Shown piece by piece: positions 1 through 40,007 of a stretch of DNA of 40,007 nt. The notes beneath the pieces are model-generated. The model was not told the origin of the DNA. It searched no databases and saw only the letters and a program-made list of their open reading frames with translations. Numbering within the stretch: the first letter of the stretch is position 1; the number at the start of each line of letters is the position of its first letter. A program made the translations under genes and the position numbers. Origin of the DNA: an uncultured Candidatus Saccharibacteria bacterium. Its GTDB lineage: Bacteria > Patescibacteriota > Minisyncoccia > Minisyncoccales > Minisyncoccaceae. Location: NCBI GenBank assembly GCA_964581805.1, contig CAZOPO010000002.1, positions 1 to 40,007 of the forward strand, read 5' to 3'.

Positions 1-2
1 AG

Positions 3-137
3 TTTATCTTAGATGGATTAACTAATATTAAAAGCTCAGAAATATCTTTTGAATTCCAAAGTAATGATGGACCAGCAGTCATTAGGCCAGTAGGGGATGC
101 TAGTTATCTTTATGTTATTATGCCAATTAGAATTTAA
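3..137 (+). CDS. dnaN: DNA polymerase III beta sliding clamp, C-terminal end (5' part lies outside the window)
   Basis: The frame is open from the window edge to TAA at 135-137. The translation ...NDGPAVIRPVGDASYLYVIMPIRI* has the typical DnaN C-terminal pattern (..P..I.P.....Y.y.iMPmR-hydrophobic). Confidence 0.65.
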   Translation, partial: FILDGLTNIKSSEISFEFQSNDGPAVIRPVGDASYLYVIMPIRI

Positions 138-238
138 TCGACAATCATATTTACATTTAAGATAATAAATAAAAACATATGAATAAAAAAAGAATTTACA
201 TTATCTCAAGCACTTTTATACAAAGAATATTCGCCTGA
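138..238 (+). pseudogene. Remnant of the Cys-rich surface-protein family: promoter plus the first ~38 nt of the ORF, then unrelated sequence and a stop after 19 codons
   Basis: TCGACA(138-143)-17 nt-GATAAT(161-166) aligns with the TTGACA-17-GATAAT/AATAAT promoters at 23075 and 39021. ATGAATAAAAAAAGAATTTACATTATCTCAAGCACTTT (179-216) matches the 5' end of the 23240 copy at about 36/38 positions. The ORF MNKKRIYIISSTFIQRIFA* ends at 238. Confidence 0.6.
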
Positions 239-296
239 AATTATTTATATTCTGAAATAAAAAATATACTTTCGTTTGCGTAGAAGTAGAATTCTC

Positions 297-2168
297 TTAT
301 CTAATTTCAACACTCTTTTCAATAATCTTTCTCCATGCTGGGCCTGAAGCTGATTCTCCGACTCCTCCTACCATAGAACTATTATCATTATTTCCTGACC
401 AAACTCCTACGCAAGTTTTAGTAGTGCATCCGACAATCCATCCGTCTCCATTCTTTTGAGTGGTTCCCGTTTTAACAAAAACTTTGTAATTATCAAATCT
501 TAAATTAGAATAGTATCCGAATATGGGAGCTCGAGCATTGTTATCTGATAAAACATCAGTTATCATTTCGCAGACATAAGTTTCTAAAACTTTTCTAGGA
601 GTATTGTTATTCTCATATATTATATTTCCCGAGGCATCTTCTATCTTTAAAATTGCTGAAGGAGGGATACGATATCCTCCGTTAGCAAAAACTCCATAAG
701 CAGAAACCATATCAAGTAAATACACTTCTCCTCCTCCTAAAACTAAAGAGAGTCCATAGTAAGAAGGATCTTTAGTCAAAGTAGTAATTCCCATTTTCTG
801 AGCTAAAGAAATACTATCATTTAGTCCGGCTAAATCTTTTAAAACCTTAACAGCAGGAATATTAAGAGATTGAGCAAGAGAATCTCTTAAAGTAACAGGA
901 CCTCTAAATTTGCCATCATAGTTTTGAGGGACATATTCTTCTCCTCCCCAAAATCCAAAACTAGTTAATTCATCGATAACAATAGTTTGGTCATTAAATC
1001 CTTTATTAAAAGCTTCTGCATAAACAAAAGGTTTAAAAGATGATCCTGGCTGTCTCTTTCCTTGAGTGGCGACATTAAAATCAGGAACAAACTTACAAGT
1101 TCTGGAAGGGTCACAATTTTCTGGGAAAGATTCTCCTAAAGGATCGGCTGATCCTACCATAGAGAGTATTTCTCCTGTTTGATGATCAATTGCTACTAAA
1201 GCAGAATTGTAGGCCTTAAAACGAGAAATATTGGTATTAACACTATCTTTAATAGCTTCTTCAGAAGCCTTTTGTAATTCCCAATCAAGAGTAGTATAAA
1301 TTCTTAATCCTTTAGTTTCTAGAAATGTTGGTCCATAAAGTTCTTCAATTTGTTCTTTAACGTAGTTTACAAAATGTATCGCCTGAGTTTTAGGGCGACT
1401 GTTAAAAGTTATCTCTATATTTTGAGCAATATCTCTTTCTTCTGAAGAAATATAGTTTTCTTCCATCATTCTTCTTAAGACGTAATTTTTTCTGTTAAGT
1501 AAGTCATCAACATGGCTTCCGTAAGGGGAGTAATAGCTCGGTGATTGAATAGTTGCCGCTAAAAGAGCAGCTTCTTCAATAGTTAAGTCTTTAGCAGATT
1601 TTTGAAAATATGTTTGAGAAGCTTCTTCTACTCCATAAATATTTACTCCAAAAGGCACTTGATTCAAATACCATTCTATTATTTGTTCTTTAGAATATTT
1701 TCTGTCTAATTCTATAGAAAGAACCATTTCTTTTAATTTTCTTTCAATACTTTTAGTGGGAGTTAAAAAAGTGCTTCTTATTAATTGTTGAGTGATAGTT
1801 GATCCTCCAGGCACATTAAGACTTTGAGTGGTGATACTTAATTTAATAGCTCTTAAGACCCCAGTAATATCAATTCCTGGGTGAATGTAGAAATTAGAAT
1901 CTTCTGTTGCGACAACAGCGTGAACCATATTCTCAGATATTTCTGCTAAAGGAACATAAGTTCTTTTTTCCTCTCCGTAGATATTAGATAAAATAACTTC
2001 TCCACTTCGATCGTAAATTTTAGTAGAAAGATTTAATTGGGCCTCTGTAAAAACTTCAGGACGAGGAAGGTCTCTCATATAATAGAAAAAAAGACTAATT
2101 CCTCCAATTATTCCTAAAATAACAAGCCAAAAAATGATTTTAATTAATTTTTTAATAAGTTTATTCAT
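297..2168 (-). CDS. Class A penicillin-binding protein (bifunctional glycosyltransferase/transpeptidase, PBP1A-like)
   Basis: N-terminal TM helix. GT51 motifs are EDSNFYIHPGID and GGSTITQQL. Transpeptidase motifs are SSFKPFVY (SxxK) and KTGTT. Confidence 0.9.
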   Translation of the reverse strand: MNKLIKKLIKIIFWLVILGIIGGISLFFYYMRDLPRPEVFTEAQLNLSTKIYDRSGEVILSNIYGEEKRTYVPLAEISENMVHAVVATEDSNFYIHPGIDITGVLRAIKLSITTQSLNVPGGSTITQQLIRSTFLTPTKSIERKLKEMVLSIELDRKYSKEQIIEWYLNQVPFGVNIYGVEEASQTYFQKSAKDLTIEEAALLAATIQSPSYYSPYGSHVDDLLNRKNYVLRRMMEENYISSEERDIAQNIEITFNSRPKTQAIHFVNYVKEQIEELYGPTFLETKGLRIYTTLDWELQKASEEAIKDSVNTNISRFKAYNSALVAIDHQTGEILSMVGSADPLGESFPENCDPSRTCKFVPDFNVATQGKRQPGSSFKPFVYAEAFNKGFNDQTIVIDELTSFGFWGGEEYVPQNYDGKFRGPVTLRDSLAQSLNIPAVKVLKDLAGLNDSISLAQKMGITTLTKDPSYYGLSLVLGGGEVYLLDMVSAYGVFANGGYRIPPSAILKIEDASGNIIYENNNTPRKVLETYVCEMITDVLSDNNARAPIFGYYSNLRFDNYKVFVKTGTTQKNGDGWIVGCTTKTCVGVWSGNNDNSSMVGGVGESASGPAWRKIIEKSVEIR

Positions 2169-2232
2169 ACCTGAATCCTATCATTTCTTTTGACTTTTGA
2201 AAATATATAAATTACAATTAATTAATACTTAT

Positions 2233-3435
2233 ATGAAAATAATAACTGACGAAAATAAAATAGACGAAATCCTAAATAGGGGAGTAGAAGACGTTATAGA
2301 AAAGGAGTCTCTTAAAAAGAGATTACTTTCGGGAAAAAGATTAAATATCAAATTAGGGATAGATCCTACTGGTCCTAAAATTCATTTAGGAAGATCAACC
2401 GTTTTAATGAAACTGAAAGATTTCCAAGATTTAGGGCATAATATTGTTTTAATTATTGGAGATTTTACGGCTTTAATTGGAGACGCTTCTGACAAAGATG
2501 CGATGAGAAGATCTTTAACCGAAGAAGAAGTTAAAGAGAATATGAAAAACTACCTTTCTCAAATTGGAAAGATTTTAGATTTGAAAAAGGTAGAAATTAG
2601 ATACAACAAAGATTGGTTTGGTAAAATGAAGGTAGAGGATATTATTAAACTATCAATGAATTTTACCGCTCAACAAATGATTCAAAGAAGAAACTTTAAA
2701 GAAAGATGGGAAACTGAAAAGCCAATTGGTCTTCATGAAATGTTATACCCTTTACTTCAAGGTTATGATTCTGTTGTTGTTTCTGCCGATATAGAGATTG
2801 GAGGATTTGATCAGCTTTTTAACTTAAAAGCAGGAAGAGAGTTACAAAGAGTTTTTGATAAAGAAGTTCAAGATGTTATGACCCTTAAAATGATATACGG
2901 ACTTGATGGAAGAAAGATGTCAACTTCTTGGGGTAATGTAATTAATATTTTAGATGAGCCTAACGAAATGTTTGGTAAGTTGATGAGCTTAAAAGACGAA
3001 TTAATTATTGACTATTTTGAATGTTGTACCAGAGTGCCAATGTTACAAATTGAAGAATTTAGAAAAAGCTTAAAGAACAAAGAAATAAATCCTAAAGAAG
3101 TTAAGAAAATTCTTTCTAAAGAAATTATTACTTTTTTCCACGATTCTGATTTAGCCTTAAAAGCAGAAAAAGAATTTGAACAAGTTTTTGAAGAAAAAAA
3201 ACTTCCTACAGAAATAGAAGAAGTTAAAATAGAAGAGAAGGAAATGGGAATACAAGATCTTTTGGTTAAATTATCTTTAGCAAAATCAAAAGGTGAAGCT
3301 AAGAGATTGGTTGAGCAAGGGGGAGTTAAATTGATTTTTAATGACAATACAGAAGTTATTAAAGCAGAAAATATTAAAATAGAAAAAGGAATGATTTTCC
3401 AAGTAGGAAAAAGAAACTTTAAAAAAATTATTTAA
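2233..3435 (+). CDS. tyrS: Tyrosyl-tRNA synthetase with a C-terminal S4-like domain
   Basis: HIGH-type motif (IHLGR), IGDFTALIGDASDK, KMSKS-type motif (KMSTS) and a C-terminal S4-like AKSKGEAKRLVEQGGVKL. The track ORF begins at a TTG (2197); ATG at 2233 (MKIITDENK) is the more likely start. Confidence 0.85.
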   Translation: MKIITDENKIDEILNRGVEDVIEKESLKKRLLSGKRLNIKLGIDPTGPKIHLGRSTVLMKLKDFQDLGHNIVLIIGDFTALIGDASDKDAMRRSLTEEEVKENMKNYLSQIGKILDLKKVEIRYNKDWFGKMKVEDIIKLSMNFTAQQMIQRRNFKERWETEKPIGLHEMLYPLLQGYDSVVVSADIEIGGFDQLFNLKAGRELQRVFDKEVQDVMTLKMIYGLDGRKMSTSWGNVINILDEPNEMFGKLMSLKDELIIDYFECCTRVPMLQIEEFRKSLKNKEINPKEVKKILSKEIITFFHDSDLALKAEKEFEQVFEEKKLPTEIEEVKIEEKEMGIQDLLVKLSLAKSKGEAKRLVEQGGVKLIFNDNTEVIKAENIKIEKGMIFQVGKRNFKKII

Positions 3436-3448
3436 AGATAATAAAACT

Positions 3449-4243
3449 ATGAATAAAGAAAAACTTATCATAATATCAATTTTTATAATTATTTCTTTTA
3501 CGTTATTTTTATTAGGATATTCTATTAAATTTTTAACAATTTTTGCCGAAGAAAATTCTCCTAACCCAGGACATACTATCTCGGAAATAGAAAACGGTGA
3601 TCTTTTAGCAACTAAAGACTATGTTGATGAAAAATTTAGAAATATGTCGAGAAATTTTACTGAAGGAGTTGCTTTGAAAACAACTGGAACTGTTCCTGTT
3701 TGTGATATAACGAATTTAGGATTGATGTGGTATTTAGAGGGATCATCAGGAGAACAAGATTTAGTTATTATGTGTCAAAAAATGCAAAATGGTGATTATC
3801 GATACAGAGATTTAATTACTGGTAATGTTGCTAATTGGTGGGGATCTGGTTTGTCAGATTACGGAAAACATAATCAGGCAGACTGTGTTGCTGCAGGAGG
3901 AATAGTGGTTAGTGGAGATAATGAAGAAAAGCAATGTAAATTTACCCGTTCAACTTGTCCTTCTGGATGGGATTTTTATTCTCCTCATTATACTGCTCAA
4001 AATGATTGTACGGCGACTATTACAGGAGGACAAGGAACCTCTGCTTCTTGTTCTGCTTTAGGACATACTTTTTCTAAATTAGGGACTTCAGCCACAGTAG
4101 AAGTTTGTTATTCTCCTATGGGATCAAATCCAAAAATAGCTAAATGGTGTTGTGGCGTTGAATGTCATAGTAATTTTGATTATTGCTATTCTTCTCATAG
4201 TTATAGTTGTTCAGGTTTAATAACAGAAATTGGTTGTTATTAG
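3449..4243 (+). CDS. Secreted or membrane-anchored Cys-rich protein, family member 1 (14 Cys)
   Basis: N-terminal hydrophobic helix ending ..IFA, then NPGHTISEI and DLLATKDYVDEKF. Core DCVAAGG...QCKF...CPSGW. C-terminus ITEIGCY*. It is a paralog of 23240..24064 and 39078..39758. Confidence 0.8.
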   Translation: MNKEKLIIISIFIIISFTLFLLGYSIKFLTIFAEENSPNPGHTISEIENGDLLATKDYVDEKFRNMSRNFTEGVALKTTGTVPVCDITNLGLMWYLEGSSGEQDLVIMCQKMQNGDYRYRDLITGNVANWWGSGLSDYGKHNQADCVAAGGIVVSGDNEEKQCKFTRSTCPSGWDFYSPHYTAQNDCTATITGGQGTSASCSALGHTFSKLGTSATVEVCYSPMGSNPKIAKWCCGVECHSNFDYCYSSHSYSCSGLITEIGCY

Positions 4244-4256
4244 TCATTAATAGTTT

Positions 4257-4284
4257 ACAAAAAAAGAGCTTCTAGCTCTTTTTT
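4257..4284. terminator. Bidirectional intrinsic terminator between family member 1 and ruvC
   Basis: AAAAGAGC-TTCTA-GCTCTTTT hairpin with an A-tract upstream and a T-tract downstream. A near-identical element occurs at 23049..23072. Confidence 0.7.
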
Positions 4285-4350
4285 GGTATTATCTGTTTAA
4301 TTATTATGTTTCAGTAATAAGAATAGGTTGTTCTATCTCTTTGCTATTAT

Positions 4351-4827
4351 TTATCTAAACTTGCAATTATCAGCACAGCAGATTGCTAAAGCTAGAGCGT
4401 CAGCGGCATCATCAGGCTTAGGTATTTTTTCTAGCCTTAAAATGTTTTTAACCATTTCTTGAACTTGCTTCTTTTTAGCTTTGCCATAACCAGTTACGGC
4501 AACTTTTGCTTGAAGGGGAGTGAACTCAAGAAAGGGAATGTTGTGCTTAGAAACAGTAAGAATTATTACTCCTCTTGCTTGGCTAACAGGCATGACAGTT
4601 TTTAAATTCTTAAAGAAAAAAAGACTCTCAATGGCGACAATCTCTGGTTGATGCTTTTTAATTATATAATCAAGATCAAAATTAATTTGTTTTAATCTTT
4701 CTCCAGGACCTTCTGAAGGAAGTGTTTCTATCGTTCCATATTCAATGCAGTCAAACTTATTCTTTTCATAGTTTATTACTCCAAAACCAGTTGTTGCTGT
4801 TCCTGGATCTATGCCTAAGATAATCAT
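4351..4827 (-). CDS. ruvC: Holliday junction resolvase RuvC
   Basis: MIILGIDPGTATTGFGVI N-terminus and C-terminal DAADALALA, at typical RuvC length. It overlaps the yebC stop by 4 nt. Confidence 0.9.
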   Translation of the reverse strand: MIILGIDPGTATTGFGVINYEKNKFDCIEYGTIETLPSEGPGERLKQINFDLDYIIKKHQPEIVAIESLFFFKNLKTVMPVSQARGVIILTVSKHNIPFLEFTPLQAKVAVTGYGKAKKKQVQEMVKNILRLEKIPKPDDAADALALAICCADNCKFR

Positions 4828-5534
4828 AGATTGTTGTATATATTGGAAACATCATCATGTTCTTCAATAGCTTCAAAGAATTTCTGACATTTTTCTATAG
4901 TTTCATCATCAAGAGAGATGTTTTCTTTAGGAACCCATTCTAGTTCCGAAAAATCAATTTTAAAGTTTTTGCTTTCTAGTTCTTTTTTAACTTTTTCTAA
5001 ATCTTCTATTTTAGTATAGACGATAAGGTTGTCTTCTTCGTAGGAAAGATCTTCAGCCCCTGCTTCAATAACACTCAATTCTGCTTCTTCTTTAGAGGTG
5101 ATTTCTTTAATCCCTATAACTCCTTTCTTTTCAAACATCCATTTAATAGCTCCTTCGTTAACAATTTTACCTCCCTTTTGAGAAACTAAAAGTTTAATTT
5201 CATTTAAAGATCTGTTTTTGTTATCAGTGATTCCTTCAATAATAACGGCAACGTTTGCTGGACCGTAGGCTTCCATTAAAAATTCTTCATAGGAAAAACC
5301 TTCCAGTTCTCCAGAACCTTTTTTAATTGCCTTTTCAATACTATCTCCAGGCATATTCAATTCTCTAGCTTTTTCAACGACTGATCTCAATTTAGGATTA
5401 AAAGACAAATCAGAGCCCCCTTCTTTAGCGGCAATAGAAATCTCTTTAGAGAATTTAGAAAATAGCTTACTCTTTTTAGCGTCTTCAGCTCCTTTCTTTA
5501 ATTTAATATTGTGAAAATGACTGTGTCCACTCAT
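4824..5534 (-). CDS. yebC: YebC/PmpR-family transcriptional regulator
   Basis: MSGHSHFHNIKLKKGAEDAKKSKLFSK... is the canonical YebC N-terminus. The track extension to 5582 is rejected because a TTGAAA-17-TATTAT promoter sits inside it. Confidence 0.85.
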   Translation of the reverse strand: MSGHSHFHNIKLKKGAEDAKKSKLFSKFSKEISIAAKEGGSDLSFNPKLRSVVEKARELNMPGDSIEKAIKKGSGELEGFSYEEFLMEAYGPANVAVIIEGITDNKNRSLNEIKLLVSQKGGKIVNEGAIKWMFEKKGVIGIKEITSKEEAELSVIEAGAEDLSYEEDNLIVYTKIEDLEKVKKELESKNFKIDFSELEWVPKENISLDDETIEKCQKFFEAIEEHDDVSNIYNNL

Positions 5535-5540
5535 ATCTTG

Positions 5541-5569
5541 ATAATATCCTAAAAAAAACAAAATTTCAA
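5541..5569 (-). promoter_or_regulatory. Candidate sigma70-type promoter of yebC-ruvC (leaderless arrangement)
   Basis: On the minus strand: TTGAAA (5569-5564), a 17 nt spacer, TATTAT (5546-5541), then 6 nt to the yebC ATG at 5534. Confidence 0.55.
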
Positions 5570-5580
5570 CTCTATATGAC

Positions 5581-5605
5581 AAAATTGGATTTGTGGTCCA
5601 ATTTT
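5581..5605 (-). terminator. Hairpin terminator after the orphan ORF
   Basis: AAAATTGGA-TTTGTGG-TCCAATTTT is a perfect 9-bp stem abutting the stop of 5605..6033. A U-run follows on the minus strand. Confidence 0.55.
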
Positions 5606-6033
5606 TATTTTCCGTAATACGATGCTCGAGGCGATACGCGGAAGTGAGTACTATTAGTTATTTCAATACGAAATCCTATATCAATAGAACCGTCTCCTGT
5701 ATGCTTGAGGCATTCTTTGTGATCGAGCTTGAAGGGATCGATCTGATAAGCTTTCTTGAACCATTTTTTAATTTCATCAAGATTAATCTTGAGAAAGCGA
5801 TCATTCAGGGGGAACTCTCCCTCTTTGTAGTTTGGTCTTCGTGAATTATTATGGATAATATCTATAGAAACATAGATACTGCTCCATTCGACAGGTTCAG
5901 AATGCTTTTCTTCTTCGATTTTAATGGTGTATACATCATCTTTAGAAGTGCAATTTCTGGGGGCGGCGTTCTCAATCAAAGACTCAATCTTTTCCATAAG
6001 TTCGAAACAAAGAACTTCTTTTAGTACTTTCAT
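5605..6033 (-). CDS. Hypothetical protein (orphan, no motif recognised) downstream of ruvB
   Basis: 142-aa ORF with ATG start in the same orientation as ruvB, with its own terminator. Local GC is about 38% against about 28% in the flanking genes (hand count of 60-nt lines). Confidence 0.5.
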   Translation of the reverse strand: MKVLKEVLCFELMEKIESLIENAAPRNCTSKDDVYTIKIEEEKHSEPVEWSSIYVSIDIIHNNSRRPNYKEGEFPLNDRFLKINLDEIKKWFKKAYQIDPFKLDHKECLKHTGDGSIDIGFRIEITNSTHFRVSPRASYYGK

Positions 6034-6062
6034 TTTAAGGGCTCCGAAAATACTATAACATA

Positions 6063-7061
6063 TTAATTGATTGGGGGCAAATTCAAATGTTCGTAAGCTA
6101 ATTTAGTAGCAATTCTTCCTTTAGAGGTTCTTTTTATTAATCCTAGCTGAATTAAATATGGTTCGTATATCTCTAAGATAGTATTTTTTTCTTCAGAAGT
6201 TGCCGAAGATAATGATTGTATTCCTACGGGACCACCTTCAAATTTATTAATAATAGCCTCAAGTATTTTAATGTCTCCTGAGTCTAAGCCTAATTCATCA
6301 ATTTCTAAGAAAGATAAGCCTTCTTTAGCAATTTTTTCCGTAATTAGATTTTTATCTTCCATCTGAGCAAAGTCTCTAACTCTTTTTAAAAGTTTATTAG
6401 CAATTCTAGGAGTAAAACGAGATCTTTTAGAAAGCTCTTTTACTGCTTTTTCATCAATTTCTATATTTAATATTTTAGCCGATCGTCTAATGATTTCTTC
6501 GATCTCTTTATTTTCATAGAATTTTAATTGGAAAATAGCACCGAATCTACTACGAAGAGGGGAAGATAATAAGTCTAATCTTGTTGTTGCTCCGATTAAA
6601 GTAAAATGAGGAAGTTTCATTTCTAAAGTTTTTGCCATTGGTCCTTTACCTAAAATTAAACTTAATTTAAAGTCCTCCATAGCTGAATACAAATATTCTT
6701 CAATGAAACGATTTAATCGATGGCATTCGTCAATAAAAAGAAAGTCTCCTTCGTTTAAACTAGTTAAAAGAGCCACCAAGTCTCCTGGTTTTTCAATAAT
6801 AGGAGCCGAAGTAATACGAATATTAGCATTAGCTTCTTTGGCAACTAAATGGGCTAGAGTTGTTTTTCCTAATCCAGAGCCACCATAAAAGAGAAGATGG
6901 TCAGGACTTTCGATTCTCTTTTTAGCCGCACCAATAATAACCTTTAAATTCTTTTTTATTCTTTCTTGTCCAATATAATCAGACCATTTTTGTGGTCTTA
7001 AAGTGAAATCGGGCGTTTCTTCAATATTATGATCTTGGTTTGTAAAGCTCTTGACAGACAT
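6063..7061 (-). CDS. ruvB: Holliday junction branch-migration helicase RuvB
   Basis: Walker A GGSGLGKTTLA, Walker B FIDECHRL and sensor motifs, at typical RuvB length with the usual C-terminal winged helix. Confidence 0.92.
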   Translation of the reverse strand: MSVKSFTNQDHNIEETPDFTLRPQKWSDYIGQERIKKNLKVIIGAAKKRIESPDHLLFYGGSGLGKTTLAHLVAKEANANIRITSAPIIEKPGDLVALLTSLNEGDFLFIDECHRLNRFIEEYLYSAMEDFKLSLILGKGPMAKTLEMKLPHFTLIGATTRLDLLSSPLRSRFGAIFQLKFYENKEIEEIIRRSAKILNIEIDEKAVKELSKRSRFTPRIANKLLKRVRDFAQMEDKNLITEKIAKEGLSFLEIDELGLDSGDIKILEAIINKFEGGPVGIQSLSSATSEEKNTILEIYEPYLIQLGLIKRTSKGRIATKLAYEHLNLPPIN

Positions 7062-7079
7062 TTTGTAGTGTGTTATATT
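7051..7079 (+). promoter_or_regulatory. Near-consensus extended -10 promoter driving the orphan ncRNA
   Basis: TTGACA (7051-7056), a 17 nt spacer, then TGtTATATT (-10 at 7074-7079). It points away from ruvB into a region with no plus-strand CDS. Confidence 0.6.
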
Positions 7080-7085
7080 ATCCTG

Positions 7086-7252
7086 CGTAAGATTAAGAAT
7101 GATTTTTGAACTGGGGGGAAGGAAATTTTTTTAGTTAATGGGTAATTTGGCTTCGGCTGGGTTATTCCTCGGAAAATTTCTTAGCTTAGCCCTATCGCTA
7201 ACGAGGACCCCCAGTTCAGTAATTATTCTCTAAAGCCCTTCGGGGCTTTTTT
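7086..7252 (+). ncRNA. Candidate structured small RNA of unknown class (~165 nt)
   Basis: A closing helix of about 21 bp pairs 7096-7117 with 7208-7229. An internal hairpin has a C(UUCG)G loop (7141-7166) and several G-U pairs that are valid only on the plus strand. A second hairpin spans 7181-7201. 7122-7130 is complementary to 7172-7180 (a nested helix or a pseudoknot). A C(UUCG)G terminator follows. Confidence 0.5.
7232..7252. terminator. Intrinsic terminator (plus-strand T-tract; may also serve the convergent ATPase gene)
   Basis: AAAGCCC-TTCG-GGGCTTT followed by TTTTT. Confidence 0.7.
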
Positions 7253-7253
7253 C

Positions 7254-8549
7254 TTATCCTACAATTCTTTTTACTTCTTCAATGGTTGTTATGCCATTTA
7301 AAAATTTAATTAAACCATCTTGTTTCATAGTAGTCATTCCTTTTTTGATTGCTAATCTTTGAATAGCTGAAGAAGAAGGGGAAGTTAGAATAAAATCTTC
7401 TAATTCTTCATCAATAATCATTGCTTCAAAAATTCCTACTCTTCCTTTGTATCCTGTAAAATTACAATGTTCGCATCCTTTAATTTCAGAAACTTCTGTT
7501 TTCTCGTTGATTAAAGGTATTTCAATTTCCGAAGGCAATCCTTCCAGCTCTTCTTTGACGATTGAAAGTTCTTCAGGAGTAATTAATCTTTTAGTAGAAC
7601 ACTTAGGGCAAACTTTTCTTATTAATCTTTGAGCAATAGCTACATTAATAGCGGGAGCAATGTTTGAGGGGCTTTCTCCTAGAGCTTGGAATCTAGATAT
7701 TGTTCCTGAGGCTTCATTAGCATGAAGGGTGCTTAAGACTAGATGTCCAGTTAAGGCTGCCTGAAGAGAAATAGAGGCTGTTTCTAAGTCTCTTATTTCT
7801 CCTACAAGAATAGCATCAGGGTCTTGTCTGACAATTGATTTTAATCCAGCAGCAAAGGTATATCCTTTTTTAGGATTAACTTGTGTTTGAGAAATTCCGT
7901 CTAAATGATATTCAATAGGATCTTCAATGGTAATAACTTTTATTTCTGAGTTTTTAATCTTTTTTAAAAAAGCATAAAGAGTGGTTGTTTTTCCTGAGCC
8001 GGTAGGACCAGTAACAACAATCATTCCATTTGGTTTTTCTGTCTCTTTTGTAAAAATTTCATAAATATCTTTTCTTAAACCTAAATCTTCTAGACTAATT
8101 AAGTTTTTAGGATTAAGAACTCTCATAACAATAGTTTCCCCATATTCAGTAGGTAAGGTAGAGACTCTCACTTCTATCTCTTCTAAGGAATCAAAAATAA
8201 TAGAGAACCTTCCATCTTGAGGTTTGTCTTCAATATTTAATTTTAATCCTGATAAAAGTTTAATACGAGAAATAATTCTTTGATTTTTAGCAACGTCAAA
8301 AGAAAATATTTCTTGAAGTATTCCATCAATTCTTGATCTAAGGATTGAGCCACTTTCAATCGCTTCTAAATGTAAGTCAGAAGCGCCAAGAACAATTGCT
8401 CCCGACATAATATTTTTTAAAAGCAAAGAAATATCTTTATTTAAAGAAGCTTCTATCTGAGATTTAAAACTAGGAACTCCTTTAATATTATTAGTAAATT
8501 CCTCTTGTAATTCTTTTTCTATTTCGATTTTTCCTTTGATTGCTTCCAT
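7254..8549 (-). CDS. GspE/PilB-family type II/IV secretion (type IV pilus assembly) ATPase, short N-terminus
   Basis: Walker A GPTGSGKTTT, Asp box/Walker B ILVGEIRD, His box LSTLHAN, and a tetracysteine motif CPKC...CEHC. Confidence 0.88.
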   Translation of the reverse strand: MEAIKGKIEIEKELQEEFTNNIKGVPSFKSQIEASLNKDISLLLKNIMSGAIVLGASDLHLEAIESGSILRSRIDGILQEIFSFDVAKNQRIISRIKLLSGLKLNIEDKPQDGRFSIIFDSLEEIEVRVSTLPTEYGETIVMRVLNPKNLISLEDLGLRKDIYEIFTKETEKPNGMIVVTGPTGSGKTTTLYAFLKKIKNSEIKVITIEDPIEYHLDGISQTQVNPKKGYTFAAGLKSIVRQDPDAILVGEIRDLETASISLQAALTGHLVLSTLHANEASGTISRFQALGESPSNIAPAINVAIAQRLIRKVCPKCSTKRLITPEELSIVKEELEGLPSEIEIPLINEKTEVSEIKGCEHCNFTGYKGRVGIFEAMIIDEELEDFILTSPSSSAIQRLAIKKGMTTMKQDGLIKFLNGITTIEEVKRIVG

Positions 8550-8551
8550 TT

Positions 8552-9604
8552 TTAATTTAAAAATAATAATAATTTTTCTTTAGCTTTGTCCAAGTTATTT
8601 TCATCAATTAAGAATATTCCACCTTTTTCTTTATATGTTCCATCAAAACAGGAAGTCATTTTTTCTATCAAATGTTTTTTATCTGAATAAATTAGCCCTT
8701 TGATCTTAGGATCTGACTCCCATAAGATAAAAAAAGAAGAAAGATTAAGAAAGTTTTTAAGTTTATCAGTAATAGTTCCTAAATCTTTTGATGTGGTTTT
8801 GCTTTTTTTAAAATCATTACTAGAAATTGTAGAGATGTAGATATCGTTTTTGCAGATTAAATTTTTTAAAACTATTTCTAGTAATTTACTTATTCCTCCT
8901 TCTTTAGAAAAGACATTCAAATCTCCTCCGTTTTTTAAAAGCCACTTTATAGTCTTTATCTTTTTATTATTATCCGCTTTTTTGTTAGAAAAAGATAGTC
9001 CATAGAGAAGAAAGCTATTGGCTTGCTTATTTCTATATTGTTCTAATTCTTTTAAAATGCAAGCAATGCTTTGAGATATTCCTTGATTTTCTTTGATAAT
9101 ATTAATTTCTCCGTAATTTTGATTATTTAAATTATTATCAATATTTATAATAGTAGAAGCATAAAGTTGATCAGCCGATTCTTTACAAAGAATTTCAATA
9201 TCTTGAAAATTTTCTATTCCTAAAGTGAAAAGAATATCATAATTGTTTTGATTTTCTAGGTATTTATCTTCAGAGATTATTTTATAAGAGAATTTTTCAT
9301 CTCCTACATTTTTATCTTTAGGGGTTAAGTAAAGAGTAATTCCTTTATCTTTTTTTTCATAATAAACTTCAGAAACTTCACCTTCAAAAGATATTTGGAA
9401 TTTTTTTTGATTTTTTGTTTTAATAAAGCTTTCAATTTTAGGAGAAATATCACAAGTAGGGAAAAAGACATTTTTATTATTACTTTTTAAAGCAAAAAAA
9501 AGAGCTAAAGCAGCTCCTATTGCATCATCATTTGCATTGTCTTTGGTTAGAATGCCAATATTATTAGCATTTTCTAAGATGTTTTTAATATTTATATTTT
9601 CCAT
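8552..9604 (-). CDS. DHH/DHHA1-family (NrnA-like) protein with degenerate catalytic motifs
   Basis: Motif I-like NANDDAIGAALAL. The DHH position reads IINIDNNLNNQNYG (DHH replaced by DNN). The DHHA1 GGGH position reads only KGG. Confidence 0.45.
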   Translation of the reverse strand: MENINIKNILENANNIGILTKDNANDDAIGAALALFFALKSNNKNVFFPTCDISPKIESFIKTKNQKKFQISFEGEVSEVYYEKKDKGITLYLTPKDKNVGDEKFSYKIISEDKYLENQNNYDILFTLGIENFQDIEILCKESADQLYASTIINIDNNLNNQNYGEINIIKENQGISQSIACILKELEQYRNKQANSFLLYGLSFSNKKADNNKKIKTIKWLLKNGGDLNVFSKEGGISKLLEIVLKNLICKNDIYISTISSNDFKKSKTTSKDLGTITDKLKNFLNLSSFFILWESDPKIKGLIYSDKKHLIEKMTSCFDGTYKEKGGIFLIDENNLDKAKEKLLLFLN

Positions 9605-9646
9605 CTTTTGGCCATTATTTTAATATATTTAAGGGCAAAAGTCAAT

Positions 9647-9675
9647 TTGCTTTTTATCTCTATTATTCATATAAT
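9647..9675 (+). promoter_or_regulatory. Candidate promoter of tsaE
   Basis: TTGCTT (9647-9652), a 17 nt spacer, TATAAT (9670-9675); ATG lies 12 nt downstream. Confidence 0.45.
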
Positions 9676-9687
9676 TTACTTAATTAT

Positions 9688-10113
9688 ATGGAATATTTTT
9701 CAGAGAACTTAAAAGAAACTCAAGAGATAGGTAAAAATCTTGCCGAGGAAATTAAAAAAAGAAGAATTTTTATTATTAAAGGAGATTTAGGAGCAGGTAA
9801 AACAACTCTAGTTCAAGGTTTTGCTAAAGGTTTAGGAATCACTCAAAAAGTAAATAGTCCGACATTTATTTTGATGAATAAATATCCTCTTAAGAAGAAT
9901 AAGTTTTTATATCATTTAGATCTTTATCGAATAAATAAAAAGAAAGAATTAGAAAGTCTTGATATTAAAGAGGTGATTAATAATAAAAATAATATTGTGA
10001 TGATTGAATGGCCAGAAAAAATTAAAGACATCTTACCTAAAGATACAGTTTGTATAGAAATGAAAGTTTTAGAGGAGAATAAGAGAAAGATAATAATTAA
10101 ATATGGAGAATAA
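9688..10113 (+). CDS. tsaE: tRNA t6A37 biosynthesis ATPase TsaE (YjeE)
   Basis: GDLGAGKTTLVQGFAKGLG P-loop followed by SPTF, about 140 aa. Confidence 0.85.
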   Translation: MEYFSENLKETQEIGKNLAEEIKKRRIFIIKGDLGAGKTTLVQGFAKGLGITQKVNSPTFILMNKYPLKKNKFLYHLDLYRINKKKELESLDIKEVINNKNNIVMIEWPEKIKDILPKDTVCIEMKVLEENKRKIIIKYGE

Positions 10114-11017
10114 AAATAATTTCATCATTATTGATTCTAATTCAGTAATTCATCGAGCTTTTCATGCCTTGCCTCCTTTAAAAAGGAAAGACGGAATTAT
10201 TGTTAATGCTGTTTATGGATTTCTTTTAGTTCTTTTCAAACTTCTAAAAGATTTAGAGCCAAAATATTTTGTAGCTTGCTTTGATTTGCCAGAAACAACT
10301 TTTAGGAAAAAAATGTTTAGTGAATACAAAGCTCAAAGGAAAAAAGCTCCTGATGAATTGTATAATCAAATTCCTATGGTTAAAGATGTTTTAAAAAAGT
10401 TTAATGTTCCTATTTTTGAAAAATCAGGATACGAAGGAGATGATATCATTGGAACTTTGACAGAGTTTTTAACTAAAGAAAAAGATACTAAAAATATTAT
10501 TGTTTCGGGAGATATGGATAACTTACAATTGATTAATGAGAAGACTTTTGTCTACTTTTTGAATAAAGGAGTTAAAAACGTTGTTTTATGTGATGAAAAT
10601 TCAGTTAAAGAAAAATATTGTGGGCTTAGTCCTAAGCAGTTAATTGATTATAAGGGATTAAGAGGAGATTCTTCTGACAACATTCCAGGAGTTAAGGGGA
10701 TAGGAGAAAAAACGGCCCTAGATTTAATTAAAGAATTTGGAGGAATTGATAACTTATATAAAAAGATAGAAAACAATGAAGATAATCTTTCTAAAAAAAT
10801 AAAGGAAAAATTAATTAATGATAAAAAAATTGCTTTATTGAGTAGAGAGTTGTCGGAAATAAAAAGAGATGTTCCTTTAGATATTGATATTAAAAGTTGT
10901 GAGTGGGGTGGATATAATGATCAAGAAGTTATCAAGATGCTTGAATCTTTTGGTTTCAATAGTTTGATTAAAAATATTTCTCTTAATCCAATTGGTGAAA
11001 ACTTAAAGCTATGGTAA
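10103..11017 (+). CDS. Stand-alone 5'-3' exonuclease / flap endonuclease (Pol I N-terminal domain homolog)
   Basis: IIDSNSVIHRAFHALP, GDDIIGT, and H3TH GVKGIGEKTALDLIKEFG. No polymerase domain follows. Confidence 0.85.
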   Translation: MENKNNFIIIDSNSVIHRAFHALPPLKRKDGIIVNAVYGFLLVLFKLLKDLEPKYFVACFDLPETTFRKKMFSEYKAQRKKAPDELYNQIPMVKDVLKKFNVPIFEKSGYEGDDIIGTLTEFLTKEKDTKNIIVSGDMDNLQLINEKTFVYFLNKGVKNVVLCDENSVKEKYCGLSPKQLIDYKGLRGDSSDNIPGVKGIGEKTALDLIKEFGGIDNLYKKIENNEDNLSKKIKEKLINDKKIALLSRELSEIKRDVPLDIDIKSCEWGGYNDQEVIKMLESFGFNSLIKNISLNPIGENLKLW

Positions 11018-11026
11018 AATTACGAT

Positions 11027-12124
11027 ATGGAAGAAGATAAAACAAAAGAAATAACCAGAGCGGCCATTTTGAATATACTAGAAGACTCAGATGAACTTAT
11101 AAAGCAGAATTCTAAAGAGAAGAAAAGATATAGGTCTATCATGGACAATCTTAATGATGGAATAATTATCCTAGATAAAAAATATCAAATTGAATTTATT
11201 AATTCAGAAGCTTTAATTTTTTTAGATCTTGATAAAAGAGAAGTAGAAGGAAAATCTTTATTAAATTTAATTCAAAAAAAAGATTTAGAGGATTTTTTTA
11301 TTAAAGATGGGGAAGTTAAAAATTTTGAAAAGAAAGAATTAATTATAAACGAATATTGTTTATTAATATCTTCATTGTTTTTAAGTGAAGGATTTTTAAT
11401 TATTATTAGTAACGCTAGTAATGATAAATTAATTGAAAGAAGAGAGTCAGATTTTATTTCTATTGCTGCTCATCAATTAAGAACTCCTTTGTCAGCAATA
11501 AAATGGACGACAAGAATGATATTAGATGGAGATGCTGGAGATATAAATGAAGAACAGAGAAGTTTATTAGAGAAAACTTATTTGAGTAACGAAAAGATGA
11601 TTTATTTAATTAATGATCTTCTTGATGTTTCCAAAATAGAAGAAAATAAATTTATATATAATAAAATAGATTATTCTTTGGAAGAAATTTTAAATAAATC
11701 TCTTAAAAGATTTAAAGATATTTTAGAAATTAAAAATATAAATTTGAAAATTCATAAGCCAGATCAGTTTTTACCTAAAGTTAAAATTGATAAAAGCAAA
11801 ATGGAGATAGTTTTTCAAAAATTAATAGAAAATGCTATTAAATACAGCCTTAAGGGAGGAGAGATTTCAATTACCTTGGAAAAAGATGATAAAAATGTTA
11901 TTTTTAAGATAAAAGATTACGGGGCAGGGATTCCTAAAGATCAGCAGGAAAGAATTTTTAGCAAATTTTTTAGAGGTTCTAATGCTGTTAAATTAGAAAC
12001 AGATGGAACAGGTTTGGGTTTATATACAACTAAAAGTATTATTAATTCACATAAGGGAAAAATCTGGTTTGAATCTGTTGAAGGCGAAGGAACAACTTTT
12101 TATTTTACAATTCCTATTAATTAA
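11027..12124 (+). CDS. Cytoplasmic PAS-domain sensor histidine kinase
   Basis: H-box SIAAHQLRTPLSAI, N/G boxes (ENAIKYS, DYGAGIP, GTGLGL), a PAS-like N-terminal half and no TM segment. Confidence 0.85.
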   Translation: MEEDKTKEITRAAILNILEDSDELIKQNSKEKKRYRSIMDNLNDGIIILDKKYQIEFINSEALIFLDLDKREVEGKSLLNLIQKKDLEDFFIKDGEVKNFEKKELIINEYCLLISSLFLSEGFLIIISNASNDKLIERRESDFISIAAHQLRTPLSAIKWTTRMILDGDAGDINEEQRSLLEKTYLSNEKMIYLINDLLDVSKIEENKFIYNKIDYSLEEILNKSLKRFKDILEIKNINLKIHKPDQFLPKVKIDKSKMEIVFQKLIENAIKYSLKGGEISITLEKDDKNVIFKIKDYGAGIPKDQQERIFSKFFRGSNAVKLETDGTGLGLYTTKSIINSHKGKIWFESVEGEGTTFYFTIPIN

Positions 12125-12138
12125 TAAATAAAAAAAAT

Positions 12139-12507
12139 ATGATTAAAAAAATATTGCTAATTGAAGATGATAAGTTTTTGAGAGAATTAATGACTAAAAA
12201 GCTTTTTAGTATGGATTATGATGTTTCTTCTTCTGTTGATGGGGAAAGTGGATTAGAAATGATTAAAGAAAAACAGCCAGATTTAGTTTTATTAGATTTA
12301 ATATTGCCAGGAATGAATGGGTTTGAAGTTTTAGAAAGAGCTAAAAAAGATCCTGAAATTAATAATATTCCAATCATTATTCTTTCTAATTTAGGACAAA
12401 AGGAAGATATTGATAAAGGTTTAGAATTAGGAGCTAAGGACTTTTTAATCAAAGCTCATTTTACTCCTCAAGAAATAGCAAATAAACTTAAAAATATTTT
12501 AGGATAA
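12139..12507 (+). CDS. Single-domain response regulator (receiver only)
   Basis: ILLIEDD, DLVLLDLILPGMNG and LSNLG...K motifs; 122 aa with no output domain. Confidence 0.88.
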   Translation: MIKKILLIEDDKFLRELMTKKLFSMDYDVSSSVDGESGLEMIKEKQPDLVLLDLILPGMNGFEVLERAKKDPEINNIPIIILSNLGQKEDIDKGLELGAKDFLIKAHFTPQEIANKLKNILG

Positions 12508-13379
12508 TGCCAGAATTACCAGAAGTCGAAACAGTTATTAGAGATCTCCGAAAAGAAGTTATTGGGAGGAGTTTTACTGATCTTTGGACCAACGTAGAGA
12601 ATATGATTAAGAAGGATACAGTAGACTCTCTAAAAGAAAAAATTATTGGCAGAAAAATAAAATCTTTAAGAAGAAGAGGTAAAAATATTATTATAGACTT
12701 AGACAATGATAAGATTTTGCTTGTCCATCAAAAAATAGCAGGGCATTTGCTCTTAGGAAAATGGAAGTTTGAAAATGATTTTTGGACTGCTCCTAAAGGA
12801 CCACTTTCTGATGATCCGATTAACAAATTTTTACATGTAGTTTTTTCTTTAGATGATCAAAGACAAATAGCTCTTTCTGATGTAAGGAAATTTGCTAAAG
12901 TTCAATTCTTTGAGAACGAAGAAGATTTACAAGAAGAATTTAAAAATTTAGGGCCTGAGCCACTAGAAGATTCTTTTACTTTAGATATTTTTAAAAAATT
13001 GATTAAAGGAAAAAAAGGGAAAATAAAACAGATTTTAATGGATCAAAATTTTATAGTTGGAGTTGGCAATATCTATGCTTCAGAAATTCTTTTTAGAGCT
13101 AAAATTCATCCCGAAGAAAGAGTTGATAAATTGAATGATGATGATTTAAAAAATATATACGAAGGGATTAGATTTATACTAAGTGAATCAATTAAGCTTA
13201 GGGGAGATAGTTTTTCTGATTTTAGGACAATTTATGGAGAGAAAGGAGAATCATACAAAATTATTCAAGTCTATCAGAGACAAGGAACTCCTTGTGTTAA
13301 TTGTGGGACTAAAATAGAAAGGATTAGCTTAGGAGGAAGAGGATCGTTTTTTTGTCCTAATTGTCAAAAAAAGAGATGA
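12507..13379 (+). CDS. mutM: Formamidopyrimidine-DNA glycosylase
   Basis: MPELPEVETV N-terminus, H2TH region, and a C-terminal zinc finger CVNCG...CPNCQ. Confidence 0.9.
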   Translation: MPELPEVETVIRDLRKEVIGRSFTDLWTNVENMIKKDTVDSLKEKIIGRKIKSLRRRGKNIIIDLDNDKILLVHQKIAGHLLLGKWKFENDFWTAPKGPLSDDPINKFLHVVFSLDDQRQIALSDVRKFAKVQFFENEEDLQEEFKNLGPEPLEDSFTLDIFKKLIKGKKGKIKQILMDQNFIVGVGNIYASEILFRAKIHPEERVDKLNDDDLKNIYEGIRFILSESIKLRGDSFSDFRTIYGEKGESYKIIQVYQRQGTPCVNCGTKIERISLGGRGSFFCPNCQKKR

Positions 13380-14260
13380 TTATACTTTTTCACGGTAAAG
13401 ATTCTTATAGAATTAAAGAAAAAATTGATGAATTCGTTAAAGCTTATAAAGAAAAAAATAAGAATTATTTTGGTTTAAATTATTTGAATGGGAAAGAAAT
13501 AACATTATTTGATTTAAAAGAAGAGATGCTTTCTTATTCAATGTTTAGTGAAAAAAAACTAATCATTATTAACAATTTATTATCTAATCAAAAGAATAAA
13601 GAAGATTTTTTAAGTCAAATTGATTTATTTAAAAAATCAGAAAACATTTTAATTCTAGTTGAAGAAAATGAAGTTTTGGGAAAGATAATTGATGATTTTG
13701 ATAAGGTTAATAAATTTGATTTATTAAACGGATTAAAATTAAAAGATTGGATTAAAAAGAAAGTTGTTTCTTTAGAGTCAGAGATAGAAGAAGAGGCTAT
13801 TAATAAGATAATTGAATATGTGGGAGGAGATTTATGGCAGATAAATAATGAATTGATGAAGCTTTCTAGCTATTCTAAAAAAATAACTTCTGACAATGTT
13901 TCAAAAATGGTTAGGCCTAAAAATGAAATTAATATTTTTGATACGCTAGATGCTGTTGCTCAAAAAAATAAAAAGAAGGCTATTAGTCTTTTAAGGATAC
14001 ATGTTGACAAGGGGGATTCTCCAATTTTTCTTTTATCAATGATTGCTTCTCAAATAAGAAATATTATCTCTGTTAAAAATGGCGCAGTTGTTAAACAAAT
14101 GAACCCTTTTGTTTATAGAAAATCTGTTTCTCAGGCTAAAAATTTTACAATGGAGGATTTAAAAAAAATATATTCTAGAATTTTAGAATTAGACTTTGAA
14201 ATTAAAATGGGTAAAATTAATCCCGATATATCTTTAGATGTTTTAATATCAGAAATATGA
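13376..14260 (+). CDS. holA: DNA polymerase III delta subunit
   Basis: MIILFHGKDSYRIKEKIDEF... has an N-terminus and length typical of HolA. ATGA overlap with the mutM stop. Confidence 0.65.
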   Translation: MIILFHGKDSYRIKEKIDEFVKAYKEKNKNYFGLNYLNGKEITLFDLKEEMLSYSMFSEKKLIIINNLLSNQKNKEDFLSQIDLFKKSENILILVEENEVLGKIIDDFDKVNKFDLLNGLKLKDWIKKKVVSLESEIEEEAINKIIEYVGGDLWQINNELMKLSSYSKKITSDNVSKMVRPKNEINIFDTLDAVAQKNKKKAISLLRIHVDKGDSPIFLLSMIASQIRNIISVKNGAVVKQMNPFVYRKSVSQAKNFTMEDLKKIYSRILELDFEIKMGKINPDISLDVLISEI

Positions 14261-14880
14261 AAAAAATTATTTGTTTTGACGTTAATGGGACTTTAGTTGA
14301 TGATGAAGCTTGGGACTTCTTTGAAGATCAAAAGGAAGAAGTAGAAAAAAATTATAGTCTTTTTTCTTCTAAAGGAATTACCATTGATGAGCTTTTTAAA
14401 AGATTTGTTTTGTCATTAATAAAAATAGGAAAAAAGAAAAAGTCAGATTTTTCTAATATTCCTGTAGGTAATCTTAAAGAGGGAGCTGAAGAAATAATTA
14501 AGTATTTAAAATCTAAAAATTATATTATTTATTTGGTCTCTTGTTCTTTAGATGTTTATTTGGAAGTATTATCTAAAAAATTATCACTAGACGGATATTA
14601 TGCGGGGAGTAAAGTTATTTTTGATAATGATGACAATATCTCTCATATTTTAGGAGATTGTTATAAAATGAAAGCTTTTAAAGAGAAAAAAGTAAAAGAG
14701 ATTGCCCTTAAGGAAGGAGTAAAGATTGAAGATATTTATTTTGTCGGTGACGGTAGAAATGATTTAGATGCTTTTAAAATAACAAAACACGGTATTGCTA
14801 TTGATAGTAAGGTAGAAGAACTTAACAACTGTGCCTTTAGAAAAATTAAATCTTTATTAGAAATTAAAGAATTTCTTTAG
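14257..14880 (+). CDS. HAD-superfamily hydrolase (phosphoserine-phosphatase-like subfamily IB)
   Basis: Motif I ICFDVNGTL and motif IV VGDGRNDLDAF. Confidence 0.7.
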   Translation: MKKIICFDVNGTLVDDEAWDFFEDQKEEVEKNYSLFSSKGITIDELFKRFVLSLIKIGKKKKSDFSNIPVGNLKEGAEEIIKYLKSKNYIIYLVSCSLDVYLEVLSKKLSLDGYYAGSKVIFDNDDNISHILGDCYKMKAFKEKKVKEIALKEGVKIEDIYFVGDGRNDLDAFKITKHGIAIDSKVEELNNCAFRKIKSLLEIKEFL

Positions 14881-14885
14881 TAATT

Positions 14886-14916
14886 AAAAACTGATTCAGT
14901 GAATCAGTTTTTTAAA
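14886..14916. terminator. Bidirectional intrinsic terminator (HAD gene / rpsT)
   Basis: AAAAA-CTGATTC-AGT-GAATCAG-TTTTTT; it overlaps the last codons of rpsT. Confidence 0.7.
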
Positions 14917-15170
14917 CTCTTAATTTGTTTCATTATCCTCGATTTCTTTCTTGAGGCGGTGTTTTTTTTGATAACTCCTCTCTTAGCTGCTTTATCAATG
15001 GCCTTATATATCCTAGGCATCATCTTTTCAACTTCTTCAATATTCTTATTAGAAAGCAAAGTATGAGCTTCTTTAATAAGCTTTCTCATTTCTAAGATTC
15101 TTTTTGTATTTACGACTCTGCGTCTTTCTATTTGAGCAGGTCTTCTTTTGGTTGTTTTTGTTACTGGCAT
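14904..15170 (-). CDS. rpsT: 30S ribosomal protein S20
   Basis: Basic 88-aa protein; MPVTKTTKRRPAQIERRRVVN...AIDKAAKRGVIKKNTASRKKSR is the typical S20 pattern. Confidence 0.9.
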   Translation of the reverse strand: MPVTKTTKRRPAQIERRRVVNTKRILEMRKLIKEAHTLLSNKNIEEVEKMMPRIYKAIDKAAKRGVIKKNTASRKKSRIMKQIKSLKN

Positions 15171-15190
15171 ATAAGATATATATATACTAA

Positions 15191-15220
15191 TTGTTCAAAT
15201 ATTGCAAGTTTTGATATAAT
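15191..15220 (+). promoter_or_regulatory. Candidate extended -10 promoter of ruvA-murE (leaderless arrangement)
   Basis: TTGTTC (15191-15196), an 18 nt spacer, TGaTATAAT (-10 at 15215-15220), then 7 nt to ATG at 15228. Confidence 0.5.
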
Positions 15221-15227
15221 GATTTTA

Positions 15228-15776
15228 ATGATAAGTCACATTAAAGGAAAAATTGCATATAAAGATGAAAAAAAGATAGTTATTGATCTATTAGGCATGG
15301 GATTTGACGTCTTTTTATCTTCTTCTGATTTAAGAACCGTTAAAGAGGGAGAAGAGAGGGTTATTTTTACTTATCTTTTCTTAAAAGAGAAAGAAATTGA
15401 ATTATATGGTTTTTTAAGTTTAGAAAAATTAAACTTATTCAAAACACTAAAAGAAATATCGGGAGTTGGTCCTAAGAGTGCGATGGGTTTAGCGGTAGCA
15501 GGATCCCTAGATAATTTAAAGAAAATAATTGAAGAGGGATCTTTGCCTGACGATGTTAAAGGTATTGGTAAAAAAAGATTACAAACGATTCTTTTAGAGA
15601 TCACAGGTAAAGTTAAAGAAATTAATAATAGTGTTTCTAAAGATGAAGTAGTAAATGCTTTAATTGGTCTAGGATTTAATCTTAAAGAAGTAAAAGAAGC
15701 AATTAAATATATTCCTAAAGAAATTAAAGAAACAGAAGAAAAAATAAAAGAAGCTTTAAAGTTTTTAAGAAAATGA
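15228..15776 (+). CDS. ruvA: Holliday junction DNA helicase subunit RuvA
   Basis: MISHIKGKI... N-terminus, HhH motif ISGVGPKSAMGL, and a C-terminal domain III. The track N-terminal extension overlaps rpsT and the promoter. Confidence 0.88.
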   Translation: MISHIKGKIAYKDEKKIVIDLLGMGFDVFLSSSDLRTVKEGEERVIFTYLFLKEKEIELYGFLSLEKLNLFKTLKEISGVGPKSAMGLAVAGSLDNLKKIIEEGSLPDDVKGIGKKRLQTILLEITGKVKEINNSVSKDEVVNALIGLGFNLKEVKEAIKYIPKEIKETEEKIKEALKFLRK

Positions 15777-17005
15777 TTTTTAAAAAGTATATTCCTAATT
15801 TTTTAATTAGTTCATATCATTTTATGATTTCCTTTTTAGGGGCTTTTTTTTGTGGATTTCCTTCAAGAAAAATAAAAGTTATTGGGGTAACAGGAACTAA
15901 CGGAAAATCAACAGTTGTAAATATTATTACAGAAATATTGAAGGAGGGGGGATATAAAGTAGCTTCATCTTCTTCAATTGTCTTTAGAATAGGAGAAAAA
16001 GAAGAAGAAAATAAAATGAAAATGACAATGCCAGGAAGATTTGTTTTGCAAAACTTTTTAAAGAATGCCGTAAAGGAAAAATGTGATTATGCAATTATTG
16101 AAGTAACTTCCGAAGGTGTTAAACAGCATCGTCATCGTTTTATTGATTTTGATACAGCTGTAATTACTAATTTAACTCCTGAACATATTGAAGCACATAA
16201 AGGTTTTGAAAATTACAAAAAAGCTAAAGGTGAATTCTTTAATTATGTAAAAGGTACTCATATTATAGGAACAGATGATAAAAATGCAGAATACTTTTTA
16301 GGTTTTTCTGCTAAAAAGAAAATAACTTATGGAATTAATTTGGGAGAAGTTAGGGCAACAGATATTTTCCTTAGTCCTAATGGTTCAACTTTTAAAGTTG
16401 AAGGAGTTGATTTTCAATTAAAACTTCTTTGCGAGTTTAATATCTTAAATGCTTTAGCAGGAATATCTTTAGGTCTTTCTGAGGGGATTGACTTGGAGTC
16501 TTGTAAAAGAGGATTATTGAATGTTAATCAAATAGCAGGAAGAATGGAAGAAGTTATAGATTCTCCTTACCGAGTTTTTGTTGATTATGCTTTTACTCCT
16601 AATGCTTTAGAGAAAGTTTATAATTTTTTAAAACCAGAAAAAGGAAGATTATTGTGTGTTTTAGGTTCTTGTGGGGGAGGAAGGGATAAATGGAAAAGGC
16701 CAGTTTTAGGAGAGATAGCAGAAAGATACGGAGATATCGTTATTGTTACTAACGAAGATCCATATGATGAAGATCCGATGGAAATTATAAATCAAGTCTC
16801 AAGTGGATCTCTTAAAGCGCAAAAAATTCTTGATAGAAGAGAAGCGATTAGGTTTGTTTTAAAAGAAGCTAAAGAAGGGGATACAGTAATTATAACAGGA
16901 AAAGGTTGTGAGCCTTGGATATGTGTTGCTCAAGGAAAAAAGATTCCTTGGGACGATAGATCAGTCATCAAAGAAGAGTTTAAAAACTTGACATCTTCCT
17001 TCTAA
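15773..17005 (+). CDS. murE: Mur ligase, MurE-like (UDP-MurNAc-tripeptide synthetase)
   Basis: GVTGTNGKSTV P-loop and a TNEDPYDEDP motif equivalent to the MurE DNPR region. Short N-terminal domain. Confidence 0.75.
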   Translation: MIFKKYIPNFLISSYHFMISFLGAFFCGFPSRKIKVIGVTGTNGKSTVVNIITEILKEGGYKVASSSSIVFRIGEKEEENKMKMTMPGRFVLQNFLKNAVKEKCDYAIIEVTSEGVKQHRHRFIDFDTAVITNLTPEHIEAHKGFENYKKAKGEFFNYVKGTHIIGTDDKNAEYFLGFSAKKKITYGINLGEVRATDIFLSPNGSTFKVEGVDFQLKLLCEFNILNALAGISLGLSEGIDLESCKRGLLNVNQIAGRMEEVIDSPYRVFVDYAFTPNALEKVYNFLKPEKGRLLCVLGSCGGGRDKWKRPVLGEIAERYGDIVIVTNEDPYDEDPMEIINQVSSGSLKAQKILDRREAIRFVLKEAKEGDTVIITGKGCEPWICVAQGKKIPWDDRSVIKEEFKNLTSSF

Positions 17006-17029
17006 AAGGTAGAATAAGGGTGCTTTAAT

Positions 17030-17740
17030 ATGAATATACACGTAGCCCTAATTGGGGAGCCATTTTTTAGTTTTTTAGGAATAGATTTTACCAATACCTT
17101 TATATTGGCTATATTGTGTGCCCTAATTTTTCTAGGAGCTTTTCTTTTAGGATTTAGAAAAAAAGAAATTGTTCCAGGAAAAACACAGAATTTTTTTGAA
17201 TTTATTCTAGAATCATTATTAGGATTATTCGGAAGCATGGGAGGAGATTCTAAAAAAACGGAAGAAATTTTTCCTTTGGCTGCGACATTATTTATCTTTA
17301 TATTATTGAATAATCTATTAGAAATACTCCCAGGAATGGGAATTTTTCCTTTTTTAAGGTCTCCTAGTTCAGATATTCATTTTACATTAGCATTAGCAGT
17401 TTTCTCAATGTTGTTTATTCATTTTACAGCGATTAAGAAATTAGGAGGAATAGAATATTTGAAAAAATATATAAAGCTTGAGAATCCGATGATGTTTTTT
17501 GTAGGATTTTTAGAAGCGATTGGAGAGATTACAAAAACGATGTCTTTAGGTATAAGGTTGTTTGGTAATCTTTTTGCAGGAGAGATTTTATTAACAATTG
17601 TAACCTTTATGATTCCTTTCATTGTTCCTTTGCCTTTCTTAGGTTTAGAGATTTTTGTAGGATTTATTCAGGCATTAGTTTTTTCATCATTAATTACCGT
17701 TTTTTATGTCTTCACCACAACCGCAGAAGAGCACGAATAG
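17030..17740 (+). CDS. atpB: F0F1 ATP synthase subunit a
   Basis: Polytopic membrane protein with the conserved LGIRLFGNLFAGE motif. Confidence 0.9.
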   Translation: MNIHVALIGEPFFSFLGIDFTNTFILAILCALIFLGAFLLGFRKKEIVPGKTQNFFEFILESLLGLFGSMGGDSKKTEEIFPLAATLFIFILLNNLLEILPGMGIFPFLRSPSSDIHFTLALAVFSMLFIHFTAIKKLGGIEYLKKYIKLENPMMFFVGFLEAIGEITKTMSLGIRLFGNLFAGEILLTIVTFMIPFIVPLPFLGLEIFVGFIQALVFSSLITVFYVFTTTAEEHE

Positions 17741-17741
17741 T

Positions 17742-17951
17742 ATGTTGTATGTTTTAGGGATGGGAAGTGGATTAGGATTTTTCTTAGTCATTCCTTTAAT
17801 AGTTTTTACATTTTTAGGAGTTTGGGCTGATGAGAAATTAAATACATTTCCCTTAATGATAATATTAGCAGTTTTAATAGGAATGATTGTAACGGGTTTC
17901 AATCTTTATAAAGTAATAATTCCTTTTTTGGAAAAAAGGTCGAAAAAATAA
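17742..17951 (+). CDS. AtpZ/AtpR-like small membrane protein (ATP synthase accessory)
   Basis: Two TM helices, with LGMGSGLGFFLVIPLIVFTFLGVWADEKL resembling the AtpZ/AtpI-type motif (G..G.wlD). ATG at 17742, 1 nt after the atpB TAG. The track start at 17706 lies inside atpB. Confidence 0.5.
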   Translation: MLYVLGMGSGLGFFLVIPLIVFTFLGVWADEKLNTFPLMIILAVLIGMIVTGFNLYKVIIPFLEKRSKK

Positions 17952-17967
17952 TAAATAAATTAATTAA

Positions 17968-18198
<231 letters not shown>

Positions 18199-18208
18199 AT
18201 TTTAAATA

Positions 18209-18697
18209 ATGAATAGCGTAGAAATAGATTGGAAAATATTAGTAGGACAATTCGTTAATTTTACGATCCTATTTTTCGTTCTTAAAGCTTTAGTCTATAA
18301 GCCATTTTTAAACTTGCTTAAAAAGAGAAGAGAAAAAATAGAAGATGGAGTTAATAAATCTTTAGAAGCAGAAGAAAAACTTGTTAAATTAGGAGAATTA
18401 AAAAGTGATTTAGAGAGAAAAAATGCCGAAGAAAGAGAAAAGATCCTATTAAAAACACAAGAAGAAGCAAAAAAGAGATTAGAAGATTCTATTCTAAAAG
18501 CAGAAGAAGAAAGACAAGGCATTTTAGCTAAAGCTAAAAAAGAAGCAGAAGACTTAATTGAAAAAGAAAAAGATTTGACAAAGAAAAAAACAATTGAGAA
18601 TGCTTTTTCTTTAGCAGAGAACCTTTTGAAAGAGAACATTGACGATAAAAAAGGTAAAGAAATTGCAGATAATTTTTTAAGTAAACTTAAAGCATGA
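18209..18697 (+). CDS. atpF: F0F1 ATP synthase subunit b
   Basis: N-terminal TM helix plus a long charged coiled coil, at the expected operon position. Confidence 0.85.
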   Translation: MNSVEIDWKILVGQFVNFTILFFVLKALVYKPFLNLLKKRREKIEDGVNKSLEAEEKLVKLGELKSDLERKNAEEREKILLKTQEEAKKRLEDSILKAEEERQGILAKAKKEAEDLIEKEKDLTKKKTIENAFSLAENLLKENIDDKKGKEIADNFLSKLKA

Positions 18698-19080
18698 AGA
18701 TAGAAAAAGAAATATCATTTTGGGCTCGCGCCTTATATATTTCTCTAGAAAAAAATCCTAATAATTTTGAGGAAATTTTTGTTAATCTTAAGAATGCTTT
18801 AGGTAAGAAAAAAGTCTATCTACCTTCTATTTTGAAAAAACTAGAAAGAATATATAAGAAAGAAAAGACAGCTAAATTATTCTTATCTCATAATTTTCAA
18901 GATAAAGAATTAATAAAAGCAAAAATTAAAGAAGAAATAAAAGGAATAGGTGAAATCGAAGATGTCGTTGATGAAACTCTTTTAGGAGGTTTTCGCTTAA
19001 GAACGAAAGATCTTTTGGTTAAAGCTTCTTTAAAAGATGTTTTAATCAAACTAAAAAACAAAATATATGGATATAATTGA
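18694..19080 (+). CDS. atpH: F0F1 ATP synthase subunit delta (short, 128 aa)
   Basis: Operon position and a C-terminal LLGGFRLRTKDLLVKASLKDVL motif typical of delta/OSCP. Confidence 0.7.
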   Translation: MKIEKEISFWARALYISLEKNPNNFEEIFVNLKNALGKKKVYLPSILKKLERIYKKEKTAKLFLSHNFQDKELIKAKIKEEIKGIGEIEDVVDETLLGGFRLRTKDLLVKASLKDVLIKLKNKIYGYN

Positions 19081-20569
19081 AAAATTTAAAAAACAACTGG
19101 AAGGAGTTGAAATTTCTCCAGAAACTGAAGAAGTGGGAGAAGTTGTTGAGATTAAAGATGGCGTTGCTAAAATATCAGGACTTAAAGGAGTAGAAAGTTT
19201 TGAAATGATTGAATTTGACGGAACAGGAGTTCAAGGATTAGTTCTTAACTTAGAAGAATTCGAAGTTGGAGCAATTGTTTTAGGCAACGAAGAAAAAATA
19301 AAAGAAGGAACTACAGTTAAAAGAACAAAAAAGGTATTCTCCGTGCCGGTGGGAGAGGGTCTTTTGGGACGTGTAGTTGATCCTTTAGGAAGACCTTTAG
19401 ATGGAAAAGGGGAGATTGAAGCTAAAGATTTCTTACCTCTTGAAAGAAAAGGTCCTTCGGTTATCGAAAGACAACCGGTGACAAAGCCTTTGCACACAGG
19501 AATTAAAATGATAGATTCTTTAATTCCAATTGGAAGAGGTCAAAGAGAATTAATCATTGGAGATAGAGGTTTAGGAAAAACAGCTATCGCTATTGATGCA
19601 ATTATTAATCAAAAAGAAGAAAAGAATAGACCATATTGCATCTATGTTGCTTGTGGTCAAAAGAAAAGTAAAGTAAAAAGATTAATTGCTACTTTAGAAA
19701 AAGAAGGAGCAATGGAATATTCTACAGTTGTTTGTGCTTTTCCTGACGATCCAGCAGGTTTTATCTATCTAGCTCCTTTTGCTGGGGCAACTATTGGAGA
19801 ATACTTTAGAGATAACAAAAAAGATGCTTTAGTAGTTTATGATGACTTAACTAGACAAGCTTGGGCCTGGAGAGAAATTTCTTTGATTTTAAGACGTCCA
19901 CCAGGAAGAGAAGCTTACCCAGGAGATGTTTTTTATCTTCATTCTAGATTGTTAGAAAGAGCAGCCATGCTTTCTGATGAAATGGGAGGAGGTTCATTAA
20001 CAGCTTTACCTATTATTGAAACTCAAGCAGGAGATATCTCAGGATATATTCCTACCAACGTTATTTCTATTACTGATGGACAAATCTTTTTAGATGCAAC
20101 TTTATTTAAGAAAGAACAAAAGCCAGCTATTAACGTTGGAACATCAGTATCTAGAGTGGGATCTTCTGCTCAATTAAAAGCAACTAAAAAAGTTGCGGGA
20201 AGATTGAAGTTAGATTTAGCACAATTCCAAGAACTAGAAAGATTCTCAGAATTTACTGAAGAGCTTGATCCTCAAACTAAAAAGACAATTGAAAAAGGAA
20301 AGAGAATGAGGCTTCTTTTAAGACAAGCTGATTTAACTCCTATGCCAATTGAAAAAGAAGTTGTCGTTATTTTCACCGGAGTAAATAGCGATATTGAAGA
20401 AGTGGCAATAGACAAAATTAAAGATTTTGAATCAGATGTTTTAAAATCAGTTGAATTAGAAAAGCCAGAGATTTTTAAAGAAATAAAAGAGACAGGAGAA
20501 TTATCTGATAAAAATAAAGATGTTCTTTTAGAAATAATTAAAAACGTCAAAGCAAGTTATGGAGCTTAA
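19067..20569 (+). CDS. atpA: F0F1 ATP synthase subunit alpha
   Basis: GDRGLGKTAIA P-loop and conserved alpha-subunit blocks. Confidence 0.95.
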   Translation: MDIIEKFKKQLEGVEISPETEEVGEVVEIKDGVAKISGLKGVESFEMIEFDGTGVQGLVLNLEEFEVGAIVLGNEEKIKEGTTVKRTKKVFSVPVGEGLLGRVVDPLGRPLDGKGEIEAKDFLPLERKGPSVIERQPVTKPLHTGIKMIDSLIPIGRGQRELIIGDRGLGKTAIAIDAIINQKEEKNRPYCIYVACGQKKSKVKRLIATLEKEGAMEYSTVVCAFPDDPAGFIYLAPFAGATIGEYFRDNKKDALVVYDDLTRQAWAWREISLILRRPPGREAYPGDVFYLHSRLLERAAMLSDEMGGGSLTALPIIETQAGDISGYIPTNVISITDGQIFLDATLFKKEQKPAINVGTSVSRVGSSAQLKATKKVAGRLKLDLAQFQELERFSEFTEELDPQTKKTIEKGKRMRLLLRQADLTPMPIEKEVVVIFTGVNSDIEEVAIDKIKDFESDVLKSVELEKPEIFKEIKETGELSDKNKDVLLEIIKNVKASYGA

Positions 20570-21437
20570 AGAAGTAAAAGCAAAAATCAGTTCGGTAAAA
20601 AATATATCTGAGCTAACTGGAGCAATGGAGACTTTTTCGGCTCTTAAAATGAAAAAAACTCAGAAGAGATTTTTAGAATCAAAATCTTTTGCTGAAGAAA
20701 TGACAGTCATGCTTAGAAATATGAAAAAGGCCCTTAAAGAAGGAAAGTCAGTCTTTTTAGAAAAGAGGCCAGTTAAGAATATTTTAGTTTGTGTTGTTGC
20801 TTCAGACAGAGGATTTTGCGGACCATTTAATGCGAACATCTTAAAGCTTGCTGATAAAGAAATTATCAAATTAAGAGAAGAAGGGGAAATAGAGATTCTT
20901 CCTATTGGTAAAAAGGCTGTAAAACATTATTCTAAAAGAGAAAAGATAAGATATAGTTTTTCAGGGGTTGGAGATTATTGGGAGTTTAAACAAACTAAAG
21001 AAATATCAGATTTTTTAGTTAGTTCTTTTCTTTCTAATAAATATCAAAAGATTTATATGTTTTACACTCAATTTCAATCTTCTTTTGTTCAGAAAGCAAC
21101 GATGGTGCAATTATTTCCTTCCACTTCAGAATCAATTGAGAATTTTACAAAGAAAGAAGAGTTAAAAGAAGGGGTAAACAAAAATTATTTATTAGAGCCT
21201 TCTCCAAAAATAATTCTAGACGAGATTATCCCTATATTTGTGCAATACTTAATTTATCAATTTATTCTTTCTGCTAATACTTCTGAGCATTCAGCTAGAA
21301 TGATGGCGATGAGAAATGCTTCTGATAATGCCAAGGGATTATTAGAAGATTTAAGATTGGTTTATAATAAAGCAAGACAAGAGAAAATTACTTCTGAGGT
21401 TTGTGAGATTTCATCAACCAAAGAAGCAATGGAATAA
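20559..21437 (+). CDS. atpG: F0F1 ATP synthase subunit gamma
   Basis: Operon position and the C-terminal NKARQEKITSEVCEI motif (gamma signature ..R.a.IT.El.Ei). Confidence 0.88.
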   Translation: MELKEVKAKISSVKNISELTGAMETFSALKMKKTQKRFLESKSFAEEMTVMLRNMKKALKEGKSVFLEKRPVKNILVCVVASDRGFCGPFNANILKLADKEIIKLREEGEIEILPIGKKAVKHYSKREKIRYSFSGVGDYWEFKQTKEISDFLVSSFLSNKYQKIYMFYTQFQSSFVQKATMVQLFPSTSESIENFTKKEELKEGVNKNYLLEPSPKIILDEIIPIFVQYLIYQFILSANTSEHSARMMAMRNASDNAKGLLEDLRLVYNKARQEKITSEVCEISSTKEAME

Positions 21438-22807
<1,370 letters not shown>

Positions 22808-22808
<1 letters not shown>

Positions 22809-23062
22809 TGAAAGTAAAAATTTTAACACCGGAAAAAGTAATATTTGAAGGGGAAGCAGAGGAAATTAATATCCCAACTACATCGGGACATATTTCTGTT
22901 TTAAACAGTCATACACCTTTAGTCTCCGTTATTTCTCCTGGCGAGATAGTATTAAAAACAAAAGAAGGTAAAAGAATTTTTACTAATCAAAATGGAGTTG
23001 TTCAGACGATAAACAGTCAAACAAGTCTTCTTCTTACAGTTTGCAAAGAAAAGAGCCTCTAG
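22808..23062 (+). CDS. atpC: F0F1 ATP synthase subunit epsilon, beta-sandwich domain only (84 aa)
   Basis: Operon position and an N-terminal epsilon pattern (KILTPEKVIFEGEAEEINIPTTSGHISVL). No C-terminal helical hairpin is present. Confidence 0.75.
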
Positions 23063-23072
23063 CTCTTTTTTT
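23049..23072 (+). terminator. Intrinsic terminator of the atp operon
   Basis: AAAAGAGC-CTCTA-GCTCTTTT followed by a T-run; it contains the atpC stop codon. Near-identical to the hairpin at 4257..4284. Confidence 0.7.
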
Positions 23073-23074
23073 GT

Positions 23075-23103
23075 TTGACATTTCTTCTTTTATTTAAGAT
23101 AAT
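23075..23103 (+). promoter_or_regulatory. Family-associated promoter (copy 2)
   Basis: TTGACA (23075-23080), a 17 nt spacer, GATAAT (23098-23103). The about 30-nt block is nearly identical to 39021..39049. Confidence 0.6.
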
Positions 23104-23110
23104 ACAATTA

Positions 23111-23161
23111 ATGAAAACAGAAACAAAAAATCTTCTCTCTCTCTCTCTCTCTAATATAATA
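23111..23161 (+). promoter_or_regulatory. Candidate leaderless leader mini-ORF (MKTETKNLLSLSLSLI*) containing the (CT)9 tract
   Basis: ATG lies 7 nt after the -10 box. The ORF runs through the dinucleotide repeat and stops at TAA 23159-23161. Confidence 0.25.
23135..23152. repeat. (CT)9 dinucleotide microsatellite
   Basis: Eighteen nt of perfect CT repeat, the only such tract noticed in the window, upstream of family member 2. Confidence 0.95.
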
Positions 23162-23188
23162 TCTTTAGAAGATTTTAGTTTGAAAAAT

Positions 23189-23211
23189 AAGGAAGCTTTG
23201 GCTTCTTTTTT
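23189..23211 (+). terminator. Terminator/attenuator-like hairpin between the copy-2 promoter and the copy-2 ATG
   Basis: AAGGAAGC-TTTG-GCTTCTTT followed by TTT, located 29 nt upstream of ATG 23240. Confidence 0.5.
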
Positions 23212-23239
23212 GTTGTAATAAAATAATAAGTAAAAATAT

Positions 23240-24064
23240 ATGAATAAAAAAAGATTCTACATTATCTCAAGCACTTTGCTTCTAATCGGACTCTTTGCCG
23301 GAGTAGTTCAATACGTTGGCACGTTCGACGCCCTTTACGCTGCTGCTGTTAATCCAGGACACTCATGGAGTCAAATGGAATGTACAGATACTTTTTGTAT
23401 AGACACAAATAATAAGAGAATAGGGATAGGAACAATTTTACCATTAGAGGCTTTAGAAATTAATGGAAATATTAAACTAGGAGGAGAAAATCCTACTTAT
23501 ACAATTTCTAATATTAAAGATCCAACTAATGCTTCTGATCTTGCTACTAAAAACTATATTGATCGTGAAATTGCAAAAGTAGGAGCAATGGTTTCGGGCA
23601 CTTTACCTTTAATAAATAGTGCGCATACTCAGAAAGATTGTGTTGATGCAGGAGGAGTTCCCGTCGATGGATCAACACAATTAAAACAATGTAAATTCGC
23701 TGCTTCAGCTTGTCCAACAGGATGGACAGCAAATGAAAATTGGACAACTACAGTGAGTAGTTTGGTTTATATTCAATCTCAATGTATTAGTTACGATGGT
23801 GATGATAATTGTATCGCATACGGCCCAATGGACCGTTATACTTGTTCAACTCCTGAACATTCTTTTAGTAATAAAGCTGCTGAATGGGCAAGATCCGATG
23901 GAGACATTACTCTTGTTTCGCCTTGTTATGCTTTTACCCATGGTAAATGTTATGATTCAGAAATTGGTTATGTTGGAACATTTGGTTTTATTCCTTCCGA
24001 ACCGAAATATTGTTCAAGGTCTGCTACTGGCTATGCAAAAATAGTGGAGATTGGTTGTTATTAA
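23240..24064 (+). CDS. Secreted or membrane-anchored Cys-rich protein, family member 2 (12 Cys) with tail-fibre-like motifs
   Basis: N-terminal hydrophobic helix ..LYA, then NPGHSWSQMEC. Also RIGIGTILPLEALEINGNIKL and DLATKNYIDREI. Core DCVDAGG...QCKF...CPTGW. C-terminus IVEIGCY*. Confidence 0.8.
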   Translation: MNKKRFYIISSTLLLIGLFAGVVQYVGTFDALYAAAVNPGHSWSQMECTDTFCIDTNNKRIGIGTILPLEALEINGNIKLGGENPTYTISNIKDPTNASDLATKNYIDREIAKVGAMVSGTLPLINSAHTQKDCVDAGGVPVDGSTQLKQCKFAASACPTGWTANENWTTTVSSLVYIQSQCISYDGDDNCIAYGPMDRYTCSTPEHSFSNKAAEWARSDGDITLVSPCYAFTHGKCYDSEIGYVGTFGFIPSEPKYCSRSATGYAKIVEIGCY

Positions 24065-24067
24065 AAT

Positions 24068-24096
24068 TAGACAATTTAGAATTTTTCTAGTAAAAT
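24068..24096 (+). promoter_or_regulatory. Candidate promoter of the NIF3-like gene (leaderless arrangement)
   Basis: TAGACA (24068-24073), a 17 nt spacer, TAAAAT (24091-24096), then 6 nt to ATG 24103. Confidence 0.45.
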
Positions 24097-24102
24097 ACTT
24101 TT

Positions 24103-25041
24103 ATGAAAACAAAAGAGATTTTTGATTTAGCAATAAAGATGGGAATAGGTGTTGATTTTAGAGGTGAATTAGGCGTTGCTAAGTTTTTAGATAGGAAAAA
24201 AAAGAAATATGATTCTTTGAAGAATAAAGAAGATTTTGATGAAGAAGCTCTAGTTAATCCTTATCTAGACTCAAGAATACATAATATATCGGAAGATAAA
24301 GAAATTAAAAAAGTATTAGCAGGAATAGATATTGATACAGCTGAATTATTATTAGCAAAATCTTTAGGTGATATTGATTTAGCAATAGCTCATCATCCTG
24401 TAGGAAGAGGACTTTCTAGTTTAGATGATGTAATGAGCTTACAAGCTGATGTCTATAATTATTATGGTGTACCAATTAATATTGCCGAAGGACTTAATCA
24501 TCCTAGAATTGCTGAAGTTTCAAGAGGAGTTACAGCCTCTAATTTTCAGAAGCCTGTTGATGCAGCAAGATTATTAGGAGTTAATTATATTAATCTTCAT
24601 ACTCCTATAGATAATTTAGTGGCCAGGTTTTTAAAGGATTTAGTTGAATCAAAAAATCCAGAAACAGTTGAAGAATTAGTCTCTCTTTTAAAGGAGGTTC
24701 CTGAATACAAAGAAGCAATTAAAATTGGGTCTGGTCCAAGAGCAATTACTGGAAAGATGGATAATAGATGTGGTAAAATTGCTATTACAGAAATTACTGG
24801 TGGAACAGAAGGTTCTCCTAAATTATATGAAAAAATGGCTCAAGCAGGAATTGGAACAGTTGTTTCTATGCATGCCTCTGAAGAACATAAAAAAAGAGCC
24901 GAAGAAGCTAATATCAATGTTGTTATTGCTGGACATATTTCTTCAGATTCTTTAGGAATGAACTTATTTTTAGATGAATTAGAAAAGAAAGGAATAGAAA
25001 TTGTTCCTTTTAGTGGACTAATTAGAATTAAAAGGTTTTAA
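24103..25041 (+). CDS. NIF3-family (YbgI-like) metal-binding protein, tentative
   Basis: DLAIAHHP motif, a late GHISSD motif, and a length compatible with NIF3. This is a recollection-level match only. Confidence 0.45.
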   Translation: MKTKEIFDLAIKMGIGVDFRGELGVAKFLDRKKKKYDSLKNKEDFDEEALVNPYLDSRIHNISEDKEIKKVLAGIDIDTAELLLAKSLGDIDLAIAHHPVGRGLSSLDDVMSLQADVYNYYGVPINIAEGLNHPRIAEVSRGVTASNFQKPVDAARLLGVNYINLHTPIDNLVARFLKDLVESKNPETVEELVSLLKEVPEYKEAIKIGSGPRAITGKMDNRCGKIAITEITGGTEGSPKLYEKMAQAGIGTVVSMHASEEHKKRAEEANINVVIAGHISSDSLGMNLFLDELEKKGIEIVPFSGLIRIKRF

Positions 25042-26569
25042 ACATATAGGTTCCCTTGAGTCTATATCCTAACTTCTTTCTATAATAATCTCTTACTCCT
25101 ACTCCAGAAATAATGGAAATATTTTTTGCTTTGAATTCTTTTAAAGAAATTCTTTCTGCTTCTTTTACCATTAATATTCCTAATCCTTTATGTTGAGTAG
25201 ATTTTCCATTTTTTGAGATAGGTGTCGCTTGACCATAAACATGAACTTCTCTTATTAGTGCTGTATTGTTATTTTCAGGAATTCTTAATCTTAGAAGAGA
25301 ATAAAGGTTTTTTCTTTTTTTGTCTTCAAAACTTAAGAATATTTCTTTTCCTTCGTTAGCAAAATAGTCTTTTCGGTAAAGATAAACTTTTTCTTTTGAG
25401 TCTATATTTTTAATTTCTCTACATCTAATACACTTGCAAGACCAATTTTCTTTTTTAATTGAAGCATCAATTAATTGTCTTAAATTAGAAACTTTAGCTC
25501 CTCCTTCAATAATTAAAGGAGAGGGAATATCTCTAATAATTCTTTCAATTCTTACATATTCAGGAATAATCTTTTTAATTTCTTTTATGGTTTTAATGAG
25601 AACTTCTTTAGTATAAGTCTTATATTCTTTTTTTAAATATATTTTATATAAAGGAGCTTCTTTTACTAAAGCACAAGGATATATTTTAATATAATCTGGT
25701 TTAAAGTTTTGGTTATTGAAAAGTTCTTTAAACATTTCAATATCTCTTTGCGGATTAGACTTTGGCAAATTAAGCATTAACTGATAGGCAATTTTAAATC
25801 CAGAGTTTCTTAAAAGTTTAGTTGCTTTAATAGTTTCTTCTATTTTGTGTCCTCTTTTATTAAATTCAAGAACATCATTATATATTGATTGGACTCCTAA
25901 TTCTATTTTTGTTGCTCCTAGTCTTCTCATTTCTTCTATTTCTTTGGGATTAATGAAATCAGGTCTTGTTTCGAAAGATATTCCTATAATTCGGTGTTTT
26001 GATTTTTCATTTCTTTTTTGTGCTTCTTTTAAAGTTTTATCTTCTTTTTGGTTACAAGATTCAAAACATTTTTTGATAAACCATTCTTTGTAATCTGAAT
26101 CATAAAAAGACCAAGTTCCTCCAATTAAACGAAGTTCAACTTTATCAGTGGGATGCCCTCCTTCTTCTAAAGATTCTAATCTTTTTTGCATTTGAAGATA
26201 GGGATCATAATTTAAGGCTTTAGCTCTTTCAACAGCTGGTTCTCCAGATAAGTAACTTTTAGGAATATTAATTTCTTTAGGGCAATAAATACATTTACCT
26301 GGGCAGTCATAAGGTTTAGTTAAGACAGAGACATTAACAACGCCAGAAAGAGATCTTACGGGTCTAGTCCTTAGTAATTTTTCTAAATTATCATCTTCTT
26401 TTATCCTTTTTTTATTAACTAAATCATGATAAGCTTTTAGAAGAACGATGTTGCTTGGGCATTCAATTTTTTCACTTTTAGCGAATTTTCTTTTAACAAA
26501 AGAAAGCTCTCTAGAGGTTTTAGCCTTAGTTTCTGAAAGTTCTTTAATTATTGATTCAATTGAATTCAT
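25028..26569 (-). CDS. elp3: Elp3-family radical SAM/GNAT tRNA uridine(34) carboxymethyl-modification enzyme
   Basis: Radical SAM cluster motif CPGKCIYCP, and a C-terminal GNAT motif STQHKGLGILMVKEAERI. The 513-aa two-domain architecture is typical of archaeal and bacterial Elp3. Confidence 0.85.
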   Translation of the reverse strand: MNSIESIIKELSETKAKTSRELSFVKRKFAKSEKIECPSNIVLLKAYHDLVNKKRIKEDDNLEKLLRTRPVRSLSGVVNVSVLTKPYDCPGKCIYCPKEINIPKSYLSGEPAVERAKALNYDPYLQMQKRLESLEEGGHPTDKVELRLIGGTWSFYDSDYKEWFIKKCFESCNQKEDKTLKEAQKRNEKSKHRIIGISFETRPDFINPKEIEEMRRLGATKIELGVQSIYNDVLEFNKRGHKIEETIKATKLLRNSGFKIAYQLMLNLPKSNPQRDIEMFKELFNNQNFKPDYIKIYPCALVKEAPLYKIYLKKEYKTYTKEVLIKTIKEIKKIIPEYVRIERIIRDIPSPLIIEGGAKVSNLRQLIDASIKKENWSCKCIRCREIKNIDSKEKVYLYRKDYFANEGKEIFLSFEDKKRKNLYSLLRLRIPENNNTALIREVHVYGQATPISKNGKSTQHKGLGILMVKEAERISLKEFKAKNISIISGVGVRDYYRKKLGYRLKGTYMFKTF

Positions 26570-27197
26570 GGAAGAAATAGATGAAAATAAAATATTAATA
26601 GAAACTGTTAAAGATTATAACAGTATTTCTAAGAAATACTCAAGTGTCAGATCAAAAGAGTGGAAAGAGTTGAATTTTCTTTTTGAAAGTGTTTTAAAAG
26701 GAGATAAAGTTCTAGATTTAGGATGTGGTAATGGTAGATTTTATCCTCTTTTAAAAGAAACTCAATATATAGGAGTGGATCCATCTTCAGAGTTAATTAA
26801 AATTGCCAAAGAAGATTATCCTCAAGGGGATTTTCTAGTTGCTTATGGAAATGATTTACCATTTGAAGATGAATATTTTGATAAGATTTATAGTATTGCA
26901 GTTTTACATCATCTTCCTTCAATTAAATCTAGAAAAGAATTATTAAATGAAGCAAAAAGGGTTCTTAAAAAAGGAGGGGTAATGATTTTAACTGTTTGGA
27001 ATTTAGAAGAAAAAACTAAAGGAGAAGTAGATGTTTTTATTCCTTGGTATGGAAGCAAAGGAACTTATTTTCATTGTTTTAATTTAAAAGAATTGATACA
27101 ATTAGCGAAAGAATTAGATTTTGAAGTTATTAAAAGTGGAGAGATTTTAATTGGAAAGAAACCTTACTCTAATTTTTATCTTATATTAAAGAAATAA
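26568..27197 (+). CDS. Class I SAM-dependent methyltransferase, Trm9/ALKBH8-MTase-like
   Basis: Motif I VLDLGCGNGRF, then FDKIYSIAVLHHLPS..R and GGVMILTVWNLEE...DVFIPW, which resemble the Trm9 signature blocks. ATG at 26568; the track start at 26448 lies antisense inside elp3. Confidence 0.7.
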   Translation: MEEIDENKILIETVKDYNSISKKYSSVRSKEWKELNFLFESVLKGDKVLDLGCGNGRFYPLLKETQYIGVDPSSELIKIAKEDYPQGDFLVAYGNDLPFEDEYFDKIYSIAVLHHLPSIKSRKELLNEAKRVLKKGGVMILTVWNLEEKTKGEVDVFIPWYGSKGTYFHCFNLKELIQLAKELDFEVIKSGEILIGKKPYSNFYLILKK

Positions 27198-27776
27198 ATG
27201 AATAAAGAAGAAGTAAAATACAATATTGTTGTTTCAGGAGCAGCCCAAGTAGGGCACTGTTGTGAAAACATTGAAGAACTGTCTAAAGAAGTTGGTCGTG
27301 AGATAGGAAGACAAAATCACGTTTTAATTACAGGAGCAACGACAGGAGTTCCTTATTTTTCAGCAATGGGATGTAATGAAGTTGGTGGATTTAATATTGG
27401 ATTTTCTCCTGCCTCAACTGAGGAACAACATCTTAAGGCTTATAAGCTACCTTTAGATCCTTTTAATATCATGGTTTATACAGGAGCTGATTATGTGGGG
27501 AGAGATGTTACGATGACAAAATCAGCCGATGCTGTTATTATTATTTGTGGCAGGACAGGAACTCTTCATGAGTTCACAGTGGCTATTGAAACTAAGAAGA
27601 TAATTGCTGTTTTAGAAGGAACAGGAGGAATGGCTGATAAAATCAGGGGAATAATAGAAAGCTATTGTAAATCAGCAAATAAAATTATATACGAAAGAGA
27701 TCCTAAAAAAATTGTAAAAAAGGTCATAGAGGAAGTTAAAAAACAAAAAGAAAAAAATTCAAAAATATTAAAATGA
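27198..27776 (+). CDS. LOG/TIGR00725-like Rossmann-fold (SLOG-type) nucleotide-binding protein
   Basis: VLITGATTGVPYFSAMG and ICGRTGTLHEF correspond to the GGxxGxM / PGGxGTxxE blocks of the family. Confidence 0.5.
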   Translation: MNKEEVKYNIVVSGAAQVGHCCENIEELSKEVGREIGRQNHVLITGATTGVPYFSAMGCNEVGGFNIGFSPASTEEQHLKAYKLPLDPFNIMVYTGADYVGRDVTMTKSADAVIIICGRTGTLHEFTVAIETKKIIAVLEGTGGMADKIRGIIESYCKSANKIIYERDPKKIVKKVIEEVKKQKEKNSKILK

Positions 27777-28048
27777 AGCCTAAAAAAATTGTTAAAGAAA
27801 AAAAGATTGGTAAAGTTACTCATTATTTTTCTAAAATAAAAGTGGCAGCAATAAAGTTTAACCAGCCAATTTCTATAGGAGACTCTATAAGAATTGAGGG
27901 AGGAGAAAGTACTAATTTCAAAATGAAAATAACTTCTCTTCAGTTCAAGGGAGAGAAAATTTTAAAAAGTAAAAAAGGTCAAGAAGTTGGAATAAAAGTA
28001 AAAAATAAAGTAAGAGAAGGTTATAAGGTTTTTAATAATAATAAATAA
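27773..28048 (+). CDS. Small EF-Tu-domain-2-like beta-barrel protein ('translation elongation factor-like protein')
   Basis: IGKVTHYFSKIKVAAIKF...IGDSIRIEGGESTNF...SLQFKGEKILKSKKGQEVGIKV...VREGYKVF fits the pattern remembered for this small family. Confidence 0.45.
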   Translation: MKPKKIVKEKKIGKVTHYFSKIKVAAIKFNQPISIGDSIRIEGGESTNFKMKITSLQFKGEKILKSKKGQEVGIKVKNKVREGYKVFNNNK

Positions 28049-28054
28049 AAAAAT

Positions 28055-28789
28055 ATGTTTGGTACAATTATAGTTTTCGTAATAGTAGTTCTAATCGTTT
28101 CAATAAGACAAATTAATCAGTATGAAAATGGAGTTAGGTTTACTCTAGGTAAGTTCACAGGAACAATGAAGCCAGGATGGAATTTAGTTATTCCTGTTTT
28201 TCAATCATACAGAAAAGTAGATATGAGAACTAAAGCTGTTGATGTTCCTGATCAAGAAGCTATAACCAGAGATAATATTTCTGTAAGAGTTAATGCTGTA
28301 ATATATTACAAAATTAATTCGGCAGAAAAAGCAGTTTTACAGGTTGAAGATTTTTATTATGCAATTTCTCAATTAGCTCAAACAACAATGAGAAATGCTG
28401 TTGGACATGTTGAATTAGATGATCTTCTATCTCAAAGAGATAAGGTTTCAGAAGATATTAGAACAATTATTGATAAGGCTTCTGATCCTTGGGGTATTAG
28501 TGTGGAAAATCTAGAATTAAAAGATATTACTCTTCCTGAAGAAATGAAAAGAGTTATTGGAAAGCAAGCTGAAGCGGAAAGAGAAAAGAGATCAGTTATT
28601 ATTAAGGCTGAGGGAGAAGTTGCTGCTGCCAATAATATGGCTAAAGCCGCTGAGGTTTTATCAGGTTCTGTAGGAGCTCTACATTTAAGAACTCTACAAT
28701 CAATTAATGATATTAGTTCAGATCAATCTAATACTATTGTTTTTGCTCTTCCTCTAGAAGTTTTAAGAGCTTTTGAAGGTAAGAAATAG
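28055..28789 (+). CDS. SPFH/band-7 (stomatin/prohibitin-like) membrane protein
   Basis: N-terminal TM helix, an SPFH core (TRDNISVRVNAVIYYKI, LAQTTMRNAVG), and an Ala/Glu-rich coiled coil. Confidence 0.88.
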   Translation: MFGTIIVFVIVVLIVSIRQINQYENGVRFTLGKFTGTMKPGWNLVIPVFQSYRKVDMRTKAVDVPDQEAITRDNISVRVNAVIYYKINSAEKAVLQVEDFYYAISQLAQTTMRNAVGHVELDDLLSQRDKVSEDIRTIIDKASDPWGISVENLELKDITLPEEMKRVIGKQAEAEREKRSVIIKAEGEVAAANNMAKAAEVLSGSVGALHLRTLQSINDISSDQSNTIVFALPLEVLRAFEGKK

Positions 28790-29818
28790 TTATTTAATAT
28801 AAATACTTTTCTTGTAATTATGTTCAGTAAGAGTTTGAGAAAAGTATATCTTTCCTTCTAAGGAAGATAAATAATACCAATAATTATTTTGAGTAGGGTA
28901 TATTGCTGCAAGAAGGCTGTCCATTCCGGGATTAGATATCGGTCCAATAGGAAGACCTTTGTATTTGTAGGTATTATAAGGTGAATCAATTTCTGTATCA
29001 GTAGTATAGACTTGAGATTTCTTTTCTCTTAGGGCATACAAAACAGTAGCGCATATTTGTAGTGGCATTTTTATTTCTAATCTTCTCCACATTATATCAG
29101 AAACAAGTTTTTTATCTTCCATTGTTTTTGCTTCTTTTTCAATCATTGAAGCAACTGTAATAATTTCAAAAATTGTTTTATCTTGTTTGATAATTTCTTC
29201 TTTTAAGTTAGGAGTAATTTTTGTTTCCCAGTTTTGTAATATTTTTAAAACAATACTTTCTAGATTGTCCCTACTGTCTATATAGTAAGTGTCAGGAAAG
29301 AGGTATCCTTCTAGGCTTAAATTATTTGGTTTATTAATATTAAAATTTTTAATTAATTTATCTATATTTTCATTATTTTCAATTACAGTTGGCTCTCCAA
29401 TAAGAGCATAAACTTCTTCTTTCGTAGCAAGTTTTTTTTCTTCAAAATAATTGGCAATATCATCAATATTCCAACCCTCTAAAATAGTAAAAGTTGTTTT
29501 GTTTATTTCTCCTTTGGTTAGAATATTAAGTATCTGCATTGTACTCATTTGAGGAGATAACAAGTATTCTCCTGCTTGAATATTCCCATTGTTTTGAGTT
29601 ACTGTTGAATAAAGAACAAAAAGGGAAGAGTCTTTAATTAAATCCTCATCTTCTAAATTAAGAGCAATATTTTTTACCGAAGATCCTTTTTCAATGATAA
29701 AAAGCTTGGCAATATTATCATTACTTAATTGTTTAAAAATGCCATCATAGCTATATTTAGCTAGGGAGCCTAAAACAATTAAAATAATTGATATTAAAAT
29801 AATGATTATTTTTTTCAT
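28790..29818 (-). CDS. mltG: Endolytic murein transglycosylase MltG (YceG-like)
   Basis: N-terminal TM helix, ASMIEKEA, and SPYNTYKYKGLPIGPISNPG motifs. Confidence 0.88.
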   Translation of the reverse strand: MKKIIIILISIILIVLGSLAKYSYDGIFKQLSNDNIAKLFIIEKGSSVKNIALNLEDEDLIKDSSLFVLYSTVTQNNGNIQAGEYLLSPQMSTMQILNILTKGEINKTTFTILEGWNIDDIANYFEEKKLATKEEVYALIGEPTVIENNENIDKLIKNFNINKPNNLSLEGYLFPDTYYIDSRDNLESIVLKILQNWETKITPNLKEEIIKQDKTIFEIITVASMIEKEAKTMEDKKLVSDIMWRRLEIKMPLQICATVLYALREKKSQVYTTDTEIDSPYNTYKYKGLPIGPISNPGMDSLLAAIYPTQNNYWYYLSSLEGKIYFSQTLTEHNYKKSIYIK

Positions 29819-29827
29819 AGTAAATAC

Positions 29828-29856
29828 ATCTTATTTTATATTTTAACCCTTGACAA
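29828..29856 (-). promoter_or_regulatory. Candidate mltG promoter
   Basis: On the minus strand: TTGTCA, a 17 nt spacer, TAAGAT, then 9 nt to ATG at 29818. Its -35 overlaps the -35 of the opposing promoter within CTTGACAAG. Confidence 0.45.
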
Positions 29857-29878
29857 GTATTAAAGAGAAGTATATTTT
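29850..29878 (+). promoter_or_regulatory. Candidate promoter of the greA leader transcript
   Basis: TTGACA (29850-29855), a 17 nt spacer, then TATTTT (or TATATT with a 15 nt spacer). Confidence 0.4.
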
Positions 29879-30014
29879 ATACTAAAGCATGATAACCTTT
29901 ATTAAAAATCAGAAATATACGAATCTTTGGGCAAAAAGAAACTGCTCAATTTTGGCTATGATTTTTAAAAGATGAAGGGAGAAGCTTTATAATATATAAC
30001 TTAATATAATAATA

Positions 30015-30046
30015 AAAGCCTCTCCCTAAGGGAGAGGTTTTAAATT
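30015..30046 (+). terminator. Strong intrinsic terminator-like hairpin immediately upstream of greA
   Basis: CCTCTCCC-TAA-GGGAGAGG is an 8-bp GC-rich stem extended by A/U pairs, followed by TTTT. It ends 9 nt before the greA ATG. Confidence 0.6.
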
Positions 30047-30054
30047 TAAAAAAT

Positions 30055-30516
30055 ATGCCAAAAATATACTACTTAACAAAGAATGGTTTAAATAAGATAA
30101 AAAGAGAATATGAAGATCTAAAAGAAATTTATAGAAAAGAGATTTTTGAAGAAGCACCTGCTTTATTAGAGGGTGACGCTTTAAATCCTGATTATTCCTT
30201 TTTTCAAGAAAATATTGAAGAACTTGAAAAAAGAATTGAAGAGTTGAGTTTTATTTTAAAAAACTATAAAATAATTAAGAAGCCTAAAGACCAAGAAGTG
30301 GTTAATTTAGGAGCTAAGGTCGTTTTAAAGAATGATTCTGACAAAAAAGAAGAATACCAGATAGTAGGAACCCTTGAGGCGGACCCCTTTTTAGGTAAAA
30401 TTAGTAATGAATCTCCTCTAGGAATGACTTTTATAGGTAGGAAAATAGGAGAAAGTATTCCTTTTAATGACTCTATGAGTTATAAAATAATGAAAATTAA
30501 GTATGAAGAAGTATAA
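30055..30516 (+). CDS. greA: Transcription elongation factor GreA family
   Basis: N-terminal coiled coil (LTKNGLNKIKREYEDLKE) and a C-terminal ISNESPLGMTFIGRKIGES motif. Confidence 0.8.
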   Translation: MPKIYYLTKNGLNKIKREYEDLKEIYRKEIFEEAPALLEGDALNPDYSFFQENIEELEKRIEELSFILKNYKIIKKPKDQEVVNLGAKVVLKNDSDKKEEYQIVGTLEADPFLGKISNESPLGMTFIGRKIGESIPFNDSMSYKIMKIKYEEV

Positions 30517-31249
30517 AATAATTATATTTTCTATTCTAGGAATTATTGTTATTTCTTCTTTTTGGTTTAGTTTTTTCTTTCTTAATAAAAATATAAATAT
30601 TTTTGAAAAAGATCTTTTTGAAGCAGGAGAATCTAGCGATGTAGTTATTGTTTTTAATTCGGGAGGATGGGGAACGGTTTCTTTAGAAAAAGCTAAAGAC
30701 TTTAATCCTATTATAAATGAAATTAAAAGAATATTAGAAGATAATAATTATAAAGTTTCTATTGTTGAATATCATCGAACAGAAGAGAATTTAATTGCCA
30801 AATTAGGATCTTTAAAGGAAATAATTTTTAACTTTTCTCAAAGTTCTAATTTTTTAGCAGAAAAAATAGAATCTTTTATTTCTAATAATCCTGAAAGAAA
30901 AATTATTATGGCAGGATTGAGCAATGGTGCTTCTTTTGCTAATTCTGTTATGAGTAAAATAGAGAAAAATATGGATAATGTTTTTTCTATTGAATTAGGA
31001 GCTCCTTTTGCAAATTATAGAGAAACAAATAAAAATATTCTTGAATTAAACAATGAAACAGATTTCTTAGCTAATGGAGACATTAAAGAATTATCTTTTT
31101 CAGTTATAAAAGCGCCTTTTGTTTGGTTGTATGATAATATAAGAGGAGAAAGTATCTCTTTTTTTGAAGCAATGAGTATCAAGGGTCATAATTATGATTG
31201 GCAAGAGGTGGGCCAAGAAATATCTTCTTTTATTAAGGAAAAAATTTAA
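30503..31249 (+). CDS. Membrane-anchored alpha/beta-hydrolase-like protein (tentative)
   Basis: N-terminal TM helix, VVIVFNSGGWG, a nucleophile elbow IIMAGLSNGASF (GxSxG), and a late His (KGHNYDW). Confidence 0.4.
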   Translation: MKKYKIIIFSILGIIVISSFWFSFFFLNKNINIFEKDLFEAGESSDVVIVFNSGGWGTVSLEKAKDFNPIINEIKRILEDNNYKVSIVEYHRTEENLIAKLGSLKEIIFNFSQSSNFLAEKIESFISNNPERKIIMAGLSNGASFANSVMSKIEKNMDNVFSIELGAPFANYRETNKNILELNNETDFLANGDIKELSFSVIKAPFVWLYDNIRGESISFFEAMSIKGHNYDWQEVGQEISSFIKEKI

Positions 31250-31274
31250 AAATCCTTGCCGAAGGATTTTTTTT
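31248..31274 (+). terminator. Intrinsic terminator
   Basis: AAAAATCCTT-GCCG-AAGGATTTTT plus a T-run. Confidence 0.7.
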
Positions 31275-31290
31275 GTATTAATATAGACTT

Positions 31291-32304
31291 ATGGATTCTT
31301 ATTTCAAACAAAAAATACTTTTGTTTTTTTCTTTAATTCTAGGAATAGGGATTTTTTTATGGATAGGAAAAATTATTGGCTGGGAAGAAATTAAATCGAG
31401 TTTTTCTATTTTTTCTACTTGGCAGGGTTTAGTAATAATTTTATTGTCTTTTTTAATAGCCTTAATTGCTACTTTTAGATGGAAAGAAATTATAAAAGAC
31501 TCAGGAAATGATGCTCCTTTTTGGCAACTATTTAAGATTTATTTAGGAGGATATTCTATAACTTATCTTTTTCCTATTTTAATTTGGTGTGGAGAAGGAT
31601 TTCGTATTTATGAATTATCTAGACAGAATAATATTTCTTGGAAAAAAACTTTTGCCTCAGTAGTAATAGAAAGAATCCTTGAATGGACAGTTAATATTAT
31701 AATTATATTATTTGCTCTATTCTATTTTATTTATAGTATTTCTTTTCTTCCTAGAGAATTGATAATTCTTTTTGGTTTATTTCTTTTATTTTTTATTTTT
31801 ATTATTACTTTTTTCTATATTAAGTCTTTTGGAAAAAATAGTATTATTAAAAAAATATTTAGAACTTTCTTTAAAAAAGAAATTAATGAAGAAAATAGTT
31901 TGATTGCTGTTGAAAATGATGTCTTTGATTATTTTCAAATAAAAAATAAAGCTTTTCAAAAGGGAATAATTCTTTCTTTTTTAAAGGCTTTAGTGATGCA
32001 ATTAAGAACTTGGATTTTAATTCTTTTCTTGGGAGAATTAATAGGGTTTTTATCATCATTGTCTGTTTTAGGTTTTACTTATTTGGCTTCAACTGTTCCT
32101 ATTCCAACTGCCTTAGGTTCGCATGAAATTATTCAATATTTTGCTTTCAAATCTTTAGGTATTGATGTTTCTATGACAACAATATTTACAATGATTATAA
32201 GAACTTCTGAGGTGATAGTATCTTTATTGGGAATAGTATTTTTATTAAAAACAGGATTCAATTTCTTAAGTAATAAATTTTTAAAAAATGAAGAAAATAA
32301 ATAA
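31291..32304 (+). CDS. Polytopic membrane protein, UPF0104 / LPG-synthase-TM (flippase-like) family, tentative
   Basis: About 8 predicted TM segments, with N-terminal organisation and length like the MprF-flippase-like family. Confidence 0.4.
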   Translation: MDSYFKQKILLFFSLILGIGIFLWIGKIIGWEEIKSSFSIFSTWQGLVIILLSFLIALIATFRWKEIIKDSGNDAPFWQLFKIYLGGYSITYLFPILIWCGEGFRIYELSRQNNISWKKTFASVVIERILEWTVNIIIILFALFYFIYSISFLPRELIILFGLFLLFFIFIITFFYIKSFGKNSIIKKIFRTFFKKEINEENSLIAVENDVFDYFQIKNKAFQKGIILSFLKALVMQLRTWILILFLGELIGFLSSLSVLGFTYLASTVPIPTALGSHEIIQYFAFKSLGIDVSMTTIFTMIIRTSEVIVSLLGIVFLLKTGFNFLSNKFLKNEENK

Positions 32305-32917
32305 GGTAATTAAATATTTAATTTTAACAGATATTGCTTTTTGGACAGGATGGGGAATGGTAACACCAGTTTTTGCTATATTTGTTGTTGATAGAATTAT
32401 TGGAGGAACTGCCTTAGTCGTAGGAATCTCTACAGCAATATTTTATTTATTAAGATCGTCATTAGTTTTTCCTTTTGCTTCAATCTTAGATAAACATGAG
32501 GGAGATAGAGATGATTATTTCTTTTTAGTCGCTGGTAATTTTATTTCTGCCTTAGTTCCTTTTGGATATATTTTTGCTGTTTATCCTTGGCATATATATG
32601 TTTTACAGGTCTTTTATGGAATTGGAATATCAATGGCTTTAGGTGGCTGGAGAGCAATATTTACAAGAAGTATAACTAAGGGTAAAGAAGCCAGAGAATG
32701 GGCTTTAGACGATGCTTCTTTAAGTTTAGGAGTAGCTGTTGCAGGAGTTGTAGCAGGATTCTTTATTACTCAATGGGGTTTTACCGTAACATTTACTATT
32801 GCAGGATCTTTAGCTATGCTTAGCGTAATAATGCTTTTAAAATTAAGAAAAGACATTGAAGGAGTTTTTAATAGAAGTTTTACTAAAAATATTAGAGAAA
32901 TATTTTTTAAAAAATGA
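32288..32917 (+). CDS. Half-size (6-TM) MFS-like membrane protein
   Basis: Six hydrophobic segments, with a motif-A-like ASILDKHEGDRDD between TM2 and TM3. It ends in an ATGA overlap with polX, so no second half follows. Confidence 0.4.
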   Translation: MKKINKVIKYLILTDIAFWTGWGMVTPVFAIFVVDRIIGGTALVVGISTAIFYLLRSSLVFPFASILDKHEGDRDDYFFLVAGNFISALVPFGYIFAVYPWHIYVLQVFYGIGISMALGGWRAIFTRSITKGKEAREWALDDASLSLGVAVAGVVAGFFITQWGFTVTFTIAGSLAMLSVIMLLKLRKDIEGVFNRSFTKNIREIFFKK

Positions 32918-34623
32918 AAAATCAAGAATTAGCTCAAATTTTATTTGAAATTGGAGATTTACTAGAATTACAAGAAGTTCCTTTTAAACCGGAAGCATAT
33001 AAAAAGGCAGCTATTGCGATTGATAATTTAGAGGAAGATATTAATGAGATATATAAAAGAGAAGGAGTTAAAGGTTTAGAAAATATTAGTGGAGTAGGGA
33101 AAAGCATTGCTTTAAGTATTATTGAGTTTTTAGAGAAAGGAAAAATAAAATACTATAAGGAATTAAAAAAAGAATCTCCCATTGATTTAGATAATTTAAT
33201 TAAAGTTGAAGGATTAGGGGTTAAAAAAATTAAGAAACTCTGGAAAGAGTTAAAAATTAGAAATTTAAAAGAACTAGAAAAGGCAATCGAAGATCATAAG
33301 GTTTCTTCTTTATTTGGTTTTGGAGAAAAAACAGAAAAGAATATTATAGATTCTATTAATTTTTTAAAACAAGGACAAGGAAGATTTATTTTAAGAGATA
33401 TTTTTCCTATAACTAAAAAAGTAGAAGAAAAGATAAGAAGAATAAAAGAAGTAGTTGATTTTTCCGTTGCGGGTTCAGTAAGAAGAAGAAAAGAGACAAT
33501 AGGAGATATAGATTTTTTAGTTTCCGTAAAAGATCCAAGTAATAAATATGTTGTGGAAAAAATAATGAATACTTTTGTTACGATGGATGATGTTGTTAAG
33601 ATTATTGGCAAGGGAGAAACTAAATCTTCAATTAAGACAAAAGATAACTTAAATATGGACTTAAGATTGGTTTCTGAAAGTTCTTTCGGTTCAGCTTTAC
33701 AATATTTTACAGGATCTAAAGATCATAATATCTCTTTAAGAAGAATAGCTATGAAAAATAGTTATAAACTTAATGAGTACGGACTTTTTAAAGGAGAAAG
33801 AAAAATTGCGGGAAGAAATGAAGAAGAGATTTATGAAAAATTAGGAATGCAATTTATTCCTCCAGAATTAAGAGAAAATCAAGGAGAAATTAGTTTAGCG
33901 ATGAAAAGATTACTTCCTTGTTTAATTGATTTAGATGATATTAAGGGTGATCTTCATTGTCATACTTCTTGGAATGGAGGAGAGAATTCAATAGAAGAGA
34001 TGGCTAATGAGGCTATTGAATTAGGATATTCATATTTAGGAATAAATGATCATACAAAATCTTTAAAGATAGAAAATGGCTTAGATGAAAAAAAGATATT
34101 GGAACAAAGGAAAGAAATTGATAATTTAAATAAGAAATTTAAAGATAAAAAATTTAAGATATTACAAGGTTCAGAAGTAGATATTTTAAAAGATGGTTCT
34201 TTAGATATTAGTGACGAAGTATTAAAAACTCTTGATTATGTTTCTGTTAGTATTCATTCAAATTTCAAAATGACTAAAAAAGAAATGACAGATAGAGTTC
34301 TTAAAGCATTAGATAATCCTTATGTTAAAATATTAAATCATCCTACGGGAATGGTTATCGGCAAGAGGGAAGGATATAGTCTTGATATAAATAAAATATT
34401 AAATAAAGCTAAAGAAAAAAATGTTGCTTTAGAAATTAATTCTTATCGTGGAGATTTAAATAGTCAGCTGGTTAAATTAGCTAAAGAAAAAGGAATCAAG
34501 TTTTCTATAAGTAGTGATGCTCATAATAAAAAACAATTAAAAGATATGATTTTTGGAGTCTATATTGCTAGAAGATCATCTTTAATAAAGGAAGATATTT
34601 TAAATACAAATGAAGAAATATAA
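32914..34623 (+). CDS. polX: Family X DNA polymerase with a C-terminal PHP domain (PolX)
   Basis: HhH motifs (ISGVGKSIA, VEGLGVKKIKK), nucleotidyltransferase GSVRRRKETIGDIDFLV, and PHP GDLHCHTSWNGG...INDHT...SSDAH. Confidence 0.9.
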   Translation: MKNQELAQILFEIGDLLELQEVPFKPEAYKKAAIAIDNLEEDINEIYKREGVKGLENISGVGKSIALSIIEFLEKGKIKYYKELKKESPIDLDNLIKVEGLGVKKIKKLWKELKIRNLKELEKAIEDHKVSSLFGFGEKTEKNIIDSINFLKQGQGRFILRDIFPITKKVEEKIRRIKEVVDFSVAGSVRRRKETIGDIDFLVSVKDPSNKYVVEKIMNTFVTMDDVVKIIGKGETKSSIKTKDNLNMDLRLVSESSFGSALQYFTGSKDHNISLRRIAMKNSYKLNEYGLFKGERKIAGRNEEEIYEKLGMQFIPPELRENQGEISLAMKRLLPCLIDLDDIKGDLHCHTSWNGGENSIEEMANEAIELGYSYLGINDHTKSLKIENGLDEKKILEQRKEIDNLNKKFKDKKFKILQGSEVDILKDGSLDISDEVLKTLDYVSVSIHSNFKMTKKEMTDRVLKALDNPYVKILNHPTGMVIGKREGYSLDINKILNKAKEKNVALEINSYRGDLNSQLVKLAKEKGIKFSISSDAHNKKQLKDMIFGVYIARRSSLIKEDILNTNEEI

Positions 34624-35533
34624 ATGTTTAGCTTTGATGTCAGGAGGTCTTGATTCCATACTAGTCTCTAAGATTTTAAAAGACGATGGAGTTTCTGTTA
34701 CACCAATATGTTTCAAAAGCTATTTTTTTGATTCTCAACAGTCAGAAAAATCTGTTAAGCAATTAGGTTTAAAATTAAGAGTAGTGGATATTAGTGAAGA
34801 ACATTTAAAAATGATTAAAAATCCTTTGCACGGAAGGGGAAAGGGATTTAATCCTTGTATTGATTGTCATTCATTGATGATTAAAGAAGCAGAGAAGATA
34901 ATGAAAAAAGAAGGATATGATTTCATCGCTACTGGTGAAGTTTTGGGTCAGCGTCCTATGTCTCAAAATGCAAACTCTTTAAAAATAATTGATAAAAGTG
35001 TTAAATCTTCAAGATTAATTATTCGCCCTTTGTCAGCTAAACTTTTACCTTTAACAATTCCCGAAGAAAAAGGAATGGTCAAAACTCTTTATGCAATTTC
35101 TGGAAAGAGAAGAGAAGATCAAATTAATCTAGCTAAAAAACTTAAAATTAAAGAATATCCTTCACCAGCGGGAGGGTGTATTCTAACTGATTTAAATTAT
35201 GCAAAAAATCTTAAGAAATTAAAGGAATTAAAAAATAACTTTTCTTCTAATGATGTTTTGATTTTAAGAGAAGGAAGAGTTTTTTGGGAAAATCATATTT
35301 TGATTATAGTAGCTAGAGATGAAAATGAATGTAAGAATATAAATAAATTAAGATTAAAAAGTGATCTTGTTTTAGAGCCTAATAATTTTTCTGGCCCTAC
35401 GGTTCTTGTTCGTAGATACAAAAAATCACCTCGAGAAGAGGCGATTGATTTTGGTGTAAAATATCTTCTTAATTATTCTAATAAGAAGATTGATGATCCT
35501 ATTATTAAGCTTTTACCTTTTCTAAGATCTTAA
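34610..35533 (+). CDS. PP-loop ATP pyrophosphatase, ThiI/MnmA-like tRNA sulfurtransferase family
   Basis: SGGLDS PP-loop, NPCIDCH, and ATGEVLGQRPMSQ (ThiI-like TGE.lGQ..SQ). Confidence 0.5.
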   Translation: MKKYKCLALMSGGLDSILVSKILKDDGVSVTPICFKSYFFDSQQSEKSVKQLGLKLRVVDISEEHLKMIKNPLHGRGKGFNPCIDCHSLMIKEAEKIMKKEGYDFIATGEVLGQRPMSQNANSLKIIDKSVKSSRLIIRPLSAKLLPLTIPEEKGMVKTLYAISGKRREDQINLAKKLKIKEYPSPAGGCILTDLNYAKNLKKLKELKNNFSSNDVLILREGRVFWENHILIIVARDENECKNINKLRLKSDLVLEPNNFSGPTVLVRRYKKSPREEAIDFGVKYLLNYSNKKIDDPIIKLLPFLRS

Positions 35534-35852
35534 TAAAGATTTCATTATTTTCTTTAGCTAATTGAGATAATATCTTTCTATCTAGTTCAATAGAATTCTT
35601 TTTTAGTAAGTTTATAAATTTACTATAAGTAGTTCCATTCTTTCTGCAGATTGCATTAATCTGAACTTGCCATAATTGTCTTTTTACTCTTTTCTTAACT
35701 TTTCTGTCTCTGTAAGCATAAGACCAAGCTTTCATTAAGGCTTGTTTTGCTGCTGTATATTTAGATTTTCTGCTCCATCTATATCCTTTGGCAGCTTTAA
35801 TAACTTTCTTTCTTCTTTTATTGGCGGATACGCCTCGTTTTACTCTTACCAT
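35505..35852 (-). CDS. rplT: 50S ribosomal protein L20
   Basis: MVRVKRGVSANKRRKKVIKAAKGYRWSRK... is the canonical L20 N-terminus. Its 3' end overlaps the convergent PP-loop gene by 29 nt. Confidence 0.93.
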   Translation of the reverse strand: MVRVKRGVSANKRRKKVIKAAKGYRWSRKSKYTAAKQALMKAWSYAYRDRKVKKRVKRQLWQVQINAICRKNGTTYSKFINLLKKNSIELDRKILSQLAKENNEIFIKILEKVKA

Positions 35853-35856
35853 ATTT

Positions 35857-36048
35857 TTATGCTCCTAATAATTTTTTAATTTTCTTTGCTTCGGAAGGTG
35901 ACATTTCTATCAACTTCTTTAATTCTCTTTTTTTCTTGGAAGACTTCTTAGATAAAAGATGATCTTGTCCAACAACTCTTCTTAAAACTTTACCTGACTT
36001 GGTTACTTTAAATCTTTTTGTTAGTGATTTTCTTGTTTTTACTTTCAT
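35857..36048 (-). CDS. rpmI: 50S ribosomal protein L35
   Basis: MKVKTRKSLTKRFKVTKSGKV.R...G..HLL.KKS is the L35 pattern. Confidence 0.9.
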   Translation of the reverse strand: MKVKTRKSLTKRFKVTKSGKVLRRVVGQDHLLSKKSSKKKRELKKLIEMSPSEAKKIKKLLGA

Positions 36049-36049
36049 A

Positions 36050-36565
36050 TTATTTTTTTAAAATAGTCACTGATAGACCTTTTGGTTCTTTTTTAATTTC
36101 TTTTTCTACTTTTATTTCTAATTTGCTTCCTAGTATTTCAATAAATTTCTTAATTTTTTGGACTCCTACTTCTGATAATTGTTTTTCTCTTCCCTTTAAT
36201 CGTAATTCAACATTAATCTTATCACCTTTATTTAAAAACTTTTCAGCAGCAGATACTCTCGTATTAATATCATTGTCAGAAATGTTAAAGGATAATCTAA
36301 TACTTTTTGTTTCTCCGTGTCTACTTCCAGCAATATTCTTCTTTTCTTTCTTTTGAAGGGAATAAAGATGCTTACCGTAATTTCCAATTTTACATACCGG
36401 GGGATTAGCCTTATCAGTAACCATTATTAAGTCAAGTTCTTTTTCTTTGGCTATGTCTAATGCTTCTGATAGTTTAAAGACTCCTAATTGTTGTCCTTCT
36501 TCTCCGACTAATCTTACACTTTCCGCTTTTATTTGATTGTTGTATTGTGGTTTATTCAATTTAAT
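36050..36565 (-). CDS. infC: Translation initiation factor IF-3 (probable AUU start)
   Basis: IKAESVRLVGEEGQQLGV...PPVCKIGNYGK is the IF-3 pattern. The track start at 36598 (TTG) lies inside the tmRNA T-arm. ATT at 36565-36563 gives a normal-length N-terminus, and AUU starts are classical for infC. TTG at 36559 is an alternative start. Confidence 0.8.
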   Translation of the reverse strand: MKLNKPQYNNQIKAESVRLVGEEGQQLGVFKLSEALDIAKEKELDLIMVTDKANPPVCKIGNYGKHLYSLQKKEKKNIAGSRHGETKSIRLSFNISDNDINTRVSAAEKFLNKGDKINVELRLKGREKQLSEVGVQKIKKFIEILGSKLEIKVEKEIKKEPKGLSVTILKK

Positions 36566-36567
36566 TG

Positions 36568-36922
36568 TGGAGGTGGCGAGTAATGAGCCCGCGTCCAAAA
36601 ATTATTCCATAATATATCTACAAGTTTATTCCAATTTGTTTTTACAAGCTTTAAGACTATAAATTGGAAAAAATGTCTTAAACTTGAATTCAGTTTTTTT
36701 AAGCAAATATCCTCTGAATTAATGAATATTTGCCGTTCTCGCGATGTTTGTGCCCTTTACTACCCAGCGAGAATCGGTAGGAGGACATGCACTAAGCGTA
36801 TGCTAATGCAGGTTCTTCAAATAAGTTGTTTACACTTAAATTTTTTCTCCCAGTTTTACGAGGTTTGAGATGGCTCGACTTGCATACTATTTTCAAATCC
36901 TTGTCAAAGCGAATTCACCCCC
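36568..36922 (-). ncRNA. ssrA: tmRNA (SsrA), 355 nt, CCA not encoded
   Basis: The 5' end reads GGGGGUGAAUUCGCUUUGACAAGGAU. The 3' end reads GGACGCGGGCUCAUUACUCGCCACCUCCA. The acceptor stem is GGGGGUG/CACCUCC with a G3-U pair. The candidate tag frame GUA AAC AAC UUA UUU GAA GAA CCU GCA UUA GCA UAC GCU UAG (36833..36792) encodes (A)VNNLFEEPALAYA*. Confidence 0.9.
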
Positions 36923-37376
36923 TTGTGTTTATCTCGCTTTTTATTTTTCTTTCGATATCTCTTTTTTTGATGGATTCTCTTTTGTCAAACTTCTTCTTTC
37001 CTTTGGCTAAGCCAAATTCCAGCTTTATTTTGTATGTCCTAGTATAAACTGAAAGTGGTACTAAAGTCAAGCCTTTTTCTTTGTTTTTTCCTGTTAAATA
37101 GTCAATTTCTTTCCTATTTAAAAGTAATTTTCTTGGTCTTTGGGGGTTGTATGATTTTTCGGCATTGGCCATTTGATAAGGGGGAATATTAGCTCCTACC
37201 CAAAAAGCTTCAAAAGAACCATTTTTGTTAGGCTTTATTTCAACATATGTTCCTGATAAGCTGATTCCTCTAGTTCTTAAAGATTTTACTTCTTGGCCAG
37301 TCAAAACTAAGCCAGCTTGGAATTTTTCCAATATTTCGTAGTCAAAATAGGCTTTTTTGTTTTTGATATTGTCCAT
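36915..37376 (-). CDS. smpB: SsrA-binding protein SmpB
   Basis: KNKKAYFDYEILEKFQAGLVLTGQEVKS, a basic C-terminal tail, and adjacency to tmRNA. Confidence 0.92.
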   Translation of the reverse strand: MDNIKNKKAYFDYEILEKFQAGLVLTGQEVKSLRTRGISLSGTYVEIKPNKNGSFEAFWVGANIPPYQMANAEKSYNPQRPRKLLLNRKEIDYLTGKNKEKGLTLVPLSVYTRTYKIKLEFGLAKGKKKFDKRESIKKRDIERKIKSEINTRG

Positions 37377-37440
37377 ATTTTGATTCTATCTGATATTTTA
37401 ATAAAGTAAAAGCCTTATATCTTTTAATAATATAAATTTT

Positions 37441-37450
37441 TTGCTAGAAT
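37441..37450 (+). promoter_or_regulatory. Extended -10 element of argS (leaderless arrangement)
   Basis: TGcTAGAAT with the -10 at 37445-37450, 7 nt upstream of ATG 37458. The divergent smpB has TAGAAT (minus strand, 37388-37383) 6 nt upstream of its ATG. Confidence 0.5.
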
Positions 37451-37457
37451 CAACAAA

Positions 37458-39017
37458 ATGAATATTAAAGAAGAAATTAAAAATAGTATTAAGGCCTCCT
37501 TAAATCTTATTAATTATAATGATGATTTTAATATTAAAATAAGCAGATCACAAAAATCTTCTTTTGGTGATTATTCAACAAGCATCGCTATGGAAATAGG
37601 AAGAGAAAGAAAAGAAAATCCGATGGAAATAGCAGAAAAGATACAAAAAAATATTAAAGGAGAATATTTTGAGAAAATAGAAGTTGCTTTTCCTGGATTT
37701 ATAAATTTCTATATTTCTGCGGAATACTTTTTTAAAGAAATTAATCAAATTAAGAAAGATTTTGGTCAATTTCCTAAAAAGAAAAAGAAAGTTCAAGTTG
37801 AATTTATATCTGCTAACCCAACAGGTCCCTTGACTGTGGGCAATGGTAGAGGAGGTCCTTTTGGAGATGTTTTAGCTAATGTTTTAAAAAAATACGGCTA
37901 TGAAGTTGAAAAGGCTTATTATATTAATGATCACGGAAAGCAGATATTATCTTTAGGTCATTCTGTTTTGAAAGATTCTGAAGCTAAATATACGGGAGAA
38001 TATATTGATCAATTGAATAAGAAAATTAAAGAAAAAGATCCTTATAAAGCAGGAAAGAAGGCTTCTCAATTTATTCTTAAAAATATAATTAGGAAGACGG
38101 TAGAGAAAATGAATATTCATTATAATCAATGGTTTTCGGAAAGTTCTTTATACAAAAGTGGAGAAGTTGATAATGTTTTAAGTCTTTTAAGGAGTGAAGG
38201 TCTTACTTATGAACAAGAAGGAGCAGAATGGTTTATGTCTACCGCTTTAGGTGACGAGAGAGATAGAGTAATTGTAAAATCAGATGGAGAAAAGACGTAT
38301 CTATTAGGAGATATTGCTTATCATCGAAACAAGTTTGAAAAGAAGAAGTTTGATAAAGTTATTAATATTTGGGGAGCAGATCATTATGGAGATGTTCCTG
38401 GTCTTATCGCAGGAGTAGAAGCAATGGGGCATATGAATAAATTAGAAATTGTTTTGCTTCAATTTGTTACTGTTTTGAAAGATGGTAAAACTTTAAGGAT
38501 GTCAAAAAGGCTAGGAACCTCAATTGCTATGGATGATTTATTAGATGAGATTTCATCAGATGTTATTAGATTCTTTTTTTTACAAAAATCAGCTGATACT
38601 CATTTAAATTTTAATTTAGATTTAGCTAAAGAACAGTCAGAAAAGAATCCGGTATTTTATGTTCAATATGCCTATGCAAGAATTTCTAGCATTTTAAGGA
38701 AATCAAAAAGATTTTTGAAAGGGAATAAAATTAAAAATGTTAAATTGTTAAATCACAAAAGAGAAATAGAATTAATGAAACAAATTTTAAGACTTCCTGA
38801 AGTAATTGAAGAAACAGCTAATGATTATGAAGTTCATCGAATTCCTCAGTATGCAATAGATTTGGCTACTTCTTTTCATAAATTCTACACAGAGTGTCAA
38901 GTTTTGAATGATGATAAAGATTTAAAAGAAGCAAGATTAAGTCTAGTCTATCTATCAAAAGTTGCTCTTAAAAACACTTTAGACTTGATGGGTATTAGTT
39001 CTCCTGAGAAGATGTAA
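37458..39017 (+). CDS. argS: Arginyl-tRNA synthetase
   Basis: SANPTGPLTVGNGRGG (HIGH region), MSKRLG (KMSKS-like), and a C-terminal DALR anticodon-binding region. Confidence 0.92.
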   Translation: MNIKEEIKNSIKASLNLINYNDDFNIKISRSQKSSFGDYSTSIAMEIGRERKENPMEIAEKIQKNIKGEYFEKIEVAFPGFINFYISAEYFFKEINQIKKDFGQFPKKKKKVQVEFISANPTGPLTVGNGRGGPFGDVLANVLKKYGYEVEKAYYINDHGKQILSLGHSVLKDSEAKYTGEYIDQLNKKIKEKDPYKAGKKASQFILKNIIRKTVEKMNIHYNQWFSESSLYKSGEVDNVLSLLRSEGLTYEQEGAEWFMSTALGDERDRVIVKSDGEKTYLLGDIAYHRNKFEKKKFDKVINIWGADHYGDVPGLIAGVEAMGHMNKLEIVLLQFVTVLKDGKTLRMSKRLGTSIAMDDLLDEISSDVIRFFFLQKSADTHLNFNLDLAKEQSEKNPVFYVQYAYARISSILRKSKRFLKGNKIKNVKLLNHKREIELMKQILRLPEVIEETANDYEVHRIPQYAIDLATSFHKFYTECQVLNDDKDLKEARLSLVYLSKVALKNTLDLMGISSPEKM

Positions 39018-39020
39018 TGT

Positions 39021-39049
39021 TTGACATTTCTTCTTGTATTTAAAATAAT
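39021..39049 (+). promoter_or_regulatory. Family-associated promoter (copy 3)
   Basis: TTGACA (39021-39026), a 17 nt spacer, AATAAT (39044-39049). GTTTGACATTTCTTCTTgTATTTAAaATAAT differs from the copy-2 promoter block at 2 positions. Confidence 0.55.
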
Positions 39050-39077
39050 TAAAATATATAAATAATTAAAATTAAAA

Positions 39078-39758
39078 ATGAATAAAAAAAGATTCTACAT
39101 TATTTCAAGTACCTTGCTTCTAATCGGACTATTCGCGGGAGTAGTTCAATATATTGGAGTAATTAATACTATCTATGCTGCCATTAATAATCCAGGACAC
39201 TCATGGAGTCAAATGGAATGTTCTGAGGATCTTTGTATCGATGCTACGAATCATAAAGTAATAATTAAAAACTTACAATTGAATGGCATGCTTTATGATA
39301 CGACAGGATATTCTGCTTCAGATTCTGCTTCTTTGCGCTTAACTGGAGAAGGTGTAAGATGGGACGAACCATTAACTTGGACCGGTAGTACGCATGGATT
39401 AATAGATTGTTCTAATATAGGTGGAACAGTGTTTAATACTGGTTCTGGCACAATATGTAGGATTAGCCAAGCAACTGTGCCTACGGGCTGGACACAAGCA
39501 GCAAACTGGCAAAGATATTCAATAGCTTCATGGGGTGGTGACGCTTGTGGAAGACATGTAAGCACGGCTCCTACAACTTGGAGTAACACATTAGCAATAA
39601 ATTACGGAGCAGGCTCTGTTCAGTGTACAAGTAGTTGTGGAACTTGCGCTGGTTTTGTAGGTCATTGGTGGGCGTATAATAGTTCATCGGGGCCTGTTTA
39701 TACTTTGACCACAACATCAAATCCTACTTCATATCGAGTAGAAGTAGGTGTCTATTAA
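39078..39758 (+). CDS. Secreted or membrane-anchored Cys-rich protein, family member 3 (8 Cys)
   Basis: The N-terminal 48 aa are nearly identical to member 2 (MNKKRFYIISSTLLLIGLFAGVVQY...NPGHSWSQMEC). Core DCSNIGG...ICRI...VPTGW. C-terminus RVEVGVY*. Confidence 0.8.
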   Translation: MNKKRFYIISSTLLLIGLFAGVVQYIGVINTIYAAINNPGHSWSQMECSEDLCIDATNHKVIIKNLQLNGMLYDTTGYSASDSASLRLTGEGVRWDEPLTWTGSTHGLIDCSNIGGTVFNTGSGTICRISQATVPTGWTQAANWQRYSIASWGGDACGRHVSTAPTTWSNTLAINYGAGSVQCTSSCGTCAGFVGHWWAYNSSSGPVYTLTTTSNPTSYRVEVGVY

Positions 39759-39791
39759 TTTGGATATTCTCTTAATTTTTTATTTCAAAAT

Positions 39792-39817
39792 AAGACCTAC
39801 TTTAAAAGTAGGTCTTT
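39792..39817 (+). terminator. Palindromic hairpin after family member 3
   Basis: AAGACCTACT-TTTAAA-AGTAGGTCTT is a perfect 10-bp stem followed by a short T-run. Confidence 0.5.
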
Positions 39818-39865
39818 AGTTAATAATTTATTGCCTTTAAGGTTAAAATCTGCTATTTTTAAGGT

Positions 39866-40007
39866 ATGAAAGTTGATTTTAAAAATAGGTATTTTTTCTT
39901 AAGGCACGGTAAAAATATTCATCAGACAGATTTAAAAGATATAGTCTATGGCTTTCCTGATGACAATCCTCCTTGTTCTTTAATTGAAGAAGGAATTTTG
40001 CAATCTA
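39866..40007 (+). CDS. Histidine phosphatase (phosphoglycerate-mutase-like) family protein, N-terminal part (runs off the window)
   Basis: MKVDFKNRYFFLRHGKNIHQ contains the RHG catalytic motif at the usual position. Confidence 0.6.
   Translation, partial: MKVDFKNRYFFLRHGKNIHQTDLKDIVYGFPDDNPPCSLIEEGILQS

Follow-up and report, generated by a model that had tools for sequence, protein, structure and literature searches.

The DNA analysed here, hereafter the window, is a stretch of 40,007 nucleotides from a bacterium of the Candidate Phyla Radiation (CPR), 'Candidatus Paceibacterota'. Three open reading frames (ORFs) and one remnant on its forward strand belong to a single gene family, of which the second intact copy is the feature under study. 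The genes and their parts are as follows:

138..238, + strand, remnant of a family member: promoter-like site and truncated leader ORF
3449..4243, + strand, copy 1: 264 aa, type B (Cys-rich, ending in ...TEIGCY; type B HMM, E=2.3e-25)
4260-4284, terminator-like hairpin downstream of copy 1
23240..24064, + strand, copy 2 (feature under study): 274 aa, type B
23240-23383, + strand, leader of copy 2 (aa 1-48): basic N-terminus, one hydrophobic helix, NPGHSWSQMEC
23384-23599, + strand, fibre-like stalk of copy 2 (aa 49 to ~120)
23600-24061, + strand, C-terminal domain of copy 2 (aa ~121-274), with a hypervariable stretch at ~aa 160-260
39021..39049, + strand, promoter P1 of copy 3: TTGACA-17-AATAAT, 11/12 matches, 4 nt past the argS stop codon (repeat family D14)
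39078..39758, + strand, copy 3: 226 aa, type A (...WQRY...RVEVGVY)
~39792-39816, hairpin downstream of copy 3

A first-pass annotation, made from the letters alone, had described these ORFs as a dispersed multigene family, and both the ORFs and their translations proved to be as it gave them. They are true paralogues, the similarity of which holds under alignment (BLASTP E=6e-13 for copies 1 and 2, 2e-6 for copies 1 and 3, and 7e-36 for copies 2 and 3), and a six-frame HMM scan of the window recovered exactly these three members. The profiles of the type B and type A C-terminal domains align with one another over 112 columns (hhalign, 98.6% probability, E=1.2e-15). All copies share one architecture, in which one hydrophobic helix at the N-terminus is followed by the NPGH motif, a short stalk and, up to the closing EIGxY, a Cys-rich C-terminal domain. 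The motifs listed earlier are likewise seen in the translations: NPGH(S/T) right behind the hydrophobic segment, the core H..DC..GG...C(K/R)(F/I)....(C/V)P(S/T)GW, the end (T/V)E(I/V)G(C/V)Y, DLLATKDYVD in copy 1, and both DLATKNYID and KRIGIGTILPLEALEINGNI in copy 2. Cysteines number 14, 12 and 8, every one of them beyond residue 40. The remnant is real, but its ORF spans only 179-238 (19 codons, MNKKRIYIISSTFIQRIFA, then a stop), and position 138, taken before as the beginning of the remnant, is that of a promoter-like site (TCGACA-17-GATAAT, 138-166). Its segment 158-216 is 92% identical to 23219-23277 in the region of copy 2 (repeat family D1), and it lies after a 3' gene fragment at window positions 1-137, which the first-pass annotation called dnaN.

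Exhaustive searching with a profile gave 1,767 cluster representatives (E<=1e-10), repeat-only proteins among them, a scan of GTDB species representatives gave 4 loci only, and a leader-only search of a 5.8-billion-protein set returned 2 proteins within the limits of its word index. Searches against Pfam, NCBIfam, PADLOC and PDB sequences placed the window proteins in no family, in agreement with the previous remark that the C-terminal domain was not recognised as any named family, and a literature search found no description of the family.

The three copies lie downstream of tyrS, atpC and argS, respectively. Copy 1 begins 13 nt past tyrS, lacks a promoter-like site on its own strand and is therefore probably co-transcribed, so that the earlier label of monocistronic probably does not hold for it. 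Copies 2 and 3 have near-consensus promoters of their own. Their position behind essential genes, also pointed out in the first-pass annotation, is correct but uninformative, because every other family-matched gene in the window is of housekeeping type, and in this genome enrichment beside essential operons lacks discriminating power. GC content had been judged well above background. The rise is in fact moderate (0.327, 0.365 and 0.396 for copies 1, 2 and 3 vs 0.291 +/- 0.032 in 36 neighbouring genes), with a maximum of 0.50 in a 120-nt window that does lie in copy 3. It is codon position 2 that carries the excess (0.45-0.54), which reflects a composition rich in Gly, Ser, Thr, Ala, Cys, Pro and Trp; GC at codon position 3 (GC3) is 0.15-0.25 and host-like, and an argument from GC to foreign origin was rejected on these grounds.

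In each of the three proteins the best 19-residue Kyte-Doolittle window reaches 2.0-2.7 at residues 6-29 and none exceeds 1.0 further on, which bears out the single N-terminal hydrophobic segment, preceded by positive charge, that had been read from the sequence. The n-region is MNKKR, or MNKEK in copy 1, the leader of which is the most diverged among the family members, and the hydrophobic segment is 18-20 residues long. One such segment with no later transmembrane stretch implies export, with most of the protein on the outside, and a location at the cell surface would be consistent with it. The AlphaFold2 (AF2) model of full-length copy 2, which is poor (pLDDT 52.7) and was thus not put to Foldseek, has a helix at residues 3-37, and candidate (-3,-1) cleavage sites occur at residues 33-36. 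No Cys falls within the first 40 residues of any of the three proteins, so that a lipobox is absent. Over leader codons 1-26, 66 gene pairs gave pS=0.35 and pN=0.04; the leader is under strong protein-level constraint, and recent gene conversion behind the identical leaders is ruled out by the same values.

The stalk carries the fibre repeat motifs, a GIGT-type unit and ATKxYVD, that the first-pass annotation had associated with tail fibres. Residues 73-113 of copy 2 weakly match PHROG tail-fibre and tail families (E 1e-3 to 7e-3), tblastn found equally named genes annotated in Klebsiella phages (tail fibre, E ~8e-3, also weak), and stalk profile positions 49-99 recur 10-50 times in giant proteins of 1-7 kaa, in one of which (P0104, distant) the endosialidase chaperone domain Peptidase_S74 was recognised. 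These matches uphold the association; the similarity is confined to short motifs, at E 1e-3 to 1e-2. Against GenBank phages copy 3 had no match and copy 2 only weak ones in the stalk; Pfam recognised no C-terminal Peptidase_S74 in the three window proteins, and no phage structural gene cluster surrounds the copies, with 0 phage families among the family-matched genes of the window. What the family has in common with phage tail fibres and receptor-binding proteins is the pair of stalk motifs (xVDTxNxRVGIGTxxPxxxLxVxGN and ATKxYVD), a modular layout with a constant N-terminal part and an exchangeable C-terminal tip, and a tip domain that also stands at the C-terminus of a phage gene (see below). 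The window genes differ in being cellular and scattered among housekeeping genes with no phage genes nearby, and their products in having an N-terminal export leader, no S74 domain and only one or two repeat units. As fibre-like proteins they may be oligomeric.

The C-terminal domain of copy 3 (aa 93-226) was modelled by AF2 with pLDDT 95.6 and pTM 0.84 from 34 sequences, a result that extends to copy 2 by profile homology. Foldseek searches with this model gave a best E of 2.6 with TM <0.2 and no C-type-lectin (CLec) entry in the PDB, and no neighbour in BFVD; as modelled, the tip is a confidently predicted domain with no structural neighbour in either database. Conservation of its N-terminal half contrasts with a hypervariable C-terminal half: between copy 2 and L019, identity is 83-97% in nt 240-480, drops to 45-65% in nt 480-780 and is back at 88-95% at the 3' end. 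Variation from strain to strain consists of indels and Cys changes rather than adenine-specific substitutions. The even numbers of cysteines in the exported part suggest disulfides in the tip, which may bind a ligand on another cell. The same domain was found on one viral contig only, of 79 kb, from IMG/VR (L007), at the end of ORF 4869-5402. The phage is IMGVR_UViG_3300035037_000204, and its gene is present on a 118-kb contig too. The ORF that follows resembles this one over the first 42 aa (74% identity) and has a different C-terminus; a tail sheath gene lies upstream of the pair and a DUF1353 / 'tail assembly chaperone' gene after it. By sequence and gene order, the tip domain is the C-terminus of a phage gene that resembles receptor-binding proteins. 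A pattern scan of IMG/VR for the type B tip found none.

In related strains, the leader is joined to other ends altogether. It is fused to Fib_succ_major (PF09603) in P0010-12, P0016, P0018, P0020 and P0026 and to an FGE/lectin-like end in P0028 and L004. The occupants of the chromosomal slots differ as well: after argS, a type A gene is present in the window and in L014, another type A gene in L008 and a FISUMP gene in L013, with identical downstream flanks in all, and the slot after atpC holds the uORF module (described below) and a type B gene in the window vs a type A and a type B gene in L020. The variability attributed to the family is therefore visible both in the hypervariable half of the C-terminal domain and in the slot occupants of different strains. 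FISUMP (Fib_succ_major; PF09603, TIGR02145) and the window family are alike in being multi-copy sets of paralogous, exported proteins with CPxGW, and related strains join the leader and stalk of the window family to a bona fide FISUMP domain, even in the argS slot. The window proteins themselves differ, as the FISUMP family HMM, which the sister proteins just named match, gave no hit to them, and hhalign gave a probability of 1.9% with only PSGW aligned. Kinship of the C-terminal domain with C-type lectins or FISUMP, prompted by CPxGW and the terminal beta-strand, was rejected on this value and on the Foldseek result.

Ahead of copy 2 lies an element with the following parts:

23075..23103, + strand, promoter P1 of copy 2: TTGACA-17-GATAAT, 11/12 matches (repeat family D14)
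23111..23218, + strand, upstream ORF (uORF) of 35 codons: MKTETKNLL(SL)nSNIISLEDFSLKNKEALASFLL, then a stop
23134..23152, + strand, simple-sequence repeat (TC)9.5 within the uORF, behind P1
23189..23208, + strand, terminator-like hairpin between the uORF repeat and copy 2: AAGGAAGC-TTTG-GCTTCTTT, then a T-run

At other loci, and in other strains, family members have P1 conserved ahead of them. The ATG of the uORF follows the -10 hexamer by 7 nt, which makes a leaderless mRNA probable. When read in the long frame, the uORF crosses the hairpin and stops at 23216-23218, 21 nt short of the ATG of copy 2; in the short frames it stops at the end of the tract, ~33 nt upstream of the hairpin. Promoter, (TC)n uORF and terminator hairpin were found together at copy 2 and nine relatives, and are absent from copies 1 and 3. 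The 10 instances have 5, 6, 6, 6, 8, 9, 9, 11, 12 and 13 units, a spread that was seen from one locus or strain assembly to another and in which assembly error in repeats is possible; seven have the long frame, which reads over the terminator, and three a short one. The element of the window is identical to that of L001 save for 3 units, the hairpin loop TTTG has become TTCG in two loci with the stem retained, and in L004, from a 45%-GC genome, architecture and geometry are conserved despite sequence divergence. Pure dinucleotide repeats of at least 6 units occur nowhere else in the DNA examined. Rfam recognised no known RNA family at the element (its sole match in the window was tmRNA), and the fold of the whole element is no more stable than that of shuffled sequences (z = -0.84). 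Taken together, the tract looks like a putative on/off switch for many genes of the family.

Families such as Vlp/Vsp of Mycoplasma and Opa of Neisseria consist of many paralogues with a highly conserved leader or 5' region and divergent bodies, are switched on and off by simple-sequence repeats, and belong to host-dependent organisms with small genomes. The window family resembles them in its conserved 5' ends, divergent bodies and repeat-linked putative switch and in belonging to a tiny bacterium that is probably host-dependent, and differs in that its proteins are neither lipoproteins (see the lipobox result above) nor beta-barrels and that a separate uORF, rather than a promoter spacer or coding leader, holds the repeat. 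Another parallel in layout is the pil1 pilus operon of Streptococcus gallolyticus, a single operon for which phase variation by attenuation was shown experimentally: the repeat number sets the length of a leader peptide, and a long peptide puts ribosomes on the terminator, which turns expression on (Danne et al. 2014, PMC3894217). In both systems a short leader ORF contains a simple-sequence repeat and precedes a premature terminator and an adhesin or pilus gene, and the element in the window has all sequence features of pil1, that is, a repeat in a leader ORF behind a promoter, coverage of the terminator in the long frame only and a frame-changing repeat number. The repeat is GCAGA in pil1 and a dinucleotide here, where the uORF moreover appears leaderless and the element would serve a multigene family at several loci in a CPR bacterium. 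By analogy with pil1, the long frame would be the ON state.

We consider it probable, with real room for doubt, that the family consists of phase-variable, cassette-swapping surface adhesins and that ORF 23240-24064 is one exported, modular, fibre-like member of it in Paceibacterota. The 48-aa leader would take the protein across the membrane and would then either be kept as an N-terminal anchor or be cut near (I/L)(F/Y)A. A short stalk of motifs common to the fibres of phages and giant proteins, one 'xVDTxNxRIGIGTxxPxxxLEINGN' unit and 'ATKNYID', would present a disulfide-rich C-terminal tip of 135-155 aa, the putative binder of a ligand on another cell. Diversity would arise by exchange of tips (types A, B, FISUMP, lectin-like) behind the constant leader and by replacement of whole cassettes at fixed chromosomal slots. 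Copy 2 would be expressed from a strong promoter and probably gated by slippage of (TC)n in the leaderless uORF: with the long frame, ribosomes would cover the terminator hairpin and allow read-through (ON), while a one-unit change would place the uORF stop ~33 nt before the hairpin, and transcription would terminate (OFF or low).

Several other explanations share part of this evidence. Secreted soluble effectors, such as a toxin, bacteriocin or lytic factor with a cleaved Sec signal and a Cys-rich domain that acts on target cells, could equally be small (226-274 aa), Cys-rich and variable, with many paralogues and interchangeable C-termini, and would use the cleavage candidates at residues 33-36; we regard them as unlikely, as the 18-20-residue segment and the helix that follows are under purifying selection beyond the needs of a disposable signal peptide, no immunity-like gene adjoins the copies, no toxin or enzyme family was matched, and the fibre-like stalk and the homologue that resembles a phage receptor-binding protein favour binding over catalysis. 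Slightly less likely again is a role as surface decoys, as shields against phages or in some other remodelling of the envelope, in which variation and switching would help to evade phages rather than to attach to a host. Phase variation and cassette swapping in surface proteins are classic traits of phage and immune evasion, and the tip domain is common to the family and a phage protein, but PADLOC gave no match and no specific tie to defence loci was seen. This reading is compatible with surface localisation; the selective agent alone differs. A third idea, in which the type IV pilus machinery would assemble the proteins as pilin-like subunits or at the pilus tip, draws on the long N-terminal hydrophobic helix, the ability of CPR bacteria to make pili, a T2SSE ATPase, part of that machinery, at 7254-8549 in the window, and a pilin-like gene that adjoins a FISUMP gene in L016. 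It is very improbable given the lack of a prepilin motif (G at -1, hydrophobic residue at +1, E at +5): Pfam N_methyl did not match, MNKKRFYIISSTLL has no Gly/Glu pattern, and the leader starts MNKKRFYIISS, with no Gly at -1 and no Glu at +5.

Two further possibilities concern the origin of the genes and of their diversity. That they are phage tail-fibre genes, either domesticated or in decay, and as prophage debris serve no cellular function is suggested by the tail-fibre-like stalk motifs, the tip domain on a phage contig and the truncated remnant at 179-238; we give it very little weight, since no family-matched gene of the 40-kb window is a phage gene, each gene has an export leader that phage fibres lack, this leader is under purifying selection, GC3 is host-like, dedicated promoters and a regulatory element are conserved, and intact orthologues exist across many strains. 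Diversity-generating retroelements (DGRs) are common in the CPR, and their targets are variable proteins with a C-type-lectin fold. The DGR variable proteins of CPR and DPANN resemble the window family in having a hypervariable C-terminal region and in being surface proteins of ultrasmall prokaryotes, where surface location and binding are presumed for the window family, and some sister genes have FGE/CLec-like or FISUMP ends. For this window such an origin is largely refuted, and we think it scarcely credible: there is no reverse transcriptase among the scanned ORFs, no retroelement and no template/variable repeat pair in the window, Foldseek found no CLec neighbour of the modelled tip in the PDB, the hhalign comparison with FISUMP is as poor as reported above, and the indels and Cys changes between strains are not the adenine-specific kind.

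The reading as surface adhesins can be taken a step further, to a host-recognition apparatus of episymbiotic Paceibacterota made up of membrane-anchored mini-fibres with novel-fold tips common to phages, shuffled between strains at fixed slots and individually switched by (TC)n attenuators. We offer this as a tentative proposal that is less likely than not to be right. If true, each cell lineage would have a changing repertoire of receptor specificities that sets its range of partners, the design of pil1-type regulation would extend to a distant, uncultivated phylum, and the switch would be the first case of phase variation, as a contingency system, to be described from the Candidate Phyla Radiation; in the library searched, no paper substantively linked phase variation to Patescibacteria. 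The means by which CPR bacteria (Patescibacteria) find and hold their partner cells are a central question still open, and annotation exists for very few of their surface proteins. The locus is a concrete and widespread candidate for partner recognition with testable properties, namely a constrained leader, a compact tip with no structural neighbour, slot-defined cassette replacement and a putative simple-sequence switch, the state of which metagenomic reads would show directly, and the tip would be a new domain family for the annotation of phage receptor-binding proteins. The (TC)n/uORF/terminator element, the fusion of the leader to other tips and the phage homologue are points that the first-pass annotation did not contain.

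The three genes that the first-pass annotation had grouped into one dispersed family are present at window positions 3449–4243, 23240–24064 and 39078–39758, downstream of tyrS, atpC and argS, respectively, and encode proteins of 264, 274 and 226 aa (copies 1, 2 and 3). All motifs claimed for the three proteins were found in their translations, the cysteine counts (14, 12 and 8) were correct, and paralogy was borne out by pairwise BLASTP (E = 6e-13 for copies 1 vs 2, 2e-6 for 1 vs 3 and 7e-36 for 2 vs 3); judged from these alignments, the similarity is not due to chance. A six-frame scan of the window with HMMs built for the leader and for each C-domain type matched copies 1, 2 and 3 and no further family genes. 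As had been stated for the C-terminal domain, no named family was recognised: the copies have no matches in Pfam, NCBIfam or PADLOC and no sequence match in PDB. The raised GC content was also observed (0.33–0.40 in the copies vs 0.29 in their neighbours), but the second codon position accounts for the excess, GC3 being host-like, and the rise therefore reflects amino-acid composition. The description of the genes as monocistronic fits copies 2 and 3, which possess their own near-consensus promoters, but not copy 1, which lacks one and abuts tyrS.

Thirty relatives were retrieved by the first database search, and the leader is nearly invariant in them over 48 aa (MNKKR(F/I)YIISSTLLLIGLFAGVVQY.G.F..LYAA..NPGHSWSQMEC). 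This constant leader is joined to differing bodies: both C-domain types seen in copies 1–3, genuine Fib_succ_major (FISUMP) domains (PF09603; TIGR02145, E=1.7e-26) and an FGE/lectin-like end (relative P0028, also locus L004). When 1.84 billion cluster representatives were searched exhaustively with the profile, 12,594 matched at E<=1e-3, of which 1,767 reached E<=1e-10. These comprised full-length relatives that share the architecture and frequently carry the leader variant ...YQY...F..E...A....KPANGHSWSEMEC, proteins with the family C-domain behind other N-termini, and giant proteins (1–7 kaa) in which profile positions 49–99 recur 10–50 times as the unit CIDTxNxRVGIGTxxPxxxLEINGN; one giant repeat protein ends in Peptidase_S74. 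Named family members are all 'hypothetical protein' entries from Pacebacteria/Paceibacterota. Elsewhere the genes form tandem arrays, with a type B gene beside a FISUMP-type gene in loci L010 and L011 and three type B genes in L015. After the latter array, on a 220-kb contig, comes a protein of 471 aa that weakly matches a right-handed beta-helix; the region (8325–12516) is bounded by genes for ribosomal proteins and an operon for arginine biosynthesis. In Paceibacterota contig JBBABL010000009.1 (L003), a homologue at 4001–4689, between rlmN-like and pyrH genes, is split over two reading frames (leader fragment 4001–4192, C-domain 4189–4689); the split marks either a pseudogene with a frameshift or a misassembly. 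A related contig of Paceibacterota (L016, 15220–18847) encodes, one after the other, a 386-aa protein with a prepilin N_methyl motif, a FISUMP protein (386 aa) and an unknown protein (392 aa); this order may mean that FISUMP tips are also displayed on pilin-like carriers.

Each copy has one N-terminal hydrophobic segment (Kyte-Doolittle 2.0–2.7) behind a basic N-terminus; hydropathy revealed no later TM segments in copies 1–3, and lipobox and prepilin motif are absent from them. The leader has a possible cleavage site at (I/L)(F/Y)A. In the low-confidence AF2 model of copy 2, residues 3–37 form one helix. Across 12 genes, drawn from this window and its related loci, leader codons 1–26 have pS=0.35 and pN=0.04; therefore selection on the peptide keeps the leaders identical, and recent gene conversion is ruled out. 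The constraint is stronger than that on an ordinary signal peptide and may mean that the leader is kept as an anchor or has a specific partner. Weak matches to the leader (TM helix and APNPGHSWSEI) also occur in one Woesearchaeota MAG and in one unclassified bacterium. In these proteins (L006 3977–4477 of RFII01000010.1, DPANN; L005 3833–4402), the N-terminal TM helix leads directly into APNPGHSWS(E/Q)(I/M), with an unrelated, Cys-rich body behind it, and ultrasmall prokaryotes in general may use this motif as an N-terminal module.

The stalk of copy 2 (residues 49 to about 120) consists of one GIGT-type unit plus NASDLATKNYIDREI. PHROG tail-fibre, tail and virion-structural families match residues 73–113 (E 1.4e-3 to 7e-3), and tblastn matched annotated Klebsiella phage tail-fibre genes (E about 8e-3). 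Together with the GIGT-type repeats of the giant proteins, these matches uphold the proposed tail-fibre association at the motif level, to which its support is limited.

The C-domain, or tip, is of type A in copy 3 (..LTWxGSTHTxxDCxxIGGTV.DTG..GTICR....VPSGWTQAANWQRY....NRVEIGIY) and of the Cys-rich type B in copies 1 and 2 (..LVN..HT...C..AGGTVV.....QCRFN.S.CPSGWT.Y.NW.TT....TQIGCY). Both types have a conserved N-terminal half and a C-terminal half variable in sequence and length, and their profiles align over 112 columns (98.6% probability, profile-profile comparison). The copy 3 domain was modelled by AF2 with 34 homologues (pLDDT 95.6, pTM 0.84) as a compact alpha+beta fold of one helix and seven strands. 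Neither PDB (best E 2.6, TM below 0.2) nor BFVD (best E 0.3, TM below 0.22) yielded a structural neighbour in Foldseek; the absence of a known neighbour refers to these two libraries. Transfer of this model to copy 2 rests on the profile homology between the two types.

In a pattern scan of IMG/VR, the tip domain occurred once, in the 79-kb phage contig IMGVR_UViG_3300035037_000204 (L007); type B was not found in IMG/VR by pattern scanning, and GenBank phages yielded neither type. The L007 gene is:

4869–5402, ORF of 177 aa, its C-terminal end being a type A domain

The next ORF has the first 42 residues in common with it (74% identity) and a different C-terminus. Downstream of the pair lies a DUF1353 gene matching the PHROG 'tail assembly chaperone', and upstream are a tail-sheath gene and an HNH endonuclease. 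Phage receptor-binding proteins are usually encoded by an adjacent gene pair with a common N-terminal adaptor and alternative C-termini, with a chaperone beside it. Because the L007 layout is the usual one for such proteins, the tip is probably a binding module, and this is our main argument for that function. The pair region spans 4869–6950, and the L007 gene is also present on a 118-kb contig.

Comparison of related assemblies revealed turnover of the genes between conserved flanks:

Contents of two slots in the window and related loci
argS slot, window: type A copy 3
argS slot, L014: a type A allele
argS slot, L008: another type A gene
argS slot, L013: FISUMP-type gene with its own terminator
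atpC slot, window: uORF module and type B gene (copy 2)
atpC slot, L020 and L019: type A gene, then type B orthologue

In the four assemblies, the argS 3' end and the downstream flank are the same and the contents differ (window 39018–39830 was compared with L008, L009, L013 and L014, all with conserved flanks). At atpC (window 23040–24100 vs L019 and L020), conserved flanks enclose one vs two genes. Taking both slots together, some strains have the uORF module and others lack it. DNA identity between copy 2 and L019 is 83–97% at nt 240–480, 45–65% at nt 480–780 (aa about 160–260) and 88–95% at the 3' end. A remnant had been reported at 138–238; it exists, but the ORF itself is 179–238 (19 codons), with a promoter-like site from 138. 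Positions 158–216 are 92% identical to the sequence before and at the start of copy 2, and we infer that the remnant is a deletion scar of cassette turnover.

An element that the first-pass annotation did not contain occupies 23075–23239, between atpC and copy 2:

23075–23103, promoter P1 (TTGACA-17-GATAAT)
23111 (ATG) to 23216–23218 (stop), uORF of 35 codons, probably leaderless
23134–23152, (TC)9.5 tract inside the uORF
23189–23208, terminator-like hairpin traversed by the uORF

The uORF starts seven bases past P1 and stops 21 nt before the copy 2 ATG. An independent contig (L001) has flanks identical to the window and a tract three TC units longer, and a metagenome scan with the 5' flank gave six more loci. 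Across ten instances (window, L001, the six scan loci, L008 and the diverged L004, 1526–1700; the loci span L008–L014), the tract measures 5, 6, 6, 6, 8, 9, 9, 11, 12 and 13 units. The uORF frame is long in seven of the ten and short in three, where it stops at the tract end, about 33 nt before the hairpin. All genes behind the element carry the family leader, with type A, type B, FISUMP or lectin-like tips. L004 (45% GC, about 50% identity in the leader) keeps this geometry although it has diverged in sequence: promoter, 7 nt, uORF ATG, (TC)13 and a hairpin with the uORF stop in its loop. The loop TTTG is changed to TTCG in L009 and L013, with the stem kept. No other pure dinucleotide repeats of at least six units occur in the window or the 21 further loci analysed. 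Copy 3 has P1 and no element; copy 1 has neither. In the S. gallolyticus pil1 operon, it was shown experimentally that GCAGA repeat number sets leader-peptide length and that, when the leader peptide is long, ribosomes can destabilise a premature terminator (PMC3894217). The copy 2 element has the same design as this attenuation switch; by analogy, the long frame would be ON and the short frames OFF or low. A perfect 10-bp inverted repeat (AAAATCTTCT ... AGAAGATTTT; 23126–23176) flanks the tract, so that the tract falls within a predicted hairpin loop; the inverted repeat is partly disrupted in L014.

We hold with moderate confidence that the family consists of mini-fibres that would be exported and probably membrane-anchored, would bind a ligand on another cell through the disulfide-rich tip, and would diversify through tip exchange and slot replacement, some members being under stochastic on/off control. 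That they are secreted effectors is unlikely, and surface variation for phage evasion is slightly less likely still. It is very improbable that they are pilus-associated proteins, and just as improbable that they are phage debris; least probable of all is that they are DGR targets. No phage gene, reverse transcriptase or defence match was found in the window. Copies 1–3 aside, its ORFs with a family match are all of housekeeping type (PBP1, tyrS, ruvABC, type II/IV secretion ATPase, tsaE, two-component pair, fpg, holA, murein ligase, atp operon, NIF3-like gene, greA, polX, thiI, infC, rpmI, rplT, smpB and argS, plus the tmRNA gene), and a few ORFs have no match. In the 90% cluster that contains its ATP synthase beta subunit, the members with names are MAGs of Candidatus Paceibacterota/Pacebacteria.

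All three kinds of system concerned are known: families of variable surface proteins, phage-like adhesins and SSR/leader-peptide attenuation. What is new is, first, the domain family, which is unannotated and lacks a structural neighbour in either PDB or BFVD; second, that in CPR this family is combined with a constant leader and exchangeable tips; and third, an attenuator-like (TC)n element in this phylum. In the literature searched, no earlier description was found. The family is well supported as an observation, and its putative part in CPR partner recognition is a well-supported, testable hypothesis.

Two ORFs, 5605–6033 (− strand, 142 aa) and 30503–31249 (+ strand, 248 aa), have no significant Pfam match. 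The type II/IV secretion ATPase (T2SSE, E=4e-117) adjoins a 350-aa ORF without family match (7254–9604, − strand), and the two may belong to a type IV pilus system. The tmRNA gene (36565–36922, − strand; Rfam RF00023, 120 bits) lies directly beside smpB (36915–37376, − strand).

Follow-up and report, generated by a model that had tools for sequence, protein, structure and literature searches.

Three paralogous genes in a stretch of DNA from an uncultured Candidatus Saccharibacteria bacterium (40,007 nt, hereafter the window) resemble one another towards their ends and diverge in between. How such a pattern arises is the question that the locus raises. An initial annotation of the sequence had described conserved ends around unrelated interiors, had suggested as their cause recombination or gene conversion that homogenizes the ends while the interiors are exchanged or diversify, and had likened the arrangement to antigenic-variation cassettes. 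Here, we consider it probable that the genes, together with a remnant of a further copy, form a multigene family, dispersed in a Paceibacteria-like (CPR/Patescibacteria) genome, that encodes exported surface proteins resembling tail fibres, and that this family is a modular one, in which selection fixes an export and neck module and homologous recombination re-assorts or replaces fast-evolving heads.

The gene family and its protein architecture

Besides the family genes, the AT-rich window (29.6% G+C) carries housekeeping functions, namely PBP1A, TyrRS, RuvABC, YebC, a PilB-like ATPase, the ATP synthase operon, ArgRS and tmRNA. The family copies lie among these genes, 16–23 kb apart, on the plus strand, as do all features described below, and each copy has its own start codon. 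The divergent member c1 (3449..4243) starts 13 nt 3′ of tyrS and yielded no promoter of its own in a promoter scan; its leader forms a class apart, its neck reads NPGHTISEIE, a LATKDYVD motif resembles those of tail fibres, and the head is Cys-rich and of IGCY type. The second copy, c2 (23240..24064), is preceded by a promoter at 23075..23103 (TTGACA-17 nt-GATAAT; 11/12 consensus positions) and is composed of leader codons 1–37, an NPGHSWSQMEC neck, a tail-fibre-like stalk (IGIGT, DLATKNYID) and an IGCY-type head. The promoter of c3 (39021..39049; TTGACA-17 nt-AATAAT; 11/12 consensus positions) begins 4 nt past the argS stop codon, and c3 itself (39078..39758) combines the leader and the NPGHSWSQMEC neck with a short stalk and a VGIY-type beta-rich head. 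A fourth, truncated copy, c0, had been overlooked. Its promoter (138..166; TCGACA-17 nt-GATAAT), found in the same scan with 10/12 consensus positions, has the architecture of the c2 and c3 promoters. The remnant (179..238) starts with an ATG at 179, retains 13 leader codons and reads MNKKRIYIISSTF before it passes into unrelated sequence and a stop codon; over positions 158–216 the region is 92% identical to the 5′ end of c2. A candidate 3′ remnant of a c3-like gene at c0 was rejected, the local alignment being no better than shuffles (p = 0.07).

The N-termini of the c2 and c3 proteins, MNKKRFYIISSTLLLIGLFAGVVQY, consist of a basic n-region and then a hydrophobic helix, and are followed by ...YAA(A/I)xNPGHSWSQMEC, a short stalk and a beta-rich, Cys-containing C-terminal domain. 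In an AlphaFold2 model of c3 (mean pLDDT 81), residues 3–37 form a single helix and the C-terminal domain has pLDDT values above 90. Because distant relatives have a typical AxA signal-peptidase site immediately N-terminal to NPGHSW, the neck would lie at or near the mature N-terminus. Signal-peptide cleavage and surface exposure of the family proteins are predicted from features of this kind. There is no lipobox cysteine in c2 or c3, neither of which has any Cys ahead of residue 48. Searches of Pfam and NCBIfam returned nothing significant for c1, c2 or c3, and PHROGs gave no match for c1 or c3; the c2 stalk matched tail-fibre PHROGs with E-values of about 2e-3. Foldseek searches of the PDB and BFVD with the c3 model produced nothing below E = 0.04, the best matches being an eCIS tail fibre in the PDB (E = 0.16) and an entry in BFVD with E = 0.046.

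Protein searches with c3 recovered full-length orthologues at 37–70% identity, as well as other proteins that share only about the first 60 residues (64–87% identity) and have quite different C-terminal domains, several of them belonging to PF09603, which is matched by the sister proteins P0014 and L022. About 100 representative proteins of 150–1047 residues have the c3 head (residues about 98–226) at their C-terminus. The same leader was found in one named relative only, a protein of a Candidatus Pacebacteria MAG, and GTDB representative genomes contributed only two weak relatives, both from Paceibacterota, and no complete reference for this lineage. In landfill and bioreactor samples, a metagenome scan identified 19 close loci (L003–L021); it also gave about 25 distant ones. 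The distant loci keep only an NPGHSWSEMEC neck and a VGIGT stalk, and end in Peptidase_S74 (the tail-fibre chaperone, seen in distant relatives only), Fib_succ_major or unknown domains; one of them matched tail-fibre PHROGs with E = 1.7e-23. Since MNKKRFYIISSTLLLIGLFAGVVQY...NPGHSWSQMEC is near-identical in proteins with unrelated C-terminal domains, the family is modular, with one leader and neck and many heads. A member gene would thus comprise a portable 5′ module, made up of a sigma-70-type promoter, in some members a 128-nt leader, a signal or anchor peptide of 37 residues and the NPGHSWSxMEC neck, and then a short stalk and one of several C-terminal heads (IGCY-type, VGIY-type, Fib_succ_major or others). 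A search of the literature found no account of this family or of the NPGHSWSxMEC neck.

Selection and recombination in the 5′ module

The similarity of c2 and c3 starts at the promoter. A near-identical block, GTTTGACATTTCTTCTT(T/G)TATTTAA(G/A)ATAAT, occurs at 23073–23103 and 39019–39049 with two mismatches in 31 nt (29/31); it is absent elsewhere in the window, and 0 chance occurrences are expected. The initial annotation had recognized this block of about 30 nt but placed it one position off. By its sequence, it is a predicted sigma-70 promoter of near-consensus type. Over the first 80 coding nucleotides the two genes are 90% identical, in line with the earlier count, and we reproduced the perfect identity of a 34-nt run, TAATCCAGGACACTCATGGAGTCAAATGGAATGT, at 23350–23383 and 39188–39221, which encodes (N)NPGHSWSQMEC. 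The collapse of similarity past the 5′ module is equally real: there is a sharp boundary near 39250, where identity drops to about 0.4. Per 30 nt, codon-aligned identity runs 0.97, 0.83, 0.67, 0.67, 0.90 and 0.60, and then about 0.4, compared with 0.26 by chance.

To what extent this profile reflects selection can be read from Nei–Gojobori counts for 15 complete members. In the leader, defined as codons 1–48, pN ranges from 0.00 to 0.17 (about 0.1) and mean pS is 0.46; in bodies of the same head type, pN is 0.23–0.48 (about 0.45) and mean pS 0.59. Heads evolve fast, with pN/pS of about 0.7. Because pN in the leader is low and silent divergence there falls only moderately short of that in the bodies, the leader is conserved chiefly as a peptide, and the counts show that conservation of the 5′ module is mainly the work of purifying selection on that peptide. 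Conservation of leader nucleotides well beyond peptide constraint is not borne out by the pS of 0.46, and so high a pS also means that exchange is too infrequent to homogenize the paralogues. Much of the mosaic appearance needs no recombination.

An account by differential constraint only would hold that the genes are old duplicates with a leader frozen by selection and heads that drift, and that no exchange takes place. The contrast in pN/pS between leader and body speaks for such an account, and the first 27 codons of c2 and c3 also fit it, with same-residue codons identical in 18 of 26 cases where codon usage alone would give 14.4. Variation within the leader, however, speaks against it. 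Across the 34 informative sites of the 147-nt leader, 301 of 561 site pairs, more than half, fail the four-gamete test, and the incompatibilities are spatially structured, neighbouring sites being more compatible than permuted ones (PHI-like permutation test; 0/2000 permutations as low as observed). Both tests indicate recombination in the leader. Leader and body distances are moreover incongruent for the pairs c3–L021 and c3–L017. Between c3 and L021, leader pS is 0.16 and body pS 0.60, which is saturated. The body of L017 is a c3 orthologue with 87% nucleotide identity. Of the sites that distinguish c2 from c3, 24 of the 26 in the stretch ending at nt 107 are c2-like in L017, and those beginning at nt 145 are c3-like; this places the breakpoint at the 34-nt run, the junction at which leader and body haplotypes re-assort. 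The neck haplotypes HSWSQ and HLWSE are each found with all three main head types. From these patterns of variation, recombination that shuffles leader haplotypes relative to head type is well supported. Of the earlier proposal, recombination of the 5′ module and exchange of heads (see below) are borne out, but homogenization of the ends is not: purifying selection mostly accounts for the conservation of the 5′ end, and c2 and c3 have not been homogenized within this genome, because their segment 76–110 differs at 19 of 35 nt.

The 34-nt run is a special case. Among 20 members it has 17 haplotypes, and only 3 of 190 pairs are identical. The pair c2–c3 is one of the three, with 11/11 codons identical (P about 0.003 under genome codon usage), which suggests that the identity may be a short intragenomic conversion tract. 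The rarity of such identity, its occurrence within a single genome and the mapping of a breakpoint to this conserved junction sequence are also the observations that favour programmed antigenic or phase variation, in which gene conversion would transfer silent cassettes to an expression site, the mode exemplified by pilE/pilS and vlsE. The architecture of the family is different. A strong promoter stands at each of c0, c2 and c3, every copy including c1, which is full-length, has a start codon, and no silent 5′-truncated cassettes were seen; the sole truncated copy keeps its 5′ end instead of being a promoterless 3′ cassette. In run X1, a single invariant unitig at 13.8x represents the c3 body, which in run X5 shows 4 differences in 695 nt (runs X1, X2 and X5 were seen as assembled Logan contigs, and rare variants drop out of assemblies). 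Furthermore, recombinase, reverse transcriptase and transposase genes are all absent from the ORFs of the 40 kb. The analogy with antigenic-variation cassettes is not upheld by these features, and programmed variation of this type strikes us as very unlikely.

Head types and their replacement at fixed loci

The interiors of the genes, once called unrelated, retain detectable homology. BLASTP with the bodies alone gives E = 6e-6 for c3 versus c2 and E = 4e-12 for c1 versus c2. Using hhalign, c3-type heads (ending in NRVEIGIY) align to c1/c2-type heads (ending in QIGCY) with a probability of 97.5% and E = 6e-12, over a scaffold present in both, H..DC..GG.V......C.F....P.GW....NW...sWsN. In c3, the conserved scaffold occupies 39369..39515 (LTW.GS.H..DC..GG.V...G..C......P.GW.QA.NW) and is homologous to the equivalent part of c1 and c2. 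Judged by these profile comparisons, heads of the IGCY type (as in c1 and c2) and of the VGIY type (as in c3) are homologous to each other, though diverged. The head becomes hypervariable in its second half, where indels occur, and finishes in a conserved terminal strand. We also considered the two types as cryptic Fib_succ_major domains and rejected the idea: hhalign against Fib-type relatives gave probabilities of 20% and 0.7%, and the Pfam model PF09603 matched none of c1, c2 and c3 at E up to 1.

At the 3′ end, c1 and c2 have in common the 14 nt before the stop codon, ATTGGTTGTTATTA, found at 4229 and 24050 only, as had been reported. This match had been offered as a sign of recombination or conversion. 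What it encodes is a peptide motif, (E/Q)-I-G-C-Y-stop, that is kept in near and distant family members with synonymous variation throughout (ATT/ATC/ATA, GGT/GGC, TGT/TGC, TAT/TAC and all three stop codons), and no similarity extends past the stop codon. The 3′ match needs no gene conversion, because a conserved peptide and the commonest codons in both genes account for it; on this point the evidence sides with constraint alone.

Comparison between strains yields evidence of another kind. At the argS/His_Phos_1 locus, where the window has c3, a Fib_succ_major gene is present in L018, L049 and L050, flanked by an argS 3′ end 95% and a His_Phos_1 gene 94% identical to those of the window. These three loci represent three samples and two assemblers, L049 and L050 being independent ENA assemblies. 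A third head occupies the locus in L004 and L051; the case of L051 is ambiguous, as its upstream flank differs in kind. All alleles agree on 39826/39827 as the end of the exchanged segment; a hairpin 3′ of c3 (39792..39826) forms its right edge, and from 39827 on the Fib-head and CCP-head alleles are again syntenic with the window. One downstream flank haplotype, marked by eight SNPs (39907–39964), is common to alleles with three different heads. In the other direction, the c3 cassette (39018–39906) has 0 differences on two flank haplotypes, and run X2 contains only the non-window flank haplotype, yet an identical c3 body at about half the flank depth. As read from these alleles, it is shown that sister strains carry different heads between the same flanks at the argS/His_Phos locus. 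Downstream of tyrS, where the window has c1, L021 has a c3-like gene. At the c0 locus, L012 has an intact-length Fib_succ_major-type gene, the 3′ flank of which matches window positions 306–496 at 98%; c0 is therefore a deletion remnant. The leader of this L012 gene contains a CAA-to-TAA nonsense codon. L012 and L013 also contain tandem pairs of family genes with no promoter between the two.

Non-homologous heads between identical flanks and an identical cassette on two flank haplotypes are not expected from differential constraint alone, and with the leader data they make that account quite unlikely. Since the 5′ module is the sole long similarity among the paralogues and the flanking housekeeping genes are alike between strains, homologous recombination is the process that we favour for the re-assortment of promoter, leader and head. 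It would replace whole heads between strains at fixed chromosomal sites. The outcome, re-assortment of heads, is evident from the alleles; the enzymology we infer, RuvABC being encoded in the window.

Assembly error could mimic such exchange, in that a repeated 5′ module may create chimeric joins in the window or in related contigs. Most relatives were found on short metagenome contigs, in which repeats can give rise to chimaeras; contigs do break at the module (L003 and L004 begin inside it), leader depth is 10–15 times body depth, and the flanks of L051 are of two kinds. Nevertheless, exact unitigs from independent runs cover the junctions of the window (for example, 38723–39107 in X1), L003 and L020 reproduce c2 and c3, and three independent assemblies recovered the Fib allele at the c3 locus with both flanks. 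An artefact thus appears extremely unlikely.

The heads also bring to mind diversity-generating retroelements (DGRs), which would mutagenize lectin-like domains. Fib_succ_major (PF09603/TIGR02145) comprises many surface paralogues with conserved cysteines and is a surface-exposed, variation-tolerant class of DGR target (PMC5758913). Sister members of the family studied here carry such PF09603 heads, which favours the comparison, but c1, c2 and c3 do not match the domain. The 40-kb window contains neither a reverse transcriptase nor a template repeat, the 3′ ends of the heads lack a direct repeat, and head differences are wholesale, involving non-homologous domains and indels, instead of substitutions confined to a variable region. 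We give DGR mutagenesis almost no credence.

An upstream leader element and related systems

A 128-nt insert, overlooked previously, separates the c2 promoter from the c2 ATG and is absent from c3. It is conserved ahead of at least eight family members including c2; in the remaining members, c3 among them, the promoter lies 12–30 nt from the ATG. The insert holds an upstream ORF of 35 codons (23111..23218; MKTETKNLLSLSLS...), whose ATG is 8 nt past the −10 box and whose TAA is 21 nt before the c2 ATG, and whose translation runs MKTETKNLL(SL)n across a (TC)n tract. This tract is a (TC)9.5 microsatellite in the window (23134..23152), where it is the sole repeat of period 2 or less in 40 kb. A terminator scan and RNA folding identified a terminator-like hairpin between the promoter and the c2 start (23189..23214; AAGGAAGC-TTTG-GCTTCTTT and then a T run). 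The fold energy of the whole leader is not unusual (z = −0.94), and an Rfam search of the whole window returned the tmRNA only, with no match at the c2 5′ leader. An RNA-labelled run gave one 261-nt contig only.

Among family members, (TC)n runs measure 13, 15, 19, 21 or 25 nt. With runs of 13, 19 and 25 nt, the upstream ORF stops directly past the repeat; with runs of 15 and 21 nt, the class that includes c2, it crosses the hairpin and stops 21 nt before the main ATG. Runs X2 and X5 contain a copy that is 6 nt shorter and otherwise c2-identical. It is conceivable, if doubtful, that the 128-nt leader is a phase-variable attenuator in a subset of the fibre genes. Slippage at (TC)n would then set the frame of the upstream ORF, which would be leaderless given its start so close to the −10 box. 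Were it to stop before the hairpin, the terminator would form and the gene would be off; in the other frame, translation through the hairpin to the distal stop would bring about anti-termination and/or re-initiation, and the gene would be on. A precedent for repeats of this kind is provided by Neisseria opa, a simple-sequence contingency locus with CTCTT repeats in the signal-peptide coding region. As in contingency loci, a pyrimidine-rich repeat lies here in a translated 5′ region, and its unit number varies between copies and sets a frame. Because (TC)n resides in a separate upstream ORF with a hairpin, however, any effect would be on attenuation or re-initiation and not, as in opa, on the frame of the protein.

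The family as a whole recalls several known systems without coinciding with any. The variable lipoproteins of Mycoplasma (Vlp of M. hyorhinis, Vsp of M. bovis, Vsa and Vpma) have a conserved 5′ non-coding region and signal peptide and divergent mature parts, and Vlp expression is under the control of a simple repeat close to the promoter. The present paralogues likewise share 5′ UTR and signal peptide with divergent mature regions, and likewise belong to a small-genome, surface-dependent bacterium. Unlike Vlp and Vsp, they lack a lipobox cysteine, are dispersed among housekeeping genes instead of clustered, with no site-specific recombinase in the 40 kb, and vary in globular domains and not in tandem repeats; unlike in Vlp, (TC)n lies in an upstream ORF downstream of the −10 box, and the promoter spacer contains no repeat.

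The mosaicism of phage tail fibres and receptor-binding proteins is similar in that a conserved N-terminal part carries exchangeable C-terminal heads, with recombination at conserved junctions. Stalk motifs in c2 and relatives, and the matches to Peptidase_S74 and tail-fibre PHROGs in distant relatives, extend the likeness. In contrast to phage tail fibres, the family genes are cellular, encode export leaders and sit among housekeeping functions, with no phage genes nearby, and c3 has no tail-fibre sequence match, its structural similarity to the eCIS tail fibre being limited to the Foldseek value given above. In the polymorphic toxins of contact-dependent inhibition (CdiA-CT), a short invariant motif, VENN, closes the conserved N-terminal part. 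NPGHSWSxMEC precedes unrelated C-terminal modules in a comparable manner, and remnants of displaced copies occur in this family too; however, there is no toxin/immunity pair, binding domains of a lectin-like or Cys-rich type make up the heads, and the conserved part spans only about 48 residues.

Export signals, lectin-like alternative heads and tail-fibre relatives lead us to infer that the proteins likely serve in variable attachment to the surfaces of host or partner cells, or in escape from phages for which the fibres are receptors. More generally, a pattern of conserved ends and a variable middle among paralogues can arise mostly from selection, and cross-strain synteny is needed to show exchange. 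To our knowledge, host recognition and attachment in CPR/Patescibacteria are largely unknown, with few candidate determinants besides type IV pili. The family supplies concrete candidates for attachment determinants, in that its members would be exported, fibre-like and fast-evolving, have heads exchanged at fixed loci and in some cases bear lectin-like Fib_succ_major domains; the invariant NPGHSWSxMEC neck offers a search handle for such proteins across the phylum. Should the (TC)n upstream ORF and its hairpin prove functional, they would constitute the first proposal of a contingency-type switch in CPR/Patescibacteria, and attenuator and head swapping together would then equip an ultrasmall episymbiont with a repertoire of attachment fibres that is both stochastic and combinatorial. 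The family may thus provide a handle on how CPR/Patescibacteria vary the targets to which they attach.

Arrangement and remnants of the family genes

The three full-length family genes in the window, which encode putative exported, fibre-like surface proteins, are richer in G+C (c1, 3449-4243, 32.7%; c2, 23240-24064, 36.5%; c3, 39078-39758, 39.6%) than the window average of 29.6%; this elevation could stem either from their Gly/Cys/Trp/Thr-rich composition or from a foreign origin. On related metagenome contigs, family genes also occur in tandem (L012:380-530, L013:500-660, L008 and L009). In L012 and L013, the first member ends in …RVEIGIY and a stop codon, and the next family gene starts 8-10 nt further on without a promoter; elsewhere, two members lie ~100-320 nt apart, with a promoter in between. 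The terminator after c1 (4260-4284, AAAAAAGAGCTTCTAGCTCTTTTTT) is nearly the same as the one just 5' of the c2 promoter (23050-23072, AAAGAGCCTCTAGCTCTTTTTTT). Several relatives have AAATCCGCCTTCGGGCGGTTTTTT in common directly 5' of the promoter, in place of a AAAGAGCCTCTAGCTCTTTTTTT-like terminator.

In a truncated family copy, c0 (138-238), 13 leader codons preceded by a good promoter give way to unrelated AT-rich sequence; c0 adjoins the minus-strand PBP1A gene (297-2168) at that gene's 3' end. The same locus in the related strain represented by L012 holds a full gene with a Fib_succ_major head, in which leader codon 24 (within L012:528-600) is changed from CAA to TAA. Owing to this nonsense codon, the L012 gene is another family pseudogene.

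The conserved leader of c2

The conserved 128-nt leader of c2 (23104-23239) carries a possibly leaderless upstream ORF with a (TC)9.5 tract inside it, as well as a terminator-like hairpin. Overlapping the hairpin is a second, weaker promoter-like site (23198-23227, TTGGCT-18 nt-AATAAT). Since ATAAT is found at both edges of the insert, the short form of the leader could have arisen by deletion between these two 5-nt repeats.

Other features of the window

In the landfill runs X3 and X5, Logan contig depth rises 20- to 80-fold at the start of the NIF3-like gene (24103-25041), across its first ~60 nt (window 24069-24162). The spike implies that this short stretch occurs in repeated copies or is common to much of the community. 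On the minus strand at 36050-36922, the listed IF3 ORF (36050-36598, starting with TTG) shares its 5' end with the tmRNA (36565-36922); IF3 probably begins further downstream or with an unusual start codon.

Strain differences around c3

Differences between the window and the related locus L020 fall into clusters at 38672-38717 (6 in 46 nt), 38954-38987 (4 in 34 nt) and 39907-39964 (8 in 58 nt), outside which the housekeeping sequence is otherwise identical. In a contig from sequencing run X2, other upstream sequence (…AGTATTGGTTTTTCCTTAAT) is joined to the window at 39767, just 3' of the c3 stop, hinting at yet another allele that has the terminator region of c3 in common. Tight clustering of the kind seen against L020 is what short segments imported by recombination from one strain into another typically leave.
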